The translations under genes and the position numbers were made by a program. This document shows positions 1 through 44,926 of a stretch of 44,926 bases of DNA, one piece after another. How positions within the stretch are numbered: the stretch's first letter is position 1; every line of letters begins with the position of its first letter. The stretch lies in the IMG/VR virus record IMGVR_UViG_3300045119_000122, positions 1 to 44,926 of that record, one strand, 5' to 3'. The notes beneath the pieces were generated by a model, which did not search any database, had not been told where the DNA came from, and saw only the letters and a program-made list of their open reading frames with translations. The stretch is from a virus.

Positions 1-422
1 AGTGCTTGGGTGTCTTGTTCCATCCCTAGTCGCCAATCACCAAATACTGCCTTAATGTTTGGCTCATCTAGCATTGCTGCTACGTCACGAAGAATGTTAA
101 TCGCATGCTTCTCAGTAGCAGACAGTACTAGAATGAACTTGCGATTAGTAAACAGAATACAAAATAAAATCCACATTTTTACCAAAGTTGTTTTACCAAA
201 ACCGCGTGGCAAACCTAATGCCATGTTAGGGAAATAACGTCTTGGCTTTTCTTCCTGAATTAGCCAAGCCCACACAGCTACAAAGATTCTAGACCAATCA
301 AACTCAAATGCATCTGGCATAGCTAGTGCACTTAGAAAGTTTAAGTCTGCTTTGGCGGCTTCAGCAATCTCATGAATATCTGCTGCAGTAGTAACTAAGT
401 CTTGGTTAATGTTGTCTGACAT
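1..422 (-). CDS. terL: Terminase large subunit, N-terminal 140 codons (the gene wraps the circular junction and continues 44799->43722)
   Basis: Reverse-strand ATG at 422-420 gives MSDNINQDLV... with a Walker A-like GLPRGFGKTT. The frame is continuous with ORF 43722..44873 through the 127-bp end overlap (422+1078=1500 nt). Confidence 0.85.
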   Translation of the reverse strand, partial: MSDNINQDLVTTAADIHEIAEAAKADLNFLSALAMPDAFEFDWSRIFVAVWAWLIQEEKPRRYFPNMALGLPRGFGKTTLVKMWILFCILFTNRKFILVLSATEKHAINILRDVAAMLDEPNIKAVFGDWRLGMEQDTQA

Positions 423-437
423 TTATTTATTCCTTAT

Positions 438-627
438 TGGCGCTACAGTCCTTACCAGCGGAGACCGCTAGGGGAGCTTACCCGACTGCCTTCCCCAAGA
501 TCAAGAAGTTCTCTCAGCCACTCGCGCTTCGCGCTCGCTAGGCTTCGACAACATTCTTGACTTGTGGGCCCTGGCTAGTCGGACGCTCCGCCCTATCGGT
601 CACCTAGGTAGCGGCCTGGGCGCGCCA
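438..627. repeat. GC-rich imperfect-palindrome element, copy A (between the TerS-like gene and terL)
   Basis: Closing stem TGGCGC(438-443)/GCGCCA(622-627). Blocks shared with the other copies are AAGATCAA(497-504), GCGC-TTC-GCGC apex(524-534), CGCTAGGC(536-543), TTGACTT(557-563) and GGGCGCGCC(618-626). Confidence 0.8.
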
Positions 628-669
628 GGCACTTACTCACAGACTTCCATACTAACTACATCTCCATCC

Positions 670-1392
670 TTAGAGATCATCGCAAGTAATCGCGCCTTTA
701 GTTTCGAAGCTGCGTCTAAGTCCTTTTGATATAGTTTCTGAAACTCCGGGTTCTGCGAGTTGCGCGGATGCTGCTGCGAGTATATCTGCGCTGGTGGCAC
801 TTGCTTCCCAGCCAGACTCAGCAGCAAGCGCTGGGACTGAGTTAACTCTGGTTGCTGCAAGGCTTGCAACTGCTTGCGGAGTTGCGGTGACAAGGCTTCT
901 TGATCCTTCGTCATCATGTATCTCCACTATCTGGTTATGCGTGTTAGTAATGAATTTCTGGTTAACATGCATAGGAATATTAATTTGAACAATCTGCGAG
1001 GATTGAATCCCTACTGGACCATCTGCCATGCCACGTCGTTTAGTAGCATTGAGAACCTGAATACCTTTCAGAATCTCCATTGGCTTAGTCATCAGTGGAA
1101 TTACTTTGCCAAACTTAGTAAGCAGCTTGTCTTCGTATTCTAGATACTTATTATCTACCGAGGTCTGCATCTGCAGTGCCTGTAGTTTCAGCCGTGTTAC
1201 TTCCGCAGCAAATCGCGGCTCAGCCAGAAACTGGCTAATCAATCCCTCACTTACTCCAAGGGTGCTAGCGACCATTACTGCGCTAACCCCTTGGCCTAGA
1301 TATTTCAATGCTGCTGTCTGGTTGGTATTGAGACTGGCACGCCACTGAGCAGCGTCCGCCAAATCTACTGTTGACACTGCTGACTCAGTCAT
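670..1392 (-). CDS. HTH-containing protein, putative small terminase subunit
   Basis: First gene of the late arm, directly upstream of terL. It has an HTH-like segment ALKYLGQGVSAVMVASTLGVSEGLISQFL and an SD AAAGGGGA before the ATG. The 3' third is G-rich at codon position 1. The product ends ...AITCDDL. Confidence 0.55.
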   Translation of the reverse strand: MTESAVSTVDLADAAQWRASLNTNQTAALKYLGQGVSAVMVASTLGVSEGLISQFLAEPRFAAEVTRLKLQALQMQTSVDNKYLEYEDKLLTKFGKVIPLMTKPMEILKGIQVLNATKRRGMADGPVGIQSSQIVQINIPMHVNQKFITNTHNQIVEIHDDEGSRSLVTATPQAVASLAATRVNSVPALAAESGWEASATSADILAAASAQLAEPGVSETISKGLRRSFETKGAITCDDL

Positions 1393-1477
1393 GCTAGTCC
1401 CCTTTCTCTTCTATATATGGGTGCGAGTGGTGGGCCTGTCGCTACTTTGCCCCTTACTTAATAGTCTCGCGCGCGTG

Positions 1478-1507
1478 ATTCTAACCCGGTTTCGCCTTGG
1501 CCGTCTA
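1478..1507 (-). promoter_or_regulatory. Candidate sigma70-type late promoter (TAGACG-18-TAGAAT on the minus strand)
   Basis: Hexamers read by eye in the divergent intergenic region upstream of gene 670..1392. Confidence 0.25.
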
Positions 1508-1774
1508 GTGTTTTTACCTGTTACTAACTTGTCTGTAACTAACCGCTATCTATTATTTAACTAATCTAGCTAACCACTAGGGGTACTGTTCGTAATTCTG
1601 GGGGTCCGCCCATGACAATCTACCTTAACTCATTCTTGTTACTTTTGTCACCTCTGTTAGTTCTGTGGGTGTTTTAAAAAACTTTAGTAAATTTTGTCAG
1701 TGTCCTTAGGATTTTAGGCACATGCAAACTTAAAAAAGGTCCCCTACTCCCCCACCTTTGATACTGAGACTCAC

Positions 1775-1803
1775 TTGCCAATAAGAACCATTCGTGTTAT
1801 GAT
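1775..1803 (+). promoter_or_regulatory. Candidate sigma70-type early promoter TTGCCA-17-TATGAT
   Basis: -35 at 1775-1780, 17-nt spacer, -10 at 1798-1803. It sits upstream of the ORF starting at 1841. Confidence 0.45.
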
Positions 1804-1840
1804 TACGGCTGAGTTCAATACACAGGGAGAATATATTACC

Positions 1841-2005
1841 ATGAGTAGCACAATAGAGTTAGTTGTAGCATGCCTGGTAGAATGTGTGACTAGTTTGGCC
1901 CCAGTAGTAGGCGCTGGTCTGGTAACTTGGCTCAGTTACTGGCTCACTATTCTTAATCTGCGCTTTCTGCTAGTGGGGGTAGGTAGCAGGATAGGTAGGA
2001 AGTGA
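1841..2005 (+). CDS. Small hydrophobic (membrane) protein, 54 aa
   Basis: Internal ATG of track ORF 1775..2005, preceded by GGGAGA. The longer start would overlap the candidate promoter. The sequence is strongly hydrophobic. Confidence 0.4.
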   Translation: MSSTIELVVACLVECVTSLAPVVGAGLVTWLSYWLTILNLRFLLVGVGSRIGRK

Positions 2006-2046
2006 GGAAATTTGTGATTTTGCCTGCATTTTCCCAATTATTTCCC

Positions 2047-2074
2047 TTGACAGCCTACTCAACTAGACTAGAAT
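2047..2074 (+). promoter_or_regulatory. Near-consensus sigma70 promoter TTGACA-16-TAGAAT
   Basis: TTGACA at 2047-2052, 16-nt spacer, TAGAAT at 2069-2074. It lies 47 nt upstream of the first ATG of the early gene string. Confidence 0.6.
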
Positions 2075-2120
2075 TACCAGTACCGAAACAGCTGGCCCAA
2101 GTGGGCAAAAGGGAGCTAAG

Positions 2121-2234
2121 ATGCAACTAGATACAGATTGGTTTGACGTAGTAGCAGGTTTGGTAATGACTGCTGGCTTGATTGGTGGATTGCTTTATGT
2201 AGCCAGCATTTACGGCAGTATGATTGCAAGTTGA
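2121..2234 (+). CDS. Small membrane peptide, 37 aa (MQLDTDWFDVVAGLVMTAGLIGGLLYVASIYGSMIAS)
   Basis: ATG preceded by GGGAG. One hydrophobic helix. Too short for the ORF track. Confidence 0.4.
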   Translation: MQLDTDWFDVVAGLVMTAGLIGGLLYVASIYGSMIAS

Positions 2235-2288
2235 TAAATTAACGCGAATGGGCCAGTAATGGCCCAACACGCACAGGGAGATAACAGA

Positions 2289-2417
2289 ATGATTTATGTA
2301 GCTCGCAGCACTGAGCAAGGCGCAGCAGAATTGGTAGCTGAGCTGATAGCTGCAGGAAATCAGGCATATTGGATTAAGGTAGACGCAGATACTTGGCAAG
2401 TAAGATACTGGAAATAA
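2289..2417 (+). CDS. Hypothetical protein, 42 aa
   Basis: ATG preceded by AGGGAGA. It fills the gap in the tightly packed early string. Confidence 0.4.
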   Translation: MIYVARSTEQGAAELVAELIAAGNQAYWIKVDADTWQVRYWK

Positions 2418-2429
2418 GGAGATACTGAG

Positions 2430-2642
2430 ATGAAAATGCCAACAGAGAATGTAGATTGCAATTGGCCAGTGCTGCCAAGGTATTTGCCAGTAGTGGAGAA
2501 TCTGGAAGTAAGAAGATATTTTGAGGATGCAGAACAAGCTGCTGAGATGCTGAGAGGTTACGGATTTGATGTAGCGGTGGAAATACATTGTGGTTATTGG
2601 CTGGTGCATTGGAAATTTCCGAAATTGACTGAGGTTAAGTGA
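2430..2642 (+). CDS. Hypothetical protein, 70 aa
   Basis: Track ORF. AAGGAGA SD upstream of the ATG. Confidence 0.6.
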   Translation: MKMPTENVDCNWPVLPRYLPVVENLEVRRYFEDAEQAAEMLRGYGFDVAVEIHCGYWLVHWKFPKLTEVK

Positions 2643-2643
2643 G

Positions 2644-2796
2644 ATGAGAAAGTATCTGTTAACAGTTATGATTGGTGAAATGGATTGTGTAGAAGAGGAA
2701 TACGACACTAAGCAGGAATGCTTTGATAGATTAACTGAGATGTTCAATGATGGCGCAGACGTTCGAGGCGCAGAGATTCATAACCAATTTGCTTGA
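2644..2796 (+). CDS. Hypothetical protein, 50 aa
   Basis: ATG 2 nt after the preceding stop. An AAGGAGC/GCTCCTT hairpin follows at about 2806-2835. Confidence 0.4.
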   Translation: MRKYLLTVMIGEMDCVEEEYDTKQECFDRLTEMFNDGADVRGAEIHNQFA

Positions 2797-2889
2797 CTCA
2801 ATTTAAGGAGCTGTGATAAGCTTACGGCTCCTTATGTGGATTCAAGCGCGCAGGCCGCTAGCCCTGTAATTGAAAGTGGAGTTAGACAG

Positions 2890-3549
2890 ATGAAAACCGT
2901 GACTGCTAAACAAACATTTAAATCCGTGAGCGCTAAGCAAGTTGAGCTGCACGCTGCGTTGGCTGACCGGCTTGGCAAGAAACGCCCAGCAGTAGAATTT
3001 CAATTGCCACAGTATGAGCTAACAGATATTGCTGAGCTGGTAGAGAATCACAAACCAGTTTTGCTTACCTGTCTTAACGCTGCAATTGCACAACTGGCTA
3101 AAGACAAGTTTGCAGCACAGCCTGCTGATTGGACATGGTTTCCAAGTGTAGAGAATGATCTAAACTTGGCTGAATTGGCTAAGTCGTTTGAATCGCAGTC
3201 TCGCAGTCGTGTGCTGACTCTGGAATCTGCCGGCAAGCTCGCAGCTTGGCTTACTCGCAACATGGCAGCAATTGTTACCGGCATTCAAGTTGTGGAACCT
3301 GCTTACATGCCAACACAAGCTCAAGCAATTATCGGAGTTGTAAGCCAGTTTAATAAGTATGAGGCGAAAGGCTCTGAGTTTCTGGCTAAGATCATGTTGC
3401 GGCTTGAGCAGATTGCAGAAGCAATTGCTAGCTCGGATGATTTGGCAGAAGACTTTAGCAGCCAACCAGAACTGGCTAATGTGTATGATGCATTGATTGC
3501 CCGATTCAGTAAGGCAAGTGATGATGAGATTAGCGAGGACGCATTGTAG
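2890..3549 (+). CDS. Acidic helical protein, 219 aa, paralog of 10110..10718. Ends ...EISEDAL
   Basis: Track ORF 2836..3549. The ATG at 2890 is preferred because GGAG precedes it. Followed by a rho-independent terminator. Confidence 0.7.
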   Translation: MKTVTAKQTFKSVSAKQVELHAALADRLGKKRPAVEFQLPQYELTDIAELVENHKPVLLTCLNAAIAQLAKDKFAAQPADWTWFPSVENDLNLAELAKSFESQSRSRVLTLESAGKLAAWLTRNMAAIVTGIQVVEPAYMPTQAQAIIGVVSQFNKYEAKGSEFLAKIMLRLEQIAEAIASSDDLAEDFSSQPELANVYDALIARFSKASDDEISEDAL

Positions 3550-3576
3550 CAGCAAGCTGCTAACTCAATGATTCAC

Positions 3577-3599
3577 AGCCCCTTAACTGGGGCTTTTTG
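3577..3599 (+). terminator. Rho-independent terminator
   Basis: AGCCCC/GGGGCT stem, 6-nt loop, then TTTTT. Confidence 0.7.
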
Positions 3600-3645
3600 G
3601 GCAGAAGCGCAAGCGCAGTTGCTAGCGCAGTTAGGAGACACAATT

Positions 3646-3741
3646 ATGAGCTTTGTTGATCTTGTGGTTGATATGCTGGCAATTGCAGTTTGCACTTGGG
3701 TATTAGTAGAATTTGTTAAACAAGAATCGGAGAGTAAGTAA
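3646..3741 (+). CDS. Small membrane peptide, 31 aa
   Basis: AGGAGA SD. Hydrophobic core LAIAVCTWVLV. Its stop abuts the next ATG. Confidence 0.35.
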   Translation: MSFVDLVVDMLAIAVCTWVLVEFVKQESESK

Positions 3742-4131
3742 ATGAGCACTAATAAAGTTTTAAGTGTATTTGAACAAGCTTGCATGTATCGCACTAGACT
3801 GCTGCTGGTGAGTGCAGAAGTAATTCAATACACTAGTTGGCCTAAAGAATTTGCAGTGTCGCAGATTCAAGGAGTCGCAACTAAAACACCAACACTTAAA
3901 TTAGATCCTCGTAAACTCACCCTTAAACAGGCAAAGGAACTAGGATTTGGCCGTTGGGATAACAAGTCTAAAATTATGTTAATACCGCTTTGGTTAGTTC
4001 CAGCCTTGAATCCTAACACAGTAGTGACCTGCATTAACGGTAAGCGTATGAAGTTGAAAGACGCTGACAATGATCATCGCTTTGGCTGCATTGCTTACGG
4101 TGTAGCAAGCTTTGCAAAGGAGAGAAAATAA
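3742..4131 (+). CDS. Hypothetical protein, 129 aa
   Basis: Track ORF. Coupled to its neighbours. Confidence 0.65.
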   Translation: MSTNKVLSVFEQACMYRTRLLLVSAEVIQYTSWPKEFAVSQIQGVATKTPTLKLDPRKLTLKQAKELGFGRWDNKSKIMLIPLWLVPALNPNTVVTCINGKRMKLKDADNDHRFGCIAYGVASFAKERK

Positions 4132-4304
4132 TGCAGTTGCCTGTCGGACAGACTGACTGTTATTTCAGTGTAGTTAACAGATTTACAACGGCAGACTTCA
4201 GTTTAATTAAGCACATGATAGTAGACAAAGTGCTGAATGGTTGGAAAGTTGGACTTGAGCAAGATATGAAAACTAAAGAATACACTCTTTATTGGGGAGC
4301 CTAA
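4131..4304 (+). CDS. Hypothetical protein, 57 aa
   Basis: TAATG overlap with the upstream stop. Ends 1 nt before the next ATG. Confidence 0.45.
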   Translation: MQLPVGQTDCYFSVVNRFTTADFSLIKHMIVDKVLNGWKVGLEQDMKTKEYTLYWGA

Positions 4305-4305
4305 T

Positions 4306-4491
4306 ATGATCCTTGCAGCCACCAGCGTTAAAGTATTTATGTTTGTCACGTTTCTTTCCACCGGCTCAGAGGTAAAGTATCAGTTTGATACTGAAGCCAA
4401 TTGCAAAGCTGCAATGCCACCAGTTGTACAGTTGTATAAGTCTTTAGGCGACAAAGTTAATGTGAGCTGCATTGTCGTCGAGCGCAGCTAA
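4306..4491 (+). CDS. Small protein with an N-terminal hydrophobic/signal-like segment, 61 aa
   Basis: Track ORF. GGGGAG SD. Followed by a terminator. Confidence 0.55.
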   Translation: MILAATSVKVFMFVTFLSTGSEVKYQFDTEANCKAAMPPVVQLYKSLGDKVNVSCIVVERS

Positions 4492-4519
4492 CCTAACAAT
4501 ATCGCTAAGTCACATATTC

Positions 4520-4546
4520 AGCCTGGACTAACAATCCGGGCTTTTT
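4520..4546 (+). terminator. Rho-independent terminator
   Basis: AGCCTGGA/TCCGGGCT stem (one mismatch), then TTTTT. Confidence 0.6.
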
Positions 4547-4555
4547 AATGTCTGC

Positions 4556-4966
4556 ATCACGTCCGTCCGGTCACGACGCGCCGACCGTCCGACGGACAAA
4601 TTCTAAACCCCCTCCTCCCCCATGCCCTCCCTCTCCTACTACCACACTCTCCTACTATCTATCTCTCTACCTATCTCTATCTCTCTACCCTCTTAAAATT
4701 CACCAGTAAGAAAGAAAAATTCTTTTGTTTAAAAAACATAGGGGATACAAAACTATACGCAATCCAAGGATATAATATTAACTAACTTTTATTACTTAAC
4801 TTACATTCATTAATTTAATAGGGGGTATAAGTAGGCAGTGTGCGATAGGTAGGGCTAGTGGGGTAGTTAGTGGGTTAGCTAGTAGGTGGTAGATCGGGGG
4901 TGCAGGGGAGGGGGATGTGTGATATCGTCCGTCCGACCGACCGCGTGACGTGACGCGTCCGTCCGA
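4556..4966. other. Composite intergenic element: C/T-rich left arm, AT-rich core, G/A-rich right arm, flanked by CGTCCGTCCG repeats (candidate origin or control region)
   Basis: CGTCCGTCCG at 4560-4569, 4926-4935 and 4956-4965. Palindrome GTCCGACGGAC at 4587-4597. C-runs at 4608-4640. G-runs at about 4821-4915. AT-rich core at about 4694-4820 containing TATAAT (4771-4776). Confidence 0.6.
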
Positions 4967-4991
4967 TTAACCACTAACTAAGAGAACTGTT

Positions 4992-5429
4992 ATGTCTAGC
5001 TTGTCTACTAAGGTACGTCCTACTTTCACACTTGCAGAAATGCGCTTACTAGCACAAGGTATGGAGTTGCTACTTAATCGACATATTCAGGCTGGTGATT
5101 TTAATAATCCAATCTTGCTAGATATGATTAGAATTAAAGACTATTGCGGTGGATTTGTTCCAGCAGTGTCTAAAGCAAATGAGCAATCTAAGTTAGCTGC
5201 TTACATTCAGATGCAGGGTATTGAAACTTCTATTCCGCAAGGTACTGCTATTATCCAGCCTTTGGAAACTGGCAGTATCGAACTAACAGACGATCAAAGA
5301 TATGATCTTTTAAAACTGCGGGATGAATCTACATACAGTGACGAAGATAAAGTATTCATGCTTAATGTAGGCACTCTTATTATGATGCGTCGTGCTGGCA
5401 TTAATACAGTTACTGAGTCAGACCTGTAA
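4992..5429 (+). CDS. Hypothetical protein, 145 aa. Ends ...TVTESDL
   Basis: Track ORF. Bracketed by two large structured non-coding elements. Confidence 0.7.
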   Translation: MSSLSTKVRPTFTLAEMRLLAQGMELLLNRHIQAGDFNNPILLDMIRIKDYCGGFVPAVSKANEQSKLAAYIQMQGIETSIPQGTAIIQPLETGSIELTDDQRYDLLKLRDESTYSDEDKVFMLNVGTLIMMRRAGINTVTESDL

Positions 5430-5479
5430 TGCAATTGAGAATCATTCTCATCCTCATTACCCTGTCACACATTATTCCA

Positions 5480-5680
5480 GGCTCGCCCATCCTTTCCCGC
5501 GTACCCGCTAAGCTAGCTTATCCCAACCGATTCCAAGTCAAGCACCCACACAACAAATTCAGCGCGCCGGGCTTCGCCCTATGCTATAATTTGTAGGTGC
5601 TAGGGCGGGCTTGACTTTGAACCTTGCCGGTTGGGGCGCTACGCCTTAACGGTCACGGGGTTGCGGATAGCCGAGCCGCC
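5480..5680. repeat. GC-rich palindromic element, variant copy D
   Basis: Shared blocks are GCTAGCTTA(5512-5520), AAGTCAAGC(5535-5543)/GCTTGACTT(5609-5617), apex GGGC-TTC-GCCC(5569-5579), GCTAGGGC(5599-5606) and GGGGCGCTAC(5633-5642). Outer stem CCAACCG/CCGGTTGG. Confidence 0.65.
5582..5590 (+). promoter_or_regulatory. Extended -10 element TGCTATAAT inside the apex of element D
   Basis: Exact TGnTATAAT match. No good -35. It lies 135 nt upstream of gene 5725. Confidence 0.4.
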
Positions 5681-5724
5681 CCGCTACTAGCACACACGCT
5701 AACTAACAGAGTGAGATACTAGAA

Positions 5725-6021
5725 ATGGCAATATCACAGCATCAAGTACCTAAGAAATTAACTACCGGAATGGCAGTAGTTGCTTATTTGCCACCGACAC
5801 ATAGAATTGCAGGAATAGAAGCTAGAAATGGTGTAAGAGTAGGCAAATGGTTCAAAGCAAGTATTTATCAAATTGACTTAGATATGTACACAATTCAAGT
5901 TGGTAATATCCTTGTTGCATTACCAAAGAATCTTGTAATTCTGGTGCGCTCCACCAGTTGGAATGACAGTGATGCAAAGGTGCGAGCAGATAAACGTAAC
6001 GCAGTAAGAAATAGAAAGTAA
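5725..6021 (+). CDS. Hypothetical protein, 98 aa
   Basis: Track ORF. Confidence 0.6.
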   Translation: MAISQHQVPKKLTTGMAVVAYLPPTHRIAGIEARNGVRVGKWFKASIYQIDLDMYTIQVGNILVALPKNLVILVRSTSWNDSDAKVRADKRNAVRNRK

Positions 6022-6073
6022 CTGGCTAACTAACTTACTAAACCTTGAAAGTGTTGAAAGTGGAGAAACATAA

Positions 6074-7078
6074 ATGAAAGTGACTTGCCCAATTAGTGGC
6101 GTAACTTACATACTTATTGCGCCAGTGCGCGGACACGCGACTCACCCGCACCCGATGCTAAGTTCCAGCATTAAACTTAGTCAGCTTCACGACTGGTATC
6201 TAGCAGACTGGATTAAAGGGGACTTACCAGAACTGGAGACTCACTTGCTTGGCTGTGCTTACCTGCTTAAGTTACCAGTAGAATCTGTATGTATTACTAA
6301 CTTCGGCATGCCAGCTGCTAACTATGATCGATTCTGGTCTAGTAACATGGAGCGGCTGGCAAAACTAGCAACACGTTTGGAAGGTAAAATAGTTAAAGCC
6401 CGTAACTTGCCACGCATGGTAGTTAATGCTGAAACAATCTCTAATTTGCCTGACTGGCTTGGCACACTGGAATCTCAGATTGCTTGGGATTCAATGCCAG
6501 TTAGTGACAAGGCTAAAGAATTGAATCGCGAATCTTACAAAGTCTCCACTGAGGTATCTGGCCGCACCATTAGCCAATATCTAGATACCAGCGAGATTGA
6601 TGGAATAGTGTTGCGGGCATTGCGAGCTAGCCCACTAGCTAAATCTGAGCAGAAAGCATTGCCAGTAATTCTGGCGGATTGGGCGGGCAAAGTTACAGAC
6701 TTTCCAGCACATAGCCGCACTCGTTGGCACCGTGTGATTCAGACCATATTCCAAGATAACTATATTGACCAGATTCTAATGTCGGATATGACAGTGAAGC
6801 AGGTTAAAGCTATTGAGGAACATATGAAACTGAATACTCCACTGGATGCAGTGGGCACCAGTCACAGCAGCCTGTTAATGCAGCGACTGAGCGTAGTAAT
6901 TCCAGTGTTGGAAGACTTCAGTCCAGCAATCAGCAGTCGCAAGAAAGTAGATGATGCGGCGTTAAACTCGGCTCTTATGGGCGAGAGCAGCAAACCAGCA
7001 CAATCTACTGGCCCTAAAATGACACTGGCTGAGCGACTGGCTGCACGGCTGGCAGGTGTGGGGAGTAAGCAGCAATGA
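6074..7078 (+). CDS. Hypothetical protein, 334 aa
   Basis: Track ORF. GGAGA SD. No motif recognised. Confidence 0.75.
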   Translation: MKVTCPISGVTYILIAPVRGHATHPHPMLSSSIKLSQLHDWYLADWIKGDLPELETHLLGCAYLLKLPVESVCITNFGMPAANYDRFWSSNMERLAKLATRLEGKIVKARNLPRMVVNAETISNLPDWLGTLESQIAWDSMPVSDKAKELNRESYKVSTEVSGRTISQYLDTSEIDGIVLRALRASPLAKSEQKALPVILADWAGKVTDFPAHSRTRWHRVIQTIFQDNYIDQILMSDMTVKQVKAIEEHMKLNTPLDAVGTSHSSLLMQRLSVVIPVLEDFSPAISSRKKVDDAALNSALMGESSKPAQSTGPKMTLAERLAARLAGVGSKQQ

Positions 7079-7482
7079 TACTAAATACTGGCAAAGGTAA
7101 GTCATACACTTCTAGCCCTGAAATGACTAACGAAGTCAAACTAGAAAAATACATTCAGGACTGGAATCTAACTGAGGCTGAGAAGCGTCATCTTACTGGC
7201 CACTTTCTGCGCAACTGGACTCAAACTGAGCTGGAAGACAAACTAGTATTTGACCAGACTAGCGGAGTAGTTAAAGTTAGTTTGTGGAAAGTAGATTACA
7301 CACCAGTGTTTCAGGGCGAGCAGACTGCATGGGATCGACTGTGCTATCTAGCAGTGCGAGGAAAAGCTGACCCATTTTTTAACAAAAGTAGAGAGCCTAA
7401 ATTCTGGCTTAGTTTCCGATCTGGAATAATTGATGGTGAGAAATTTAATCTAGTAATTATTCAAGAGGATAAGAAACTATGA
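7075..7482 (+). CDS. Hypothetical protein, 135 aa
   Basis: ATGA overlap with the upstream gene. Confidence 0.7.
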   Translation: MILNTGKGKSYTSSPEMTNEVKLEKYIQDWNLTEAEKRHLTGHFLRNWTQTELEDKLVFDQTSGVVKVSLWKVDYTPVFQGEQTAWDRLCYLAVRGKADPFFNKSREPKFWLSFRSGIIDGEKFNLVIIQEDKKL

Positions 7483-7691
7483 GCCGAGAAAACTTGTTCG
7501 GCAGCAGCCGGTGGCAACCGGGACGCCGACTGGTAAGTGTTTATGAAGCTAAGGCAGCGCAGAAGTTACTACTTAAGCAGGGACACACTGAAATGTATGC
7601 CTTTGCTGTAGTGTGTGAAGCTTCCCAAGTTGCAATAGAGAAAGTAGACTCCTTTATTAACCTTATGATTCAGTCCGCTAAGGAATCTTAA
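7479..7691 (+). CDS. Hypothetical protein, 70 aa
   Basis: ATGA overlap with the upstream gene. Confidence 0.6.
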   Translation: MSRENLFGSSRWQPGRRLVSVYEAKAAQKLLLKQGHTEMYAFAVVCEASQVAIEKVDSFINLMIQSAKES

Positions 7692-7694
7692 CTA

Positions 7695-9479
7695 ATGAAT
7701 ATGAAAGTGGAATCACCCGTAGAAAAACTGAGACGGCTAGCCCGTGAATCCCGCGAACGCCGAGAGGGTGTAGCAGCAGCGCCACTAGATAACACTAAAA
7801 TAGCAGAAGCATTACAGGAACTGGCTGCACCAGAACCTAGTTTCAACGGTGTGCCTTACACTGAGCGCCAGTTACTAGCCATTACTTACGCAACTCAAGG
7901 TGCCAGTTTTTGTATGACTGGTGCAGCTGGTACTGGTAAAACAACCACTACCCGCGGAGTTGTGTCTGCACTAATTCAAAGTAATAAGATTCCAACTCTT
8001 AAGATTACCCACAACTATCTAAGTTCTGGTACGTCCGGAATAGTAGGCTGTGCATTTACTAACAAAGCTGTGCAGAATATCAAGCGGGTAATGCCAAAGG
8101 ATCTGCAAGGTAACTTCATCACTATTCACAAACTACTAGAATTCCAGCCTGAATACTGGGAAGAGTATGATGATGAGAAAGGTAAAGTAGTTACCAAGAT
8201 GGAGTTTAAACCATCTCGTAATAAAAACAATCCACTACCAGAAAGTCTAAAGGTACTGATAATTGAAGAAGCTACCATGGTTTCTATTGACTTATGGAAT
8301 ATGCTATTTGACGCGCTACCAATCGGCGGCAATATTCAAATCATTCTGGTAGGTGACATTCAGCAGTTACCGCCAGTATTTGGTAAGTCTATCTTTATCC
8401 ACGCAATGCAAGTCGGCATTAAAGTAGTAGAACTAGATCAAGTTCACCGGCAAGCGCTAGATTCACCGATCCTAGAACTAGCGCACCGTGTGTTGTCCGG
8501 TAAGATCATTCCCGGAGTAGAGCTGAAAGAGTGGAACAAAGAAACTTCCAGCGGTAAAGTTACTATTGTGCCATGGAAAAAGTCACTGACTCCTGAGATT
8601 GCAGTGCGTAAAGTAGCGAAAGACTTTCTACCTAATGCAATTAAGGAAGGTACATACCATCCATTTGAGGATGTTGTGCTGTGCCCGTTTAACGTTAACT
8701 TCGGTGTGGTTGAGATTAACAGGCACATTGCTACTTACTTGGCTCAGTCTGAGAAGTGGAATCCAGAAGGTAATCTGGTGTATGAAGTAATTGGCGGAGT
8801 TAATACAAAGTATTTCCGCATTGGTGACAAGGTTCTGTGGAATAAAACTGAGCACATTGTCACAGATATTAAAGTTAACAGTAAATACTATGAGAAAGAT
8901 CCTCAGCTACCAAGTCAGACACTTGATTACTGGGGAACCGAAACTGACGAGCATGCACAAGATGCAATGATGGCATTGCTGGCAGGTGATACCGGTGCAG
9001 GTGATGCGCACAGTAAAAAGATCGATCTGTTACTAGCTTCATTTGACCAGCTGGCAGATAGTAATGGCGAGAAAGCTCAGTCCCGGCAATGCAGTCACAT
9101 TATTAAGGTGCAGTCTAATGACTTTCCAGAATCAGAAATATCTACTAGCGGTGATCTTGCCTTACTTGACTTGGCTTATGCTATTACTGTTCATAAATCT
9201 CAGGGGTCTGAATATCGTAGAGTCTTTTTTGTCACGCACAAATCCCACGCAACAATGTTATTTCGTGAGCTTGTTTACACTGCCATCACGCGAGCCAAGG
9301 AAGAATTGGTAGTTATATGCCCAGACAATCTATTTGTGGCTGGCATTACTAGCCAACGATTGCCAGGTAAGACATTAGCTGAAAAGATTGCAGCGTTTCA
9401 ACGGTATCTGGAAACAAGTAAAGTCTCTAGTACTGAACTGCCGAGAGGCATTGGATTACTTGTTGGTAATGAGGGTTAA
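7695..9479 (+). CDS. SF1 DNA helicase, RecD/Dda-like
   Basis: Walker A GAAGTGKTTT, Walker B LIIEEATMVS, motif III ILVGDIQQLPPV, C-terminal AITVHKSQGSEY. Confidence 0.85.
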   Translation: MNMKVESPVEKLRRLARESRERREGVAAAPLDNTKIAEALQELAAPEPSFNGVPYTERQLLAITYATQGASFCMTGAAGTGKTTTTRGVVSALIQSNKIPTLKITHNYLSSGTSGIVGCAFTNKAVQNIKRVMPKDLQGNFITIHKLLEFQPEYWEEYDDEKGKVVTKMEFKPSRNKNNPLPESLKVLIIEEATMVSIDLWNMLFDALPIGGNIQIILVGDIQQLPPVFGKSIFIHAMQVGIKVVELDQVHRQALDSPILELAHRVLSGKIIPGVELKEWNKETSSGKVTIVPWKKSLTPEIAVRKVAKDFLPNAIKEGTYHPFEDVVLCPFNVNFGVVEINRHIATYLAQSEKWNPEGNLVYEVIGGVNTKYFRIGDKVLWNKTEHIVTDIKVNSKYYEKDPQLPSQTLDYWGTETDEHAQDAMMALLAGDTGAGDAHSKKIDLLLASFDQLADSNGEKAQSRQCSHIIKVQSNDFPESEISTSGDLALLDLAYAITVHKSQGSEYRRVFFVTHKSHATMLFRELVYTAITRAKEELVVICPDNLFVAGITSQRLPGKTLAEKIAAFQRYLETSKVSSTELPRGIGLLVGNEG

Positions 9480-9482
9480 GAT

Positions 9483-9716
9483 ATGATTGACGCAAATAAA
9501 GCAGCAAGTAAAATTACAAGTCAGCGAGTTAAAGTAGCTATGGATAGTCTGCAAATTCTAATCATTAAAGCTTGTGAAGAGGATGCAACTGAGACTTACA
9601 TAACAGTGCCTTATGATTTGTGGCAAGTAATCAGACTCGAGTTAGTAGCTCTAAATTATCAGACTGAAAGTATTGGCAATGATCAATACAAGGTTAAATG
9701 GGGGCATTTGATATGA
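9483..9716 (+). CDS. Hypothetical protein, 77 aa
   Basis: Track ORF. Confidence 0.6.
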   Translation: MIDANKAASKITSQRVKVAMDSLQILIIKACEEDATETYITVPYDLWQVIRLELVALNYQTESIGNDQYKVKWGHLI

Positions 9717-9982
9717 ATAGAGAATCTAGTGACCTGCAAATATTGCAGCGTAAAAACTCTTGGGCCAAACGCCAGATTAAGGGAGCTACTAGCGGATACA
9801 TGAAAGCTAGCGAGCAGCTAGGACTTAAACAAGCGCAGTTAGTAGAGCTGCAAAAGACTATTCTGAAACTCGAAACTACTATGCTCAATCAGTTAGCAGA
9901 GAATTACGAAGCAACTAAAGCCACAATCTTGTGGGAACGTCAAACTGGTAAGAAGCTGGGAGTAACTAACTCTAGCCAGTAA
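9713..9982 (+). CDS. Hypothetical coiled-coil protein, 89 aa
   Basis: Track ORF 9698..9982. The ATG at 9713 overlaps the upstream TGA (ATGA). Confidence 0.55.
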   Translation: MNRESSDLQILQRKNSWAKRQIKGATSGYMKASEQLGLKQAQLVELQKTILKLETTMLNQLAENYEATKATILWERQTGKKLGVTNSSQ

Positions 9983-9998
9983 AGAAAAAAATCACCCC

Positions 9999-10027
9999 TT
10001 GACGCGGGGGGCCATTTGAGAGACAAT
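9999..10027 (+). promoter_or_regulatory. Candidate promoter TTGACG-17-GACAAT embedded in an 8-bp GC inverted repeat
   Basis: -35 at 9999-10004 and -10 at 10022-10027. CGCGGGGG(10003-10010)/CCCCCGCG(10030-10037) flank the spacer. Confidence 0.35.
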
Positions 10028-10109
10028 CACCCCCGCGATGCAGCATTCCCCGCTGAATTTTCTGCAACACTCTCCGCGAATATCTCGCACTTAATTAAGG
10101 AAACAAATC

Positions 10110-10718
10110 ATGACTCAAGTACAACTGGCAGTAACCACCGACGCTAAGTTCAACTACCGTGAAAACAAAGAAACTAGAGTTAAGCGCCCGTCGCTGGAGC
10201 TGAAAGTTCCTACCGTAACTGTAGCAGCAATTGCTGAGTATCTGGGCAGCGAAGATCCTAAAGTAGTTTCGCTGGTAGTAGATAACATTCAAGCAGTTAT
10301 CACTAACTTGGTTCGCAGCTACGCAGATAACGATCTGGAATTCTCGCAAGAGAAACTGGACGCACTGATTGCTGAAGGCAAGATTGCTCTGGAAGTTGTG
10401 GCTAACCTGCCACGCTCTGAGCGTAACAGCCTCACTAACGAAGATCTGGCAGCCTTTGGCGCAGTTTATTTCAAGCTGGCTCAGGAACTGCTGGACAAGT
10501 CGGAAGGCCAAGCAACTGCTGCTGTTGTTGTATTTAACAGCCGCGTTAAAAAGATTGCTGGTAACGTTGCTGCTCTCAACAAAGTCAAAGCTGACTTGGA
10601 AACTTTCCTTGAGAAAGCTGATGACGCAGTTATTGAAGAGCATGCCCGCTCCCTGCAATATCTGACCAGCAAGATCGACGAGTACTTGGCTGAAGATATC
10701 ACTGAAGACAGCCTGTAA
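10110..10718 (+). CDS. Acidic helical protein, 202 aa, paralog of 2890..3549, probably highly expressed. Ends ...DITEDSL
   Basis: Track ORF. Own promoter candidate and terminator. Codon choice resembles the capsid gene. Confidence 0.8.
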   Translation: MTQVQLAVTTDAKFNYRENKETRVKRPSLELKVPTVTVAAIAEYLGSEDPKVVSLVVDNIQAVITNLVRSYADNDLEFSQEKLDALIAEGKIALEVVANLPRSERNSLTNEDLAAFGAVYFKLAQELLDKSEGQATAAVVVFNSRVKKIAGNVAALNKVKADLETFLEKADDAVIEEHARSLQYLTSKIDEYLAEDITEDSL

Positions 10719-10758
10719 TTCGAAACAAACTTTGAGTAGGCCAACTGCTCAACTACTT

Positions 10759-10777
10759 AGCCCGCCTTGTGCGGGCT
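10759..10777 (+). terminator. Hairpin terminator with a short U-tract, possibly leaky
   Basis: AGCCCGC/GCGGGCT stem, CTTGT loop, then TTTG. Confidence 0.5.
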
Positions 10778-10779
10778 TT

Positions 10780-11482
10780 GTCAGTAGTGAAGTTTGTCCG
10801 CGCAGCCGTTGTGCACAAACCGAGTACGCCAGCAACTTCACAGTGAGGACGAGGAAAAGATACTACAGTTGTGCTAGCGTATCTACTGAGCCGCAACGCA
10901 GGATATTCGTACCTTACCTAATTTAACCCGCCTTTCCTAATTGGATTGTGCGGGTTAAGTCAGTAGTAGGGTTTGTTAGTATCTGCTGTGAGTACGGGTT
11001 CGATCCCCGATAAGCTATTATGCTGAATATGCTGGTGCATAGATAAGACGTAAGACTCAGGGTTGGATTCCCTGCACTAACTTACTTTACTAATCGGAGA
11101 AAGTACCAGAACTAAAAAGACTGGGAAATGCTGAGTATTCCAGACGAATTTGAGCCGGGCACTGGAAGAGAATCTAAAAAGCCCCTTAAAGATTCGGGTC
11201 GGCGGTCACTGCCGCGAAGTTGGTTAGGTCTTATGTCACGGTGAGTTACTAACCTCAGTAGAAAGTGTGACAACAATTGCGTAGCAGACAAGGAAGTTAA
11301 AGGAGACTAAGTTATAGATACTACCCGCTAAGGCTGGTATATACCCTCCTGCTACATGTGGTCGCTGCGCCACGTTAAATCCAGCAGCAACTAATTCAAA
11401 GGTACGCACGCTAACAGTGCTATCTAAAACTGCCTCAGGTTAGCCCAATGCGAATTGGTAACTAGCACTGGGGCTTTTTGTT
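10780..11482 (+). ncRNA. Candidate large structured non-coding RNA region (class unknown)
   Basis: About 700 nt with no credible ORF in a compact genome. Many local hairpins, for example GTGAAGTT(10787-10794)/AACTTCAC(10834-10841), AGATAC(10857-10862)/GTATCT(10878-10883) and CCAAT-GCGA-ATTGG (11445-11458, GNRA loop). Also T-arm-like GGGTTCGATCCCC. A T-run at 11475-11479 is a possible 3' end. Strand and ends are inferred. Confidence 0.35.
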
Positions 11483-11498
11483 GCCACGAGGAAATTAA

Positions 11499-11753
11499 AT
11501 GCTATATCTAACTAGTGTTGCGGTTAGCTTTGTAGCTGTATTCCTAAAAGGTTTTCAACACAAGAATGTAATTGCTGGAAAATACTCAGCTACTTTTTAT
11601 ACTTCATTTGCAATGGCTGCTTTTGATTGGGCTACCATTACAATAGTGTTAAAAGGTGGCTGGATAGTTGCAATAACTGCTGGAACTGGTGCAGCGTTTG
11701 GTATGATTACAGCCATGGCGTTGCATGATAAATTATTTAAATCAAAAGGATAG
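11499..11753 (+). CDS. Small membrane protein with three predicted TM segments (holin-like topology)
   Basis: Track ORF. Hydrophobic segments and a charged C-terminus, HDKLFKSKG. Confidence 0.6.
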   Translation: MLYLTSVAVSFVAVFLKGFQHKNVIAGKYSATFYTSFAMAAFDWATITIVLKGGWIVAITAGTGAAFGMITAMALHDKLFKSKG

Positions 11754-11758
11754 ACAAT

Positions 11759-12067
11759 ATGAGTCAAGTACATTGCACATTTAGTGCAGAAGAAATTTTG
11801 GCTAAGAATGGTTTGACTGAGATTACTAAAGCTAAACCATTTCCGGTAGTGGGCCAGATCTGCTACATCAAACACCAAGTTAAACGCACAAGCTCTGGTG
11901 AAACTCTGGGACTTAATCGCGCAGATGGTAAGCCAGTAGCAGCACTTATTACCGCTGTGTATCTGGATGGCACTGTGCGCACTGGCATCAGTGACGTGTG
12001 GGAAGTAACTCCAGGAACTAACAATACTTGGGAAACAGTCAATCCATTTCATGGTAAGTCGGAGTAA
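11759..12067 (+). CDS. Hypothetical protein, 102 aa
   Basis: Track ORF. Confidence 0.65.
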   Translation: MSQVHCTFSAEEILAKNGLTEITKAKPFPVVGQICYIKHQVKRTSSGETLGLNRADGKPVAALITAVYLDGTVRTGISDVWEVTPGTNNTWETVNPFHGKSE

Positions 12068-12069
12068 GC

Positions 12070-12786
12070 ATGAGCCAGACAGCACAGATTAAAAAGTTCA
12101 ATTTTACAGAGTCACAGCTGACTAAGTTGTGCAAAATGCAAGACGAACTCAATACTTACATTCACCCTAACTGGAAGTGGCAAGGATTTGATTGGGAAAC
12201 TGCTGTAAACGATGAGTGTCTTGAAATTCTAGGACATCTTGGTTGGAAGTGGTGGAAAGATAAAACTTATAAGCAAGGGGTTACTGAAGCTAACAAGGCT
12301 CAGATTAAACTGGAACTGATTGACCTGCTGCATTTTGTAGTTAGTAGCCGTATTGAGAACGCCCCAGATGGAGAGAATGGATTCCTGGAAGTGGGAATTA
12401 ATGTAGCATTTGACCCAACTGGTTACGGATTTTACGAGAGTGTTAAAACTCTGCAACAAGATGCATTGCACTACGGAATTAATACTGACACGGTGCAGTT
12501 TCTTACCAGACTTATGCATCTAGTTGATATGACTGAGCAGGAGATTCTGGAAACTTACACGCAGAAGTATGTGTTGAATAAGTTTCGTCAGGATCACGGA
12601 TATAAAGACGGTAGCTATGTTAAGGAATGGGAACTGGAAGATAATCTTGGTGGTTTGCGTCTCGAAGATAACGAAGTTCTAGCTCGGGAAGTTAAGGCTC
12701 TCGTATTAGAAGGCCAAGATACTACCGACGAAACAATCCTTTACGAGCGGCTAGAGTTGCGCTATAATTCACGCCTGAACAAGTGA
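12070..12786 (+). CDS. All-alpha NTP pyrophosphohydrolase, dimeric-dUTPase-like
   Basis: Pattern ...ECLEILGHLGWKWWKDK...ELIDLLHFVVS resembles dimeric dUTPase (dUTPase_2) motifs. Recalled from memory, not searched. Confidence 0.55.
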   Translation: MSQTAQIKKFNFTESQLTKLCKMQDELNTYIHPNWKWQGFDWETAVNDECLEILGHLGWKWWKDKTYKQGVTEANKAQIKLELIDLLHFVVSSRIENAPDGENGFLEVGINVAFDPTGYGFYESVKTLQQDALHYGINTDTVQFLTRLMHLVDMTEQEILETYTQKYVLNKFRQDHGYKDGSYVKEWELEDNLGGLRLEDNEVLAREVKALVLEGQDTTDETILYERLELRYNSRLNK

Positions 12787-12811
12787 TTGTAACTTAGGCG
12801 GGAGATTAATC

Positions 12812-13504
12812 ATGGCAGAATCATTGGCAGAAAGGCTTAAGCGGATAGCTGCTGAGAAGAAAGCAGCGGCAGCTAAGGTAACTGAGCCAGTTGCGGAGGT
12901 AAGCAGTGATGACAGACTGGAGCCAGTACGGGAAGGAGAAGTCGCCGGAGCAGCAGATATTACAACTTCGGCAGACACTGACAACAGCCCAGTTGGAACT
13001 GGCGGAGACTCGGCAACAGTTGAAACTGGCTGTGGCAGCGAAACAGCCAGTCAGTCAGATAGAACTAAAGTCAGCTTGGAGTCTGATCCAACTGCTGGAG
13101 AATCGGCTAGCAGCAACGAAGGGCTGGAATCGGGACATGCAGTACCAGTTGGATCAGACTCACAAGCATCGAGTAGCTTGGAAGTCCTTGACAATTCTGA
13201 GCTGGTTGATTCTACTCGTGTTGATGTACTTCCTGAACACCCACTAGCAATGCAGTTTGCAGAACTAGAGGCCGCTCTACTAGCTCGTGATCCAACATTT
13301 AAAACTATCTTGCGTCAAGTTCACCAGCATCTGGGCAAAGATCCTGAGCTAGTAACTATGATGACTGAAGAAGAAGTAGCAATGATAGTTGGTGGGCTTG
13401 TGCTATTTGCTAACACAGAAATTGTAGAGCCAGCGAAAGCTAAGGGTGTAAAGAAAGCAGTAGCGGCTGCAAAGAAAGTTGTAATCAGCGCAGACGATTT
13501 GTAG
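12812..13504 (+). CDS. Acidic protein, 230 aa, with a long low-complexity S/T/D/E linker. Ends ...VISADDL
   Basis: Track ORF. GGGAGA SD. Codon position 1 is strongly G-rich throughout. Confidence 0.7.
   Translation: MAESLAERLKRIAAEKKAAAAKVTEPVAEVSSDDRLEPVREGEVAGAADITTSADTDNSPVGTGGDSATVETGCGSETASQSDRTKVSLESDPTAGESASSNEGLESGHAVPVGSDSQASSSLEVLDNSELVDSTRVDVLPEHPLAMQFAELEAALLARDPTFKTILRQVHQHLGKDPELVTMMTEEEVAMIVGGLVLFANTEIVEPAKAKGVKKAVAAAKKVVISADDL
12909..13247 (+). CDS. Embedded out-of-frame ORF, 112 aa: Q/L-rich helical region plus a C-terminal TM segment (candidate overprinted gene)
   Basis: GGAGG at 12895-12899 lies 6 nt before GTG 12906 and 9 nt before ATG 12909. The product ends ...SLTILSWLILLVLMYFLNTH. 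It lies entirely within the disordered linker of 12812..13504. Confidence 0.35.
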   Translation: MTDWSQYGKEKSPEQQILQLRQTLTTAQLELAETRQQLKLAVAAKQPVSQIELKSAWSLIQLLENRLAATKGWNRDMQYQLDQTHKHRVAWKSLTILSWLILLVLMYFLNTH

Positions 13505-13519
13505 TAGTGGGAGTTAGTG

Positions 13520-13984
13520 ATGGCTAAGTTTGGTCGGGCATTGTGGGAAGCAAGTGACGCAGGACAATCAGTCGGGCAACTAGAGACGGCTGTATCACTG
13601 TGGCTTCGCACTTTAGGAACCCCACTAGACGACCAACTTGGCCTAGCTAATATGATTAGATTGTTAGTAAAGCCAGCAAACTCTCTGTACTTTGCAGAGG
13701 GTATTCCAAAGTTGCCAAGGACAGTAACATCTACTGGTGTAATGGTGCCACACATTCCAGGAATATCTATTCTCTGGGCTAGTGAGGCTAATGCTATTCA
13801 CCCTAGGCTAACTTTGGAATATCTAAAGTATGCAAGTCAAGAAGTAAGGATGAACCTTAGTTGGCTTGAGTATGCCCTTGCCAAGGCGATCGGGTCGCTG
13901 TATAATTCGGGCGTAGATTGGACAAGCCGATTGGGTAAGAAGATTGAAACAATTGCAGGAATCGAAAAGGTAGACTGGCTATGA
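13520..13984 (+). CDS. Hypothetical protein, 154 aa
   Basis: Track ORF 13517..13984. The ATG at 13520 follows GTGGGAG. Confidence 0.65.
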   Translation: MAKFGRALWEASDAGQSVGQLETAVSLWLRTLGTPLDDQLGLANMIRLLVKPANSLYFAEGIPKLPRTVTSTGVMVPHIPGISILWASEANAIHPRLTLEYLKYASQEVRMNLSWLEYALAKAIGSLYNSGVDWTSRLGKKIETIAGIEKVDWL

Positions 13985-14997
13985 ATTTCCTAGATGATTT
14001 AGATTCTCTTCCTAACTTTCTGGATCAGCCAGCGCCCACTGCTCTGATGATTCCAGTAGTTAACTTGCCAGAAGGCGCAGTAGATCCAAGACTGAGCCGA
14101 CTGTCCTACTCAGGGCTACTTGATTTGCACGCATGCCCACGCAAGTTTCAGCTGAATAAACTTCAAGCCGAGAAGCCTGAGCAAGACATTAGTACTAGTG
14201 TCACATTTGCCTACGGGCATGCAATTGGTGAAGGAATTCAGCAGTTTCTAATTCACCGTGGCCAAGGTTCTGAGAAAGCATTTCAAACTGCTATATGGAA
14301 AATGTTCTTAGCTTGGGATTGCGACTTGCTGGACGAGAACCATAAGCAGAAGAAGAGTTTCCTTAGAGCAGTTGCTGCTATGATCCAATTCAAATCTATG
14401 TCAGACGAAGGTCTGATAGGTGAAGAGTGGGAAGTAGCAGAATTTAATGGTAAGCCAGCGGCCGAGCTGGGATTTAAGATTGATCTTGGCGATGGATTTT
14501 ATTACCGCGGCTATGTGGATTTGGTGCTGCGTAATAAATATACTGGTGAGTATCTGATTCTGGAATTGAAAACCAGTTCAGCAAATTACATTAACCATTA
14601 CAGCTATAAGAATTCAGCTCAGGCAATTGGATATAGTGTGGTGCTTGACACTATTGCACCGGGCGTATCCAGTTACGGTGTACAGTATCTAGTATACATG
14701 ACTAAGCTAGAACAATTTGAAGCGTTTGACTTTCCCAAGTCGTTTCGTCAGCGGGTGCAGTGGCTACAGGATGTTATCTGGGATAAGAAACAGATCCAAG
14801 ATATGGAAGCATTCTACGGTGCTGATGGCATCTGGCAAGTACGCGGTGAAAGTTGCTGTGACTTCGGTAGAGTCTGTGACTACATGGATATCTGCGGACT
14901 GGAAACTAAGTCATTGGTATCTCCGCTGCTGGAGAGTCAGCTAGTGGAAGATAAGACCTATGACTTTAACTTTACATTGCAGGAGTTGCTGACATGA
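13981..14997 (+). CDS. PD-(D/E)XK nuclease, Cas4/RecB-like, with a Cys cluster
   Basis: GYVDLVL...LILELKTS (D...ExK). Cysteines at HACPRKF and CCDFGRVCDYMDIC suggest an Fe-S cluster. ATGA coupling. Confidence 0.7.
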   Translation: MNFLDDLDSLPNFLDQPAPTALMIPVVNLPEGAVDPRLSRLSYSGLLDLHACPRKFQLNKLQAEKPEQDISTSVTFAYGHAIGEGIQQFLIHRGQGSEKAFQTAIWKMFLAWDCDLLDENHKQKKSFLRAVAAMIQFKSMSDEGLIGEEWEVAEFNGKPAAELGFKIDLGDGFYYRGYVDLVLRNKYTGEYLILELKTSSANYINHYSYKNSAQAIGYSVVLDTIAPGVSSYGVQYLVYMTKLEQFEAFDFPKSFRQRVQWLQDVIWDKKQIQDMEAFYGADGIWQVRGESCCDFGRVCDYMDICGLETKSLVSPLLESQLVEDKTYDFNFTLQELLT

Positions 14998-15254
14998 GTA
15001 TGACTCAAGAGCAAAGAGATTTAGTTCTTAAAAAATTTGCTGAGGGAATTGCTAGTAAAGCTCTGGGAATTGCTTGGTATGATACTGAATCTCAAGCCAG
15101 AACTGTGGCTCAAGCTTCGGCTGAGGCGCTACTTGCTGTAGTAATGAAAGCTCTCGTAGTAAAGAATGCTGAAAATAGTTATGAATACCACAAAGCTGTG
15201 GGCGAGTTAGTTGAATTAATTATTGGAGATCTGCCCGATGGCCAACCTCAGTGA
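14994..15254 (+). CDS. Hypothetical protein, 86 aa
   Basis: ATGA overlap with the upstream gene. Confidence 0.6.
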   Translation: MSMTQEQRDLVLKKFAEGIASKALGIAWYDTESQARTVAQASAEALLAVVMKALVVKNAENSYEYHKAVGELVELIIGDLPDGQPQ

Positions 15255-16035
15255 ACTGAAAGAGACAAAGGTAAAGCACATAATGCTGTTTGGTCCGCCC
15301 AAGTCTGGTAAGACTAAGCGTGCAGGTGAGCTGGCTAAGTACAAGAAATTAAAGTGGTTTGACATTGAGAAAGGGTTTGGCACTCTCTTTCAATTGCCAG
15401 CTGAGGTGCAAAAGAATGTGGAGCTGTTTCACATTCCAGATACTACCGATGCACCAATGGCGATTGAGACAATACTCAAGATTGTCAAAGGTGCTAAGGT
15501 TAGTTTCTGTGAGAAGCATGGTAAGGTGACTTGCCCACTTTGTGCTAAAGCTAATGCCGAAGTGCCTAACTCAGCGGTGATTAATACTATCGAGCTGAAC
15601 GCCCTTGACAGTGACGAGTGTTTTGTAATAGACTCTGCAACACAGCTAAGGCAATCGGCAATGAATCACATTGCTAAAGGTAAGCCAGTTGATTACAAGT
15701 TTGAGTTTGATGACTGGGCTAAACTTGGCAGACTGATGGATATATTCTTCAGTTACATTCAGAACGCAACTTATAATGCCATTGTAATTAGCCACGAAGA
15801 CGAAGTTAAAATGGTTGATGGTGCAACTAAGTTGGTGCCAGTTGGTGGTACTACCAAGTTCTCCCGCAATGTGGCTAAGTACTTTGATGAAGTCATTTAC
15901 TTCCGGGTAGTTAACGGCAAGCACAAGATGGCTAGCAGCACAGCAACAGACAACAATATTCTGACCGGCAGTCGTGCTAACATAGACTTCGGTAAGATGG
16001 AAGATCCTAGCTTGCACTTGTTGTGGGAAAGCTAG
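15238..16035 (+). CDS. AAA_24/Sak4-like P-loop ATPase (recombination-associated)
   Basis: Walker A GPPKSGKT and Walker B CFVIDSAT. Sits next to the nuclease and the SSB-like gene. Confidence 0.65.
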   Translation: MANLSELKETKVKHIMLFGPPKSGKTKRAGELAKYKKLKWFDIEKGFGTLFQLPAEVQKNVELFHIPDTTDAPMAIETILKIVKGAKVSFCEKHGKVTCPLCAKANAEVPNSAVINTIELNALDSDECFVIDSATQLRQSAMNHIAKGKPVDYKFEFDDWAKLGRLMDIFFSYIQNATYNAIVISHEDEVKMVDGATKLVPVGGTTKFSRNVAKYFDEVIYFRVVNGKHKMASSTATDNNILTGSRANIDFGKMEDPSLHLLWES

Positions 16036-16113
16036 TAGGCAGTAGCAACGCAGTAACAGTAGTACCTTGTAACAAACCAAACCTAAATATTAAATAGCAA
16101 AGTGAGAAATAAA

Positions 16114-16596
16114 ATGTCCGATATCATGAACCTGCTCGACGCTAACCTGGAAGATCTGGCTGACATGCAGAAGTTTGAACCGCTTCCGGCTGGTTCGTAT
16201 CGTCAAGTAGTCTCGTGGGAAGTTCCTCCAAGTGATGACAAGGTAACTGTAGTGATGACTCTGGAAGTTAAAGATTGCATCGAAGTTCCTGACGTAGCAG
16301 AAGAAGATCTGCCAGCAGTTGGTAAGAAAGCTACTTTCTGGATGGATCTGCAAATGAAAGATGGCAGCCCAATTCTGTGGAAAGATGGCACTCCTAATAC
16401 CAGCGGCCAAGGCATGTTTAAAGAAGTGCTGAAAGCTCTGGCTCCAGTGTTTAACCCAGAAGGTACTCTGTCTAACCGTGAAGTGATCGAAGCTTCGGGC
16501 GGCGCTGAAGTGCTGACTACCTTGAAAGTCAAGGCTAGCAAGTCTGATCCAGACAGCAAGTGGAATGTTATCAAAACTCTGGTGCTGGCTGACTAA
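16114..16596 (+). CDS. DUF669-like putative ssDNA-binding protein
   Basis: The N-terminal ...FEPLPAGSYRQVV... pattern is typical of DUF669 proteins that accompany AAA_24 ATPases. Acidic, with biased codons and a strong terminator. Confidence 0.5.
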   Translation: MSDIMNLLDANLEDLADMQKFEPLPAGSYRQVVSWEVPPSDDKVTVVMTLEVKDCIEVPDVAEEDLPAVGKKATFWMDLQMKDGSPILWKDGTPNTSGQGMFKEVLKALAPVFNPEGTLSNREVIEASGGAEVLTTLKVKASKSDPDSKWNVIKTLVLAD

Positions 16597-16617
16597 CCAG
16601 CTGCATTAGGTAACAAG

Positions 16618-16653
16618 AAACCCCGGTATAGTTAATAGCTTGCCGGGGTTTTT
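16618..16653 (+). terminator. Rho-independent terminator
   Basis: AAACCCCGG...CCGGGGTTT stem, then a T-run. Confidence 0.75.
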
Positions 16654-16736
16654 CAGCATCAGCACCGAGAGTTTTTAATCAAGTCAGCAATGACGCTGCT
16701 TTGCTTAAGAGCTTTGAGAGTAACAGGAGTCATAAG

Positions 16737-19106
16737 GTGACTAGTCAAAGTATTGCAATAACCAGGCAGAACCGCGAGGTAGCTGCTAAGAAAAACATTC
16801 TACTCTGGGTAGATTGGGAAGACAAGCCATATGTATCTAAGCTGAGCAAAGTATTTGCTTCGGCAAACATTCGCGTGCATGATGGTGCACCAGAAGCGTT
16901 AGAGATTGTAGCTAAGGCTTGCAAGGATAAAGGGTTTACCAGCATTGTAACTACCAGACTAGATGTTCTGATTAAGTTACTGCCAGCTGGGCGCGTACAG
17001 AAAGCCAAGATTAAAAACTACACAGGTAGTTTAATTCCATTCTGTGGTGTGGAGTTTCTAATCCTGCCACCGCTGAAGCAGCTGGTTACAGTTGAGTATG
17101 GCGAATGGATGGTTAAACATCTGTGTGGTAAGGTACTGTATCCAGAGAAGTGGCGTAAGACTTCTGAGTTTCGTTGGTGGCTAGTAGAGTCAGGCTCTGA
17201 CTTTGTTAAAGCGCTTAACCGTCTGGAGCACTGTGACTTAATCTCGGTGGATACTGAGACAGTCCGGAATCCACGGCCAGCAATTGAGTTGGTACAATAC
17301 ACTGGATTTAAGTTTGCGACTAACGAGTCTTGGACTTATGTAGTGCCAATGAACAAGATGGAAGCTGTTAAGTTCATGCGGCAAGCCAATGCACTGGACG
17401 TACCTAAGGTATTACAGAATGGTAAGTACGACTGTGCTTACTTCTTTGCTTACAGCGCACCATTGACGGCATACTACTATGATCTCAAGAATGCAATGCA
17501 CGCCCAATACTCAGAGCTCCCAAAAGACTTGGCATTCAGTTCGAGTATTTGGATTAGGGAAATTATGTATTGGAAAGATCTGTCAAGTTCTGGAGATTCC
17601 CAAGACAAGTTTCGGTATGGCGCACTGGATACGTGGGCAACAGGTGAAGCTTTTATTGCCTGGCTTGAGCAAGCACCAGACTACGCTAAGTCAAACTACC
17701 TTGAAGAATTTCTACTTGTTCCCAGTCTCCATATGTGTGAGATGCGGGGGATTAAGCGGGACATGCCAAGGCTATATGAAGCAGCAGAAGCTGGAGCTAT
17801 CAAGCTCGACGCAATCTTGCGTGAAGTCCGTGCACTAGTTGGCAGTCCTAGATTTAACCCCAGCTCGCCAGATCAATGTGTACGTTTAATCTGTGCAATG
17901 ACTGGCGCTAAGTTGCCAGACAAATCAATCAAAGTTAAGGACATGACTCCTGAGCAAAAGCGGGAGCGCCAGTCCTCAGCTGAGAAAGCGATTGTAAAAG
18001 CTAGTTATGCACACCCACTTAACGAACGAGTGCTTGGTAAGATTCTTGAGTATCGTGGATTGCGTAAAGAATTGAGTACTTACTTACCATTAGCCGAGAA
18101 AGCTAAAGAGTTTGGTGCGGGAAACCGTGCGAGAATTCTTTACTCACTTAACCCTGATGGTACTGACAGTGGCAGGCTTGCATCTAAGTCTCACCATTTC
18201 TGGTGTGGATTGCAGATTCAGAATATCAGTTCTGATGGTGCCTGCAAATCAACTTTAATCGCTGATGATGGATTCCACTTTGGTGAAGCAGACTACTCCC
18301 AGGCTGAAGATCGTGGAGTTGCCTTCAGTTCTGGTGATCCTGCCTTGCTAGATATCTTTGAGCGTGGAGTAGACAGCCATAGTTTCAAAGCTGCAATGTT
18401 CTTTGGTATGCCGTACGAAGAGATTTATCAGGCAGCAACTCCAGAGTATATTGATGAAGCCACTGGTGAGATAATCCCAGCAAAGAAAAAGAAAGTATTG
18501 CAGCCTGACATTCGTCAGCTAGGCAAACGTATTAACCATGGCGCAAACTACAACATGGGTGCACAAGTTCTATTAGAAACTATGGGCCCTAAAGCAACTC
18601 GTGAAGCTCAGAGACTTCTGAAACTTCCTGCTCGCTATACACTGATTGAAGTATGTAAGTATCTTCTGCTGTGTTACGAGAAAGCATTTCCGACTGTAAA
18701 GACTGATTATTATAGAAGCATTAAACTGCAAATTAAGCAAACTAAAATGATGGTGTCAGATACCGGATGGGTGCGCTACTGCTTCGGCGATCCCGAAAAA
18801 AGTAAGCCAGCTCTGAATAAGTATGTGGCACATAAGACTCAAAACTTAAACGCAATGATCCTTAATAGAGCCTGGCTAGTTATATTCCGCGAGCTAGGTT
18901 TTAATCCCAACTTTAAACTCCTCGCTCAAATCCATGACTCGATCCTGTTTCAGTACCGTATCGGACACGAATACTTAGCTGAACGAGTCAAGGAACTAAT
19001 GACATTCCCTGTACCAATCACGGACTGCAAGGGAATCACAAGAGACTTAATAGTCCCGGTTGATATCAAGTTACTGGGACGTACTTGGGCAGGTACAAAT
19101 GAATGA
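16737..19106 (+). CDS. Family A DNA polymerase with a 3'-5' exonuclease domain
   Basis: Exo I SVDTET, Exo III YGALDTWA, motif A ADYSQAEDR, motif B RQLGKRINHGANYNMG, motif C QIHDSILF. The GTG at 16737 follows AGGAG. The track start at 16701 is a TTG. Confidence 0.9.
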   Translation: MTSQSIAITRQNREVAAKKNILLWVDWEDKPYVSKLSKVFASANIRVHDGAPEALEIVAKACKDKGFTSIVTTRLDVLIKLLPAGRVQKAKIKNYTGSLIPFCGVEFLILPPLKQLVTVEYGEWMVKHLCGKVLYPEKWRKTSEFRWWLVESGSDFVKALNRLEHCDLISVDTETVRNPRPAIELVQYTGFKFATNESWTYVVPMNKMEAVKFMRQANALDVPKVLQNGKYDCAYFFAYSAPLTAYYYDLKNAMHAQYSELPKDLAFSSSIWIREIMYWKDLSSSGDSQDKFRYGALDTWATGEAFIAWLEQAPDYAKSNYLEEFLLVPSLHMCEMRGIKRDMPRLYEAAEAGAIKLDAILREVRALVGSPRFNPSSPDQCVRLICAMTGAKLPDKSIKVKDMTPEQKRERQSSAEKAIVKASYAHPLNERVLGKILEYRGLRKELSTYLPLAEKAKEFGAGNRARILYSLNPDGTDSGRLASKSHHFWCGLQIQNISSDGACKSTLIADDGFHFGEADYSQAEDRGVAFSSGDPALLDIFERGVDSHSFKAAMFFGMPYEEIYQAATPEYIDEATGEIIPAKKKKVLQPDIRQLGKRINHGANYNMGAQVLLETMGPKATREAQRLLKLPARYTLIEVCKYLLLCYEKAFPTVKTDYYRSIKLQIKQTKMMVSDTGWVRYCFGDPEKSKPALNKYVAHKTQNLNAMILNRAWLVIFRELGFNPNFKLLAQIHDSILFQYRIGHEYLAERVKELMTFPVPITDCKGITRDLIVPVDIKLLGRTWAGTNE

Positions 19107-20415
19107 GCAAGCCAGAGTCAGTAGGCTTAGAGTCAGTGACAGTGACAACCCATACGTTAATCCTGACGGATCGACAGACTTCTTTAACGATTACATTACG
19201 TACACAGGGGGAACAGAAGTCCCAGCTCACGCTAACCGTTGGTCAGCAATCGGTATGCTGGGAGCATGGCTTGGAAGGGATATTTTCATTAGATACGGAT
19301 CATCTAAACTCTATGCTAATCAGTATATCATGCTACTCGGGGAAGCGGGATCAAAGAAGTCTACCGCTATTAAGACAGCTAAGCGAACTCTTAAGGCTGC
19401 TGGCTATTCAACATTCTCAGCTGAGAAAATTTCAAAAGAGAAATTCTTAGAAGAGTTATCCAAAGATAAATCTGGTGGAATGGAATCCAGTTTCACACCA
19501 AACATTCTAGATCAACAACTCTGGGGAGACTTGGATGAATCAGATTACAGGCAAGTCTGGGTTACAGCTGATGAATTCAATGAGTTCTTTGCCAACAACA
19601 TTCTTGAATTCTGCTCCACGCTCGGCAACCTGTGGGACTACGATGGGATATACGAGAACTCTGTTAAACACGGAGCCTCAGTTGTTATCCCTAACCCCAC
19701 TGTTAGCATTCTTTCCGGTAACACGCCAACAACTTTTGCTGGGACATTCCCCATCGAAGCAGTTGGACAAGGATTCTTCAGCCGAGTTCTGGCAGTCCAT
19801 ATTAAAGGATCTGGACGCAAGATTATTAGACCTAGAGAACCCTCAGAAGCAGAGACCGAATCAATCATTGCTAGACTACTGGAGATTAAGAACTACCACA
19901 CAGGGGAAGTTACCATCACGGAAGATTCCTGGGCTTTACTAGATAGGATATACCAAGCATGGAAACCAATCCCAGATTCTCGATTCATATCTTACGGAGG
20001 TCGGCGAGTAACTCACCTGTTGAAACTCGCACTGATACATGCAGCTTCTAGGCTTAGTAAAACTATTGATCCGATTGATATCCGTCGGGCTAATACTGTA
20101 CTTGATTACACAGAACACTTTATGCCAGAAGCCTTTGGTGAATTCGGAACATCCCGAAACTCTGGGATGACACATAAGATTCTTAAGGAACTGGAGATTT
20201 CAGATGAGTTACTTAACATTCATGATCTGTGGGCTAAGGTACAGCTAGACTTTGATAAGCTAGACAGTTATCAGAGTCATGTGATGGGTATGATACAAGC
20301 AGGTAAAATCCAAATGGCAGGTGACAAGTTGTTACCGGCTAAGCGGGTACTTAAAACTCCGGTAACTGAATATCTTGATTACCGGTATATGGTTGATGAA
20401 GAGCGTGGGGCGTAA
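19099..20415 (+). CDS. P-loop NTPase, putative replicative (SF3/D5-like) helicase
   Basis: Walker A GEAGSKKST, Walker B-like WVTADEF and motif C-like ILSGNTP. The ATG overlaps the polymerase stop (ATGAATGA). Confidence 0.5.
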   Translation: MNEQARVSRLRVSDSDNPYVNPDGSTDFFNDYITYTGGTEVPAHANRWSAIGMLGAWLGRDIFIRYGSSKLYANQYIMLLGEAGSKKSTAIKTAKRTLKAAGYSTFSAEKISKEKFLEELSKDKSGGMESSFTPNILDQQLWGDLDESDYRQVWVTADEFNEFFANNILEFCSTLGNLWDYDGIYENSVKHGASVVIPNPTVSILSGNTPTTFAGTFPIEAVGQGFFSRVLAVHIKGSGRKIIRPREPSEAETESIIARLLEIKNYHTGEVTITEDSWALLDRIYQAWKPIPDSRFISYGGRRVTHLLKLALIHAASRLSKTIDPIDIRRANTVLDYTEHFMPEAFGEFGTSRNSGMTHKILKELEISDELLNIHDLWAKVQLDFDKLDSYQSHVMGMIQAGKIQMAGDKLLPAKRVLKTPVTEYLDYRYMVDEERGA

Positions 20416-20434
20416 TGCCCCTTAGGAGATTGTA

Positions 20435-20968
20435 ATGGCTAGTACCTTGATTGTGTTAGATTATATGTTTCACGGTGTTCGTTGTTCAGAAAAAGAATAT
20501 AATTATTTACTAGAAGCTTACAAGGGAGTAACAAATCCTTTTGTAAATGAAATTGAAAACTCTCTACAGTGGTTCCGAGATGGCTGTCCGGGTCCCAAAG
20601 TAAGTAAACAATTGCTTGAATCAGCTGCACGACATGAAGTTAGTAAACTCGTGGAACCACAAGTAGCTAGCAGTGTGGAAGCAACTCTAGCTCAACGCGG
20701 TTCCCGTTACGGTGATTTCACGGATCATGCTAGATTGTGCCAAGCGTTGCAGCAAGAGTTGCAAGAATTCAAACCTATTAGCGAGCCTGCTGGTGCAGTA
20801 ACTAAATGGGAGAAGCTATCTCCTGTTCAGCGCCAAGCACTTACAGTTATTATGGATAAAGTAGCACGTATCCTTACTGGTGATCCTAACTACGATGACA
20901 ACTGGCATGACATTCAAGGTTATGCTAAGCTTGTTGAAGATCGTTTGCCTAAGAAGGAATCGCACTAA
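20435..20968 (+). CDS. Hypothetical protein whose C-terminal half is DUF6378-like
   Basis: Pattern RGSRYGDF...IMDKVARILTGDPNYDDNWHDIQGYAKL, recalled from phage DUF6378 proteins. Not searched. Confidence 0.4.
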   Translation: MASTLIVLDYMFHGVRCSEKEYNYLLEAYKGVTNPFVNEIENSLQWFRDGCPGPKVSKQLLESAARHEVSKLVEPQVASSVEATLAQRGSRYGDFTDHARLCQALQQELQEFKPISEPAGAVTKWEKLSPVQRQALTVIMDKVARILTGDPNYDDNWHDIQGYAKLVEDRLPKKESH

Positions 20969-21543
20969 TGGCAACTCCATCTCGCAAATACAAACCTAAA
21001 GCTCACGGTGTACTAGACATTGAAACACTGTCCACTGACAAGCGTGCCGCAATTGTCCACATGGCGATAGTAATTGCCTATGGTGGTGGCGGACATAATC
21101 AATGGGAAGCATTCATTAAACCTAGTGAGTACGTAGGTTCCCAGTTTGAAATTGACCAAGACACTTGGAACTGGCACGAGAAAGAGCATCCCGGATATCT
21201 TACAATGTGTGAGGAGCGGGGAGTAACTCTGGCTGAGGCGCTGCAAGGTCTGGTAGCTTTCATGGCTGACTACGCAACCGAGTTTGAACTTCACATGTGG
21301 TCGCAAGGTAAAGACTTTGATTTCCCAATTGTGGATTGGGCATTGAAGAATGCGGGACTTAATGCACCTTGGACTTATAGCCGAGTGCACTGTCTGCGTG
21401 ATTTGGTTTGGTTGAATCCAACTAGCCGAGTAAGTGGCACTCAGCAAGATAAGCACAACGCACTTAGCGATGCACAGTGGGAAGCAGGTCAGCTGCGAGC
21501 TGTGATTGCTAATTCAAATTGGTATCAGAGACTATTCTCATGA
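20968..21543 (+). CDS. DEDDh-type 3'-5' exonuclease
   Basis: VLDIETLS (DxE), KDFDFPIV and HNALSDAQ (Hx4D). TAATG coupling. Confidence 0.6.
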   Translation: MATPSRKYKPKAHGVLDIETLSTDKRAAIVHMAIVIAYGGGGHNQWEAFIKPSEYVGSQFEIDQDTWNWHEKEHPGYLTMCEERGVTLAEALQGLVAFMADYATEFELHMWSQGKDFDFPIVDWALKNAGLNAPWTYSRVHCLRDLVWLNPTSRVSGTQQDKHNALSDAQWEAGQLRAVIANSNWYQRLFS

Positions 21544-21746
21544 GCCAAAAAGATAACCTACAACAGACCTATCTTATTTACTATCAAGTATATACAGATG
21601 GAAAATTAGTCGCTCACGGCAACATAACCTCAACGAATCAATTTACTCCGTTACTCAGTTTAAGTGATGAGTGGAGAGAGTGGATTGCAAAAACAAATAA
21701 CTACAGTGAGAAAGATATTTTTATTGTAGGAGTATTTAAGCTATGA
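21540..21746 (+). CDS. Hypothetical protein, 68 aa
   Basis: ATGA overlap start within track ORF 21519..21746. Confidence 0.55.
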   Translation: MSQKDNLQQTYLIYYQVYTDGKLVAHGNITSTNQFTPLLSLSDEWREWIAKTNNYSEKDIFIVGVFKL

Positions 21747-22108
21747 CCGAAATAGTAATGTATGATCCACGAATAACTGCACTAGCCCAAGAGGTTAATG
21801 CTCACCCTAAATTGCTAGCTCGTGTTAAGCTTGCACAAGACGAGGGAGCTAAAGCACACTCTATAATCTTCACCGGTAAAGCTGGTGATGCGGACATTCC
21901 AATCATCCAAGGATTCGAACAAGCTATTGGATTCTTGGCAGCAGAGGTAGGAATTCTACTAGATGGCATTTATAACTATGAAGCAATCTGCGATATCTGT
22001 GACAGGATTCGCCAGCGACTGGAGGAGAAACGGCTGGTGATAGTAAACACTCCTGATAGCCAAGAGCCTCACACACCTAGCATTATCATTCCACCTTACA
22101 TGCACTAG
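21743..22108 (+). CDS. Hypothetical protein, 121 aa
   Basis: ATGA overlap with the upstream gene. Confidence 0.65.
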   Translation: MTEIVMYDPRITALAQEVNAHPKLLARVKLAQDEGAKAHSIIFTGKAGDADIPIIQGFEQAIGFLAAEVGILLDGIYNYEAICDICDRIRQRLEEKRLVIVNTPDSQEPHTPSIIIPPYMH

Positions 22109-22118
22109 GAGATTCACC

Positions 22119-22343
22119 ATGAAACTTAAAATTCCCGCAACGACAGATTTACAAGTTGGTAATAAAATCCACGGTTACATTTACGGAGATACTCGAGGTA
22201 AATTCGCAGATGGTGAGTATGTAATTACTTCTACTGTCCAAGAGGTTTCGGCGGACGGTCTGGAAGTTAAAACTAGAAACAGTACTTACGAAATTGAACG
22301 TGTTAGTCAAGAAGAACTAATAGCTCTAGCCGTAAGTCAGTAA
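22119..22343 (+). CDS. Hypothetical protein, 74 aa (last gene of the plus arm)
   Basis: Track ORF. GGAGA SD. Confidence 0.6.
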   Translation: MKLKIPATTDLQVGNKIHGYIYGDTRGKFADGEYVITSTVQEVSADGLEVKTRNSTYEIERVSQEELIALAVSQ

Positions 22344-22364
22344 CTTTCCTCCAAACAAAAGAAA

Positions 22365-22400
22365 GCCCCGGTTCAGACTCGCATCTGCCGGGGCATTTTT
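22365..22400 (+). terminator. Rho-independent terminator of the plus arm
   Basis: GCCCCGG(22365-22371)/CCGGGGC(22388-22394), then TTTTT. Confidence 0.7.
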
Positions 22401-22449
22401 ACGTCTGCTGGAAATGTATGAAACTAACAGACAGTGTAACTAGAGCGTC

Positions 22450-22618
22450 GGCGCGCCCCCGCCGTAAGGGGATGCCGGCAAGGCGAAGCGTCACGAGGCT
22501 GTAGCACTAAGTCAATCACGCCTAGCGTAGGCCCGAAGGGCCGTAGCGGCTGATTGATCTTAGGGCAGCCGAGTGGTAAGCTAGCCAGGGCGGCAAGCCC
22601 CGTAGGTGGGTAGCGCCA
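22450..22618. repeat. GC-rich palindromic element, copy B (inverted relative to A, C and D) at the convergence of the two arms
   Basis: Reverse complements of the shared blocks: GGCGCGCC(22450-22457), AAGTCAAT(22509-22516), GCCTAGCG(22520-22527), apex GGCCC-GAA-GGGCC(22530-22542), TTGATCTT(22554-22561), GTAAGCTAGCC(22576-22586) and GCGCCA(22613-22618). Confidence 0.8.
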
Positions 22619-22628
22619 CAGAAACTAA

Positions 22629-25600
22629 CTAGAATCCATTAGCAGTCTCATTACTCAAGTCATCCCTACCACCTAACAACTCCTGCATGTATCTACTGTA
22701 CGGACTATTTAATCCATTGGCCAAAGCTTCTGCCCTACTCCTATCCGTATTTTTATACTGTTCCATAAACCAACTATTAAATCCAGTCTGCCTACCTCCC
22801 TTCTCCATATACTCCTGAGCAAACTTCCCAATCTGCTCAGAGTCTACACTACCACCTCCCTGTAAATTAAGTTTCAGCGCAGTGCCAAGCCGCTGCCTCT
22901 TCTCCCTATCTGCTGCCATATAACCTTGAACTCGGAAATAAGCATTAGATGTGATTGCCTCGTCAATTGGTTTAGCACCAGCAAGTCTAGTTAATGTGCC
23001 CCAACTTGCAAGATCATTAGTTCCCAAGATAGTTCCGTTAGCTTGAGTGCTTGTGACCTTACCATCCTCATTGGTAAATGCTCTAGCAGTCTGAGCCATA
23101 CCAGCCAATGGCCGGCTAAGTCCCATATGCTCTACACCATTAAGGAATGAGTTCCAAACTGGAGCACCGCCACTAATATCACTTAAGGTTTGTTTAGTAG
23201 ATCCAAACACTTTTGCGAAAGCGGAGATGAAAGGGATATCTCCAGGGTTAGTTGGGTTGGGAACAATACTCCAGGTTCTTGGGTTAGTGTCACCACGGGT
23301 AAACAAGGAAGCTCTAAGGACATTTGATGGGGCACCAAACATAAGCCAATCGGCACCTGCCTTACCGAAGATTGTATTGGTTGCACTGTAAAGATCCTTG
23401 TGTTCTGGATTGCCACTAGCGTTACCAACCAAGCTAGTATTAATCAAGTTGAATCCCGGCAAGCTAGATGCACCATACACACTGCCTTGCAAACCTGCTG
23501 CCATTGCTACTGCCTTACCATTACCTTCACCAATATAGCGGAACATCTGTTGCATCAAGTTAAATTGGTAAGATTGAAACAATCCCATTGCCTGACCAAT
23601 TGGACCTTGGAACATTAGTGGCCGCTCCGCTGCACGAATTACTCCGTTAACTCGATTCACAAAAGTATTCACATAAGCCCAGCCAACTTTCTCGTCAATT
23701 ACTCCAGCCTTAACTCCTACCTCAGTAATCTGTTTCATTACATCAGCAGTAATCAACCGGTTAAATTGTTCAGTCCAGCGGTTACCAGTAAACTTCTCAC
23801 CATACTTACCAAATGATTCCCAAGCCGCACTAAGCTGCTCAGACTTCTTAGACATATCATGGATACTTTCTTTACCAGTCAATGTCATAGCATCAAGTGA
23901 TTTGTAATACTGGTCACTGAGATCAGGCAACAATCCACGCAACTTGTATTCAGCTAGCAATGCTTCCCTTCCCTCACCGTGCAATCGTGCTAGACTATTT
24001 GCAATGAGCTTACTTGGAGATTTAATCAAGTCTCCTTCAACTCCTGGCACACCGATCTTCATGATCTGTGCTAGCTGACCTGCACCCTCAACACTTCCTT
24101 TCTCAATAGCGCCAGTAAGCGACTTCAACTCTGCACTAAACAAAACTGTATTACCCAGCAAGTTGTTCAATGCGTTAAATGGATCAAGCCGCAAAACTGT
24201 AGTAGTTAGAAATGCGTTAGACTTACGAATAAAACTAGTAAGCGTTCCGCGTGGCACACTGCTATTTGCCATAATGTTTGTAGCTGCATCATAGTAAGCA
24301 GTTTTAAATCCCAGTTCCTCAAAGACATTGTTAATCATCTCCGACTTCTCAGGAGTAAACTTACCTCCCTGACTAGTAAAGATGCTGGTAGCTTTGTCCC
24401 ATGCTTGGCTGACATACCGATCCAATGACTGATTAAGTGTATTCAGCAAAGGAACTTCGTCAATCTTAGTTATGTTAAGCATTGCCTTGACTTGCGCCAA
24501 GTACGGATTCTTATCGCTGGAAGTCACTACGTCGGTAACAGAATCCTTACCGGTTTTACTGCCAGCCACGTTAGTGAATTGATCACCCAGGCGTTTAAGT
24601 TCATTGGTTTCTTTTTCATACTTGGCAAGAACCATTTGCTTAATGAGTGTGTTCTCTTTAGCTGTATGATCTGCGAGCCAGCCGTTAACGATCTTACCGG
24701 GGTCGGTCTGCGGAAAGAATCTGGAACTAATTCCCCGTGAAACCAGATCATGGTCAATGTAGTTATCATGAAGTGTCTTGTCATAAATGTATTCCCCACG
24801 AGCATTGTAAAATTCTTCACTCTGCCCTTTAGTATATACTTTATATTCACTAGGAACTTTTGCAATCTGATCTTCCAACTCTTTACTGCTATTGGCAAAC
24901 AGCATTTTAGTGTGCCCAACACCAACAAGAGTTTCATCTTTAACAAAGGCTACATAACGATAGTCTCGTGGATTAGGACGAATTACCTGCCAAGTATCCA
25001 GAGCCTTATTATCTGTGTTACCTTGAACTGCATTAAGTTCTTTCCAACTCTGGTTGCGAGTACCATTCAATGCAATATGCAATTCCACTGCCTGCTTTAA
25101 CTCAGGAGAGTCTAGCAGAATTTCTTCTGGGGTTCCTTTAGCAAGCTCAACTGGTTTAACACTCTCACCTGCATCTAATGCTCGTTGATAGTCACGAATC
25201 TTTTGTGGAATCAGTGCATGTCCAGCGTCAGATAATACAAACTTCTCAGGTGTATTGGCAATGATTTCATTGATTGTACTGAACTTAACTGCAGCCTGTG
25301 GATTCTCAACCAACTTCAATGCAGCTGGATTAATCATGTCAGTGAGCTGGCTAATTTTAGTGCGGGTCAATTCACTGGTAAGGTTACCAATGTAACTGGT
25401 CATTGCTTCAAGTGAGCCATAGCTGCCACCAGCGTTAGTAAATACTCCTGCACCTGTGCCCGTACGATTGGCTGAGCGCAACAGATCCTCACTAATCTCT
25501 GGAAATGCTAGTCCAAGATCTCCAGCATAGTTTACAAATACTTTATTCGTAGCCTCGTTAGCAACCTTCTCACGATACTTAATAAGCGCCATACCATTAA

Positions 25601-27458
25601 GCTCGTGCCCAGCTTCATCAGATACTTTAGTAGTATCGTAGGTAGCCTTTGCAAATCTAGGTTTCAAATGCAGGTCAGCCTCAGACACAGGCTTACCAAG
25701 AAAATCTGAAAGCTCCTTGGCATAGGATGCTTGAGCGTTAAAGTTAATTACCGGATCAGACGACTTGGCAGTGCCCTCAATAAAATCACGACGAACATTA
25801 CTTGCCAATTCCATAAAGTTAGTTGGATGTTTTAATTTCCGCTGTGCTTCAATTACTTCAGCTTGAGCTTCTTGGTAATACTTTTTAATCTGATCCTGCC
25901 CAACTAGCAATCTGTTATCCAGACTGTTTTTACTGCCGCCAATTGTGATTGAATCAGCTTTATCACGAATTGCTTTATCCAGCATTGGCAAATCATGAGT
26001 ACCAATAACTGAATTTTTATTCAATGGCAATGTGTTGCTGCGAGCATTGTACCAACGCAGTTCAACATCGTCAGCATTCTTAACTGTGCGAAAATCTACA
26101 CGATCGTTAACACTGGTTTTAATTTTAGCAGCTTTAGACTGAATCTGCTCAGGCTTAAATTTATCTGCCATCCGTGGAATACCCACAGTGCCACCAGAAG
26201 TTTCGCCAATGGTGCCAGAGTGCAATCTAATATTTACAAATCCTTCGTCATCAATTTGTTTAGCTGCTTGCAGTTTAGTTTTAGCAAGTCCCTGCTTAAC
26301 AAGATCTTTTACCCGAGTCTCGAAGGAGCTAGCCTCAGAAACGCGAGTAAGTGTTTTCATATTCTGAAAGGTTTCTTGAGTTCCTTTCGGTCCAAGTTTA
26401 GAAACAATGTCAGCAAAATCATTACCCAGTGCATCATCACCTGCCAGAGTCCGGACATGTGTCCTTACATCATTGTCAAGTTTCTGGATATTGTTTTTAC
26501 GAAGCGTGTTAATCTTAGTTGCTTCAGCCTGAATAGCCTCAGCTGTAAGACTCTCACCAGTTTCACCCTGCGCAATCTTAGCTGCCTTAACTTCCTCGAC
26601 TGTGATATCACGAGCCAGCAGTTGTTTATCATTTGCAGCTGCCACAATTTTATCTGAGATATTGGTCTCAGCTGTACTCGAACTCAACTGTGTAGAACTT
26701 ACTGCAGCTTTCTGTCGAAGATCTGCATTACCAAGAAGTTTCTTAACTCCGAAGTAAGTTCCAGCACCGGCGCCAATTGCGCCAATGCCGCCACCGATCA
26801 AGGTACCAAAACCAATATTCTTAACAATATCACTAAAATCCATACCCTCCATTACTGGAGACTTGAACATGGTGGCAGCTACAGCAGTTTCAAATGCAAG
26901 AGACTCAAGAATTCCTTGCTGTGTACCAGCGGCCAGAGCTTTCAATGCATTGGTGTTAGCAAAGCTAAAGCTAGCAGATTTGCCAGCCAAGTCAGCAGCT
27001 TCCCGCTTAACATATGTCTCCATTGTTGGAGCCAGCAGGTTAGTGGCGAAGCGGAGATTGCTCCCCACCTCACCGGTAGCTGCAGCACGTAATGCACCTT
27101 GACCTGCCTTAAGTGCCTTAACTCCAATCAACCCTGGAACCAAACTAGTGCCAACAAATCCTGCAAGATCCGCGGCAGATTTATTCTGCTCGTAATACTT
27201 GCCAAGATCATCATCATAGGAAGAGATTAATTCACCAGTATCGCTAGTATCAATCTGATTATCTTCATCCCTAAATACATTACCAATTGCAGCGCCAGTA
27301 TTATAAAATGAATTTAATCCTGATGCTACAGATACTGCCAGGAAACTGGGTACATTACCCAGAGTCTCAGCAATATCATCAAACACTGACGAGTTATCTG
27401 CTGCAACGTTGTGAGCATCCGCTGCTTGCAGAAAGTTAGGAGCTTCATCGAAATTCAT
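22629..27458 (-). CDS. Very large internal virion/ejection protein, 1609 aa
   Basis: Size and position (last gene of the late arm, after two other internal-protein-like genes) match T7 gp16-type core proteins. No catalytic motif recognised. Confidence 0.6.
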   Translation of the reverse strand: MNFDEAPNFLQAADAHNVAADNSSVFDDIAETLGNVPSFLAVSVASGLNSFYNTGAAIGNVFRDEDNQIDTSDTGELISSYDDDLGKYYEQNKSAADLAGFVGTSLVPGLIGVKALKAGQGALRAAATGEVGSNLRFATNLLAPTMETYVKREAADLAGKSASFSFANTNALKALAAGTQQGILESLAFETAVAATMFKSPVMEGMDFSDIVKNIGFGTLIGGGIGAIGAGAGTYFGVKKLLGNADLRQKAAVSSTQLSSSTAETNISDKIVAAANDKQLLARDITVEEVKAAKIAQGETGESLTAEAIQAEATKINTLRKNNIQKLDNDVRTHVRTLAGDDALGNDFADIVSKLGPKGTQETFQNMKTLTRVSEASSFETRVKDLVKQGLAKTKLQAAKQIDDEGFVNIRLHSGTIGETSGGTVGIPRMADKFKPEQIQSKAAKIKTSVNDRVDFRTVKNADDVELRWYNARSNTLPLNKNSVIGTHDLPMLDKAIRDKADSITIGGSKNSLDNRLLVGQDQIKKYYQEAQAEVIEAQRKLKHPTNFMELASNVRRDFIEGTAKSSDPVINFNAQASYAKELSDFLGKPVSEADLHLKPRFAKATYDTTKVSDEAGHELNGMALIKYREKVANEATNKVFVNYAGDLGLAFPEISEDLLRSANRTGTGAGVFTNAGGSYGSLEAMTSYIGNLTSELTRTKISQLTDMINPAALKLVENPQAAVKFSTINEIIANTPEKFVLSDAGHALIPQKIRDYQRALDAGESVKPVELAKGTPEEILLDSPELKQAVELHIALNGTRNQSWKELNAVQGNTDNKALDTWQVIRPNPRDYRYVAFVKDETLVGVGHTKMLFANSSKELEDQIAKVPSEYKVYTKGQSEEFYNARGEYIYDKTLHDNYIDHDLVSRGISSRFFPQTDPGKIVNGWLADHTAKENTLIKQMVLAKYEKETNELKRLGDQFTNVAGSKTGKDSVTDVVTSSDKNPYLAQVKAMLNITKIDEVPLLNTLNQSLDRYVSQAWDKATSIFTSQGGKFTPEKSEMINNVFEELGFKTAYYDAATNIMANSSVPRGTLTSFIRKSNAFLTTTVLRLDPFNALNNLLGNTVLFSAELKSLTGAIEKGSVEGAGQLAQIMKIGVPGVEGDLIKSPSKLIANSLARLHGEGREALLAEYKLRGLLPDLSDQYYKSLDAMTLTGKESIHDMSKKSEQLSAAWESFGKYGEKFTGNRWTEQFNRLITADVMKQITEVGVKAGVIDEKVGWAYVNTFVNRVNGVIRAAERPLMFQGPIGQAMGLFQSYQFNLMQQMFRYIGEGNGKAVAMAAGLQGSVYGASSLPGFNLINTSLVGNASGNPEHKDLYSATNTIFGKAGADWLMFGAPSNVLRASLFTRGDTNPRTWSIVPNPTNPGDIPFISAFAKVFGSTKQTLSDISGGAPVWNSFLNGVEHMGLSRPLAGMAQTARAFTNEDGKVTSTQANGTILGTNDLASWGTLTRLAGAKPIDEAITSNAYFRVQGYMAADREKRQRLGTALKLNLQGGGSVDSEQIGKFAQEYMEKGGRQTGFNSWFMEQYKNTDRSRAEALANGLNSPYSRYMQELLGGRDDLSNETANGF

Positions 27459-29170
27459 TTAGGAGTCCTCTGCAAAATAGATTCTGCCATTTTCTTAGAT
27501 TGCATAACTGTGAGAGCTAGAGTAACGTCAGTAGATTTTGTCAGATCCAAAGGTCTAGCAGCCTTAATTGATTGCTGGCGATTGGCAGCTTCAGCCCTAG
27601 CATTAAGTCCGCCACTGGCAATCTCGAGACTAGAGCCAAGAGAGTCAAAGAATCCACGCTTGAAACTTTGTACCGAGGTTCTATAACCTTGCTGCGGTGG
27701 AACACCTAACTGCAAGAATCCACCAGTAGCATTATTAATTCCTACAGCATTTTGATAAAAAGCGGCGATGCCATCACGTGCTTCAGAAAGAGATAGTTCG
27801 CCCGCTTGGAAAGCAGACACGCCAGCAGCAATAACAATATCTGGAGTCGGATTATTTTGACCGGTAGATACCAGGGTCTGCAATACTGTCTGCCCAAACT
27901 TAGTGTCTTTAAGACCATTAGGCTCTGCCAATACCACAGAGACAGGTGGTGCCTCATATGGATTCCCCTTGCCAGTCTGAATGTTAGACTGATAATTCAA
28001 TGCTGTAGCTTTTACAGACTCATTTACAATCTTGGCCTGAGCAGCTGTGTTCTTTTTAATATCGGATGTTGGGTTAAGTGCTTCTTTCTGAATTACAGCT
28101 GAAGCATTAGTTGCGCCCTCTTGCAAGATAGTTACTGCCGGCTTGTAAGAGTCTGGGAGTTTAGGAGTATCTTTCTGAATTACAGAGATTGTTTGTGCAG
28201 GTGAGTTACCAAACACACTCATCTCCCCTCCCATCAATCGCATACCAGAAGCTTCCTGCCTACGAATGTCGTCACCTAACTCACCGCCTTGAGTCAGTGT
28301 ACGACGTACAAATGTTTCATTTACTGGAGGCAAGCCAGCCTTAGTTCTGTATTCGTTAACTCGCGCAGTGGCATCGGTATATTCTTGATCTTCCAATTTA
28401 CCTTTCTTACGCTGTTCTTGCAAGGCTGCAAATTGTTCACGCCTTAGTGCAGCACCTTCCTGGTATCGAGCTTCATCAGTAATCTGCGAGTAAACTTGTA
28501 CCTGACGATTAAACTCTTGCGCACCATTCTGACGTAAGGCTTCCACCGCCTGAGCGCCATATTGCTTACCTGCGATTGCTTGCTTACTTGCCTCAGCCTG
28601 TGCAAGCAACTTGGTTGCCTCAGCAGTATTCTGGATAGAAGCCTGAGTGAGAGTTTCAGTAATAGCATTTTGAGTCTGGGCTGTAGACTGGGTAGTTGCA
28701 TTAAGTCCAGCGGCAGTTTTTTGCAAGGTATCAAACTTCTGAGCTTGAGCATCTCGTTCAGCCCTCGCACCATCACCATTAACAAGATCGTTAAGCCAGC
28801 CAATTGGATTGGATAGCAAGTCACTGTTAGATTCAATATCAGCCACCCGAGCTTGAGCATTGGTAAGAGCTACCGCAGTGGTCCGCATCTCCTGCCCAAT
28901 CTGGGTAATAATATCTGTTACATCTCCGACATTAGTTCCCAATGCATTAGCTGCTTGTACACGCTTTTGTTGAGTAGCAAGTTGTCCTTGCAATTCCACA
29001 AGCTGAGACTGTGCTTGTAGGTTGCCTGCTTGTTTAATATCTTCAGAAGCTTGTTGACTCAAATCTGCAGACTGGATATTCAAGTCCGCAATCTGAGAAG
29101 CTTGCTGGGCTTGAGTCGAGGACAACTGTGTAGCGCTACTAATGATACTTCCGAGATCAAACCCAGCCAT
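27455..29170 (-). CDS. Internal virion protein, Q/A-rich coiled coil, 571 aa
   Basis: Track ORF. ATGA coupling to the downstream gene. Composition and position. Confidence 0.55.
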   Translation of the reverse strand: MAGFDLGSIISSATQLSSTQAQQASQIADLNIQSADLSQQASEDIKQAGNLQAQSQLVELQGQLATQQKRVQAANALGTNVGDVTDIITQIGQEMRTTAVALTNAQARVADIESNSDLLSNPIGWLNDLVNGDGARAERDAQAQKFDTLQKTAAGLNATTQSTAQTQNAITETLTQASIQNTAEATKLLAQAEASKQAIAGKQYGAQAVEALRQNGAQEFNRQVQVYSQITDEARYQEGAALRREQFAALQEQRKKGKLEDQEYTDATARVNEYRTKAGLPPVNETFVRRTLTQGGELGDDIRRQEASGMRLMGGEMSVFGNSPAQTISVIQKDTPKLPDSYKPAVTILQEGATNASAVIQKEALNPTSDIKKNTAAQAKIVNESVKATALNYQSNIQTGKGNPYEAPPVSVVLAEPNGLKDTKFGQTVLQTLVSTGQNNPTPDIVIAAGVSAFQAGELSLSEARDGIAAFYQNAVGINNATGGFLQLGVPPQQGYRTSVQSFKRGFFDSLGSSLEIASGGLNARAEAANRQQSIKAARPLDLTKSTDVTLALTVMQSKKMAESILQRTPK

Positions 29171-29173
29171 GTT

Positions 29174-30340
29174 TCACACTCCTTTAACTTTAAAAATATT
29201 GTTACTTAGAATCGCTTTGCCCACCAATCCGCAGATTGGCTCGCCCAGGAACTTGGTAATAGTCCCAAGAGGATACCGCAAGTGATCAACAAAGGTGCCA
29301 GCAGAAGCAAGCAGGGCAGTACGACTACGAGCAACAGGTAAGCAGATTGCAGTCCAAGTTTCATCACCTTCTTCAATCTTTTCTGCAATTGCAATTGCCC
29401 AGGATTGATATCCAATTGTCACCTCCGCAGGAAGTGTGCTCAGGTATTTCTCTCCTTTAGCGTGAAGATCCTTATCCAGCAAGCCTCGATCTTTTAGTGC
29501 TGTGCAAATTACAGAACCACCAGAAGTACCACCACTACGACCACCACCGCCACCAGTACTGCCGCCTACCAGGCCACTAAGTGCAGAACCTAGCAATCCA
29601 CCTAATGCACCAAAACCGCTAAATCCTGCAGAAGTATTGCCAGTATCCAAGTCCATACCAAAGTTAATTCCTTTGGCATCTGGAACACTGGAACTGTCAT
29701 TAAAGCTTCCCAGTGTAGACGTATTAATTCCATAACCTTCAGCAGCATTAAATCCAGTACCGCCACCGCCTACAGTTCCTCCGAATCCACCATAACCGCC
29801 AAAGTCAATATTGTCCAGCAATCCCTTACCAGAGCCGCTACCAGAATCAGAGCCACTGAGATTGATTCCCAGAAGGTCAGTAATAGCGGATCCTACTGAG
29901 TTAGCACCAGATTCAATCAAAGGGCTAAGAACTTTAGACCCAAGATTAAGTGCCTGAGATGCAAGGAATGCACCGCCCAGAGTTGCTGCAGTAGTACCTA
30001 AACCTACCCCATCCTGCTTAGTGGTTTGAGTTTGTGGTGCAGTAGTAGTCACAGTTGGACTGCGAGCAAGTTCAGCTTTGTTAGCTGCTGTTGCATACAG
30101 TTGGCCAAGTAGAGAATCCTCAGTTGTAGAGTTATACAGCCCAGACTTACGGGCTGCACTGCCTACATCTTTTACTCCACCAGAGCCAGAAAGAATCTGA
30201 TTGAGAATTTCCTGAATTCCCTGATCCGAGACATTGGTTTGTTGTGTAGTAGTTCCACCACTGGTTTTAGTGGTAGAGCTTTTTCCTTGAATGCCACTAA
30301 TGATATTCATTAGCGCACTTAACTGATCAGCTGCTGCCAT
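29174..30340 (-). CDS. Gly/Ser-rich internal virion protein, 388 aa
   Basis: Track ORF. Long G-rich tracts. Position. Confidence 0.5.
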   Translation of the reverse strand: MAAADQLSALMNIISGIQGKSSTTKTSGGTTTQQTNVSDQGIQEILNQILSGSGGVKDVGSAARKSGLYNSTTEDSLLGQLYATAANKAELARSPTVTTTAPQTQTTKQDGVGLGTTAATLGGAFLASQALNLGSKVLSPLIESGANSVGSAITDLLGINLSGSDSGSGSGKGLLDNIDFGGYGGFGGTVGGGGTGFNAAEGYGINTSTLGSFNDSSSVPDAKGINFGMDLDTGNTSAGFSGFGALGGLLGSALSGLVGGSTGGGGGRSGGTSGGSVICTALKDRGLLDKDLHAKGEKYLSTLPAEVTIGYQSWAIAIAEKIEEGDETWTAICLPVARSRTALLASAGTFVDHLRYPLGTITKFLGEPICGLVGKAILSNNIFKVKGV

Positions 30341-30352
30341 GATTAAATCCTC

Positions 30353-30838
30353 TTAGGTTTCTGGATTAGCTGCAACCCAGGCTGCTTCTAATTGAGCTTT
30401 GCGATCGCTCCATACAGGTTTATTAATTCCTGTAATTCTGCGGTAAGTTGCTACACCTGCATGGATACGTCGATATTGCTCAGCATCTACATCTAAAATT
30501 AGCATAGCTTCGAATAGAACATTGTCAGCCTGCTCACGTGTAATCTTACATGGACGCCCATCTAGTGTCAAAGAAAGATATTCACAAAGAATGTCGTGCA
30601 CAATAGTTGCTGCACCATAACGACCCCAAGGAGGAATGATACTCCAGAGAATCCTCGGTACTGACGCACCATCTACCAGATATCCCCTTGGCACATCAAC
30701 CCACTTATTAGATCCTTTATCGCCAACATAGTATCTAAATCCTTTCATCACTCGCCAGAGATCTGTATCTAAGATCTTAGATTCTACCAGCGCATAAGAG
30801 GTCATAACCTCTCCAGAGAATCTAGTAAAATCGCTCAT
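30353..30838 (-). CDS. DUF1353-family protein
   Basis: LVDGASVPRILWSIIPPWGRYGAATIVHD matches the DUF1353 signature as I recall it. ATGA overlap with the peptidase gene. Confidence 0.6.
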   Translation of the reverse strand: MSDFTRFSGEVMTSYALVESKILDTDLWRVMKGFRYYVGDKGSNKWVDVPRGYLVDGASVPRILWSIIPPWGRYGAATIVHDILCEYLSLTLDGRPCKITREQADNVLFEAMLILDVDAEQYRRIHAGVATYRRITGINKPVWSDRKAQLEAAWVAANPET

Positions 30839-31278
30839 GCTATCCCCGGCTTATAGTTATCTTGTCCCAAAAATGTTAGCTCATTCCCTCTAGGTTTTTT
30901 ATCTTGTACAAATGAAATATGAATCCAGGTTTGCTCATAAATTAATTGGTCATAGCCAATTAGGCCTTTATGTTCCATTAAGATCTTACACACCTCTAAT
31001 GGTAGTCCAGACCGAGGGGCAGTAAAATCTACTGCTTCCCCTCGACTGTGTTGGCTGGTGCTGACTCCCCCGACAGCCTTATTTACCTCTGGCCCACGAA
31101 ACCAAGAGTTAATTTTAATTGGGTTATTACCTAGTACAGTGCGTACAATTTCCATTTTAGTTGCAGTGTATTTCATTCTGCCAAGCTGCACAGAATCAGG
31201 AATATTTTCAAGTCCCCTACTCACCGCGGTGGTTGAGAATGTAGCTTCATCTAATGTAAAGTGCTCTGACAAATTCAT
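30835..31278 (-). CDS. Peptidase M15 (LAS-type zinc peptidoglycan peptidase), putative endolysin
   Basis: SWFRGPEVNKAVGGVSTSQHSRGEAVDF (Hx6D) and a distal WIHISF histidine. Confidence 0.7.
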   Translation of the reverse strand: MNLSEHFTLDEATFSTTAVSRGLENIPDSVQLGRMKYTATKMEIVRTVLGNNPIKINSWFRGPEVNKAVGGVSTSQHSRGEAVDFTAPRSGLPLEVCKILMEHKGLIGYDQLIYEQTWIHISFVQDKKPRGNELTFLGQDNYKPGIA

Positions 31279-31288
31279 TGCTCACTCC

Positions 31289-31900
31289 TCAAGACCCTAG
31301 TAGAAATTGACCGAATAAGGCATATCCATTAACTGGGCAAGTAGCTACTGGCATTGGATATGCTGTACCTGCTCCAGTAGTTTTAGGTCCAGGATTACCA
31401 GTATACAATCCTGAATCACCAAACACATTTCCATTGGTTGCTCTAGAACTATATGCCCAAAGAAGTTGGCCAGATAACAGTCCAGGAAACTGTATGATTG
31501 CTGGACCAATGCCGACACGAAACGTAGTACCAGCTACTGCAGAAGTAAGTGCAATCCCACAGAAATTACTGTTTGGGGTAGATATTGCAAGACTGCTTGC
31601 TAAAGCTCCTAACAGCATTCCATTTGCAGTCGGGCTTGGCGACACTGGTTGCCCAACTGAAATATTTACAAGCGCTGTACCCGTATAAAATCTGTTGAAT
31701 GGCATAGAGTCTGAGGGAGCTGTACCAGCCCCACTGCCCCCTTCTGCTACCAAACGTAGATTATCTAAGTATTGATTTAAAATATGTATTGCATTATAGA
31801 CTTCTGTAAATTCATTAAACAGTATTGGATCTGTAGTTTGAGGAGTCTGTCCTAGACCTAGATCTACTGGTGAGCTGTATCCTCCAATTGAGCTAGACAT
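31289..31900 (-). CDS. Tail fibre-associated protein, paralog of 31910..32719
   Basis: Shares an N-terminal DPILxxEFxxVYNAxHIL and a C-terminal RVGIGPxxxQFxGxxSGQLxW with its neighbour. Confidence 0.55.
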   Translation of the reverse strand: MSSSIGGYSSPVDLGLGQTPQTTDPILFNEFTEVYNAIHILNQYLDNLRLVAEGGSGAGTAPSDSMPFNRFYTGTALVNISVGQPVSPSPTANGMLLGALASSLAISTPNSNFCGIALTSAVAGTTFRVGIGPAIIQFPGLLSGQLLWAYSSRATNGNVFGDSGLYTGNPGPKTTGAGTAYPMPVATCPVNGYALFGQFLLGS

Positions 31901-31909
31901 TAAAATCTC

Positions 31910-32719
31910 CTAGATAGTTCTGAGTGGGATTGGATCGGATCTTTTGTAATCCGAGAACATAACATAGTTATCAGTTACACACACACCAATTGGATATAGA
32001 AATGCTCTATCATATTGGTAGGTTCCCCCAGAGTTATTAGGATAGCCTGGTAACCAGTAACCTTCCCAGTTATAATAAGTAAAGGTTGGATTAGGAATAT
32101 AATATTGAGCGGTTACATTTTGTAAATATACTCCACCATTATTAACTAAGTGCCTAACACCGCTGTAAATTTGTGTTGAATTATTAGCGGCTCGCTCAGT
32201 ATAAACGGATTGAGCATCTACTCCCCAAATAAGCTGACCTGACTTAGCCCCAGAAAATTGCAGAACTCCTGGCCCAATGCCAACTCTCACAGGCTCACCC
32301 GGGTTAGCAGCGGTTAGTGCAATACCAAAAGATATTGGAACTAGGTTAAAAAATGCACGATTTCCTGTAGAACCTATAGTTATTGCAGAGTCTTCATAAC
32401 CTCCAATAGGAGGACCTTTACTGTATACTCCATTAAATACTGCACCGTCAAAGCAACTAACTACAGCACCTACTGCAATCGCTTGACCGGCCGGTGCCCA
32501 AAACGTTCTGCGGAATCTAACACTCTCTGCTGGAGTTTGACCATCTGAAGATTCTAAAGTTTCTCGTAGAATTGCCATGTAACTAGAAAGTATGTGAAGT
32601 GCATTGTATACTTGCTGAAATTCTACAGCTAAAATTGGGTCATCAATATTGGGTGATTCCCCTAGTTTTATATCTAGGGGAGTACCTGCTTTACCAATTA
32701 CTCCGCCAGTGGTTGCCAT
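31910..32719 (-). CDS. Tail fibre-associated protein, paralog of 31289..31900
   Basis: Same shared motifs as its neighbour, plus an extra Y/N/G-rich C-terminal extension. Confidence 0.55.
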   Translation of the reverse strand: MATTGGVIGKAGTPLDIKLGESPNIDDPILAVEFQQVYNALHILSSYMAILRETLESSDGQTPAESVRFRRTFWAPAGQAIAVGAVVSCFDGAVFNGVYSKGPPIGGYEDSAITIGSTGNRAFFNLVPISFGIALTAANPGEPVRVGIGPGVLQFSGAKSGQLIWGVDAQSVYTERAANNSTQIYSGVRHLVNNGGVYLQNVTAQYYIPNPTFTYYNWEGYWLPGYPNNSGGTYQYDRAFLYPIGVCVTDNYVMFSDYKRSDPIPLRTI

Positions 32720-32726
32720 GAATCAC

Positions 32727-34319
32727 CTATGAATTTGGATTGCCAACAAGACTGAACCACCCAATAGTGGAATTTATATTAAAAGTTCCTTTAAACAGCC
32801 AAGATACGTTCACACCAATTGCGCCATCCCAGCTAAATTTCCTGTAGTTTTCCGAAGTTTCAAGAAGGTAACCGGGAACTGCTGTACCAAAGTTCTTGCC
32901 ATTTAAACTTGGTAAAGCCAGTGCAGAGAAGTCATCACCAACTTCAACATTCTCAACTTCGAGGAAATTAAGCTCAAGTAATTTTTGTCTAACATATTGA
33001 AACTTGCCCATAATTAAAACAGAGTCTGACGCTGCCTGCATCAAGCTAAAATCTACAACTTTAACTGTGCCATCTTTCTGCAGAAAAGCTAGTGAGTCTC
33101 TGGGTAACTCAGTCACTTGAGAGTTTAAGGATCTAAGTTCAAAGCAAGACGTGTGAGTAATTTTTAATTTACCCATACGAGTTTGAGCTAGATCCAGTAC
33201 AAGCGCATGCGTAAGATCTCCAGTAGGAGTCATACCATATGAAATTACTACATACCTATCTGCAACAACTGCAAGTTTCTTTCTCATCACCCAATCAAAT
33301 TTGGTTGATGTAAACGTATTAGTTGTTGAATTGAAATCCTCAAAAGTGTTACCAGCAATAAAATCGGTAATATTTGGAACCACCGTATTACAACGTTGAT
33401 GCGCTACTTGTTGCATCCCATTGGTACTATACACTTGTTGATAGCCTGCAGCTTGCTGTTGAGAAACTACATCAACACTGGAGATACCACCAGAAGCTGG
33501 AATAGCTTTAAAGTTCCAAGGGAATGAAGAGTTGCCAGAATAAATCGAAGATACTGCATTTTCTTTTGTGTACAAAATATACCCTAGGGATGTAGCTACT
33601 GCAGTTACAATATCACCCCTGGCTTCCTGTACTTGGCCACCACCTGCACCAGATGTGTCAGATGGGACAAAGTCTTCAACATTGACTGTGCTGGACCAAG
33701 CTACAGCCTTAGCTGTAAAAGCATTAAGATATCCATTAGCGGCTACAATTCCAATAATCTCAATAGGTACAAGTCCTGCTAAAGATCGTGCGATTAATGT
33801 GTTAGTTGTGTTGTCGTAAATATAGCAACCAACATTAGAGAAATAAATATATGAAACACCGTTAATAGTTGCTACAGATATTACACAACCTGCTGGAATG
33901 TTTGGTGCATTCAAGGCTGCTATCCAAGTACCGGTTACAGAATTAATTACCCAAACTTTATTAGCTCCTACTCCTGTAATTGATATATAAGTTTTTACTC
34001 CTGTGCCAACAAGCGATCCTCCAGATACTACTTGACCTCCATAAATTAATTCAGTTCTTTCAAAATCCAATCCAGTAGTATCTGGAGCATTAAATGCTTG
34101 AGCGTATGTTACTGATTGCCAGCCATAAGTACTTGGCATAACATTGTGGCAATAAAAAATACTTGGCACTCCAGTATCTACTGGACTTTGCCCATCAGCT
34201 GACATAAATCTTTGGTAAGTATTATCTGTTTGTGGATTTATGACAGTGCGCCCAGACAGCTCAGAGAGCAATGGGAATGTCATGGATTGCAAGTTTGCTC
34301 TGTAAGGTATCTGGGACAC
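32727..34319 (-). CDS. Tail structural protein, 530 aa (possibly nozzle/tail tubular B-like)
   Basis: Position and size only. Confidence 0.4.
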   Translation of the reverse strand: MSQIPYRANLQSMTFPLLSELSGRTVINPQTDNTYQRFMSADGQSPVDTGVPSIFYCHNVMPSTYGWQSVTYAQAFNAPDTTGLDFERTELIYGGQVVSGGSLVGTGVKTYISITGVGANKVWVINSVTGTWIAALNAPNIPAGCVISVATINGVSYIYFSNVGCYIYDNTTNTLIARSLAGLVPIEIIGIVAANGYLNAFTAKAVAWSSTVNVEDFVPSDTSGAGGGQVQEARGDIVTAVATSLGYILYTKENAVSSIYSGNSSFPWNFKAIPASGGISSVDVVSQQQAAGYQQVYSTNGMQQVAHQRCNTVVPNITDFIAGNTFEDFNSTTNTFTSTKFDWVMRKKLAVVADRYVVISYGMTPTGDLTHALVLDLAQTRMGKLKITHTSCFELRSLNSQVTELPRDSLAFLQKDGTVKVVDFSLMQAASDSVLIMGKFQYVRQKLLELNFLEVENVEVGDDFSALALPSLNGKNFGTAVPGYLLETSENYRKFSWDGAIGVNVSWLFKGTFNINSTIGWFSLVGNPNS

Positions 34320-34349
34320 TGTTAATACTCCATAGATTAAATTAAACTT

Positions 34350-36017
34350 TTAGCCTTTCTCGTAACTACCTGTAATTACAAGAACTTCGTTTGCTGCAGC
34401 TACTGGATATGTACCATCAAAGTTATAAATAACCAATTGATTGCCAGCAGAACCTACATAAGCTTGAAGCATTTTACCTGCTACACCTGCAGATCTACCT
34501 ACAAACACGGAAGCATTTCTAACAAGTGAAGGTAAAGTTGCTAGTACACCGGCAGCACCAGTACCATTAGTTGTAATAGTAAGACTCATCTCAAATACAA
34601 TGGTACCGTAACGTTCACAAAATCTACAAGTACCAGACTTAGTTGTGATTGTTCCAGATTGTGCAGTGATTACCGGAGTAAAAGATTGCCAATTGATATC
34701 TGCATCTAAATTATCAAATACACGGAAAGCTGTATTTGAGGCAGCATTACTTACTGGTGTGGTGTTAGTTGTGAACTGGTTCCTACTCATAGACCCAGTA
34801 ACAGTTGCTCCGATTGCAACACCCGTGGTATTTGCCGCTGCAGCTGAAGATGCACCAATAAGGTTCTCCTCAATTTGAACATTAGCTCCAGTGTCAGCAC
34901 GAATACCTATACCATTACCACCAACTTTAAAACCTTTAACTCGAATGTTTTTAGCATTTGCACCAAAAACATTAATGCCGGTATTAGTATTATTGATCAA
35001 CTCTCCACCAATAAAATCAACACCATCAACAGTACCTGCAGATCCATCAATTACTACGCCAGCATTGGTATTTTGCCCAAACCAGCCGGAGATAAAATCA
35101 CAGCGGATAACTCGCCCAGATCCGGTTGGAGCAATGTTAAGTCCAATCTTACCTGTATCGCAGGTAGGTTGAATAAATTTAACTAGTGATGCGGTTTGTC
35201 CTGAAGTCGGTACAAGATCTACAGTATTGCCACATTGAATAGCAGTTACATTGGAACCTAGATTAAGCACGTCCACAAATTTGGCTCTAATACCAAAGGC
35301 AGTTTGTTTAGCTGGATCACTACCTTTAATATAAATATTGTCAATCCCAATGGAGCCTGTATAGTTTGTTTCTCCTAGCAAAATTGCTCCGCTATTTGGG
35401 GATACAGTAGCATCAGTACCGTCAAACATTTGTGCAGTATCAATTTTAATCTCACTGCCCCCATCAATACCAATACACACGAAATACTTGTCTGCAAAGA
35501 AATCAAATATTTCTACACGATTGGTATTGATGAAATCAAAGTACTTACCAGAAGTTCTAACTACGGTAGATGTAGCGTAAAAACCTGAGATAGAGATTCC
35601 ACTGACTGCGTTTGCCGAAAAGAATGGTGCTAGCACTGAGTTAGTAGTAAATACTACTCCACCACTCTGCGCCCCATCTCCAATAATCTCTACAGGTTTA
35701 TTAATAATTACGCTACTAAATCTGTAGGTGCCTGCGTTAAATACAAGTCTGCCTCCAACTACTGGCAATGAATTCAGCGCATTTTGAATTGCAGTGGTTG
35801 AGTCAGCTACGCCAGTGGGATCTGCCCCAAAATCCAATACAGATACAATTTCCCTGGCTTTATCTACCAGCAATCTAGTTACTGCCCCACTACCTAGTTG
35901 AATAAAGTTATTTCCCCCCGGGCCTGGAGGACCTGCAGGGCCTGGCGGACCTACTGGACCTATTGGACCTGGATCACCTTGCTCTCCCTTTGGTGCCCAA
36001 ATAGTAGAACTAGACAT
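34350..36017 (-). CDS. Tailspike with an N-terminal collagen-like repeat and a right-handed beta-helix (pectate-lyase-like) domain
   Basis: GEQGDPGPIGPVGPPGPAGPPGPGG followed by VLDFGADPTGVADSTTAIQNAL, typical of Pectate_lyase_3 tailspikes. Confidence 0.7.
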   Translation of the reverse strand: MSSSTIWAPKGEQGDPGPIGPVGPPGPAGPPGPGGNNFIQLGSGAVTRLLVDKAREIVSVLDFGADPTGVADSTTAIQNALNSLPVVGGRLVFNAGTYRFSSVIINKPVEIIGDGAQSGGVVFTTNSVLAPFFSANAVSGISISGFYATSTVVRTSGKYFDFINTNRVEIFDFFADKYFVCIGIDGGSEIKIDTAQMFDGTDATVSPNSGAILLGETNYTGSIGIDNIYIKGSDPAKQTAFGIRAKFVDVLNLGSNVTAIQCGNTVDLVPTSGQTASLVKFIQPTCDTGKIGLNIAPTGSGRVIRCDFISGWFGQNTNAGVVIDGSAGTVDGVDFIGGELINNTNTGINVFGANAKNIRVKGFKVGGNGIGIRADTGANVQIEENLIGASSAAAANTTGVAIGATVTGSMSRNQFTTNTTPVSNAASNTAFRVFDNLDADINWQSFTPVITAQSGTITTKSGTCRFCERYGTIVFEMSLTITTNGTGAAGVLATLPSLVRNASVFVGRSAGVAGKMLQAYVGSAGNQLVIYNFDGTYPVAAANEVLVITGSYEKG

Positions 36018-36018
36018 A

Positions 36019-36354
36019 TCAAGTCTCCTTGGTTGTATGATTATTTAAACAAAAATTGCCAGCACAAAATTCATCTTCGGTTGGTAGATTCTTTCGTACT
36101 TGTGAATCTTGTATAGCCCTAAAAGCTAAAACCAATTGATCCTGAGTTTTAATTTGATTAGCTGTACATTCCTTATGCTGTAAATCCAACTGGCGCATTC
36201 TCCAAATTAAAAACAGTATTAACACAAAAGGGGACAAACCCATTACGGTTGTCCCCCAAGCTTGAAAATCCGCAGCGCTGAATGAGCCGCTAATTACCCC
36301 GAGAGTGACAGTTACAATTCCTGTAACTGCATCAGATTTTTCTGAAGGAGTCAT
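36019..36354 (-). CDS. Two-TM membrane protein, 111 aa, inside the fibre cluster (holin candidate)
   Basis: Hydrophobic segments AVTGIVTVTLGVISGSF and MGLSPFVLILFLIW. Tightly packed between fibre genes. Confidence 0.5.
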   Translation of the reverse strand: MTPSEKSDAVTGIVTVTLGVISGSFSAADFQAWGTTVMGLSPFVLILFLIWRMRQLDLQHKECTANQIKTQDQLVLAFRAIQDSQVRKNLPTEDEFCAGNFCLNNHTTKET

Positions 36355-36363
36355 GTAAGTTCC

Positions 36364-37164
36364 TCATCGTTGCTCTTTGAGACTGAATACAGCATCTAGT
36401 ATTCTAATATTAGTAGTTACAGTTGAAGCTAACCACAAAGTTATTACATCTCCTGCAGTTAGTTGTACCAAGCCGTTTGCACATATACTTCCTATATTGT
36501 TAGCTACATCTAGACGAACTATTGGCCGCCTGACTAAACTAATTGAGCCATTAATAGCAAATTTAAATGCTACGTTTAGGTTATTATTGGAAGCCGATAA
36601 CGAAGCCCATAGCATAATCTCATAGACACCAGTTCTAGTGACTGTAAGAGAATTAGTTTGCTGTGTTATTCCGCGAATTACTCCGTCAGGCAAAGAACCA
36701 AATATACCAGTTACCTGTGTATAATCAGAACTGCTTACCAGTGTTGGATCAACTGCTGCAGTTTTAGCAATGAGTGTGGCGTTATTAGTTACAGTACGAG
36801 TAGCATAATTAACTCCACTAGCTCCTCCTCTTAAATCTAACCCAGATCCTGGCCAAACATTACTAGCCTTGGGTCCATACAAAATTGCACTGGCTTGATC
36901 TAGATAATAATCTCCATCAACCCCAAGAGAGTTGGAAGGTATACCAATGCCTGAATATATTACTGATCCGGGGGCTCCATTTGGGCCAGCGGGGCCAATA
37001 GGTCCCTGAATACTAGGCCCTGCTGGACCCACTGGCCCTTGGATGCCAACTCCAGGTGGACCAGTATCTCCTGTGTCTCCTTTAGGTCCAGGTGGGCCAG
37101 GAATTCCTTGTGGTCCTGGAGGTCCTTCTATACCTCCGGGAATCCAAATACTGGCTTCGGTCAT
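36364..37164 (-). CDS. Collagen-like tail fibre with a C-terminal jelly-roll (C1q/BclA-like) domain
   Basis: About 60 residues of G-X-Y repeats, then ...[11 protein letters not shown]...[10 protein letters not shown], reminiscent of C1q/TNF-like domains. Confidence 0.6.
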
Positions 37165-37177
37165 GATATATCTCCAA

Positions 37178-37498
37178 CTAGGATAAAGTTCCTTCAGTAG
37201 TCAAAAGACTTAAAGATTCATAAGGAGAATATAGTGTGTAGGTTCCAGCTGCTGCCGCAATAACTACGTCTGATTCTGCAGGAACTGGAATACCTCTAGT
37301 CAATGCATCAATGTCTGTAGTAGGCACAGGTGTAGGAACCAAAAATACAGGCTCACATCCCATATTAACAAAGCGTAGATGTGGCCCAGTTGTTACAGTA
37401 ATACTACGGGTACGATCAGCTAGAGTACGTAATAGTGGATCACCAAAAGTATTAAGTTTGGTAGATCCAGCAACCGAAGTCCAAATTCCAATAGACAT
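37178..37498 (-). CDS. Hypothetical structural protein, 106 aa
   Basis: Track ORF within the late operon. Confidence 0.55.
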
Positions 37499-37508
37499 CT
37501 TTAAATCC

Positions 37509-38108
37509 TCAAGTTAGTGGAACATCGTCAACATAGGAGAGTTTAAGTTCCTGGAATTGTTCTCCAACAAGTTGACTATATTCATTAGCTTGTTCAGTAT
37601 ACGACATGCTTTTAAATATAGTTCTTGCTGCCTCATAGATAATTACATAAGGCATTTCTACCGCAATCCAAGAATTGTAGTTAGCTTCAGGTGTAATTAT
37701 TGGATTTTGGTAGCAACCAAATAAAACTTTATCTAGTGCACACATTCCACGAATTTGCAAGTTTTGGCCTGCCATATAAAATACATCTTGTTTTATATGG
37801 CCATAACCATCCTGAGAATTTTCAATTTGGATTGGAGTAAGAAACTTTCCGGGCTCCCCAGCTAACCCACCAGCCCAAAGTCTAATATACTTGGCTTTGC
37901 GAAAAGCTGGCACAACCTCAGTCGGTACAAAACTTTGAAGATAAAAAGGATCAGTAAACTGCACTGCTATTTCAATTAAATCTTTGTAATAAAAATCTGA
38001 TTGATGTGCTTTAAGAGTAGCCGCTCTAATAGCTTGTTTAGTTCTATCAACTAGATCTGGCCGTTTAGTGATGAGAATAATCTCGTCATAGATTTCTTGA
38101 AATGTCAT
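37509..38108 (-). CDS. Putative tail tubular protein A/adaptor (T7 gp11-like size and position)
   Basis: 199 aa. First gene after the head module. No motif check was possible. Confidence 0.4.
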   Translation of the reverse strand: MTFQEIYDEIILITKRPDLVDRTKQAIRAATLKAHQSDFYYKDLIEIAVQFTDPFYLQSFVPTEVVPAFRKAKYIRLWAGGLAGEPGKFLTPIQIENSQDGYGHIKQDVFYMAGQNLQIRGMCALDKVLFGCYQNPIITPEANYNSWIAVEMPYVIIYEAARTIFKSMSYTEQANEYSQLVGEQFQELKLSYVDDVPLT

Positions 38109-38121
38109 ACTAACTCTCCAT

Positions 38122-38293
38122 TGGCGCTTCCAGTCTTAGGAGCTAACCCGCTCCGGCTAGCTTACTTCGGCCCCGGACCAAAGATCAATCGGCCACTCCC
38201 TCGCTTCGCTCGGTCGCTAGGCCGATTGACTTCGGATCCTCGGGGCCTCGCAGCTTAGCCTTGCGGTCAGCTCCCTAGCGACTGGGGCGCGCC
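38122..38293. repeat. GC-rich palindromic element, copy C (head/tail module boundary)
   Basis: TGGCGC(38122-38127), GGCTAGCTTAC(38155-38165), AAGATCAA(38181-38188), GCTTCGC(38203-38209), CGCTAGGC(38215-38222), ATTGACTT(38225-38232) and GGGCGCGCC(38285-38293). Confidence 0.8.
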
Positions 38294-38311
38294 TAGCTGC
38301 TAATAACCGAA

Positions 38312-38836
38312 TTAGTTAGTGCCGCCAGCTTTCAGCTTATCGAGGGTAATTTGCTGCGGAGTGCGAGTATCTACAACATCCGCTGGATTGTGCAGATTGG
38401 TAGTAAGGGATGTGGTAGTGGAAGAGCCTTCCACAACTTCCTTGGTCTGGGATTCAGCAAGCTTACGCTGATCTTCAGTAAGTTCAGTTTGCCCAGCTAC
38501 ACTGGCGCTAGAGGAGATTGCTTGCTGGGTAAGAGTTTGGTGAGATACACCAGCATCTACCAATTTGCCGCCAGACTTAAGTTCCTGCATAATTTCCTCG
38601 CGCAGACGTTTCTTAAGTTGATCCATCGGAGTTGCGCATTCCGGATCAATTTGTGGCTCGCCGATATCTACGTAGATACCAAATTCTTGATTGTTGTCAG
38701 CAGCTTCTTGCAGCTCGGCTTGCAGCTTGGTATTGGTAGTAAAGAATCGGCCAAGAATAAATGCAACAGTGTTGCCAGATTTCAGGGCTACATTTACGTT
38801 ACCATTGGAGTTTTTGAACAGAGTTACAGTAGTCAT
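38312..38836 (-). CDS. Hypothetical head-associated protein, 174 aa (decoration candidate)
   Basis: Follows the capsid gene after a terminator. Biased codon use. Confidence 0.6.
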   Translation of the reverse strand: MTTVTLFKNSNGNVNVALKSGNTVAFILGRFFTTNTKLQAELQEAADNNQEFGIYVDIGEPQIDPECATPMDQLKKRLREEIMQELKSGGKLVDAGVSHQTLTQQAISSSASVAGQTELTEDQRKLAESQTKEVVEGSSTTTSLTTNLHNPADVVDTRTPQQITLDKLKAGGTN

Positions 38837-38865
38837 GAGAGTTATCCTGAGAAATTAAATAAGAC

Positions 38866-38902
38866 TAAAAAATGCCCGAGCTGCTATTAACAACCCGGGC
38901 AT
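38866..38902 (-). terminator. Rho-independent (attenuating) terminator after the capsid gene
   Basis: On the minus strand, ATGCCCGGG...CTCGGGCAT stem then TTTTTT. Confidence 0.6.
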
Positions 38903-38922
38903 TGAGTTGACACTAAACAAGA

Positions 38923-40149
38923 TTAAGCAGCTGCAGTCAAGCCAGTAATAATCGAGTTGGCTGGAGGGTTGCGGATTTCGGTAGTGCACTCAGTCAGCAA
39001 CGAACCGCCGACCGCGTCAATACCGTTATCGGTAGTTTGTACACCGGTAATATTGAATTCCTTGTTCAGAGTATCTCGCCCTTTCAGGTAAGCCAGAGCA
39101 AAAGTAGACAAGTCTACTGCTACTGCCATACGAGACCAGTTAGGGTTAGAGTTGAACAGCGGGTGCTCAATGATACGGAAAGTACCGCGAGCCAGCTTCA
39201 TAGTGGAGAATTGCAGACCCCAAGAAGTCATACCATCCATCAACTGATATACACCAGATTTCTTACCGATGTTATTCAGAACTACACGAGCTTTACCACC
39301 AACAAACAGTACCCGCTCGTTAGCTACTTTAGGGTCAGTAGCCTGATCAAACACTGGATCCAACATAGCCTCCAGTTGATCGTTGCTGGTAGTTGCGCCA
39401 GCTGGGAATACGTTTGGCGCAGCGTAGCTTGGTGGGTAGTAAGCAATGTTACTAACAACACTTACCAGGCCATCCATGGTACGGAATGGCATACCGTTGC
39501 GGGAGCCGTTAGATTTCTGACCAAAGAACAGAGCCTTTTCGATGTCAGCTGCGTGGAAAGCTGCACAGTCCTGACGGTTCTCAGCCTGAGTAGTATCACC
39601 AACAATTACCTGAGTAGCATCAGCAGTACCGGTAATCGCCCAGGTATTACGGAAAATCTGGGTATAGTTGGTTACTTGGATTGGGTCAATACCCATTGCT
39701 TGTGGACGTACCGAACCTTCCTCAAATGCGTTACCAACTTGGTAAGCTTCTGGAGATACGCTGCCACCCAAAGTAATTGCAGTTGCAGCTACAGTACCAA
39801 TTGCACGAGACACTTGGATCTGAGTGGCGGACAGCACACTATTAATAATTACGTTTTCTTTGGTCTGGAAAAACTGGTGAATCTGACCCGGCAGCAGGTT
39901 CTTAGTGGAACTCACAGTCAGGGTAGTGTCACCTACCAAAACGTTAGCAGTGAGAGTAAATGCAGGGAACACCATAGTTTTAGTAAAGAAACCATGGGTT
40001 GCTTGCAGTGCAGTTGCAGTTGGCAGCATCGAAGTCAGACCGAACAGCGGTGCGTTACCAGCTGGCATAAAGCGGGTAATCATACCAGCGAACGAAACCT
40101 TGGCAAGGTTCGGTGCAAACTGGGAAGTGTTAAAAATACCTGTAGTCAT
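38923..40149 (-). CDS. Major capsid protein
   Basis: 408 aa, downstream of scaffold and portal. Strong codon bias. Terminator after it. Confidence 0.8.
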   Translation of the reverse strand: MTTGIFNTSQFAPNLAKVSFAGMITRFMPAGNAPLFGLTSMLPTATALQATHGFFTKTMVFPAFTLTANVLVGDTTLTVSSTKNLLPGQIHQFFQTKENVIINSVLSATQIQVSRAIGTVAATAITLGGSVSPEAYQVGNAFEEGSVRPQAMGIDPIQVTNYTQIFRNTWAITGTADATQVIVGDTTQAENRQDCAAFHAADIEKALFFGQKSNGSRNGMPFRTMDGLVSVVSNIAYYPPSYAAPNVFPAGATTSNDQLEAMLDPVFDQATDPKVANERVLFVGGKARVVLNNIGKKSGVYQLMDGMTSWGLQFSTMKLARGTFRIIEHPLFNSNPNWSRMAVAVDLSTFALAYLKGRDTLNKEFNITGVQTTDNGIDAVGGSLLTECTTEIRNPPANSIITGLTAAA

Positions 40150-40195
40150 TTTGTTGCTCCTGAGAATTCAAAAATTTGTTTGCACTAAGCTACTA

Positions 40196-40468
40196 TTAGC
40201 TAGAAGCCATTTGGCCTGAAGCAATCAGCTGAGTACGAAGACTGTTAACATAGTTAGCAGCCGCAGTAAGATCAGCAAATGGGACTGGAGCAGCGGCAAT
40301 AAATGCCATCTGACGTACAGAACCTGCTTGAGTTGTAGTTGCTGCTGCCCCAGTCATAACAGAGCCAACAGTGCGTTCTTCTTCCACACCGTGAGTAGTA
40401 GTGGAACCTACACCTGGAATGGTCTGAGTGATAATAGGTTTAACAAGTACCAGGTCATTAGCGGCCAT
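40196..40468 (-). CDS. Hypothetical head protein, 90 aa
   Basis: Track ORF between the scaffold and capsid genes. Confidence 0.55.
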   Translation of the reverse strand: MAANDLVLVKPIITQTIPGVGSTTTHGVEEERTVGSVMTGAAATTTQAGSVRQMAFIAAAPVPFADLTAAANYVNSLRTQLIASGQMASS

Positions 40469-40494
40469 GATATTTCTCCAAACAAGTTAGTCAG

Positions 40495-41259
40495 TTAGTT
40501 GGTGTTACCACCAAAGTATGCAGTCCAATCGGTACCTTCAGCAGCTTTAGCAGCGGCTGCGGCAGCGGTTGGATCTTCTTTCTTACCAGCTGCGATGCCA
40601 GCAAAGTTGTCGAGATAGCTACTGATCATAGTAGTGATCTCAGTGGGAGTTGCAGTTGGATGCTTATTGGTGAATTGCTCTTTGAGGGCATTTACCAGTG
40701 GAGCTGCAGCTGGGTGAGTAAGCGCAGGATTAAGTTCCTGCATTGCAGAACTAACTTGGTTAAGCTTAACACCGCTAGCAATCTTTTTGTCCATAGCCCC
40801 GCTAGCTCGGGTCATTGCCTGCTCTACCATCTTGGCAGCAGCAGTTGTAGAAAGTTGCATTGCTTTTGCAGACGAGGTATTGAGTACTGCTGCGAATGCT
40901 TTAATAGCTTCTTCGCCACCACCTTGAATAGCTTGCAGCTGATCTGCAGTAATTCCCTCAGCAAAATTGATCTTACCAATTGCTTGCTGCATGGTAGCTG
41001 GATCAATATTAAAAATAGCTGAAGGATTAAATTCTTCTTCCTGTCCTTCTACTTTAGCTGGCGCTGTCCACAGATCCTTAAATGTATCCATTGGATCAAC
41101 TTTAGCTTGCTCTACTTGAGCAGCAGCTGGGTCAGCGGGCTGTTGCTGAGTCAAGCTAGGAGTAGCTGGCTGCTGTTGCTGGCCATTCTGTGGTTGCTGC
41201 TGTTGCTGTTGCTGAGGAGCTGCAACTGGGGTAGTACGAAAGAAATCCATGATGCTCAT
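40495..41259 (-). CDS. Scaffolding protein
   Basis: Q/A-rich helical 254-aa protein between portal and capsid. Confidence 0.65.
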   Translation of the reverse strand: MSIMDFFRTTPVAAPQQQQQQQPQNGQQQQPATPSLTQQQPADPAAAQVEQAKVDPMDTFKDLWTAPAKVEGQEEEFNPSAIFNIDPATMQQAIGKINFAEGITADQLQAIQGGGEEAIKAFAAVLNTSSAKAMQLSTTAAAKMVEQAMTRASGAMDKKIASGVKLNQVSSAMQELNPALTHPAAAPLVNALKEQFTNKHPTATPTEITTMISSYLDNFAGIAAGKKEDPTAAAAAAKAAEGTDWTAYFGGNTN

Positions 41260-41299
41260 GAGTTGCTACCTTTAATAAGTTAGTTGAAACTGGGATTAT

Positions 41300-41599
41300 T
41301 TACTGCTGGGAATTCTGTCTAGCTAGTTCTTCAGCGGCAGCAGCTTCTTCTGCCATACTTTCGGACCGTGCTAGTAAACATTTGTATCCATCAATTTGAC
41401 CCTTAGTATATGCAAGTTTTACTTGCTCTTCAAGAGAATTTCTGTCGCTAGTAATGAGGACCTTTACTAGATCCTCTGCACAGGCAGCAATTAAATTCTG
41501 GATTACTGCAATTTGATTGTCATTGAATTTATAACCTTCTCGCTCTTCTTCTGGAGTTAACTCAAAGGAAATAAAGGAGCTGTTAAGACTTGCAATCAT
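41300..41599 (-). CDS. Hypothetical protein, 99 aa
   Basis: ATGA overlap with the portal stop. Confidence 0.55.
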   Translation of the reverse strand: MIASLNSSFISFELTPEEEREGYKFNDNQIAVIQNLIAACAEDLVKVLITSDRNSLEEQVKLAYTKGQIDGYKCLLARSESMAEEAAAAEELARQNSQQ

Positions 41600-43701
41600 T
41601 GTTGGATTCCTTGTGTCGGTACAGGAGCTGCTGGTTGCTGTTGAGCTGCCTGAATAGTTTGAGACATCTGAGCCAGAATGGTTGGATTATTAGGAGTGGT
41701 TGCAGCACCCGGAGTGAGAGTTTTAGTTCCAGGCACATAGCCAAACTGTTCTGGAGTTGGTTGTGGTAATGCTACCAATGCCTGCTGAATCTGTTCAGGT
41801 GTCATTGGTGGCTGCATCTCTACTAGTTGAGTTGCCAGAGCTTGCACTGCACCTTGCCACTGACCTACTGCTTGTTCATAAGCAATCTGCTGAGGTGACT
41901 TTTTAAATGGGGCAAGTTTCAATCCAGCAGATTGGAACAGGTAAGCTGTCATATCTCCCATATTGTATTCTGCACCAACTGCTTGGTTCTGACTAAACAG
42001 TTGTACTGCACTGCCAAGTGTGTCAGCATTAATCAGTTTGCTGCTTGGCTCCAAACCATCAGAAACTTTCATTACCAAGTTAGCTTTACGCAGCGCTACT
42101 GGATCAATAGTAATCATTGCTTCAGCATCGCGATTGTAAAGTTGTGTACCACCTTGGTACTGCAGAATGTTAGAGCGCAAGATTGCTTTAATTGGCTTAA
42201 AGAAGTTACCTTCCAAAGTCAACGCCAGAGTTTGATCTCGTCCATTTGCGTTGCCCATAACACTATCGAACTCGCCCAGAGTTTTATTACCTTTAACAAA
42301 CTGACCTTGGCGAGCTGGGTTAAGGCCCGAAATTTCATTAGCCATTGCACGGTACGATTGAATCTCCGCCATGTTAATTTGGAATTGATCATCCCTAAAT
42401 GGGATAGCGTAAACAGCCTTAGACAACTCTTGTTGGTAAGCACTTGGCCTTACGGGAATCTTAGCTGAGGGGCTGTCGTTATTAATTGCGGCTGCTGATA
42501 CTCGACTAGGATCATATAGCATACGGTCACTAATAGCACGACGCCGACTGGCAATAGAACTGTTGCTAAGTGCAGTTGTGATGTCTTGAATTGGTTGTAC
42601 GTTTTTTGCGAATGACTTAGTCTGATAAGCCAACCCATCGTCCAAAGGCTGACTAAACACCATAGGAATAAGATTATGTGCATTAGTGAGTCTCTCGCAG
42701 TAAATAACTACTTGGCTATTTACAATAATAAATTTCCATACTTGTGGAGTATTTTGGCCAGGCAATCCTTTAAAGCCAAAGTCACTAGGCAAAATTCGTG
42801 CATACAAAGTTGTTACTTGATACATATCCTTGTAACGATCTTGTCCGTTATTGCTGTTTTCAAATCCAGCCCAGCGTGCCCAGTTCATTCCAAGTTGCAT
42901 TGTTTCGTTTACTGTAGCCTCTGGGTTAAGTTGTGGATAGTAATAACCCATACTTCCTGCTGAGCCTACTGTACTAATTGGTGCAACAAACCCAGAATTC
43001 AGTGCCTCATTCATATTAATGCGAACTGGCAAAGTAAGTGCAAATGCCTTAAATGCCACACGAGACATAAGCTCGTTAAATCCAGCAAACTCACCTTTTG
43101 CTGCTACATCCCGTGGAGCTACACGAGTATCCCAGAAAGTATTATAAAGATCCATGCGACGAATCTTATTACCTTCCCATAGCAGCTCAGTGGGTTTACC
43201 TTCTTTACCGTCTTGGTAGCCAAGATCAGTGGTAAGACTGTAAGTAATCTCACGCTGCCAGTCAATCTCAGCTGCCATAAGATTATACTTCAATCCATCA
43301 CGAATGCACATTAGACATTCATGTACCCAGTTACCTTTGTCCTGCTGTTCACCAATAATTGTGTCCATTTGAGCTGCTTCACTGGCAAACTCGGGCACAC
43401 TAACTGCAGAGAACATTGGATAGCCAGTTAGAAACACTGACTGTTGATAAGTCACAGCATTCTCTACCTGAGGTTGAATTACTGGCAGAGTAATGTTCTG
43501 GAATTTAGTTGGGTCGCCAAGCTGGTTAGCTTTCTTAGCTTTCCACTGCTCCTCAGTCTGGTCAGTTTCACGCATGTAAGCTAAGTCAATAGCTCGCATA
43601 CTGGAACGAATATTCCACTGAGATACATACAAGTTAATAGTACTACGACCAAAGTCAATTATGCAATCCTGGGAAGCTTTACTTGGAACATAAGGAGTCA
43701 T
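41596..43701 (-). CDS. Portal (head-tail connector) protein
   Basis: 701 aa, directly downstream of terL. Confidence 0.8.
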   Translation of the reverse strand: MTPYVPSKASQDCIIDFGRSTINLYVSQWNIRSSMRAIDLAYMRETDQTEEQWKAKKANQLGDPTKFQNITLPVIQPQVENAVTYQQSVFLTGYPMFSAVSVPEFASEAAQMDTIIGEQQDKGNWVHECLMCIRDGLKYNLMAAEIDWQREITYSLTTDLGYQDGKEGKPTELLWEGNKIRRMDLYNTFWDTRVAPRDVAAKGEFAGFNELMSRVAFKAFALTLPVRINMNEALNSGFVAPISTVGSAGSMGYYYPQLNPEATVNETMQLGMNWARWAGFENSNNGQDRYKDMYQVTTLYARILPSDFGFKGLPGQNTPQVWKFIIVNSQVVIYCERLTNAHNLIPMVFSQPLDDGLAYQTKSFAKNVQPIQDITTALSNSSIASRRRAISDRMLYDPSRVSAAAINNDSPSAKIPVRPSAYQQELSKAVYAIPFRDDQFQINMAEIQSYRAMANEISGLNPARQGQFVKGNKTLGEFDSVMGNANGRDQTLALTLEGNFFKPIKAILRSNILQYQGGTQLYNRDAEAMITIDPVALRKANLVMKVSDGLEPSSKLINADTLGSAVQLFSQNQAVGAEYNMGDMTAYLFQSAGLKLAPFKKSPQQIAYEQAVGQWQGAVQALATQLVEMQPPMTPEQIQQALVALPQPTPEQFGYVPGTKTLTPGAATTPNNPTILAQMSQTIQAAQQQPAAPVPTQGIQQ

Positions 43702-43721
43702 GATAATTCCCTGTAGTGGAG

Positions 43722-44926
43722 TTAGAAGGGTGAGTTTGCAGTTTCGGAGTATTCAGTTTCTTCGTTCTCGAATTCCTGCCTACCTTCAATGGTATTGATT
43801 CGCAAGAAATCTTTCATCTCTTCAATTACTCTTGGTGCGTAAGTAAGACAGTCAAGGATACCATCCACGTTTTTTGTCTTAAGTGGATTAAATGCACGGA
43901 TCTGGCTGTGTACTTGAGCTGTACAGCGTGGGTGAATGTGTAACTCACCAGCCATATAAGACTTAAACATGGTTAGAATTCGGGAGTTCTTGGACAACTT
44001 ACCAGAATAAATAGGCAAGAAGTTAATACCAATGATTCCCAAATCTTCACAACGTTTCTCGGACCAGTATTTCAAACTGTACTGATATCCGTTACCTTCA
44101 ATTACTACAAGAGAGCAATTATGTTTCATTGCCATCTTGATACTTAAATCAATTGCATCACCAGGAGAGTATCGACCTTCATCAATTTCCATTGCTACGG
44201 GTTGGCCATCAAACACTTCAAAGTAAGTAGTGGTAATTGCATCACTGTTTACTAGATCGTTTGCAGGGTCAATTACAATAAAGTTGCCTTGGTGAATATC
44301 ACCTTCTTCCAGTGGATACTCAGGCAGCTTGTCAAAGTCTACCAAGTTGTTAAGACTGGCATCCTCGTCATTAAGTACTTCAGCTGCAAAGATGTGAGCC
44401 TTGCCACTAGCAGCATCTCGCAAGTACTCAAGTTTCAACTGCTCAATTGGCTGCAACTCTTCCCATAAGCTAGTACCATCAGCAAGAATCCCACCACAAA
44501 TAAACTTGGCCCAGAATTCGTTAGCTTTAAGTTTCTTAAGAATACTGTGCGGAGTTGGATACATGTTAGCAATAAACAAAGTCATGCAGCCTTTTGGCGA
44601 CTTAGCTTTCATTGCTGTACCAGTCATCCAGTCAAACAAGTCATTACTAACTGTCTCACTGTCAGCATCTTCCCTGGTTTGCACGTCCTCAAAAATCATT
44701 ACATCCGGTCGGGCATTATCTACGTTAAGTCCTCGAACCGAGCCACCAGCACCAATTCCTGCTAAAATTACTGTTCTACCACGAAACCCAAACACTTTTA
44801 GTGCTTGGGTGTCTTGTTCCATCCCTAGTCGCCAATCACCAAATACTGCCTTAATGTTTGGCTCATCTAGCATTGCTGCTACGTCACGAAGAATGTTAAT
44901 CGCATGCTTCTCAGTAGCAGACAGTA
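43722..44926 (-). CDS. terL: Terminase large subunit, C-terminal part (runs off the window end; 44800-44926 duplicates 1-127)
   Basis: Nuclease/ATPase-domain-sized ORF in frame with 1..422 across the circular junction. Confidence 0.85.
   Translation of the reverse strand, partial: LSATEKHAINILRDVAAMLDEPNIKAVFGDWRLGMEQDTQALKVFGFRGRTVILAGIGAGGSVRGLNVDNARPDVMIFEDVQTREDADSETVSNDLFDWMTGTAMKAKSPKGCMTLFIANMYPTPHSILKKLKANEFWAKFICGGILADGTSLWEELQPIEQLKLEYLRDAASGKAHIFAAEVLNDEDASLNNLVDFDKLPEYPLEEGDIHQGNFIVIDPANDLVNSDAITTTYFEVFDGQPVAMEIDEGRYSPGDAIDLSIKMAMKHNCSLVVIEGNGYQYSLKYWSEKRCEDLGIIGINFLPIYSGKLSKNSRILTMFKSYMAGELHIHPRCTAQVHSQIRAFNPLKTKNVDGILDCLTYAPRVIEEMKDFLRINTIEGRQEFENEETEYSETANSPF
44800..44926. repeat. 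Exact 127-bp duplicate of bases 1-127 (end overlap of a circular contig)
   Basis: Base-for-base identity, read directly. Confidence 0.95.

Follow-up and report, generated by a model that had tools for sequence, protein, structure and literature searches.

Genome organisation of the window

The window, that is the whole stretch of viral DNA analysed here (IMG/VR record IMGVR_UViG_3300045119_000122, 44,926 nt), has ends that overlap by exactly 127 nt and therefore represents a closed circular assembly of 44,799 bp. The genome is podophage-like and consists of two convergent gene arms. The + strand early/replication arm encodes a Dda-like helicase, a DNA polymerase, a dUTPase, a PD-(D/E)XK nuclease and a DEDDh exonuclease, and the − strand packaging/structural arm runs from a 240-aa ORF across the window junction down to a 1609-aa gene (Table 1). 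Both the capsid protein and the portal belong to the SU10 type; the portal shares ~31–33% identity with its counterparts in Pseudomonas Bruynogheviruses, EBPR podovirus 3 and Polaromonas phage Tiera. A scan of 30 proteins against PHROGs or Pfam returned replication, nuclease and structural families only, and the window contains no tRNA or tmRNA. The GC skew follows gene orientation. No phage RNA polymerase was seen in the window genome, and the major capsid gene has a textbook intrinsic terminator downstream of it; judged from this gene content, the phage is likely transcribed by the host RNA polymerase. Host-polymerase transcription has been shown experimentally for LUZ24 (PMC10914365).

Four copies of a GC-rich element in the window

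The window contains exactly four copies of a GC-rich element, designated c1 to c4 (Table 1); a whole-window search with a profile built from the four revealed no convincing fifth. Scored with covariance model R1 (seed: c1, c3, c4 and two external copies, without c2), they lie within 3 nt of the places given by an earlier sequence-only reading of this DNA. The four align over their full length, carry no ORF and are, as that reading had stated, more GC-rich than their surroundings (0.59–0.66 versus 0.40–0.44 in the 500-nt flanks; genome 44%). The fold of every copy is a single long irregular hairpin, also as described earlier, with a minimum free energy (MFE) of −98 to −108 kcal/mol on the better strand and z-scores of −5.8 to −9.4 relative to shuffled sequences (−9.4 for c4). 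The ordered sequence blocks that all four had been said to share were found in c1, c3 and c4. Copy c2 departs from this order, being a diverged, longer variant in which TTGACTT replaces TTGATCTT and which has an apical insertion giving a longer apical arm. Three matches to the block pattern AAGATCAA..GCTAGG..TTGACTT are present in the window, compared with none in 100 shuffles.

The assignment of the copies to module boundaries was largely right. Copy c4 stands between the gene (174 aa) after the major capsid gene and a 199-aa gene, and c2 between two conserved early genes of the + strand. Copy c1 separates the 240-aa ORF, which had been called TerS-like and has no match in PHROGs or Pfam, from the large terminase gene (TerL), whose Shine-Dalgarno sequence AAGGA starts directly past the c1 basal helix. 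Copy c2 is antisense to both of its flanking genes; these are conserved as proteins in the relative L159, which carries a copy at the same place and in the same orientation. Copy c3 fills the gap at the convergence of the two arms, sense to the replication (+) arm and at its 3′ end, with the stop of the 1609-aa late gene on the other strand 8 nt beyond it. Copy c4 is sense to the late arm.

Table 1. Positions of the element copies, their parts and neighbouring features in the window. MFE values are given for the listed strand and its complement.
Feature	Position	Strand	Length (nt)	R1 score (bits)	MFE, listed strand / complement (kcal/mol)	Remarks
c1	436–628	−	193	113	−102.8 / −91.3	between stop of 240-aa ORF (670) and TerL start codon (422)
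c1 core	497–563	−				located by pattern match, alignment and structure
c1 central helix	497–504 and 557–563	−				UUGAUCUU (497–504) pairs with AAGUCAA (557–563) around a single bulged U
c1 apical stem-loop	524–534	−				GCGC-GAA-GCGC
c1 conserved block	536–543	−				CCUAGCG
c2	5477–5679	−	203	63	−105.6 / −85.1	not in R1 seed; between early + strand genes 4992–5429 and 5725–6021
c2 apical insertion	5581–5589					TGCTATAAT, read on the + strand
c3	22448–22620	+	173	179	−98.5 / −84.5	stop of 1609-aa late gene at 22629
c4	38120–38295	−	176	134	−108.1 / −90.0	between 174-aa gene (stop 38312) and 199-aa gene (start 38108)
Early/replication arm	~1391–22343	+				
Packaging/structural arm	1392, across window junction, to 22629	−				from 240-aa ORF to end of 1609-aa gene
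Intrinsic terminator	38903–38871	−				after major capsid gene
Rv2179c-like exoribonuclease gene	20968–21543					

Related copies in other phages

Further copies were sought by DNA-pattern scans of viral and metagenome contigs and at protein-anchored loci (capsid gene, 1609-aa gene), and all candidates were filtered with the covariance model. A loose DNA pattern gave mostly chance matches, from which true copies were separated by the covariance model alone; a scan for GC-rich islands in relatives proved too noisy as a copy finder. At least 26 distinct copies were recovered on 19 contigs, so that the element does have homologs elsewhere. All 19 contigs are relatives of the window phage: in 16 of them the shared genes are 64–88% identical at the nucleotide level, and in the remaining three the capsid proteins are 67–98% identical. 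A profile (nhmmer) of 25 sequences added merely a weak match in L217 and a second, inverted copy in L128.

Genomes carry one to four copies. IMGVR 3300022750_000021 has copies at the c1, c2 and c3 junctions and IMGVR 3300005288_000024 at the c3 and c4 junctions. Orthologs at the c1 junction are present in L004, L159 and probably L003; those at the c3 junction, all in the same orientation, in L134, L009/L240, L141, L147 and L241; and those at the c4 junction in L158, L160/L106, L161, L168, L127 and L151. The element was found in nine of 80 capsid-anchored loci, mostly in the closest relatives and with three of the nine being near-identical contigs, and in two of 18 convergence-anchored loci.

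Outside this group the searches were negative. Neither c1 nor 25 kb of the window gave a BLAST match among ~50,000 deposited phage genomes, and the covariance model found no copy in the nearest cultured relatives by portal (Polaromonas phage Tiera, EBPR podovirus 3). A pattern scan of 185,579 bacterial and archaeal species, one genome per species, gave three matches, none of which was confirmed by the covariance model; since the pattern required the conserved blocks, diverged host copies could have escaped it. The earlier statement that no known RNA family matches also stands: Rfam 15 returned nothing for the whole window at gathering thresholds, and permissive scans of c1 and c4 reached at best 10–14 bits against thresholds of 41–80 bits. 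No matching element was found in the literature on phage MITEs, intercistronic RNase III sites and phage structured RNAs. The element is an undescribed family of ~170-nt rod-shaped hairpins in one clade of uncultured podophages.

Conservation of the fold

The copies are 150–207 nt long and form about 59–60 base pairs in 11–12 helices. In an alignment of 25 distinct copies, which was fitted to the covariance model and is hence biased toward structure, 86.8% of the pair cells are paired, compared with 66% after shuffling and 33–41% when the partners are slid by 1–3 columns. Compensatory changes occur in 50 of 59 pairs of this alignment, and its covariation score is 0.454 versus 0.144, a value reached by none of 500 shuffles. 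RNAalifold alone predicts the same rod, with compensatory changes in 35 of 42 pairs. The fold is conserved and maintained by selection. The sequence-only reading had argued from loops and stems for a specific partner or RNA fold and against a generic terminator; the wider sample supports a specific conserved fold, both in the compensatory changes and in the conservation of some internal-loop sequence.

Conservation of sequence is concentrated in a few blocks. The central helix AAGUCAA/UUGAUCUU is near invariant, an invariance that is partly due to ascertainment because most external copies were retrieved with patterns requiring the conserved blocks, this helix included. Compensatory variants of the helix are present in L158, L161 and L159, all of which were found without a sequence pattern; among the copies found through proteins, L158 has AAAUCA/UGAUUU and L161 UAGUCAA/UUGAUCUA. 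Also conserved as sequence are UAAGCU(AGC) on the 3′ arm, opposite GC(G/U)AAGC, the block CCUAGCG near the apex and the apical loop CGAAG. Helix 6, in which GC(G/U)AAGC lies opposite GUAAGCUAGC, shows no compensatory changes. The consensus has small internal loops only, without a central bubble, and the ends of the element are inverted repeats (GGCGC...GCGCC).

Two further structural readings were considered. AAGUCAA contains the A-GUC of the hairpin ribozyme; this candidate was rejected, given that the whole block is helical in the element and that none of the Rfam ribozyme models matched. For the GCGAAGC / GUAAGCUAGC loops, neither a K-turn nor a UAA/GAN reading, both judged by eye, agreed with the consensus.

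One strand of the element is favoured

All 25 copies compared fold better on the same element strand, by 2.5–26 kcal/mol. In the paired columns of that strand there are 89 G-U/U-G versus 36 A-C/C-A cells, and 80 A-G/G-A versus three C-U cells. This bears directly on the protein-bound DNA cruciform, one of the three roles proposed from the sequence alone. An imperfect palindrome whose pairing is kept by compensatory changes is what such a structure in double-stranded DNA would call for. However, a cruciform needs both strands to fold and here a single strand is optimised: the G-U pairs and A-G mismatches of the good strand become A-C and C-U on the complement, the complement is the weaker one in every copy, and the many bulges and loops would make extrusion costly. 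A cruciform is thereby ruled out in practice, and we regard it as barely credible. A single-stranded element, most likely RNA, is favoured instead.

In 24 of 26 copies the favoured strand coincides with the sense strand of the neighbouring genes, and these copies occupy about nine different junctions. These are TerS-like/TerL, TerL/portal, the position after a small gene downstream of TerL, the positions directly after the portal gene and after the gene following the capsid gene, the point of convergence at the 3′ end of the replication arm and a few unassigned ones. Copy c2 and its ortholog in L159 are antisense to flanking genes that are conserved as proteins. The gap between the preceding stop codon and the copy is 0–41 nt, and the next start codon follows 9–25 nt past the end of the copy, the Shine-Dalgarno sequence standing directly after the basal helix. 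This tight stop-to-Shine-Dalgarno placement, together with the sense orientation, indicates a function in the transcript.

The strand asymmetry persists with DNA folding parameters (c3: −50 versus −39.7 kcal/mol), and it would therefore suit a single-stranded DNA hairpin as well, for instance a priming or protein-loading signal exposed on the lagging-strand template during replication. If replication started between 5.7 and 22.4 kb, the better-folding strand would be on the lagging-strand template for all four window copies, and such a hairpin would account for c2, which the RNA model does not. The position of the origin and the direction of the fork are, however, hypothetical in this argument, and the GC skew merely follows gene orientation. 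The high share of G-U cells (89) suits RNA better, and the stop-to-Shine-Dalgarno fit and the terminators that relatives have at the same junctions (see below) point to transcripts. To our knowledge there is no comparable multi-copy 170-nt single-stranded DNA signal in double-stranded DNA podophages. On this evidence a replication signal is improbable, and we infer that the element acts as RNA instead of single-stranded DNA.

Relation to terminators and transcript boundaries

None of the four window copies is followed by a U-tract. A terminator scan gave nothing at the base of any of them, the sole match inside one being a 5-bp stem within c3. As the genome has a proper terminator elsewhere, after the capsid gene, the rods are not ordinary terminators. 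They do stand where relatives have terminators. L162 and L163 have a canonical intrinsic terminator at the c4 junction, and in L246 a bidirectional terminator lies directly after the stop of the homolog of the 1609-aa late gene, at the site that c3 occupies in the window, where c3 is the sole strong hairpin between the arms. In L147 the element is found just upstream of a bidirectional terminator, which places it inside the transcript of the + (replication) arm.

These positions could be taken to mean that the element controls elongation directly, as a U-tract-independent or factor-dependent terminator or attenuator, or as an HK022 put-like RNA that modifies the polymerase. U-rich runs after three external copies (L127, L043 and L007) and the position of c1, early in the late operon and ahead of the post-capsid terminator, would agree with such a role. 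Against it speak the window copies themselves, which lack the U-tract, and the use of canonical terminators in the clade, which indicates that the host polymerase needs them. Beside its canonical terminator the L147 element would be redundant as a terminator, and the location of c3 at the extreme end of an arm is not accounted for by antitermination. We therefore hold direct elongation control to be distinctly unlikely. An internal sigma-70 promoter was also considered (sense-strand TTGATC and TAAGCT, 16–19 bp apart) and rejected, as just seven of 12 consensus positions agree and at c3 it would fire antisense into the late arm.

RNA processing or a role at transcript ends fits best of the three roles proposed earlier, given the sense orientation, the stop-to-Shine-Dalgarno placement and the terminators at the same junctions in relatives. 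Our tentative reading, to which we would give somewhat less than an even chance, is that of a transcript-boundary element acting by RNA processing or 3′-end protection. The rods would be transcribed within polycistronic mRNAs, where each would occupy either the spacer that separates a stop codon from the Shine-Dalgarno sequence of the following gene or the untranslated 3′ end of a gene arm. A hairpin of this stability could define mRNA 3′ ends and shield them from 3′-to-5′ exonucleases after read-through or Rho-dependent termination, and an endonuclease specific for double strands, such as host RNase III, would probably cleave the rod. The long early and late transcripts would in this way be split into segments of differing stability and expression. 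RNase III cleavage or exonuclease blocking is the putative mechanism.

Several observations sit uneasily with a transcript boundary. Copy c2 and its L159 ortholog are antisense, so that the weaker complement would form on the transcript in question, and the strand asymmetry is also obtained for DNA. The conservation of loops (UAAGCU, CCUAGCG) and of the basal half exceeds what a simple exonuclease barrier needs and hints at a specific partner. Lastly, most relatives do without the element, as the counts at the capsid-anchored and convergence-anchored loci show.

Inheritance of the copies

Copies at the c4 junction are mutually 71–84% identical and those at the c3 junction 68–99%, compared with just 55–67% among the paralogs within the window. 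Such grouping mostly by junction, together with divergent paralogs, points to old vertical inheritance and not to recent transposition. Copy c3 and its ortholog in L134 are 98.8% identical, whereas the flanks and neighbouring coding DNA are 85–88% identical. The basal 50+50 nt of c4 are 98–100% identical to L158 and the neighbouring genes 79–91%, in contrast to only 66% in the apical 76 nt; from these comparisons the apex of c4 looks swapped relative to L158. The same identities show purifying selection on the orthologous copies.

The third of the roles proposed earlier, a MITE-like insertion, has to be weighed against this history. The element would then be a selfish palindrome that has spread among the intergenic spacers of the phage lineage, harmless to the phage and without function for it. 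Part of the proposal held: a given junction can be occupied in one relative and empty or otherwise filled in another, which implies gain or loss of copies over longer times. There are also up to four copies per genome, their GC content is ~20 points above that of the genome, and inverted repeats form their ends. Other expectations were contradicted. Neither direct repeats nor a target-site duplication were present in the flanks of 25 copies, and a scan of 30 window proteins against PHROGs or Pfam, which did not extend to every small ORF, showed no transposase. The bacterial scan yielded no confirmed copy, recent copies are lacking in view of the identities among the window paralogs and the grouping by junction, orthologs are more conserved than adjacent coding DNA, and the orientation is strongly biased to sense. 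A selfish palindrome is hence quite unlikely. A host-derived element or a recently active MITE is likewise unlikely, because no bacterial copy, no target-site duplication and no near-identical paralog was found.

Sequence conservation beyond the needs of pairing raises the question of a partner. The element could be a stand-alone structured RNA with a specific protein partner, released from the mRNA and acting in trans or in cis, possibly as a decoy for a double-stranded-RNA-binding factor or as a regulator of neighbouring genes, with any boundary effects being secondary. The conserved sequence in or near internal loops, for example GC(G/U)AAGC opposite GUAAGCUAGC, where compensatory changes are absent, is consistent with this, as are the conserved basal half of c4 below an exchanged apex and the presence of several copies per genome inside highly expressed late operons. 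On the other hand, no candidate partner was seen among the 30 proteins scanned (PHROGs or Pfam), no family in Rfam resembles the element, and the invariance of some blocks is partly a retrieval artefact. We consider such an RNA possible but unlikely. The Rv2179c-like exoribonuclease, whose gene stands beside every arm-convergence copy, is non-discriminating as a candidate partner because it is also encoded by at least one relative without the element.

A more far-reaching version has the rods excised from their own mRNAs as abundant, discrete ~170-nt RNAs that resemble double-stranded RNA and have a dedicated protein partner. They might decoy or titrate a double-stranded-RNA nuclease or defence sensor of the host, or act as a timing switch bound by a phage protein, and in the switch version the antisense early copy c2 could pair with the conserved blocks of the sense copies. 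To this we assign only a small chance; if true, the rods would be phage non-coding RNAs of a new class and not passive boundaries of the mRNA.

Comparison with known elements

The element constitutes a well-supported new structured-RNA family absent from Rfam, with compensatory changes in most base pairs and a function that is inferred. By analogy, it appears to work most like the processing hairpins of the T7 type and the palindromes of the REP/ERIC/Correia type, yet it is a member of neither group, being three times longer than the T7 sites and of unrelated sequence, with no bacterial copy found, no MITE hallmarks and no Rfam match.

The RNase III sites of T7 are hairpins of ~50–60 nt that are cut within a single central internal loop; once cut, the hairpin lends stability to the message upstream of it, and the sites split operons into expression modules. 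The element resembles the RNase III hairpins of the T7 group (R0.3, R1.1 and others) in forming irregular sense-strand hairpins between the cistrons of polycistronic phage mRNAs and in occurring several times per genome, the copies having sequence blocks and internal loops in common. It differs in being about three times longer (150–207 nt versus roughly 50–60 nt), in showing no sequence similarity, in its ~59 pairs arranged in 11–12 helices and in having one antisense copy in the window; its cleavage by RNase III is hypothetical. Unlike the T7 group, the window phage appears to rely on the host RNA polymerase. The element thus suggests a way in which environmental podophages that depend on the host polymerase could divide long operons into differently expressed modules, as T7 does with its RNase III sites, here with a far larger and more elaborate structure. 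The conserved loops, the strongly conserved basal half and the single antisense copy provide leads for experiments, and the element could, should it have a specific partner, be developed into a modular part for RNA stability or processing in synthetic operons.

Bacterial REP/BIME, REPIN, ERIC and Correia (CREE/NEMIS) repeats are ~35–150 nt long, are co-transcribed with genes and vary in presence between strains. Some REP sequences protect upstream mRNA from exonucleases and some Correia elements are RNase III substrates. They typically exist as tens to hundreds of fairly similar chromosomal copies, with RAYT mobilising REP and a TA duplication in the case of Correia. In common with them, the element is a GC-rich imperfect palindrome in intergenic spacers whose presence varies between genomes. 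It differs from them in being found in phage genomes only, with one to four copies per genome that are deeply diverged and lack a duplication. Measured against MITEs, it has neither a target-site duplication nor recent similar copies, and shares with them the difference in presence between related genomes.

With intrinsic terminators the element has its positions in common (after the capsid module, at the convergence of the arms), but the window copies have no U-tract and the stem is ~10 times longer with conserved loops. 6S RNA is a rod of ~180 nt whose large central bubble imitates an open promoter; the element has no central bubble and no Rfam 6S model matched it.

A covariation-based catalogue of 10,006 unnamed candidate structured RNAs from IMG/VR intergenic regions includes 14 motifs located consistently upstream of a large terminase gene (Fremin, Bhatt and Kyrpides 2023, PMC10690425). 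The catalogue draws on the same kind of data as the element described here and its entries are uncharacterised. The element may be among these candidate RNAs.

Orientation of the early-region copy

Two genomes carry a copy in the early region (window 5477–5679, here c2; 196–402 in the related phage contig L159), and in each of them it lies antisense to the conserved genes on either side. In this orientation it differs from the other 24 copies, none of which is antisense to its flanking genes. If the copies act as RNA, on the strand sense to the flanking genes, the antisense early-region copy is unaccounted for by any explanation tried. The extra length of c2 derives from an apical insertion, TGCTATAAT at 5581–5589(+), which forms a perfect extended −10 box directed toward the downstream early and replication genes, while the corresponding place in the L159 ortholog shows only TGTGCTACACT. 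The box would be a candidate promoter embedded in the c2 element.

Sequence variation and spacer content at the capsid-proximal junction

The window phage and the related contig L158 have capsid proteins that are 98% identical. In their versions of the copy c4 the basal arms show 98–100% identity, but the apical 76 nt (window 38170–38245, L158 1948–2023) only 66%. The apex of the L158 copy is similar to that of c3, the copy at the convergence of the two gene arms. The pattern hints that copies have recombined with one another.

The c4 junction lies between the 174-aa gene downstream of the major capsid gene and a 199-aa gene. In two relatives with capsids 72–73% identical to that of the window phage, L162 and L163, the spacer at this junction holds, instead of the element, a canonical intrinsic terminator consisting of GGGGA...TCCCC followed by TTTTT. 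The window has a textbook terminator of its own after the capsid gene, and in roughly half of the related contigs a terminator sits at the equivalent position. The post-capsid terminator suggests transcription by the host polymerase with attenuation after the capsid gene.

Features near the elements

The Rv2179c-like exoribonuclease gene, ≈ 900 nt upstream of c3, is found in all contigs where a copy occupies the arm convergence, but at least one relative that lacks the element has the gene too. In L128, a relative of 63% GC, two copies lie head-to-head at most 30 nt apart.

Coordinates of features in the window and in related contigs
Feature	Position	Strand	Remarks
191-aa protein	20968–21543	+	Rv2179c-like 3'-5' exoribonuclease domain, PF16473, E = 3e-21
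Textbook intrinsic terminator	38871–38903	-	15-bp stem then TTTTTT; directly 3' of major capsid gene
Second canonical terminator-like hairpin with T-run	4520–4542	+	Early region, ~950 nt upstream of c2
c2 apical insertion	5581–5589	+	TGCTATAAT
L162 spacer, c4 junction	6865–6937		71 nt
L163 spacer, c4 junction	11760–11832		71 nt
L128, first copy	5918–6042	+
L128, second copy	6070–6221	-	Weak profile match, E = 8e-6
TerL	Start 422, across window junction, to 43722	-
Stop-rich flank runs (examples)	22419–22447, 22621–22636, 38296–38320, 5690–5712

Positions 1–127 of the window are identical to 44800–44926 (127 nt at each end); the assembly is therefore circularly closed, with 44,799 unique bases.

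The flanks of the four window copies contain recurrent stretches (CTAACTAA, TAGTTAG, TAACTAG) with many stop codons across several frames, and UAA, UAG and UGA also occur within the conserved blocks of the elements, in all frames and on both strands.

Follow-up and report, generated by a model that had tools for sequence, protein, structure and literature searches.

The docking of proteins through shared C-terminal tips is a known principle. In phage T7, the SSB gp2.5 and the helicase-primase gp4 bind the DNA polymerase gp5 through similar flexible, acidic C-terminal tails that end in ..DF. The small terminases P22 gp3, λ gpNu1 and Sf6 gp1 bind TerL through a C-terminal segment. C-terminal peptides are also a known class of bacterial degron, and known examples such as ssrA have non-polar ends (..LAA). 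Clamp-binding motifs (CBMs) are short motifs, often C-terminal, shared by unrelated proteins: T4 gp43, gp33 and gp55 act on gp45 (T4/RB69), phage Mu MuC acts on the host clamp, and phage clamp motifs link replication to late transcription and, in T4, also to terminase. A CBM is defined by Gln at position 1, an aliphatic residue at position 2, Leu/Met at position 4 and then Phe/Leu/Ile at position 5 or 6, and its hydrophobic pair occupies subsite I of the clamp (PMC11139829). The protein Mor functions with DLF alone (PMC12867686). The acidic C-terminal tail of T7 gp2.5 has been described (PMC10359462), with Hamdan 2005 (PMC556000) cited there for a polymerase loop shared by the T7 tails.

Five predicted phage proteins described here end in a common hexapeptide. 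They are encoded in a window of 44,926 nt (the whole stretch of DNA that was analysed), a metagenome contig from an uncultured phage, and the tip carried by the clade of this phage (the window clade) would be a new form of the same principle.

A hexapeptide shared by five C-termini

The C-termini of the five proteins fit the pattern [IV]-[ST]-x-[DES]-[DAS]-L, and all five ORFs are present and end as an earlier note on this DNA had read them (Table 1). Within the 65-gene set, five matches to the pattern occur among 13,385 hexapeptide positions, all five at C-termini and none internal. No C-terminus fits among a further 232 ORFs of 40 aa or more, taken from every frame, which also bears out the claim that the tail is exclusive to these products. 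The chance frequency was addressed by permutation with a pattern-free test, defined as the best five-member BLOSUM62 cluster among all C-terminal hexapeptides. This test picks exactly P2, P3, P4, P5 and TerS with a score of 150, which was reached in 0 of 5000 samples under either null (60.5±11.9 for random internal hexapeptides, 61.9±11.4 for a column shuffle). The five-way resemblance is real and far above chance.

Table 1. Positions of the tail carriers, their tail codons and the DNA polymerase gene in the window.
Feature	Position	Strand	Description
TerS-like protein, 240 aa	670..1392	-	Ala/Ser-rich C-terminal extension; ends ...KGA-ITCDDL
TerS tail codons (ITCDDL)	673..690	-	Orthologues read ITADDL
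P2, first large early protein, 219 aa (ATG 2890)	2890..3549	+	Ends DDEISEDAL; P4 paralogue
P2 tail codons (ISEDAL)	3529..3546	+	
P3, early protein, 145 aa	4992..5429	+	Ends NTVTESDL
P3 tail codons (VTESDL)	5409..5426	+	
P4, 202 aa	10110..10718	+	Ends AEDITEDSL; just downstream of Dda-like helicase
P4 tail codons (ITEDSL)	10698..10715	+	
P5, 230 aa	12812..13504	+	Ends KVVISADDL
P5 tail codons (ISADDL)	13484..13501	+	
Family-A DNA polymerase	16701-19106		

The earlier note had called four of the carriers acidic and all five unrelated-looking. All five are acidic (pI 4.5-5.7). P2 and P4 are distant paralogues, with a match between their families at an hhalign probability of 96% (E = 3.4e-9), and every other pair is unrelated (hhalign probability at most 1.3%), so that the five proteins represent four families. 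Since these four families are unrelated, common ancestry of the proteins cannot explain the common tip. No known domains were found in the bodies of the five carriers. The start of P2 is ambiguous between GTG 2836 (237 aa) and ATG 2890 (219 aa), which leaves its C-terminus unaffected. The identification of one carrier as TerS-like holds: the protein is 28% identical over 142 aa to a protein annotated as small terminase in Polaromonas phage Tiera, and in the circularised contig it is encoded directly upstream of TerL.

The tail codons differ among the five carriers and no DNA is shared past their stop codons; because the DNA of the tail is not conserved, the signal resides in the peptide, and a shared DNA element is ruled out. 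Identical tail peptides in orthologues are spelled by synonymous codons, e.g. the P5 tail ISADDL is the same peptide in the related genomes L002 and L004 with different codons. The tail peptide is under purifying selection. The earlier note had raised a frame or stop error as a possible source of the endings; this is ruled out by independently assembled orthologues, which have the same ends.

Conservation in the window clade

All five tails are present in related genomes wherever the gene is covered, including the most divergent window-clade genome sampled (L056), in which the covered tails are kept in 4/4 cases. Across the 17 window-clade tails, the hydrophobic residue (Φ) at -5 and the Leu at 0 are invariant (17/17), Ser/Thr is preferred at -4, and acidic residues are preferred at -2 or -1. 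Identity over the last six residues is mostly above whole-protein identity among window-clade orthologues, and most clearly so for P5 (0.83-1.0 versus 0.48-0.51) and P3 (0.50-0.67 versus 0.32-0.45). The bodies of P3 orthologues are only 32-45% identical, and all of these proteins end V-x-x-x-D-L (VKAEDL, VGMGDL, VNPSDL, VSDKDL). No other early protein of the window clade has a comparably conserved tail. Over 1271 proteins from all loci, the tail type is 13.6-fold commoner at C-termini than internally. Proteins of family 10 have gained the tail sporadically.

Origin of the tail in each family

P5 is a core family spread over the whole phage group, with matches to at least 1058 representative clusters. 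The protein opens with an acidic, Ser-rich N-terminal stretch, continues with a helical domain of about 75 aa and closes with ISADDL behind a Lys-rich linker; among the 150 matches listed, lengths run from 84 to 246 aa and the domain lies at or close to the C-terminus. AF2 models this domain as a small helical bundle (pLDDT 87-89), and pLDDT is 49-63 over the linker and tail. Behind the Lys-rich linker the family ends mainly in Φ-[ST]-A-D-D-L, and the tips found by unbiased search have the consensus [LIV]-[ST]-[ALV]-D-[DM]-[LFI], with DDL in 47/137. P5 carries the tail family-wide and is its ancestral bearer.

In TerS, the tail is by contrast a C-terminal add-on gained in the window clade, as judged from its homologues. 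An I-T-x-[DN]-D-L end is found in 49/50 TerS homologues, down to 50% identity, with a variable linker ahead of the conserved tail. These tailed proteins are 230-268 aa long, whereas more distant homologues of 187-200 aa have no tail. The TerS of the window resembles those of P22, λ and Sf6 in that its C-terminal end is proposed to make a protein-protein contact. It differs from their TerL-binding segment because the same tip also occurs on four non-packaging proteins, and because the tip is missing from many TerS homologues within this phage family, which makes the tip an add-on rather than a generic TerS-TerL contact.

P2 and P4 show a replacement. P2 orthologues end ISEDAL, ITVDAL or ISEEAL and window-clade P4 orthologues end ITADSL or ITAESL, whereas positional homologues of P2 in other clades have DLLAAL-type ends and 115-118 of 120 P4 homologues from other clades have Leu at -4, -3 and 0 (D-E-x-x-L-L-A-N-L). 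Since both families end in LLxxL elsewhere, the tail shared by P2 and P4 is derived and not inherited; on this comparison, an ancestral LLxxL tail was swapped for the window-clade tail. The AF2 model of P4 (pLDDT 89) consists of two N-terminal strands and a helical bundle, with low confidence over the last ~8 residues. It has no fold relative in the PDB, and its BFVD match is an orthologue only.

Parallel tail sets in other lineages

Other lineages have tail sets of their own. The genome L005, sister to the window clade, has VSAADL, ITALDL, ISASDL and VTVDML. Tiera has IPKDF, TSDF, PSDF and ATDF (p = 0.003), L038 and L040 have ..EDF sets (p ≤ 0.001), and 119X has the tips ELDW, EMDW and QSEF, for which the cluster test is not significant. 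In sister clades, the ..DDL tip of P5 occurs alongside unconverted LLxxL tips on P2 and P4. This coexistence may reflect two receptors, in which case the convergence in the window clade may be the loss of one.

A putative docking motif

Fairly probably, the tail is a short motif by which all five C-termini dock on one common partner. The earlier note had proposed a common docking, sorting or degradation signal: a shared functional signal, most plausibly a docking peptide, is supported indirectly by conservation, selection, the low model confidence of the tails, the gain by TerS, the conversion of P2 and P4 and the parallel sets. The tail has the features of a short linear motif, being six residues long with Φ at -5 and Leu at 0 fixed, and its evolution is modular, with gain by TerS, conversion of P2 and P4 and sporadic gain in family 10. 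Low AlphaFold confidence (pLDDT) over the tails of the two modelled carriers, P4 and P5, suggests that the tails are flexible.

In the proposed mechanism, [IV]-[ST]-x-[DE]-[DAS]-L-COOH would be a short linear docking motif that terminates a flexible C-terminal tether, with P5, a core protein of the replication module, as its original carrier. In the ancestor of the clade, the small terminase would have acquired a P5-type tip by C-terminal extension, and such a tip would have replaced an older LLxxL on the paralogues P2 and P4, with P3 carrying the tip too. All five carriers could bind one receptor site, where a hydrophobic pocket would accommodate the Leu at 0 together with Ile/Val at -5, and adjoining basic residues would hold the free carboxylate and Asp/Glu. 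On this view, one hub would recruit the carriers, or the carriers would compete with one another for it. Both the binding by the tail and the identity of its partner are matters that we infer.

From lineage to lineage, the tip sequence changes in concert in the different families, while the SSB-like tip is mostly kept, so the receptor is more likely encoded by the phage than by the host. A co-evolving phage replication/packaging protein would be more likely than a conserved host hub, and the candidates are a protein used as T7 gp5 is by gp2.5 and gp4, or the domain of P5 itself. This argument draws solely on tip variation, and relaxed specificity of a host pocket could mimic the pattern. The bodies of the carriers, being without known domains or folds, give no independent clue to the hub.

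T7 offers a close comparison, with several phage proteins whose similar C-terminal tails end in a hydrophobic residue, and the distant relatives Tiera, L038 and L040 even end in ..DF as the T7 tails do. For the window, this precedent, which the earlier note had cited, serves as an analogy only: all five tails close with Leu instead of an aromatic residue. The T7 tails are long, poly-acidic and end in Phe, while in the window six defined residues form the tip, starting with Ile/Val (-5) and Ser/Thr (-4) and closing with Leu. Unlike in T7, P5, TerS and P3 have a basic linker next to the tip, and the carriers are proteins of unknown fold and a small terminase in place of an OB-fold SSB and a helicase. 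Over the last 20 residues, the net charge is +3 for P5, +1 for TerS, 0 for P3, -4 for P2 and -5 for P4. The receptor in T7 is a basic loop or patch in the thioredoxin-binding domain of its DNA polymerase. The PDB sequence matches of the family-A polymerase in the window are Klenow and Taq, and T7 gp5 is absent among the 55 PDB sequences that match it (E ≤ 0.001).

Alternative explanations

It is unlikely that the tails mimic the C-terminal tip of host SSB (SSB-Ct, ..DDDIPF) and thereby dock on, or compete for, SSB-interacting enzymes. The chemistry is common to both, with acidic residues, a hydrophobic residue and a free carboxylate on a flexible or disordered tether, and relatives do use true SSB-type tips (DDDIPF, DDDIPY, NDDVPF) on a small protein encoded beside P5; D-[IV]-P-[FY] is kept in most relatives that have such a protein, which is absent from the window clade. 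The window tails, however, have no Pro-Phe end like the [IL]-P-F that closes the acidic run of SSB-Ct, and their conserved residues at -5 (Ile/Val) and -4 (Ser/Thr) are foreign to SSB tips, so the SSB precedent of the earlier note likewise stands as analogy only. Where a genome has a DDDIPF tip as well as a P5-type one, the two are distinct in sequence and lie on different proteins, which argues for different receptors. P4 and the P5 domain are modelled as helical bundles rather than OB-folds, and no Pfam SSB family match was found among the five carriers. The topology is also reversed, because SSB is one carrier with many receptors and here many carriers presumably have one receptor.

Recruitment of the five proteins to host DnaN, or blocking of this β-sliding clamp, through clamp-binding motifs is very unlikely. 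The clamp would be a sensible hub joining replication proteins with TerS. Some P5 homologues have S-x-D-M-F or x-D-L-F behind the Lys-rich linker as their ending, which agrees with Qφx[L/M][F/L] at its final three positions, and certain P4 homologues end in N-L-L-L-A-L, near Qφx[L/M]x[F/L]. In the window, the Gln and the hydrophobic pair that mark CBMs are absent. All five tails have D, A or S at the required L/M position in either reading: the hexamer reading gives I/V at position 1 and S/T at position 2, and the pentamer reading gives S/T at position 1 and C, E or A at position 2. Substitution of L by A at the corresponding MuC position abolishes clamp binding. Gln is absent from all 17 window-clade tails, and [LM][FLI] ends occur in only 27/137 P5 tips of the unbiased search, where D-D-L is the main form. 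Tips that change from lineage to lineage are also a poor match for a clamp pocket conserved across bacteria, and the proteins scanned yielded no phage clamp gene.

A C-terminal degradation or timing signal for a host or phage protease or adaptor is also highly improbable, and the earlier suggestion of a degradation or sorting signal found no support. As early proteins, four carriers may have to be cleared, but the carriers also include TerS, a late packaging protein, and P5, a core family with more than 1000 clusters. The ends D-D-L, D-A-L, S-D-L and D-S-L are acidic, unlike ssrA, and coordinated re-coding of the tip would not be expected for a conserved host protease. A resemblance without shared function, arising from chance, composition, paralogy or an overlapping DNA/RNA signal, is effectively refuted: P2 and P4 are paralogous and acidic carriers raise the odds of D/E near the ends, but no shuffle attained the observed score, internal matches are lacking, four unrelated families share a tail that P2 and P4 did not inherit, codons differ with nothing conserved past the stop, and orthologues conserve the tail strongly.

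Possible implications for packaging and replication

A more specific form of the docking reading, which we put forward tentatively as a possibility, is a private "tail code". A phage hub, possibly the helical domain of P5 or a different core protein of replication or packaging, would read the hexapeptide of a set of client proteins, and tip and hub would be re-coded together between lineages, giving the variants ..DDL, ..DMF, ..DF and ..DW. The window clade would have merged a second code (LLxxL) into the first. If such a code exists, TerS would be wired to the hub, and packaging would be physically coupled to the replication module.

Five proteins with a shared C-terminal tail

Five acidic proteins of the window (pI 4.5-5.7), TerS and the four carriers referred to here as P2 to P5, end in a similar hexapeptide (the tail) described by [IV][ST].[DES][DAS]L. 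An ORF check confirmed the five reading frames and their endings as robust, and the earlier note's claim that no other product ends this way held for every other ORF of at least 40 amino acids in any frame. Across a 65-gene set with 13,385 hexapeptide positions, the pattern matches five times, always at a C-terminus. Because the pattern was drawn up after the data had been seen, a pattern-free test was also run, in which the top-scoring five-member BLOSUM62 cluster was taken from all C-terminal hexapeptides. The best cluster comprised exactly the TerS, P2, P3, P4 and P5 tails with a score of 150. Random internal hexapeptides scored 60.5±11.9 and column shuffles 61.9±11.4, and the value of 150 was reached by 0/5000 shuffles in both nulls. 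The five tails use codons unlike one another and the sequences after their stops are unrelated, so the signal belongs to the peptide rather than to the DNA; a promoter- or terminator-type element over the gene ends is ruled out for the same reasons. Coordinates are collected in the table.

Positions and endings of the tail carriers and of other features in the window and in related IMG/VR loci (L numbers)
Feature	Locus	Position	C-terminal residues	Endings in closest relatives of the window
TerS	window	670-1392 (minus)	ITCDDL	ITADDL
P2	window	2836/2890-3549 (two possible starts)	ISEDAL	ISEDAL, ITVDAL, ISEEAL
P3	window	4992-5429	VTESDL	VKAEDL, VGMGDL, VNPSDL, VSDKDL
P4	window	10110-10718	ITEDSL	ITADSL, ITAESL
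P5	window	12812-13504	ISADDL	ISADDL, ITADDL
Protein directly downstream of P5	window	13517-13984		VDWL, ADFF, AEFLL, AEFLK
PD-(D/E)XK exonuclease	window	13981-14997	QELL[ST] or EELL	
TerL	window	43725-44926 plus 128-422 (minus)		
Terminal direct repeat, 127 bp	window	1-127 and 44800-44926		
CGTCCGTCCGAC-type and CT-rich repeats	window	4580-4975		
Direct repeat, 31 nt	window	10767-10797 and 10946-10976		
Inverted repeat, 14 nt	window	10918-10963		
P4/P2-family proteins (others exist)	L006	12134-12799	LLxxL	
	L007	12117-12941	LLxxL	
	L042	10979-11878, 3582-4262	LLxxL	
	L009	3527-4204	LLxxL	
	L050	8399-9097	LLxxL	
Family-10 protein	window	6074-7078	no tail	
Family-10 relatives	L048, L050, L053	3256-4299, 4485-5564, 4998-6128 respectively	P5-type in some: IKAGDL, ITLGDL, INESDI	
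Small protein with SSB-type tip	L007	13923-14294	DDDIPF/DDDIPY	
	L042	12463-12807	DDDIPF/DDDIPY	
	L009	13431-13790	DDDIPF/DDDIPY	
	L001	35735-36172	DDDIPF/DDDIPY	
Acb2/Tad1 match	L048	19301-19582 (weak)		
	L054	11910-12209		

Genome setting and relatives

The window is a complete JGI metagenome contig (44,926 bp). The terminal direct repeat implies that the assembly closes to a circle of about 44.8 kb. After removal of the repeat, TerL reads as an intact 499-aa ORF across the contig ends, with TerS directly upstream. The plus-strand arm holds early and replication genes: a Dda-like helicase (7695-9479), a MazG-like enzyme, the PD-(D/E)XK exonuclease, a Sak4-like ATPase (15223-16035), a family-A polymerase (16701-19106) and a primase (19060-20415). 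The minus-strand arm is structural. Rfam and tRNA scans of the window gave no matches. The 31-nt direct repeat (81% identical copies, 179 nt apart) sits within about 780 bp of gene-poor sequence downstream of P4, the inverted repeat overlaps its second copy, and further repeats lie upstream of P3.

No close relatives were found among GenBank phages by megablast or by tblastn with P4; distant synteny is shared there with Polaromonas phage Tiera and with the Pseudomonas phages 119X, PaP2 and PaMx41 (Fredfastierviridae). The phage group of the window is related to Fredfastierviridae (with 119X, PaP2 and PaMx41), and is large and almost uncharacterised; a literature search on this phage family found no mention of such tails. 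Related loci came from an alignment-based IMG/VR scan (45) and from exact-protein look-ups (ten), while a single-protein IMG/VR scan with the helicase returned no relatives. Two of these loci carry, at the end of the replication arm, a gene with a recorded match to the Acb2/Tad1 hairpin family (anti-CBASS/anti-Thoeris sponge).

Carrier families

The earlier note regarded the carriers as five unrelated-looking proteins. Profile-profile comparison shows P2 and P4 to be distantly related paralogues (probability 96%, E = 3.4e-9, 167 columns), while all other pairs are unrelated, with a probability of at most 1.3%; the carriers therefore represent four independent families. Pfam and PHROG offer no convincing family for any of the five (best E-values about 0.04-0.1). 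The P2/P4 family is large and uncharacterised, with >418 homologues and a conserved loop of the PKAERRGGG type. AF2 models P4 confidently (pLDDT 89) as a β-hairpin of two N-terminal strands plus a helical bundle, followed by about eight last residues of low confidence. P4, P2 and family 9 were candidates for a T7 gp2.5-like OB-fold SSB, which was rejected for P4 because its model is helical. Foldseek found no PDB fold relatives of the P4 and P5 models, and the sole BFVD match for P4 was an orthologue without a name.

P5 belongs to the core genes of this phage group as a whole. Iterated profile searching recovered it from most related loci sampled, including 119X (gp44), and when 1.84 billion representative proteins were searched exhaustively with an HMM, at least 1058 clusters matched. 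The best 150 of these 1058 matches are 84-246 aa long, mostly match up to the C-terminus or to within a few residues of it, and include no fusions of the P5 domain. The conserved part is modelled by AF2 as a small helical bundle (pLDDT 87-89), after which both the Lys-rich linker and the tail have low confidence; P5 has no sequence match in the PDB. Among the matches listed, the tip consensus is [LIV]-[ST]-[ALV]-D-[DM]-[LFI] with Lys-rich sequence ahead, the last residue is hydrophobic in 129/137 tips, and the commonest endings are DDL (47), DMF (15), DDI (10) and DML (6). The ISADDL of the window is thus the majority form of the family. A word-indexed search had over-sampled the ..DMF clade; the exhaustive search placed ..DDL as the majority tip.

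Conservation of the tails in orthologues

The tails are retained in the closest relatives of the window (L002, L003, L004, L048 and L056, with the window referred to as the window clade) wherever the gene is covered. Ile or Val at the first of the six positions (-5) and Leu at the last (0) occur in 17/17 window-clade tails, while the penultimate residue is family-specific (D in TerS, P3 and P5, A in P2, S in P4). In most cases the last six residues are more alike than the proteins as a whole, most clearly in P5 (identity 0.83-1.0 versus 0.48-0.51) and P3 (0.50-0.67 versus 0.32-0.45), and the same peptide is written in different codons (e.g. ATC/ATT, AGC/AGT, GAC/GAT, TTG/CTC/CTG/TTA). In a search of 5.8 billion proteins, 49/50 TerS homologues of 50-90% identity end in I-T-x-[DN]-D-L, behind a linker that is variable. 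Among the remaining early proteins of the clade, none shows a conserved tail of this kind. The protein directly downstream of P5 has acidic-aromatic tips in the clade and the exonuclease has a conserved ending; both may be further terminal motifs.

Gain and replacement of the tip

Outside the window clade, the P2 and P4 families carry a second conserved ending, LLxxL. In the P4 family it reads D-E-x-x-L-L-A-N-L, and 115-118 of 120 homologues have L at -4, -3 and 0; P2-like proteins have DLLAAL-type tips. Most TerS homologues from elsewhere have no tail, and their length is smaller (187-200 aa). L005, sister to the window clade in a concatenated helicase, exonuclease and Sak4 tree, has its own set: VSAADL on TerS, ITALDL on a P2-like protein, ISASDL on a 140-aa protein and VTVDML on P5 (three-member cluster test, p < 0.001). 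On these sequences, the simplest history would be that the P5-type (ISADDL-like) tip was added to TerS in a common ancestor and replaced the LLxxL of P2 and P4. The tip would since have persisted while the helicases diverged to as little as about 46% identity. Sister clades show P5-type tips on family 16 as well, a small protein adjoining P5, and sporadically on a 159-aa early protein and on family 10. The latter is a protein of about 340 aa encoded upstream of the helicase, without Pfam or PDB match, in which the motif looks to have been gained repeatedly. Comparison of gene content between the window and sister clades showed several small families missing from the window clade and singled out none as a lost LLxxL receptor.

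More distant lineages have parallel sets. Tiera has four proteins ending in ..DF, TerS (IPKDF) among them (p = 0.003), and in L038 and L040 the ending ..EDF is found on three or four proteins (p ≤ 0.001). In 119X, two paralogues of about 230 aa end in ELDW and EMDW, the ..DW tips being those of gp01 and gp57, and the P5 homologue ends in IQSEF; the cluster test for 119X was not significant. When 1271 proteins of all loci are pooled, C-termini are enriched over internal positions 13.6-fold for the P5-type pattern and 12.5-fold for LLxxL, in counts that are not independent because homologues are included.

What the tail may do

The earlier note proposed a common docking, sorting or degradation signal and cited the T7 gp2.5/gp4 and SSB tips as precedents, a reading that finds partial support. 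On balance, the tail is probably a short linear docking motif that one common receptor recognises, since it is a hexapeptide with few fixed positions at the very end of a tether, is conserved in orthologues, has arisen in unrelated proteins by gain and convergence, and is re-coded in step across families between lineages. The AF2 models suggest that the tether may be flexible. The precedents hold as analogies and not as family memberships. The T7 tails, with which several phage proteins address one site on a replisome protein, would be the best match in logic, although the tails of the window have a terminal Leu, defined -5 and -4 positions and often basic flanks, and the window polymerase resembles Klenow/Taq and not gp5.

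Mimicry of the SSB C-terminal tip (SSB-Ct) is improbable. The tails of the window lack the Pro-Phe end, and related genomes have a P5-type tip alongside a genuine DDDIPF tip that sits on a different protein. The latter is a small protein whose tip is nearly invariant in the relatives encoding one (DDDIPF, DDDIPY, NDDVPF), which lies immediately upstream of the P5 homologue in L007, L009 and L042, and which has no Pfam SSB match. It is absent from the window clade, and tblastn and Pfam found no recognisable SSB in the window.

The P5-type tip varies by lineage and the SSB-type tip does not, a pattern which suggests that a co-evolving phage-encoded receptor is more likely than a conserved host hub.

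Binding to the host β-clamp appeared attractive after the word-indexed P5 search, in which the ..DMF clade was prominent, and is now slightly less credible than SSB mimicry. The clamp-binding motif is Qφx[L/M][F/L] or Qφx[L/M]x[F/L], with an essential hydrophobic pair and a pocket conserved across bacteria (PMC11139829; PMC12867686). The tails of the window have no Gln and no aliphatic second residue, their fourth residue, which is the critical one, is D, A or S, and only 27/137 P5 tips among the matches listed are compatible at the last two positions. The motif was downgraded because of these departures from the definition and because of the ..DDL majority. A degron or timing signal has a similarly small chance of being correct. 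That the tails share no function at all is effectively excluded by the 0/5000 shuffles, the orthologue conservation, the 49/50 TerS homologues and the synonymous codon changes.

Significance

Replisomes and clamps use shared terminal peptides to organise their clients. To our knowledge, such peptides are established for docking in only a few phage model systems, i.e. T7, T4/RB69 and recently Mu. The window provides a clear and statistically solid example of shared tails in a large, almost uncharacterised phage group, and a docking tail would be a known principle in a new variant. It stands out because its clients extend to TerS, one tip replaced another and spread to new proteins, and the uncharacterised P5 family alone comprises at least 1058 protein clusters. 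Since cultivable relatives exist in Pseudomonas aeruginosa, the idea is testable. A peptide of 6-10 residues offers a direct handle for finding the hub, from which the functions of several “hypothetical” early families could follow.

Follow-up and report, generated by a model that had tools for sequence, protein, structure and literature searches.

A conserved mirror-image DNA element at the early/middle gene boundary of podovirus-like phages

We found a non-coding DNA element of about 400 nt, located at the boundary between the early and the middle genes of a phage genome, whose two halves mirror each other in base composition. In the window, by which we mean the whole stretch of 44,926 nucleotides of virus record IMGVR_UViG_3300045119_000122, a 127-bp end overlap bears out the 44,799-bp circle assumed in an earlier reading made from the letters alone (the sequence-only reading). 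The mirror-image element is real and conserved; it can be recognized by composition alone and is kept clade-wide. The reading that we put first, at a probability of roughly 35%, is that the element is the phage replication origin. It would work as DNA, neither as a gene nor as a strand-specific RNA, and provide a twofold-symmetric site for unwinding and assembly, most likely that of an origin. To our knowledge, the origins and control regions of most uncultured phages are unknown.

Architecture and conservation of the element

The order of parts is the same in every genome (Table 1). An intrinsic terminator is followed by a GC-rich flank, a C-run cluster and a G-free (CCTA)n-like arm, then by an AT-rich core with one conserved polar block and a C-poor (TAGG)n-like arm, and finally by a G-run cluster, a second GC-rich flank and the first middle gene. 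The terminator lies directly upstream of the element, and a counterpart stem with a T run precedes it in all relatives. On the other side, the gene for the 145-aa protein is kept immediately 3' of the element throughout the clade. The element heads the replication gene block, which encodes a helicase, a PD-(D/E)XK nuclease, a Sak4-like protein, PolA and a DUF3987 protein.

Table 1. Positions of the element's parts and related features in the window
Feature	Position	Strand	Description
Intrinsic terminator, end of early operon	4520..4548	+	8-pair stem, 5 GC pairs, T tail; predicted
Left GC-rich flank (IR-L)	4553..4607		Inverted repeat of right flank
C-rich, G-free arm	4608..4695		Outer part, C runs; inner part, degenerate (CCTA/ACTA)n
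C-run cluster, outer end of left arm	4608..4631	-	C5-tcct-C5-atg-C3-t-C3; canonical G-quadruplex motif
AT-rich core	4696..4817		78% A+T (4696-4820)
Central conserved polar block	4738..4776	+	AGGGGAT-N-ACGCAATCC-N-TATAAT
G-rich, C-poor arm	4818..4915		Inner part, degenerate (TAGG/TAGT)n; outer G runs 4896-4914, G5-tgca-G4-a-G5
Right GC-rich flank (IR-R)	4916..4970		Inverted repeat of left flank
First middle gene with CTAACTAAGAGA leader	4971..5429	+	145 aa, helical, no known family
Second C-run 14-mer copy, CCCCTACTCCCCCA	1741..1754	+	Divergent early/late control region; kept there in relatives

The same architecture occupies the same locus in the window and in 10 relatives (11 genomes), with helicase identities of 46-97% (from 83% down to 46% for the 10 relatives) and the sequence of the element almost wholly replaced. 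The clade consists of podovirus-like genomes of about 45 kb that are present in many metagenomes. One relative was found in an assembly of Edaphovirga cremea (Enterobacteriaceae), and the hosts are likely members of the Enterobacteriaceae. A BLAST comparison of positions 4300-5200 (distant mode) and of a 1609-aa gene (near mode) with 50,697 phage records gave no match. Single-protein scans of IMG/VR gave no matches with the 145-aa protein or with the helicase and only large unrelated contigs with the phrog_6726 protein, and GTDB genomes scanned with P0129 or the helicase alignment yielded nothing. The cultured relatives LUZ24 (first 12 kb only), EBPR podovirus 3 and Polaromonas phage Tiera have no such element; Aeromonas phage P5 has a weak C-then-G pair, located in its divergent region.

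Different parts of the element evolve at different rates. Over 4866-4966, which covers the outer G arm and the right flank, the 97% relative L004 carries a single substitution over some 100 nt (about 99% identity), compared with 88-91% identity for the genes flanking the element. This better conservation of outer arm and flank than of neighboring genes argues for purifying selection. The inner arm is fast-evolving, with about 79% identity to the same relative. Such divergence, together with the degenerate tetranucleotide repeats of the arms and the (CGTC)n and (GTC)n runs of the flanks, is what a tolerated spacer would show if microsatellite-like expansion and palindrome homogenization had produced a largely non-functional simple sequence. 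We regard such an origin of the element as very improbable, because these compact 45-kb genomes keep the ordered architecture even where helicase identity falls to 46%, conservation of the outer arm and flank exceeds that of coding DNA, and the central block is both conserved and polar.

Three independent contigs of relatives terminate in the element: L004 and L016, from two samples, have ends no more than 1 nt apart where core and G arm meet, and L017 ends in the right flank. The terminal repeat of phage T7 is bordered by short repeats of the CCTAAAG type. The element might thus be the place where the genome physically ends or concatemers are joined, or a packaging site, a reading to which we give very little credence. 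The early genes would then sit at the far end and face outwards, and the distant relative LUZ24, which has a similar two-block layout, carries its terminal repeat in the divergent region. The terminase genes and the late promoter likewise map to the divergent region. Breaks are equally expected from poor sequencing and assembly of palindromic, fast-evolving DNA with G/C runs.

Composition and stability of arms, core and flanks

The strand bias of the arms is the most extreme in the genome. In 80-nt windows the difference G-C reaches -40 at 4611-4690 and +37 at 4838-4917, against a mean of 0.1 (sd 7.3) and runners-up of -27 and +22. The sequence-only reading had described the left arm (4600-4695) as almost pure C/T; its composition (A17 C46 G1 T32) confirms the near-absence of G but, with 18% A, not the purity. 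The genome's longest G-free run (4625-4705, 81 nt) overlaps this arm, and the C-run cluster at its outer end includes one copy of a 14-mer, CCCCTCCTCCCCCA. The right arm (4821-4915; A19 C6 G49 T21) contains seven G runs of at least 3 nt, in agreement with the minimum of six proposed before. TAG is 3.6-4.2 times over-represented in the G-rich arm with a 4-nt period, and the G fraction rises from 0.40 to 0.68 going outward. C-to-T deamination was not supported as the source of the strand bias, as the G-rich strand contains no fewer A than T, and arrays of Chi sites were rejected (5 exact sites in the window, 0 in the element).

A canonical G-quadruplex motif was defined as four G runs, each 3 nt or longer, separated by loops no longer than 7 nt (G3+ N1-7). 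By this motif prediction, the only one in the whole window lies at 4608-4631 on the minus strand. At the level of sequence motifs, the proposal that G-run tracts on both sides are quadruplex-capable in principle holds for the left side but not for the window's right arm, where there are three close G runs, not four. Among nine genomes, 7 have the motif on the plus strand of the outer G arm and 5 have it in the C arm, on the minus strand. The arms had further been taken for imperfect inverted repeats; they mirror each other in composition and motif only, and the inverted repeats are the flanks. Co-evolution of the arms as inverted repeats was rejected since their complementarity is the same within a genome as across genomes, a test weakened by low sequence complexity.

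The AT-rich core of about 125 bp that had been noticed between the arms was confirmed (Table 1). Of all 100-nt windows of the genome, that of the core forms the least stable duplex (dG -109.2 versus a mean of -133.7, sd 6.5), and it has the low stability of a DNA unwinding element. With the DNA fetched for each relative, the lowest-stability 100-nt window was found at or adjoining the core in L005, L018, L019, L020 and L021, while the core ranks second-lowest in L007 and L022 and fourth in L006. Duplex stability climbs outwards on both sides, from the AT core through the TA-step-rich (TAGG)n tracts and the G/C runs to the CG-rich inverted-repeat flanks.

The central block is the only part of the core with conserved sequence. 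Its consensus is GGGG(T)-about 14 nt-CAAT(C/T), with CAAT invariant in nine genomes (L028 and L029 were examined as well), and its orientation is the same in 11/11 genomes. Comparison with sigma-70, sigma-32 and sigma-54 promoters revealed a likeness in some genomes. The block there resembles a -35/-10 pair, such as TTGAAA-16-CGCAAT in L021 and L022, but the -11 A is always missing and the sigma-32 spacing is off. An inverton was rejected, given repeats of limited complementarity (about 65-80%), the fixed polarity of the block in 11 genomes and no recombinase among the scanned proteins.

The flanks are rich in short motifs. The left one contains CGTCCGTCCG at 4560, GTCACG at 4570, CCGACCG at 4581 and the palindrome GTCCGACGGAC at 4587, and the right one CGTCCGTCCG at 4926 and 4956, CCGACCG at 4933 and 4937 and CGTGAC at 4944 and 4949, so that the three exact CGTCCGTCCG copies, the CCGACCG repeats, the GTCACG/CGTGAC motifs and the palindrome listed by the sequence-only reading were all found, the short repeats far beyond chance. 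With at most 1 mismatch, CGTCCGTCCG has 5 matches genome-wide, all in the element (0.23 expected), and CCGACCG has one further copy outside it, at 39008. The 14-mer CCCCT[A/C]CTCCCCCA, said to be common to the element and another control region, indeed occurs only at 1741 and 4609 (0.01 expected).

The flanks are genome-specific inverted repeats. They pair in the window at 4570-4615 with 4907-4954. Summed over the 11 genomes, the complementarity of each left flank with its own right flank is 194 versus 114 ± 12.7 in permutations (p<1e-5), and the own-genome partner ranks first in 9/11. The repeats within the flanks are simple motifs of 4-7 bp, and flank hexamers cluster there (7/11 genome copies of CGTCCG, for example). 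The motif type varies even among close relatives (CGTCCG, CGTCAC, GTCGTC, GGCACA, ATGGCA), a turnover more in keeping with a paired stem or gene conversion than with classical iterons.

Transcription signals and RNA folding

The most serious rival to an origin, which we hold to be possible but doubtful, is a transcription boundary or control region whose action involves RNA and RNA polymerase. In this reading, Rho would load on the left arm as a rut tract that backs the early-operon terminator, and its mirror on the other strand would be a rut for antisense or read-through RNA coming from the right. The G-rich tract would serve either as a leader immune to Rho or as an upstream element for the middle promoter, and the flanks would be operator-like. 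The element's position, with a conserved intrinsic terminator immediately on one side and the first middle gene on the other, is consistent with such a role. So is its composition, with C 41 and G 1 in 80 nt on the plus strand of the left arm, and C 42 and G 5 on the minus strand of the right arm. Both match the untranslated tract, rich in C, poor in G and at least about 70 nt long, that characterizes Rho terminators, and a ratio of 41 C to 1 G in 80 nt is near-maximally Rho-friendly. Another untranslated C-rich tract is present downstream of the next gene (5449-5528), and the likely enterobacterial hosts possess Rho. The neighboring genes are, however, all on the plus strand, which leaves the leftward mirror rut without an obvious client. 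Termination needs neither genome-specific inverted-repeat flanks nor run clusters, a central block or the least stable duplex of the genome.

Promoter predictions bear on both sides of this question. In L005, L006, L007, L017 and L018 the best sigma-70 promoter (TTGACG-17/18-GACAAT/TATAAT type; predicted) is placed in the right flank at 40-60 nt upstream of the ATG; it falls outside the G arm and is directed away from it. Weaker candidates occur 18-94 nt upstream in L019-L022, and the TTGACG-17-GACAAT type recurs in the window at 9999-10027. These promoters suit a control region, but a promoter in the right flank leaves the G arm untranscribed, which argues against a leader, and the window's own right flank has no recognizable sigma-70-like promoter reaching 8/12 matches. 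The core contains weak, non-conserved sigma-70-like matches across genomes (8-9/12); no conserved or strong outward sigma-70 promoter was found there. The second copy of the C-run motif, at 1741, is followed by a (TAGG)n-type G tract at about 1970-2007, just upstream of the early promoter at 2047-2074. The occurrence of both features at an early promoter hints at a transcription-linked role and speaks against an origin.

On either strand the element folds into a single long hairpin with imperfect pairing (z = -4.5 and -4.4 for RNA, -3.2 for DNA), and RNA folding gave a long-range hairpin with 68-155 long-range pairs in all 11 elements. Such a hairpin, if transcribed from the early operon by read-through or antitermination, could serve as an RNase III site or a self-masking rut between the early and the middle messages, and the z of -4.5 and the co-variation of flank pairing among genomes would fit this role. 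We consider it improbable all the same. A strong intrinsic terminator lies directly upstream in all genomes, and with a promoter within the right flank, as in several relatives, the mature message would not contain the hairpin. The plus strand is the more stable in 3/11 genomes and the minus strand in 7/11, so a function as plus-strand RNA structure was not supported; folding with no strand preference over 11 genomes argues for a DNA-level feature. A search of Rfam gave 0 matches at gathering thresholds in the whole window and 0 at E<=1 in positions 1-23000, and ARAGORN at default settings predicted no RNA genes.

The element as a possible replication origin and known systems

The case for an origin rests on anatomy: the element combines twofold symmetry, the least stable core, GC-rich inverted-repeat flanks, adjoining replication genes and a terminator that shields it from early transcription. 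It does not resemble an origin of the iteron or DnaA type. Nine genomes contain no DnaA boxes and a single IHF-like match, in L006, and neither a defined array of initiator sites nor an initiator protein was recognized. The 145-aa protein has no match in Pfam, PHROGs, NCBIfam or PDB sequences; as a recognizable initiator or regulator it was rejected after AlphaFold modeling, which gave a weak model (pLDDT 70, pTM 0.32), with no fold match at E<=0.001. The sequence-only reading had offered cumulative GC skew as a check. The minimum (1793) falls at the divergent gene junction and the maximum (22613) at the convergent one, four-fold-site skew is 0.104 on either side of the element, and no switch occurs at the element. 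On that check the skew indicates another site, although it is confounded here with gene orientation.

It had also been argued that no primase is recognizable in this genome and that outward transcription from the core would give G-rich RNA in a geometry suited to R-loop priming. The ORF at 19060-20415 encodes the DUF3987 protein, which matches phrog_14296, annotated as 'DNA primase', with E = 4e-72. The presence of a protein of a primase-annotated family removes the need for R-loop priming. The composition is as described, but there is no conserved outward core promoter and the best promoter points away, so the G-rich R-loop transcript is hypothetical.

A possible mechanism is as follows. The predicted left terminator would keep early transcription out of the element, and the right-hand promoter predicted in most relatives would fire away from it. 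A protein may bind the conserved polar block at the easily melted center. As duplex stability rises outwards, opening would begin at the center and be clamped at the flanks. A polymerase, primase or 3'-5' helicase leaving the center would meet identical strand chemistry in both directions: judging from the letters, outward synthesis on either side uses the C-rich, G-free strand as template and displaces the G-run strand. R-loop priming would not be favored over priming by a protein such as the DUF3987 protein. We tentatively suggest a new kind of origin, a compositional palindrome of 400-700 bp in which an AT-rich start zone lies between opposed (TAGG)n tracts and clusters prone to form G-quadruplexes and i-motifs, clamped by its flanks. 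Equally tentative is its operation by two diverging machines that copy a C-rich, G-free template and displace the G-run strand between flanks that are co-evolving inverted repeats. A related variant, which we mention as a possibility, is a bidirectional shield in which Rho and G-run structures bar transcription from a central protein-DNA complex. Opposite-strand G-run clusters, strand-pure arms, a stability minimum and co-evolving inverted repeats are seldom combined in bacteria and phages. If the element is an origin, it would supply a sequence signature for finding origins in related phages; were it a boundary element, it would show strand-specific Rho loading and Rho avoidance in an unusually clean natural form.

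The primary origin of phage T7, formed by the promoters phi1.1A/B and an AT-rich region, lies near the early/class II gene boundary. Similarly, the element is found within a few kb of the presumed left end, where early genes give way to replication genes, and has an AT-rich, easily melted segment adjoining a promoter. In T7, however, the AT-rich region is transcribed and downstream of the promoters, whereas the core of the element is shielded by a terminator and the promoter is mostly directed away. The T7 origin has neither mirror C/G arms nor inverted-repeat flanks, and, unlike in T7, no phage RNA polymerase was recognized among the proteins scanned.

As in ColE1 RNA II and T4 oriF/oriG, RNA made outward from the core would be G-rich on a C-rich template with the G-run strand displaced, a composition known to stabilize RNA-DNA hybrids. 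Those origins are unidirectional and non-palindromic, and the element has no conserved outward core promoter. The HSV oriS/oriL and SV40 core origins share with the element an AT-rich center between inverted elements, and in these and IncQ oriV, where the priming signals ssiA and ssiB lie on opposite strands within a large inverted repeat, twofold symmetry permits two machines to depart in opposite directions. All three have defined sites for known initiators (UL9, T antigen, RepC/RepB'), whereas the flank motifs of the element vary among close relatives and its arms are compositional mirrors, not binding-site repeats. Compared with natural rut sites such as lambda tR1, the element likewise has a long C-rich, G-poor untranslated tract past the end of an operon; this tract is far more extreme, is mirrored on the other strand and is embedded in a palindrome of 400-700 bp.

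A pause or stop site for DNA entry, like the T5 injection stop signal, would let the early genes in to be expressed first and, as a structured, repeat-rich non-coding block behind them, hold back the rest of the genome until early proteins act. By analogy with LUZ24, whose terminal repeat is upstream of its early genes, the left end is probably in the divergent region, which would place the element about 3 kb (6-7% of the genome) away and after the early genes, as expected of such a site. This role is unlikely, though slightly less so than that of an RNA hairpin, and we know of no two-step transfer in phages of this kind. The T5 signal (doi 10.1101/866236) has paired DnaA boxes, a different repeat grammar and a non-homologous sequence, unlike the element, which has no DnaA boxes.

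The element also recalls the G-quadruplex-associated origins of metazoans in having oriented G-run clusters at a fixed distance, about 150-250 bp, from a putative start zone rich in A+T. In metazoans, G-rich repeated elements lie near initiation sites. Those origins belong to a different domain of life with different machinery, and the clusters of the element are paired on opposite strands. If the element is an origin, it would be a bacterial-virus case of oriented G-run elements where replication starts, a connection that has so far been made mostly for origins of metazoans and herpesviruses.

Conserved architecture at the head of the middle genes

The metagenome assembly (Logan run SRR35384759) is circular, with a 127-bp end overlap that leaves 44,799 bp, and looks like the genome of a podovirus-type phage. 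Early and replication genes lie on the plus strand from ~2100 to 22343 and include, besides those in the table, a PD-(D/E)XK nuclease and a Sak4-like ATPase; the minus strand carries the structural genes. The sequence-only reading had recognised no primase, but a DUF3987 protein does match a primase-annotated family. The closest cultured relatives, Aeromonas phage P5, EBPR podovirus 3, Polaromonas phage Tiera and the Pseudomonas LUZ24/119X group, are remote (PolA ~30% identity). The sole host hint concerns the 145-aa protein encoded next to the element: a homologue with 44% identity (WP_411706253.1) is annotated on a 46.1-kb contig of an Edaphovirga cremea (Enterobacteriaceae) RefSeq assembly, which suggests a clade member carried by, or contaminating, that isolate.

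The mirror-composition element between the early and middle genes is real, conserved and unusual. Searching a collection of 5.8 billion proteins for helicase homologues yielded a large clade of 44-46-kb contigs. We took the region from ten further genomes (L005, L006, L007, L018, L019, L020, L021, L022, L028 and L029), with helicase identity from 83% down to 46%, and partial copies from L004 and L016, both 97% relatives, and from L017. Every genome having the region shows the identical order of parts directly 5' of a homologous first middle gene, the one exception being L028, where two short ORFs intervene. Primary sequence is almost wholly replaced between genomes; the only conserved core sequence is a central polar block, GGGG(T), ~14 nt, CAAT(C/T), often followed by TATAAG and oriented identically in all of them. 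No such element is present in LUZ24 (first 12 kb only), EBPR podovirus 3 or Tiera, and phage P5 has only a weak C-then-G pair, located in its own divergent region.

Features of the window, with the parts of the element in their conserved order
Feature	Coordinates	Strand	Description
Divergent early/late control region	1393-2126		
Late promoter (predicted)	1507-1478	minus	TAGACG-18-TAGAAT
Early promoter (predicted)	2047-2074		TTGACA-16-TAGAAT
Part 1			intrinsic terminator
Part 2	4553-4607		GC-rich flank, short CG-containing repeats
Part 3			C-run cluster
Part 4	4608-4695		G-free arm, ~80-130 nt
Part 5	4696-4817		AT-rich core, ~50-150 nt
Part 6	4818-4915		G-rich, C-poor arm
Part 7			G-run cluster
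Part 8	4916-4970		second GC-rich flank
Part 9			CTAACTAA-type leader, then start codon
Non-coding region after the 145-aa gene	5430-5724		295 nt
Dda/RecD-like helicase	7695-9479	plus	
Middle-type promoter (predicted)	9999-10027		TTGACG-17-GACAAT
Region without genes	10927-11498		572 nt
PolA	16701-19106	plus	
DUF3987 protein	19060-20415	plus	matches phrog_14296 'DNA primase', E = 4e-72
GC-rich region	22405-22628		220 nt
1609-aa virion-module protein	22629-27458	minus	

Arms, flanks and core

Every feature listed in the sequence-only reading was found where it had been placed. The left arm (4600-4695) has a single G in 96 bases; it had been described as almost pure C/T and is better called G-free, because 18% of it is A. 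In the right arm (4821-4915) C accounts for 6 of 95 bases, and A+T makes up 78% of the core. The two arms are the GC-skew extremes of the genome, at -40 and +37 in 80-nt windows (sd 7.3; next-ranked windows -27 and +22). All five copies of CGTCCGTCCG, one-mismatch variants included, fall within the element (0.23 expected), and the 14-mer CCCCT[A/C]CTCCCCCA has just two copies, at 1741 and 4609 (0.01 expected).

The arms are degenerate tetranucleotide tracts. Their G-rich strand is enriched 3.6-4.2-fold in TAG, which shows a 4-nt period and totals 201 copies in 18 arms; TGA, TTG, GAA, AAT and AAA are nearly missing from it. The outer 30% of each arm passes into G runs, the G fraction of this strand climbing from 0.40 to 0.68. 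In 7 of 9 G arms this outer cluster matches the canonical G-quadruplex motif on the plus strand, and 5 of 9 C arms have such a match on the minus strand; the sole such motif of the window genome is at 4608-4631, minus strand. Arm-to-arm complementarity exceeds that of shuffled controls, but an arm is no more complementary to its own partner than to the arms of other genomes. The mirror relation of the arms is therefore one of composition and shared motifs, and co-evolution of the two is not detectable.

The flanks differ from the arms in this respect. Complementarity between the left and right flanks of the same genome sums to 194 versus 114 +/- 12.7 for permuted partners (p<1e-5), and in 9 of 11 genomes no other flank scores as high as the genome's own partner. 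The flank motif itself changes from genome to genome (CGTCCG, CGTCAC, GTCGTC, GGCACA, ATGGCA). The flanks are therefore genuine inverted repeats, diverging between genomes and matched within each. No 100-nt duplex window of the genome is less stable than the core (dG -109; mean -134, sd 6.5); by the same measure, within the DNA fetched per relative, the core ranks first or second in 7 of 8 and fourth in L006.

Compared with L004, one of the 97% relatives, ~100 nt of outer G arm and flank differ by one substitution (~99% identity), whereas the adjoining genes are 88-91% identical, which points to purifying selection on the outer part. The inner arm is ~79% identical and turns over rapidly with its composition retained. 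Tolerated simple sequence is a lesser explanation of the element.

Transcription, strand skew and other non-coding regions

All 11 elements fold as one long hairpin. The plus-strand form is the more stable in 3 genomes and the minus-strand form in 7, so nothing here suggests that a plus-strand RNA with G-U pairs is selected for. A strong terminator is predicted just 5' of the element in every genome. From both observations we take the symmetry to belong to the DNA itself; an RNA processing hairpin is a lesser alternative.

Judged from its predicted promoters, the phage appears to use the sigma-70 type. In L005, L006, L007, L017 and L018 the right flank holds a predicted TTGACG-17/18-(GACAAT, CAAAAT, TATAAT) promoter, outside the G arm and 40-60 nt 5' of the ATG; L019-L022 have weaker candidates, and in the window no promoter in this flank has 8 or more of 12 matches. 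The cores give only weak, non-conserved matches in both directions, and the central block, which in some genomes looks like a -35/-10 pair, lacks the -11 A throughout. Promoter predictions therefore lend no support to the outward G-rich transcripts previously envisaged for R-loop priming.

The main rival to a replication origin is a transcription boundary, in which plus-strand transcripts of the left arm, being rich in C, would serve as a Rho-loading tract backing up the terminator, with the G tract tied to the middle promoter. We consider this rather unlikely. A second C-rich tract beyond the next gene (5449-5528) and the (TAGG)n tract 5' of the early promoter speak for it; the mirror arm, flanks and core are left unexplained.

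Cumulative GC skew, proposed as a check of the origin, falls to its minimum at the divergent gene junction (1793) and peaks at the convergent one (22613); it lends no support to an origin in the element. Four-fold-site GC skew is 0.104 to its left and right alike. Because skew follows gene orientation, it is unable to exclude an origin at the element.

The divergent control region, inside which this minimum lies, has a conserved grammar of its own, with counterparts in L006 (4060-4700), L018 (4550-5430), L020 (3190-3880) and L022 (4960-5560). Its late -10 TAGAAT adjoins CGCGCGTGATTCTAACCCGG; it also contains a block AAAAAGTTTAG..GGTTCCTTAGGAT..AAAAAAGGTCCCCTACTCCCCC, a possible small hydrophobic ORF (1842-2005) and the (TAGG)n G tract just 5' of the early promoter. 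Tiera has a ~70-bp tandem duplication with CCCCCCACACCCCTAGCTACCATCCCC in its control region (43960-44090), and the C-run and CTA motifs of control regions may reach beyond the studied clade. CTAACTAA, with stops in several frames, recurs directly 5' of plus-strand RBSs (4974, 5699, 6026, 11508 and others) and looks like a lineage-specific intercistronic spacer motif.

The non-coding region after the 145-aa gene contains, in this order, the C-rich tract, an extended -10 promoter-like TGCTATAAT (~5583-5591) and a GC-rich leader. Its sequence is kept in L005, L006 and L019, with compensatory changes in 5 of 20 predicted pairs. The region may provide gene 5725-6021 with a structured 5' leader or a small RNA. 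The region without genes, gene-free in relatives as well (~400-865 nt), holds T-arm-like GGTTCGATCC sequences and ARAGORN tRNA-like calls, only below the default threshold, at ~10938-11018 and ~11013-11083, possibly remnants of tRNA genes. The GC-rich region lies between a bidirectional terminator (~22365-22398) and the stop of the 1609-aa gene. It is rich in GNRA-like loops, folds as one long hairpin (plus -103 kcal/mol, z = -5.0; minus -89, z = -3.1) and has no Rfam match; we regard it as a candidate structured RNA. The 1609-aa protein lacks Pfam domains, and its similarity to PHROGs is confined to the C-terminal 300 aa (phrog_16165, a function-unknown family); P5 and Tiera encode 1800-aa equivalents.

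A possible replication origin

Three independent contigs of relatives, from three assemblies, break off within the element. Those of L004 and L016 begin where the core meets the G arm (window ~4813), no more than 1 nt apart, and their first 200 nt are identical; that of L017 begins in the right flank. The breaks could be real DNA ends, or places where sequence of this kind is poorly sequenced or assembled. That the element marks genome ends or a packaging site is one of the lesser readings.

Any explanation has to cover the twofold symmetry around a polar centre, the rise in stability from the AT core out to the CG-rich clamps, the strand-pure arms, in which outward synthesis always has the C-rich strand as its template, the co-evolution of the inverted-repeat flanks and the shielding from transcription. 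Most of these features would be accounted for by a bidirectional replication origin or unwinding site. We put this at a probability of about 0.35, as a hypothesis and not a finding; initiation would by default be protein-primed, not R-loop. A T5-like DNA-entry stop signal ranks among the lesser candidates.

Literature searches brought up nothing relevant for phages and no description of such an element, and neither Rfam nor any GenBank phage record matches it. It is best filed as a new variant form of phage intergenic origin or control region, its function being hypothetical. Its place at the head of the replication genes fits an origin and is comparable to that of the T7 primary origin.

Follow-up and report, generated by a model that had tools for sequence, protein, structure and literature searches.

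What is encoded in the 780 nt (10719-11498) that separate the gene of a 202-aa protein (10110..10718, + strand) from the next gene (11499)? The question is raised by the window, i.e., the whole 44,926-nt stretch of DNA analysed, which represents an uncultured phage of about 45 kb, known from assemblies alone and belonging to a podovirus-like clade. The first-pass annotation had described the region as an ORF-free, hairpin-dense candidate for a large phage non-coding RNA (ncRNA). The gap is located between a helicase gene upstream and nuclease and polymerase genes downstream, and its G+C content (43-51%) is equal to or above that of the neighbouring genes. The longest ORFs in it comprise 64 aa (+ strand, TTG start, 10732-10926) and 59 aa (− strand). 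The interval 10745-11498 is the second-longest one in the window without an ORF of at least 65 aa; the longest (4132-4991) has two small called genes inside, so the earlier statement that the gap is the longest non-coding stretch fails by this cutoff and holds in essence. All six-frame pieces of the gap were compared by tblastn with the homologous gaps of relatives, and matches of only 8-36 aa were obtained. Because a given nucleotide block was matched in several frames and on either strand, the similarity of the gap to its relatives is conservation at the nucleotide level and not of a protein. No conserved ORF, and thus no conserved short protein gene, was detected in 10719-11498 by this comparison, and no gene was called in the gap in any assembly. 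The ORF at 10732..10926, dismissed as spurious in the first-pass annotation, was indeed not conserved by tblastn and overlaps covarying RNA helices.

The 202-aa protein has homologues in 46 protein clusters, many of them on ~45-kb phage contigs, and its gene always precedes the gap. It matched no Pfam or PHROG family and no INPHARED protein, and its AlphaFold2 model (pLDDT 85, mostly helical) matched no PDB fold; a role as an RNA-binding partner or SSB was thus indicated neither by family nor by fold in Pfam, PHROG, and PDB. A putative sigma70-type promoter (9999..10027, + strand; TTGACG-17 nt-GACAAT with an A-tract before it) was found upstream of the gene by a consensus scan, and an A-tract plus TTGAC(G/C)-17 nt-NANAAT lies at the same distance to the start codon in most close relatives. 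No convincing internal promoter was found in the gap by the consensus scan, and a phage RNA polymerase was not found.

An ORF-free gap of ~140-930 nt directly follows the 202-aa gene in all 19 other distinct relatives fetched. In these gaps, recurring + strand RNA modules are combined as a mosaic: a given module family may occur in one phage and be missing or differently placed in the next, and segments of the window are common to differing subsets of relatives. The module order differs among loci and is partly conserved, with hairpin A first, the pseudoknot PK before module S, S before module R, and module Z last. Relatives L032 and L033 encode an identical 202-aa protein and carry different module arrays, and most relatives share only the 5′ hairpin with GUCAGUAG and the 3′ hairpin/terminator (~45 + 90 nt, ~135 nt in total). 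For two linkers of the window (11093-11137 and 11272-11311), no comparators were found among the fetched loci. The tRNA neighbourhood that the first-pass annotation had in mind for large phage RNAs does exist in relatives. One tRNA gene each was found in the slot of five of them (tRNA-Asn(gtt) in L011, L019, and L023; tRNA-Arg(tct) in L014 and L015) and none in the window, according to ARAGORN. The slot of L008 holds a tRNA into which 34 nt are inserted (46 bits in Rfam), and that of L025 holds a cloverleaf with an encoded CCA in which a rod replaces the anticodon arm. Since the relatives hold the same module families together with tRNA and aberrant tRNA-like genes at this position, the slot can be viewed as a tRNA/small-RNA island, of which the window has a tRNA-free version. 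A typical phage tRNA island is a one-orientation intergenic cluster of tRNA genes, often with other small RNAs, whereas these relatives have a single tRNA each.

Base-pairing was evaluated by covariation, with 500 shuffles and slid controls per module. Four modules of the window (hairpin A, T2, PK, and Z1) scored higher in covariation than each of the 500 shuffles and surpassed every slid control, and this comparative signal is strong evidence for predicted structures beyond chance. The tested modules are each self-closing, and no long-range pairing between modules was seen. The folding energy of the whole gap is weakly unusual (z = −2.75 on the + strand and −1.67 on the − strand, 20 shuffles). 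G.U pairs exceed A.C mismatches by 30:7 summed over the tested helices and by 25:2 in T2 plus Z1. The density of T-arm-like hairpins is 0.77 per kb within the family's gaps vs 0.009 per kb in 340 kb outside them, and 16 of 16 in the gaps lie on the + strand. Judged from these sequence comparisons, the gap encodes a string of small folded RNAs on the + strand.

Hairpin A is present in two copies in the 45-kb window, both in the gap, which accounts for the internal duplication noticed on first reading (hairpin plus GTCAGTAGT at 10759-10788 and 10923-10969). The short form (10759..10790, + strand) consists of A-GCCCGC-CUUGU-GCGGGC-U with the tail UUUGU, followed by GUCAGUAGUGA, and the long two-tier form (10923..10969, + strand) of UUAACCCGC-C-UU-UCC-UAAUU-GGA-UU-GU-GCGGGUUAA, followed by GUCAGUAGUAG. 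In 17 aligned copies, 83.5% of the cells were paired and 6 pairs had compensatory changes; the score was reached by 0/500 shuffles, and slid controls were paired to ≤49%. The G.U:A.C ratio is 5:5, without strand bias. The long form is 44/45 identical to the copy of L025, where the flanking proteins are 38% identical; conservation of hairpin A thus greatly exceeds that of the proteins beside it. The long form is the first post-gene hairpin in 11 loci, most of which have no U-tract after it. Identical or near-identical copies of the short form follow the 202-aa gene in L008, L010, L014, L015, and L016. The terminator assigned to the upstream gene by the first-pass annotation (10759-10777, tail UUUGU) corresponds to this short form: the hairpin is real, but the form is weak and a U-tract is absent in most relatives. 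It received no score in the terminator scan because its U-tract is too short, and it is probably a weak, leaky terminator. The exact GUCAGUAG motif occurs twice in the genome, both times in the gap, and was rejected as a promoter or general signal on this distribution and the lack of a sigma70-like fit. The string GUCAGUAGURG often pairs with a downstream CUACU-type strand closing the next module (z from −3.3 to +1.1 in a duplex search); given these modest z-scores, the pairing is a description, not a proof. Module W1 (10780..10918, + strand) is found in this phage alone, with no homologue in any fetched locus. Its MFE fold and the duplex search gave a hairpin at 10780-10848 closed by GUCAGUAGUGAAGUU / AACUUCACAGUGA, and its predicted fold has z = −0.5.

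T2 (10964..11092, + strand, 129 nt), a tRNA-like RNA termed 'twin T-arm' here, is represented by five instances (the window, L001, L011, L019, and L033), one copy per genome, in phages whose flanking protein is 60-74% identical to that of the window. Its closing helix P1 (10964-10980 with 11076-11092) has a 7-bp acceptor-like top, a 1x1 mismatch, and a 9-bp base. It encloses P2 (10989-10994 with 11021-11026), T-arm 1 (10995-11009; 10994-11010 reads ACGGG-UUCGAUC-CCCGA, 4 stem pairs), a D-arm-like hairpin (11029-11040; AUGC-UGGU-GCAU), and T-arm 2 (11058-11074; CAGGG-UUGGAUU-CCCUG, 5 stem pairs, G at the C56-like position). The two T-arm-like hairpins reported earlier are thus confirmed; the features by which a T-arm was recognised (5-bp stem closed by G53-C61 and a 7-nt loop U-U-C-R-A-N-N) were found at 10994-11010 and 11058-11074. 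In the two T-loops, U at the first position, A at the fifth, and the G-C pair that closes the loop are all retained, and both stems covary in relatives. Over the five instances, 94.3% of the cells were paired and 12/35 pairs had compensatory changes; 0/500 shuffles reached the score, slid controls were paired to ≤51%, and the G.U:A.C ratio is 12:2. The T2 covariance model scored 131-180 bits on the + strand and ≤19 bits on the − strand. In the window, two substitutions occur together, namely G to C within the first CUGGUG motif (alignment A6, column 28) and C to G in T-loop 2 at the C56-like position (column 122); this covariation of the elbow is a single event. The single-sequence folding energy of T2 is unremarkable (z about −1). 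A bulged C lies between T-arm 2 and the acceptor-like helix, and there is no anticodon arm and no encoded CCA; for these reasons, recognition of T2 by tRNA enzymes is not guaranteed. Real tRNAs scored only 10-11 bits against the T2 model, and the lone Rfam echo of T2 was the tRNA-like mascRNA, at a sub-threshold 15 bits (E = 6.5). A 19-mer of T2 was not found in IMG/VR outside the phage's own family, and a 19-mer of hairpin A was found in the family alone; a match of the T2 19-mer in Bartonella was taken as chance, with no T-arm nearby.

The H-type pseudoknot PK (11138..11190, + strand) was found in nine instances of four subtypes. It is formed by S1 (11138-11143 with 11162-11167) and S2 (11149-11160 with 11181-11190), with an A-rich linker at 11168-11180. 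In total, 84% of the cells were paired, with compensatory changes in 5/6 pairs of S1 and 3/10 pairs of S2; 0/500 shuffles reached the score and slid controls were paired to ≤51%. As for T2, the single-sequence folding energy is unremarkable (z about −1). Module S (11205..11271, + strand) contains a closing stem GUCAC/GUGAC, an inner stem GGUUAGG/CUAACC, and the D-arm-like string AAGUUGGUUAGG. It is common to the window, L018, L019, and L032, and RNAalifold gave 14 pairs, 3 of them compensatory, from only four sequences. Module R (11312..11390, + strand) is common to the window, L002, L009, L017, L018, and L032; the supported part in these six sequences is the 5′ hairpin alone (11323-11338; 5 pairs, 3 compensatory), the loop UAAG of which lies within GCUAAGGC.

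The 3′ end of the gap is formed by the Z1 hairpin and a terminator. Z1 (11400..11425, + strand) has a sequence-invariant lower stem (AGGUA/UAUCU) with invariant flanks, a bulged C, and a covarying 4-bp upper stem. In 13 distinct sequences, 96.6% of the cells were paired, all 4/4 upper-stem pairs had compensatory changes, and 0/500 shuffles reached the score. The motif is unique in the window; 16 extra IMG/VR matches to the Z pattern were taken as chance, all being without the hairpin, and Z1 was rejected as a promoter since the spacing and the −10 element do not fit. A predicted intrinsic-type terminator follows (11432..11479, + strand), in which a long, irregular, GC-rich hairpin GCCUCAG...CUGGGGC runs directly into a U-run. 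It includes the GNRA-capped hairpin CCAAT-GCGA-ATTGG (11445-11458) and the T-run (T5 at 11475-11479) that had been noted before. The simple terminator scan missed it because the stem is irregular. The fold of 11399-11480 has −32 kcal/mol (z = −4.5), and a stem and U-run lie at the same place in every module-Z locus (13 aligned), with differing stem sequences. The next start codon is located 17-35 nt past the U-run, leaving no room for a promoter before the next gene, and the RBS/start junction is conserved whatever the downstream ORF.

The window and 12 relatives were searched with Rfam 15 at the gathering score, and three gaps at E ≤ 10 or E ≤ 5. No family matched the whole window at the gathering score or the region 10600-11600 at E ≤ 10. 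The GOLLD model was found neither in the window, nor in 10600-11600 at E ≤ 10, nor in the 12 relatives at the gathering score, and ROOL, HEARO, OLE, tmRNA, and group I and group II introns had no Rfam match in the window or the relatives searched. Apart from genuine tRNAs in relatives, these searches gave only weak terminator-like echoes (Yfr1, NsiR1, Yfr10, CRISPR-DR28, and mascRNA). A tRNA identity (a cloverleaf with a 7-bp acceptor stem, D-arm, 17-nt anticodon arm with a 7-nt loop, and T-arm, called by ARAGORN or RF00005) was rejected: ARAGORN predicted no tRNA or tmRNA gene in the window, RF00005 gave no match at E ≤ 10, and T2 has no anticodon arm. A tmRNA, defined by a tRNA-like domain with a CCA end and a tag-peptide reading frame, was rejected on the lack of an ARAGORN call and an Rfam match. 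A temperate-phage attP with a tRNA 3′ end was not supported either; no integrase was present among the 47 ORFs scanned, and the T-arm stems vary by compensatory changes inside a larger conserved fold. No nucleotide match to the gap was found in INPHARED. The nearest phages are Aeromonas P5, Polaromonas Tiera, EBPR podovirus 3, and Pseudomonas 119X/PaP2 (30-39% amino acid identity in the polymerase and capsid), and no comparable gap was found beside the helicase gene of Aeromonas phage P5. Of the two options left by the first-pass annotation, a GOLLD/ROOL-class member or something new, the first is not supported by these searches; the module families appear undescribed, in line with the second.

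With confidence slightly better than even, the gap is explained as a co-transcribed phage tRNA/stable-RNA island in which this phage kept only non-decoding, partly tRNA-derived RNAs. The gap would be the non-coding tail of the transcription unit of the 202-aa gene, carrying a cassette-like array of self-contained + strand RNAs. Host RNA polymerase would start at the sigma70-type promoter (9999-10027), pass the weak short hairpin A, W1, the long hairpin A, T2, PK, S, R, and Z1 in this order, and mostly halt at the strong hairpin and U5 (11432-11479). Host RNases P, Z, E, and III may then cut the precursor at the module boundaries to give stable small RNAs. Co-transcription is suggested by the conserved promoter, a long hairpin A mostly without a U-tract, and one strong closing terminator. 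T2 would present two tRNA-type elbows (a T-loop and a GG-containing D-loop analogue) on its 7-bp acceptor-like helix. As a tRNA mimic or decoy, it may bind or titrate a reader of tRNA shape, either a processing/modification enzyme or a tRNA-targeting defence nuclease. Z1 and the terminator would form an end unit that limits read-through into three promoterless downstream genes.

Several known systems resemble parts of this arrangement. The tRNA cluster of phage T4 is made as precursors, which are then matured by RNases of the host. Two small RNAs of unknown role, RNAC and RNAD, likewise come from the T4 tRNA region (PMC3014915). In T4, as in the relatives' slot here, tRNA genes and other small structured RNAs adjoin on one strand; unlike T4, the window is tRNA-free, its modules have no INPHARED homologue, the content is shuffled between close relatives, and the island is the 3′ tail of a protein-coding unit. 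In the virulent Pseudomonas phage PAK_P3, the abundant, genus-conserved ncRNA1 and ncRNA2 are processed from the 3′ UTR of an upstream gene and have no start site of their own (PMC10914365). They have no sequence relation to the modules, and expression and processing, demonstrated in PAK_P3, are only proposed here. The YrlA RNAs, i.e., bacterial Y RNAs, have an end-paired long stem and a tRNA-like module in which a T-arm and a D-arm are mimicked; phages encode some of them, and RNase P cleaves one. They contain a GNCGAAN0-1G motif, and an rsr (Ro60/TROVE) gene lies on the same strand at a distance of no more than about 4 kb (PMC4201824). T2 likewise has a long terminal stem (16-bp P1) with T-arm mimics and a D-arm-like hairpin, a resemblance of design only. 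In contrast to YrlA, it has two T-arms; a YrlA identity was rejected, since no TROVE domain was detected in the 47 ORFs (Pfam, PHROGs), no Rfam YrlA match was obtained, and GNCGAA was not seen in the T2 alignment. As in the tRNA-like domain of tmRNA and in mascRNA, the acceptor-like helix of T2 is stacked on a T-arm and the anticodon arm is replaced by other RNA. The tRNA-like domain of tmRNA has a D-loop without a D-stem, and T2 has a D-loop analogue of this kind (AUCUGGUG); the comparison built on this is a lead. Unlike tmRNA, T2 lacks a tag frame, a G3-U70 pair, and a CCA end, and its acceptor-like helix runs on for 9 bp.

Phage tRNA islands, together with the unexplained structured RNAs adjoining them (T4 RNAC/RNAD, GOLLD, ROOL), are a long-standing puzzle, of which this clade offers a compact cross-genome example with a fixed slot, conserved ends, and an interchangeable interior. 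What is exchanged comprises genes for tRNAs and for aberrant tRNA-like RNAs, as well as at least four motifs that are backed by covariation and have no Rfam entry. In the twin-T-arm RNA, the clade has a concrete candidate, open to testing, for a tRNA mimic made by a DNA phage. Phage tRNA loci are reported to be able to counter a tRNA-cleaving defence system (PMC13096335). Binding of such RNAs to tRNA-recognising enzymes or to defence nucleases would extend phage counter-defence by an RNA layer; an array that works as one molecule would be a large modular phage RNA of a new kind. In both cases, the motifs could be entered in RNA family databases and looked for in viromes. A more far-reaching reading, which is speculative and unlikely to hold as a whole, would make T2 the founding member of a 'double-elbow' class of tRNA mimics and the gap a set of cassettes swapped to titrate host factors that read tRNA shape. 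Besides T2 and the pseudoknot, the cassettes would include the rod-anticodon tRNA-likes found in L025 and L008; their targets might be tRNA-targeting defence nucleases or the tRNA-processing machinery; and the signals for processing and the anchors for recombination would be provided by the highly conserved hairpin A with GUCAGUAGUAG and by the Z unit. If true, the gap would be an RNA-based counter-defence or take-over island.

Among the rival explanations, one large multi-domain ncRNA resembling GOLLD or ROOL survives best and is nevertheless improbable. It would have conserved ends (hairpin A with GUCAGUAG, and Z) and optional internal domains, and might multimerise. Such a molecule is compatible with a stretch of ~700 nt that has a weak terminator before it, a strong one after it, and no convincing internal promoter, and the partly conserved module order would also be expected if an ancestral multi-domain RNA had lost domains. 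GOLLD, too, combines a conserved 3′ part with a variable 5′ part and, in some cases, embedded tRNAs, and GOLLD and ROOL are located near phage/prophage tRNA islands (PMC12286853, PMC5737381). However, no Rfam match to GOLLD, ROOL, OLE, HEARO, or others was obtained, and ~135 nt are kept here instead of a pseudoknotted core of 400 nt. The modules of the interior are independent units that can replace one another: they close on themselves, are swapped wholesale even between phages with an identical flanking protein, and in five loci include functional tRNA genes, which require excision. Hence, in the proposal of a large phage ncRNA, the structured, non-coding, covarying + strand character stands, and a single RNA of large, fixed architecture is disfavoured; the gap is probably not one giant ornate RNA.

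It is less probable still, indeed quite unlikely, that the gap is in essence a cis-regulatory boundary, with hairpin A/GUCAGUAG and Z1 as nut- or put-like sites that time the downstream genes and an interior of secondary importance. The invariant lower stem and flanks of Z1 beneath a covarying upper stem suit such a site, as does a hairpin A conserved far beyond the neighbouring proteins; moreover, the start junction past the terminator leaves no promoter room, and the next promoter-like sites are at 12740-12768 and 13878-13906. This explanation leaves ~500 nt of covarying interior (T2, PK, and S) and the tRNA genes of the slot unaccounted for, neither motif occurs at any other terminator of the genome, and no antiterminator protein was identified among the phage ORFs (Pfam, PHROGs). 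Restricted to module Z, a boundary function can coexist with the RNA island.

Decay of a tRNA cluster, in which the T-arm-like pieces and hairpins would be non-functional remnants and recombination scars, has a marginally smaller chance. The tRNA genes in the relatives' slot, the rapid turnover of content, and the tRNA-like strings in the modules (T-arms, D-loop-like UGGU, and AAGUUGGUUAGG in S) are in its favour. Remnants would, however, lose their base-pairing, whereas T2 is kept whole in five phages with 12 compensatory pairs, 94% pairing, and a closing helix absent from any tRNA, and PK, Z1, and hairpin A covary too. An element acting as DNA, i.e., a replication origin, a packaging site, or a recombination hotspot of DNA hairpins, is very improbable. 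The location between helicase and nuclease/polymerase genes, the repeated hairpin A without G.U over A.C bias, and conserved flanks that could be recombination anchors are in its favour. It is opposed by T-arms on the + strand only, the G.U excess in T2 plus Z1, a covariance model scoring ten-fold lower on the − strand, and tRNA genes and U-tract terminators on the + strand; in addition, there are no iterons and no AT-rich stretch in a gap with the G+C content given above. That the gap encodes one or more small proteins, e.g., at 10732-10926 (64 aa) or 11128-11244 (38 aa), is scarcely credible, since ORFs of 25-64 aa do occur on both strands but are not conserved, are left uncalled in every assembly, and overlap covarying RNA helices, and the similarity is nucleotide-level.

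Outside the clade, the short form of hairpin A has a shape common among terminators of Pseudomonas phages and plasmids. Hairpin A was also considered as an RNA anti-CRISPR, a solitary mimic of a host CRISPR repeat, and the one signal in this direction was an Rfam echo of the short form, on the − strand, to CRISPR-DR28 (21.9 bits and E = 0.38, below the gathering score of 35). BLAST of the hairpin A unit against plasmids and phages gave single terminator-like hairpins and no arrays; the matches are ordinary single terminators of Pseudomonas/Erwinia phages and plasmids, and in Erwinia phage RF1 and a P. syringae plasmid, an RBS or unrelated sequence comes after the matched terminator.

The window looks like a complete phage genome of ~45 kb; in its gene map, early and replication genes occupy the + strand at ~2.8-22.1 kb and structural genes the - strand. 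The gap between the 202-aa gene (10110-10718) and the gene starting at 11499 spans 780 nt (10719-11498). The first-pass annotation rightly placed structured non-coding RNA here, and the feature proved to be real and conserved. The GNRA-capped hairpin (11445-11458), the T5 run (11475-11479), the two T-arm-like hairpins (10994-11010 and 11058-11074) and the internal duplication (a hairpin with GTCAGTAGT at 10759-10788 and again at 10923-10969) that it described were all located. The reading with the best support is a set of small structured RNAs, each self-contained, that are transcribed together as an island; the slot they occupy serves as a tRNA/small-RNA island within the phage clade. Phage tRNA/stable-RNA islands are a known kind of locus, and the RNA motifs of this one appear to be undescribed so far. 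The closest analogues include the T4 tRNA region with its own unexplained RNAC and RNAD (PMC3014915) and the processed 3' UTR-derived ncRNAs of Pseudomonas phages (PMC10914365).

Homologues of the 202-aa protein form 46 clusters, and many of these come from ~45-kb contigs in public assemblies. Its structural model is confident (pLDDT 85) and mostly helical, with no match in the PDB. In total, 19 other distinct loci were fetched for comparison, and an ORF-free gap of ~140-930 nt lies directly 3' of the 202-aa gene in 19/19.

A BLAST comparison of the window gap with the other gaps revealed segments common to differing subsets of relatives. According to the motif map, the module order in the window is short hairpin A, W1, long hairpin A, T2, PK, S, R, and Z, of which W1 is unique to the window. 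The arrays of the relatives comprise A, T2, PK, S, R, and Z, tRNAs, and families without a window copy (labelled B, E, U, V, and Y). Two relatives' loci, L032 (3610-4135) and L033 (1274-1703), encode an identical 202-aa protein (P0005) and differ in module sets (A-PK-S-R-Z vs. A-T2-PK-Y-Z), which implies a very recent cassette exchange. The module order is partly conserved but unfixed: PK precedes E in L008 and follows it in L016, and the positions of Y and R are exchanged between L002 and L009. Rival explanations were ranked by weight as a single RNA, a cis boundary, tRNA relics, a DNA element, and small proteins. The first of them, a single modular large RNA, has a partly conserved order on its side and the exchanged module sets against it, and is unlikely. 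The earlier proposal of one large GOLLD/ROOL-type RNA found no support when membership was tested; what is shared is the genomic context, in that these RNAs too are carried by phages, neighbour tRNAs, and include variable parts (PMC12286853, PMC5737381).

The long form of hairpin A (10923-10958) consists of a 9-bp outer stem, a U-rich internal loop, and a 3-4-bp inner stem, followed by GUCAGUAGUAG. Across 17 copies of hairpin A, 83.5% of cells are paired (slid controls <=49%), six pairs carry compensatory changes, and the covariation score of 0.296 (0.101 in shuffles) was reached by 0/500 shuffles. Long hairpin A together with GUCAGUAG is identical at 44/45 positions between the window (10923-10967) and L025 (3425-3470), a relative whose flanking 202-aa protein is 38% identical; such similarity suggests that the element either is under very strong sequence constraint or has been exchanged horizontally. 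In the most distant relative, L030, whose 202-aa protein is 27% identical, all that is left of the gap (3090-3137) is a small hairpin enclosed by paired GUCAGUAG and CUACUGAC and then a terminator, so the GUCAGUAG motif outlasts every other module. The short form (10759-10777), 3' of the gene, shares the outer stem but lacks the inner tier, and it carries a UUUGU tail. It resembles ordinary terminators in Pseudomonas and Erwinia phages and plasmids, none of which were arranged in arrays; hence, the idea of a CRISPR-repeat mimic, which arose from a DR28 echo (21.9 bits), found no support in these comparisons.

A conserved sigma70-type promoter (A-tract, TTGAC(G/C)-17 nt-NANAAT) is predicted 5' of the 202-aa gene. 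In the window, the promoter-like region lies within 9985-10109 (A-tract, TTGACG-17 nt-GACAAT), an arrangement that most close relatives retain. An inverted repeat with G-rich and C-rich arms (CGCGGGGGG...CACCCCCGCG) extends over the promoter spacer into the first part of the 5' UTR, which is ~80 nt long. In 11 loci, long hairpin A comes first after the gene, mostly without a U-tract, which would put the array and the 202-aa gene on one transcript. At its far end, module Z (11400-11479) comprises hairpin Z1 and a long irregular hairpin with U5 (z = -4.5). In Z1, the lower stem (AGGUA/UAUCU) is invariant, one C is bulged, and the upper stem covaries; the hairpin is 96.6% paired in 13 sequences, with compensatory changes in 4/4 upper-stem pairs. 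Only 17-35 nt past the Z terminator follows a conserved RBS/start junction, G(Y)Y..RGAGGAAAAUAA..AUG (11480-11501 in the window and in 14 relatives), whichever ORF comes next: an 84-aa holin-like protein (phrog_7045) in the window and unrelated ORFs elsewhere. This spacing leaves no room for a promoter, and promoter-like sites do not recur until 12740 and 13878; thus, the three genes at 11499-12786 probably depend on read-through past the Z terminator. A mainly cis-regulatory boundary is plausible for Z alone and improbable for the gap. A weak sigma70-like site inside W1 (10837-10864; TTCACA-16 nt-GATACT, 9/12 matches) could act as a promoter within the gap and drive the modules that follow, but it is no better than chance-level matches elsewhere.

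Bona fide tRNA genes were found within the gap in five loci, tRNA-Asn(gtt) in L011, L019, and L023 and tRNA-Arg(tct) in L014 and L015. Two further tRNA-like elements, neither called by ARAGORN, are aberrant: the L008 tRNA (4998-5099; 46 bits in Rfam) carries a 34-nt insertion with a hairpin in its anticodon loop, and the L025 cloverleaf (3488-3566), in which CCA is encoded, has a 26-nt rod where the anticodon arm would be. The gaps hold 16 T-arm-like hairpins, all on the + strand (5 in called tRNAs, 10 in T2 elements, and 1 in L025), vs. 3 in 340 kb outside. The twin T-arm RNA T2 (10964-11092) is closed by a 16-bp helix, and one bulged C joins the top 7 bp of this helix to T-arm 2; T2 also has a second helix (P2) bearing T-arm 1, a D-arm-like hairpin (AUGC-UGGU-GCAU), and the conserved strands AUCUGGUGUGAGUA and AGAUAAGACGUA. 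Its five instances are 94.3% paired (slid controls <=51%), with compensatory changes in 12/35 pairs and a covariation score reached by 0/500 shuffles. The covariance model detected exactly one copy in each of these five genomes (131-180 bits vs. <=19 bits on the opposite strand). In the window, C replaces G of the first CUGGUG motif and G stands at the C56-like base of T-loop 2; if they pair, this single event would be the swap expected for a G19:C56-type elbow pair. A gap of tRNA relics, to which the tRNA genes lend some colour and the compensatory changes in T2 do not, is quite improbable. We infer that T2 and the aberrant tRNA-like elements mimic tRNAs, and that factors reading tRNA shape would act on them or be titrated by them; a role of phage tRNA loci in counter-defence has a precedent (PMC13096335). 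T2 shares the "long stem + tRNA-like module" design of YrlA (PMC4201824), but the defining neighbour rsr is absent here and the GNCGAA motif was not seen in T2.

The H-type pseudoknot PK (11138-11190; nine instances, four subtypes) is 84% paired, with compensatory changes in 5/6 S1 and 3/10 S2 pairs and a covariation score reached by 0/500 shuffles. Structure support is partial for S (four sequences) and R (six sequences); W1 and two linkers had no comparator among the fetched loci, and their structures are putative. The G.U to A.C ratio in the tested helices is 30:7 (T2 12:2, Z1 13:0, hairpin A 5:5), and the + strand carries all tRNAs, T-arms, and U-runs. Alongside this strandedness, a DNA element that forms such helices is very improbable.

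Rfam 15 gave no matches in the window at the gathering score and only chance-level echoes on the gap region at E <= 10, the most telling being the tRNA-like mascRNA model on 11031-11081 (15 bits, E = 6.5). ARAGORN called no tRNA or tmRNA in the window. A comparison with 50,697 deposited phage genomes gave no match for the gap or the 202-aa gene; the polymerase and capsid are 30-39% identical to those of Aeromonas phage P5, Polaromonas phage Tiera, EBPR podovirus 3, and Pseudomonas 119X/PaP2-type podoviruses. In exact-pattern scans of IMG/VR, the T2 and Z motifs were confined to their own clade; a single bacterial-genome match from such scans was taken as chance. The 47 ORFs scanned include none recognised as a phage RNA polymerase, integrase, TROVE/Rsr, RtcB, RNA ligase, or CCA-adding enzyme. 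The sole RNA-related enzyme detected, an Rv2179c-like 3'-5' exoribonuclease-domain protein (20968-21540, E = 2.9e-21), could have a role in trimming the island RNAs.

The folding energy of the whole gap gave z = -2.75 (+) and -1.67 (-) against 20 shuffles; thermodynamics by itself is weak evidence for structure. That the gap encodes small proteins is hardly credible: its longest ORFs are 64 and 59 aa, and a six-frame comparison with the relatives revealed no conserved peptide. Described earlier as the longest non-coding stretch, the gap is the second-longest ORF-free interval at a 65-aa threshold, although the longer one holds two small called genes. Another long stretch of ~500 nt without called genes lies in the early region (4492-4991) and contains a terminator-like hairpin with a T-run at 4520-4552.

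Follow-up and report, generated by a model that had tools for sequence, protein, structure and literature searches.

The host gene and the frame it encloses

The stretch of DNA analysed here (the window, 44,926 nt) is a 44.9-kb contig of a podophage related to PaP2 and PaMx41. Its exonuclease is 34% identical to those of PaP2/PaMx41-like Pseudomonas phages, with which it has the gene order helicase, exonuclease, Sak4-like ATPase and DNA polymerase in common. Within this replication cluster, flanked by the dUTPase gene and the gene preceding the exonuclease, lies a gene that contains a second ORF in its +1 frame. We call the enclosing gene the host gene, and the infected organism the bacterial host. 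The locus carries the following features.

12740..12768, + strand: match to a sigma70-like promoter (TTTACG-17-TATAAT) within the dUTPase gene, in its 3′ end (C-terminal extension); a consensus match only
12812..13504, + strand: host gene, 230 aa, with N-terminal helix (5–23), disordered linker (24–145), helical domain (146–222) and acidic tail
12895..12900, + strand: Shine–Dalgarno (SD) sequence GGAGGT, 8 nt upstream of the ATG; read as E-V in the host frame
12909..13247, + strand: overprinted +1-frame gene, 112 aa, predicted to be a single long helix that ends in a membrane anchor
12948..13172, + strand: predicted cytoplasmic coiled-coil stalk, residues 14–88, two heptad runs split at Pro47
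13164..13184, + strand: basic/aromatic juxtamembrane motif R-x-x-W-K, in which W91 is the sole near-invariant column
13185..13241, + strand: C-terminal hydrophobic segment, residues 93–111, Kyte–Doolittle 1.88
13235..13504, + strand: conserved host domain of ~90 aa, also found alone

The initial annotation proposed the inner ORF as a candidate overprinted gene, and its coordinates are all correct: the ORF spans 12906..13247 from a GTG or 12909..13247 from an ATG, and GGAGG at 12895–12899 lies 6 nt before the GTG and 9 nt before the ATG. The match extends to GGAGGT, with spacers of 5 and 8 nt. The conserved start is ATG 12909; GTG 12906 is not conserved among relatives and was rejected.

The two products differ in the way that had been proposed, one being structured where the other is disordered. 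Host residues 30–145 are of low complexity (47% S/T/D/E), and the AlphaFold model of the host protein is coil at 24–145 (pLDDT about 45–65) between the helix at 5–23 and the helical domain at 146–222. The +1 product is modelled as a single helix at 13–111 with a mean pLDDT of 86.5. Its helices had been described as heptad-like, and two runs can be read by eye from the sequence (a/d residues I17, L20, L24, A27, L31, T34, L38 and A41, then L53, A56, I60, L63, L67, T70, N74, M77 and L81), but the automatic single-register coiled-coil score is weak (0.39 versus a background of 0.28). At its extreme C-terminus the protein has a single hydrophobic segment, preceded by basic residues and with no signal peptide, the pattern of a tail anchor as judged from hydropathy only. 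Among 11 products, two to four K/R residues precede the anchor and none or one follows it. The proposed tail-anchored architecture therefore holds up, and a topology with the N-terminus inside is probable.

The host protein is present in a collection of 15 billion proteins, from which the +1 protein is absent. Used as homolog-search queries, the +1 protein and its alignment returned nothing at E ≤ 1, as expected where gene callers record the host protein instead. Pfam, PHROG and NCBIfam gave no match shared among +1 products, only scattered weak hits to single members; a fold search with the +1 model gave one match (E 7.3), and its Atlas look-alikes at 0.90 are viral proteins without names, a single helix not being discriminating. 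Neither protein had a tblastn match in cultured phages, and a single-protein scan across viral contigs also gave zero matches. The best fold match of the host model was the C-terminal part of CarD (Z 7.2, rmsd 3.1, 78 aligned residues), a likeness that we dropped since this Z lies within the generic helical-bundle range. No description of this gene or family was found in the literature searched, coverage of which was incomplete.

The acidic tail of the host protein is conserved throughout its family, and similar tails end five proteins of the window: ITCDDL (670–1392, − strand), ISEDAL (2890–3549), VTESDL (4992–5429), ITEDSL (10110–10718) and ISADDL (12812–13504, the host protein). They are possibly a common docking signal. 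A helix motif like S-L-A-E-R-L-K-R occurs at 7022, 7713 and 12821 (+ strand) and at 38347 (− strand), that is, at the C-terminus of 6074–7078, the N-termini of the helicase and the host protein, and the end of 38312–38836; it is repeated internally in some host homologs (P0070, P0072). Carrying both elements, the host protein may be an adaptor.

Elsewhere in the window, the late region holds an endolysin gene (30835–31278, opposite strand, 17.6 kb from the +1 gene) and a holin-like gene (36019–36354, − strand) that is conserved in near relatives. A second holin candidate (11499–11753, + strand; phrog_7045 match) is absent from the near loci checked, and 10718–11499 holds no clear + strand gene. 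Further +1-frame ORFs that are long or hydrophobic and have SD-like sites lie at 19103–19450, 19535–19942, 9118–9312 and 29206–29415 (− strand), within primase/helicase, helicase and one structural gene; these could be due to chance. A near relative (L113) is a 46-kb contig in an assembly of the enterobacterium Edaphovirga cremea, and a Gram-negative bacterial host is therefore likely for the window phage. The same contig has a weak Acb2/Tad1-hairpin match (18026–18349), consistent with the anti-CBASS gene of PaMx41. The occurrence of another locus (L025) in a Saccharibacteria MAG was not accepted as evidence of host.

Conservation and selection in the overlap

Taken alone, the window makes a weak case. 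A +1 frame open over 112 codons occurs in 107 of 7064 windows of that length in ordinary genes of this genome (1.5%). A hydrophobic run as strong as that of the anchor arises in 36% of synonymous recodings at genome codon usage (P = 0.017 if the linker's own codons are shuffled instead), because host third-position T becomes second-position T in the +1 frame. Under the recoding null, the combination of SD, ATG and an ORF of at least 50 codons has P = 0.057, falling to P = 0.007 when a C-terminal anchor is added. The feature is thus only modestly above chance in one genome, and it is the comparative data that establish the gene. The values of 0.36 and 0.057 favour an explanation in which the ORF is a by-product of composition, a linker poor in L, V, I and M having few +1 stops and T-ending codons giving a hydrophobic +1 frame.

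The comparison used a near set of 13 distinct loci covering the start region (exonucleases 73–94% identical where sequence was available), together with one partial near locus (L008) and 16 more distant long-linker genes. An SD, an ATG and a +1 ORF that runs for 50 codons or more are present in 13/13 near loci, against 0.91 expected; 12 of the 13 ORFs end in a C-terminal hydrophobic anchor, where 0.12 would be expected. Over a fixed 55-codon stretch of linker upstream of the host domain, the near loci have 6 stops in the +1 frame where 32.9 are expected, and 113 in the +2 frame where 92.6 are expected; the +2 frame has no comparable ORF. Against a by-product of composition, the recoding null keeps composition constant and yet fails (about 0.9 starts for 13 seen, and 33 stops for 6). 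The near products are 61–122 aa long, with a helical stalk of variable length, the R-x-x-W-K motif and the anchor; that of L012 differs in being Met-rich. Of 12 near loci, 11 have a sigma70-like site that matches at 10–11 of 12 positions and lies 36–46 nt upstream of the host start; the site overlaps dUTPase coding sequence, and its conservation may be partly protein-driven.

The start region also leaves a footprint in the host protein, E-V-x-x-[ND]-[DEGVA], which is found in 51 of 71 near homologs (18.2 by shuffling), in 28 of 51 proteins at middle distance (9.3 by shuffling) and in 1 of 13 far ones. Stop codons in the +1 frame of homologs, which would have counted against the gene in the initial annotation, amount to one case amid the general depletion: in L014 an internal TAA splits the ORF into 53 + 50 codons with the host frame intact. 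This stop, which the by-product explanation can claim, sits in a locally replaced 10-codon patch, and in the close relatives L008 and L112 the ORF is uninterrupted at this point. Given the L014 stop and the 20 of 71 near homologs that lack the footprint, the +1 gene is dispensable or at times lost.

Selection was assessed from dN/dS on frame-neutral codon alignments with a Fisher test. In the overlap, +1-frame values are 0.22 (L008/L014), 0.36, 0.31, 0.39 (window/L014), 0.37 (window/L112) and 0.40, all significantly below 1 with p from 5e-6 to 2e-3, the pairs sharing ancestry so that the p-values are not independent. The window/L116 pair is saturated (p 4e-9), and no significant +1 constraint was seen in L010/L117 (0.82) or window/L115 (0.69). 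Host-frame dN/dS is 0.78–1.68 in the overlap and 0.07–0.12 in the domain. As had been anticipated for synonymous variation in the host frame, most near pairs show the fewest substitutions in the overlap at the third codon positions of that frame, whereas the domain shows the reverse, and identity is higher in the +1 frame than in the host frame (window versus L116, 45% versus 26%). Purifying selection thus acts on the +1 frame in the overlap and none is detectable on the host-frame sequence there; outside the overlap the situation is reversed.

Distant pairs (L043/L046 and L056/L057) show +1 dN/dS of about 1.2 in small samples, as a by-product would. In the near clade the constraint on the +1 frame argues against that explanation, as does the clustering of T-ending host codons at the anchor (12 of 19, versus 21 of 93 in the rest of the overlap). 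For this clade it is already largely refuted, and overall we consider it very improbable. With its conserved start, depleted stops and frame-specific dN/dS, the +1 ORF is very probably a real protein-coding gene, and the proposal of overprinting is well supported.

Block replacement and origin of the overlapping gene

The comparison also revealed what the initial annotation had not suggested: the overlap is hypervariable, and the host frame has no detectable sequence constraint in it. Between the window and L014 the ends of the host gene are 94–97% identical, and the +1 proteins 38%. L010 and L117 differ by 1 base in the domain and by 70 in the overlap. In two further contigs with flanks about 93–95% identical, a stretch running from 12899 or 12923 to 13232 has been replaced, 332 nt by 206 nt and 308 nt by 305 nt, the length changes being multiples of three. 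Relatives with flanks 93–99% identical therefore carry replaced, frame-preserving versions of the overlap, and the swap boundaries match the limits of the hidden gene. The overlapped DNA evolves for the +1 protein and is replaced in blocks that keep both frames, and the only visible duty of the host linker is to stay open and flexible (disordered). Such rapid swapping among close relatives resembles that often seen for host-acting genes.

The gene after the host gene (13517–13984) is variable too (89% in L008, 35% in L014), making the region a small island of variability. Two host-frame modules, one ELVTxNTEANLEAR-like and one IEETKVAIL-like, are seen repeatedly in certain linkers, beyond the limits of the +1 ORF (P0007, P0013, P0025, P0183, P0187 and L113 at 8850–8950); in L113 the +1 stop coincides exactly with the onset of a module.

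The C-terminal host domain is widespread, its search matching 384 clusters, and occurs in its short form, with the linker absent, in about 60 of 90 distinct loci, including most outgroup phages. Long linkers without a +1 ORF are found in L023, PaMx41 gp41, P5_0042 and Tiera_038. PaMx41 gp41 (Jamesmcgillvirus, Fredfastierviridae) is syntenic with the host gene and has the same arrangement of N-terminal helix, linker and helical domain; the sequence similarity is weak (HMM E about 0.003; hhalign E 0.014, probability 3%), the exonucleases are only 34% identical, and the gp41 linker differs in having no +1 ORF. In an exonuclease tree (midpoint root, one marker gene, with placements that recombination could affect) the near clade groups together, and other long-linker genes with +1 ORFs fall in at least two more places among short forms. 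Twelve of the 16 distant long-linker genes have SD, ATG and ORF, where 2.3 are expected with window codon usage applied; nine of the products are hydrophobic and three basic. Host-frame codons are closer to genome usage than +1 codons in 12/12 loci, and the +1 product has no outside homologs. Because of the short-form distribution, the tree and the codon usage taken together, we favour the +1 gene as the younger of the two.

The junction at the end of the +1 gene suggests another arrangement, in which a membrane gene precedes a short host domain that is coupled to it and begins at ATG 13250, the long host frame being open by chance. This ATG lies 2 nt past the +1 stop (TAG-ca-ATG, 13245–13252), and the short domain does stand alone in most outgroup phages. 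However, the host frame contains no stops where 61 would be expected if only the +1 frame were kept, and five of the loci in this count were found via the domain alone, so that an open linker was not a selection criterion. In addition, the N-terminal helix is conserved, some homologs have no Met at 13250, and a membrane gene lies just upstream in only 2 of 58 short-form loci. We give this arrangement hardly any credence, although a minor short isoform may start at ATG 13250. The same 2/58 count led us to reject the capture of an upstream membrane gene as a general origin.

A tentative view, which we hold to be somewhat short of even odds, is that the linker is a gene nursery and exchange slot in which unrelated +1 membrane proteins have been born repeatedly and then shuffled as cassettes. 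Wherever the ~90-aa domain carries an N-terminal helix and a linker, a +1 SD and ATG would appear; births would have been independent at no fewer than three separated places in the exonuclease tree, followed by frame-preserving shuffling in a phage–host arms race. In one linker (L024, 24–605) a first +1 ORF is followed by a second, both having an SD, and the second is strongly hydrophobic.

Possible function and relation to known systems

We favour, at a probability of about 0.5, the explanation that the +1 gene encodes an overprinted membrane-tethered stalk serving as an accessory host-interaction factor. Transcription would begin at the sigma70-like site in the 3′ end of the dUTPase gene, and one mRNA would yield two proteins, the 230-aa host protein from 12812 and the 112-aa protein from GGAGGT and ATG 12909, initiation of the latter being, to judge from its conservation, independent of the host-protein start. 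The C-terminal helix would anchor the protein in the inner membrane and leave its coiled-coil stalk on the cytoplasmic side, as the positive-inside pattern suggests. With the linker needing only openness and disorder, the overlapped DNA would be free to evolve for the +1 protein. The stalk, made early or in the middle of infection, would bind an envelope or defence component of the bacterium and so keep out superinfecting phage or block a defence that acts at the membrane.

No family, structure or partner match from database, fold and literature searches points to a function. Exclusion or counter-defence is suggested because the protein is hypervariable, patchily present and membrane-anchored, and we place such a host-interaction role, at roughly even odds, ahead of roles in lysis and in replication or division. 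A related Jamesmcgillvirus, Shea, combines episomal persistence with superinfection resistance (PMC13348215). Its host-gene relatives (PaMx41 gp41) have no ORF, so exclusion by Shea cannot depend on the +1 gene.

The initial annotation cited lambda Rz1 in Rz, a fully embedded +1-frame envelope gene of a tailed phage. The precedent stands as a layout but is not supported as a link to lysis: here there is no lipobox, the host gene does not encode a membrane protein, and the locus lies outside the lysis cassette. As a spanin the +1 product fails further, the anchor being C-terminal and 10 of 11 products having no Cys in the first 30 residues; so does its position between dUTPase and exonuclease. 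The gene could still act as a lysis accessory, as a timing regulator, an antiholin-like protein or an Sgl-like inhibitor of envelope synthesis. A lipobox scan of the window gave no credible spanin pair, in some distant loci (L022, L037) the +1 product begins with an anchor and continues as a helical stalk, and overprinted phage membrane genes known so far are mostly lytic, such as phiX174 E (PMC8227390), while +1-embedded Sgls occupy poorly conserved rep regions (PMC7693330). A lytic role is nevertheless unlikely: the +1 gene belongs to the replication cluster, the endolysin and the holin-like gene are among the late genes on the other strand, and the anatomy of the product is unlike that of Rz or Rz1.

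The phi29 protein p1 forms a coiled coil and has a hydrophobic C-terminal end. Like the +1 protein, p1 and p16.7 of phi29 are small, early, membrane-associated helical proteins encoded among replication genes, p1 associating with FtsZ and p16.7 organizing membrane-associated replication (PMC11476376); they differ in being stand-alone genes of a Gram-positive phage, with no sequence or fold match to the +1 protein. The +1 protein might similarly tether phage DNA replication or the divisome to the membrane, as its location among replication genes would fit. If the partner were a conserved housekeeping protein, near-identical phages would hardly be expected to exchange the stalk in blocks, and the gene is missing from most of the family; we regard a tether as rather improbable. 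For the preferred accessory host-interaction factor, ElaB/YqjD, XhlA-like proteins and T4 Imm offer parallels, having a C-terminal anchor with inner basic residues or being small envelope-acting membrane proteins; these are analogies only, with no Pfam, PHROG or NCBIfam match shared.

Long same-strand overlaps are thought to be rare in tailed phages outside spanins, and gene callers discard such ORFs. Overprinting itself is well known from phiX174 E in D and the ssRNA-phage Sgls, which are likewise same-strand +1 overprints with their own SD and arise repeatedly, with unrelated sequences, in weakly constrained parts of host genes (PMC8227390, PMC7693330); in phiX174 E, as here, the hydrophobic segment comes from T at third codon positions of the older frame (PMC8227390). 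Lytic action is not part of this likeness. Unlike those cases, the present one concerns a tailed dsDNA phage that encodes an endolysin of its own, a replication cluster, a C-terminal anchor behind a coiled coil, and an overlap in which the host frame is without sequence constraint. The hidden gene described here belongs to a tailed phage and is well supported.

This group of uncultured phages from soil and wastewater carries a second gene that has so far gone unannotated. The annotated frame is the passenger, and selection is carried by the unannotated frame, which behaves as an exchangeable cassette. Disordered, hypervariable linkers of phage proteins can thus be the shadows of hidden genes, and such genes are detectable from protein sequence alone via the E-V-x-x-[ND]-[DEGVA] footprint. 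From no linker, through a linker without an ORF, to several unrelated ORFs, the family offers a natural series for the de novo birth of membrane proteins, and it supplies a set of short candidate host-interaction proteins.
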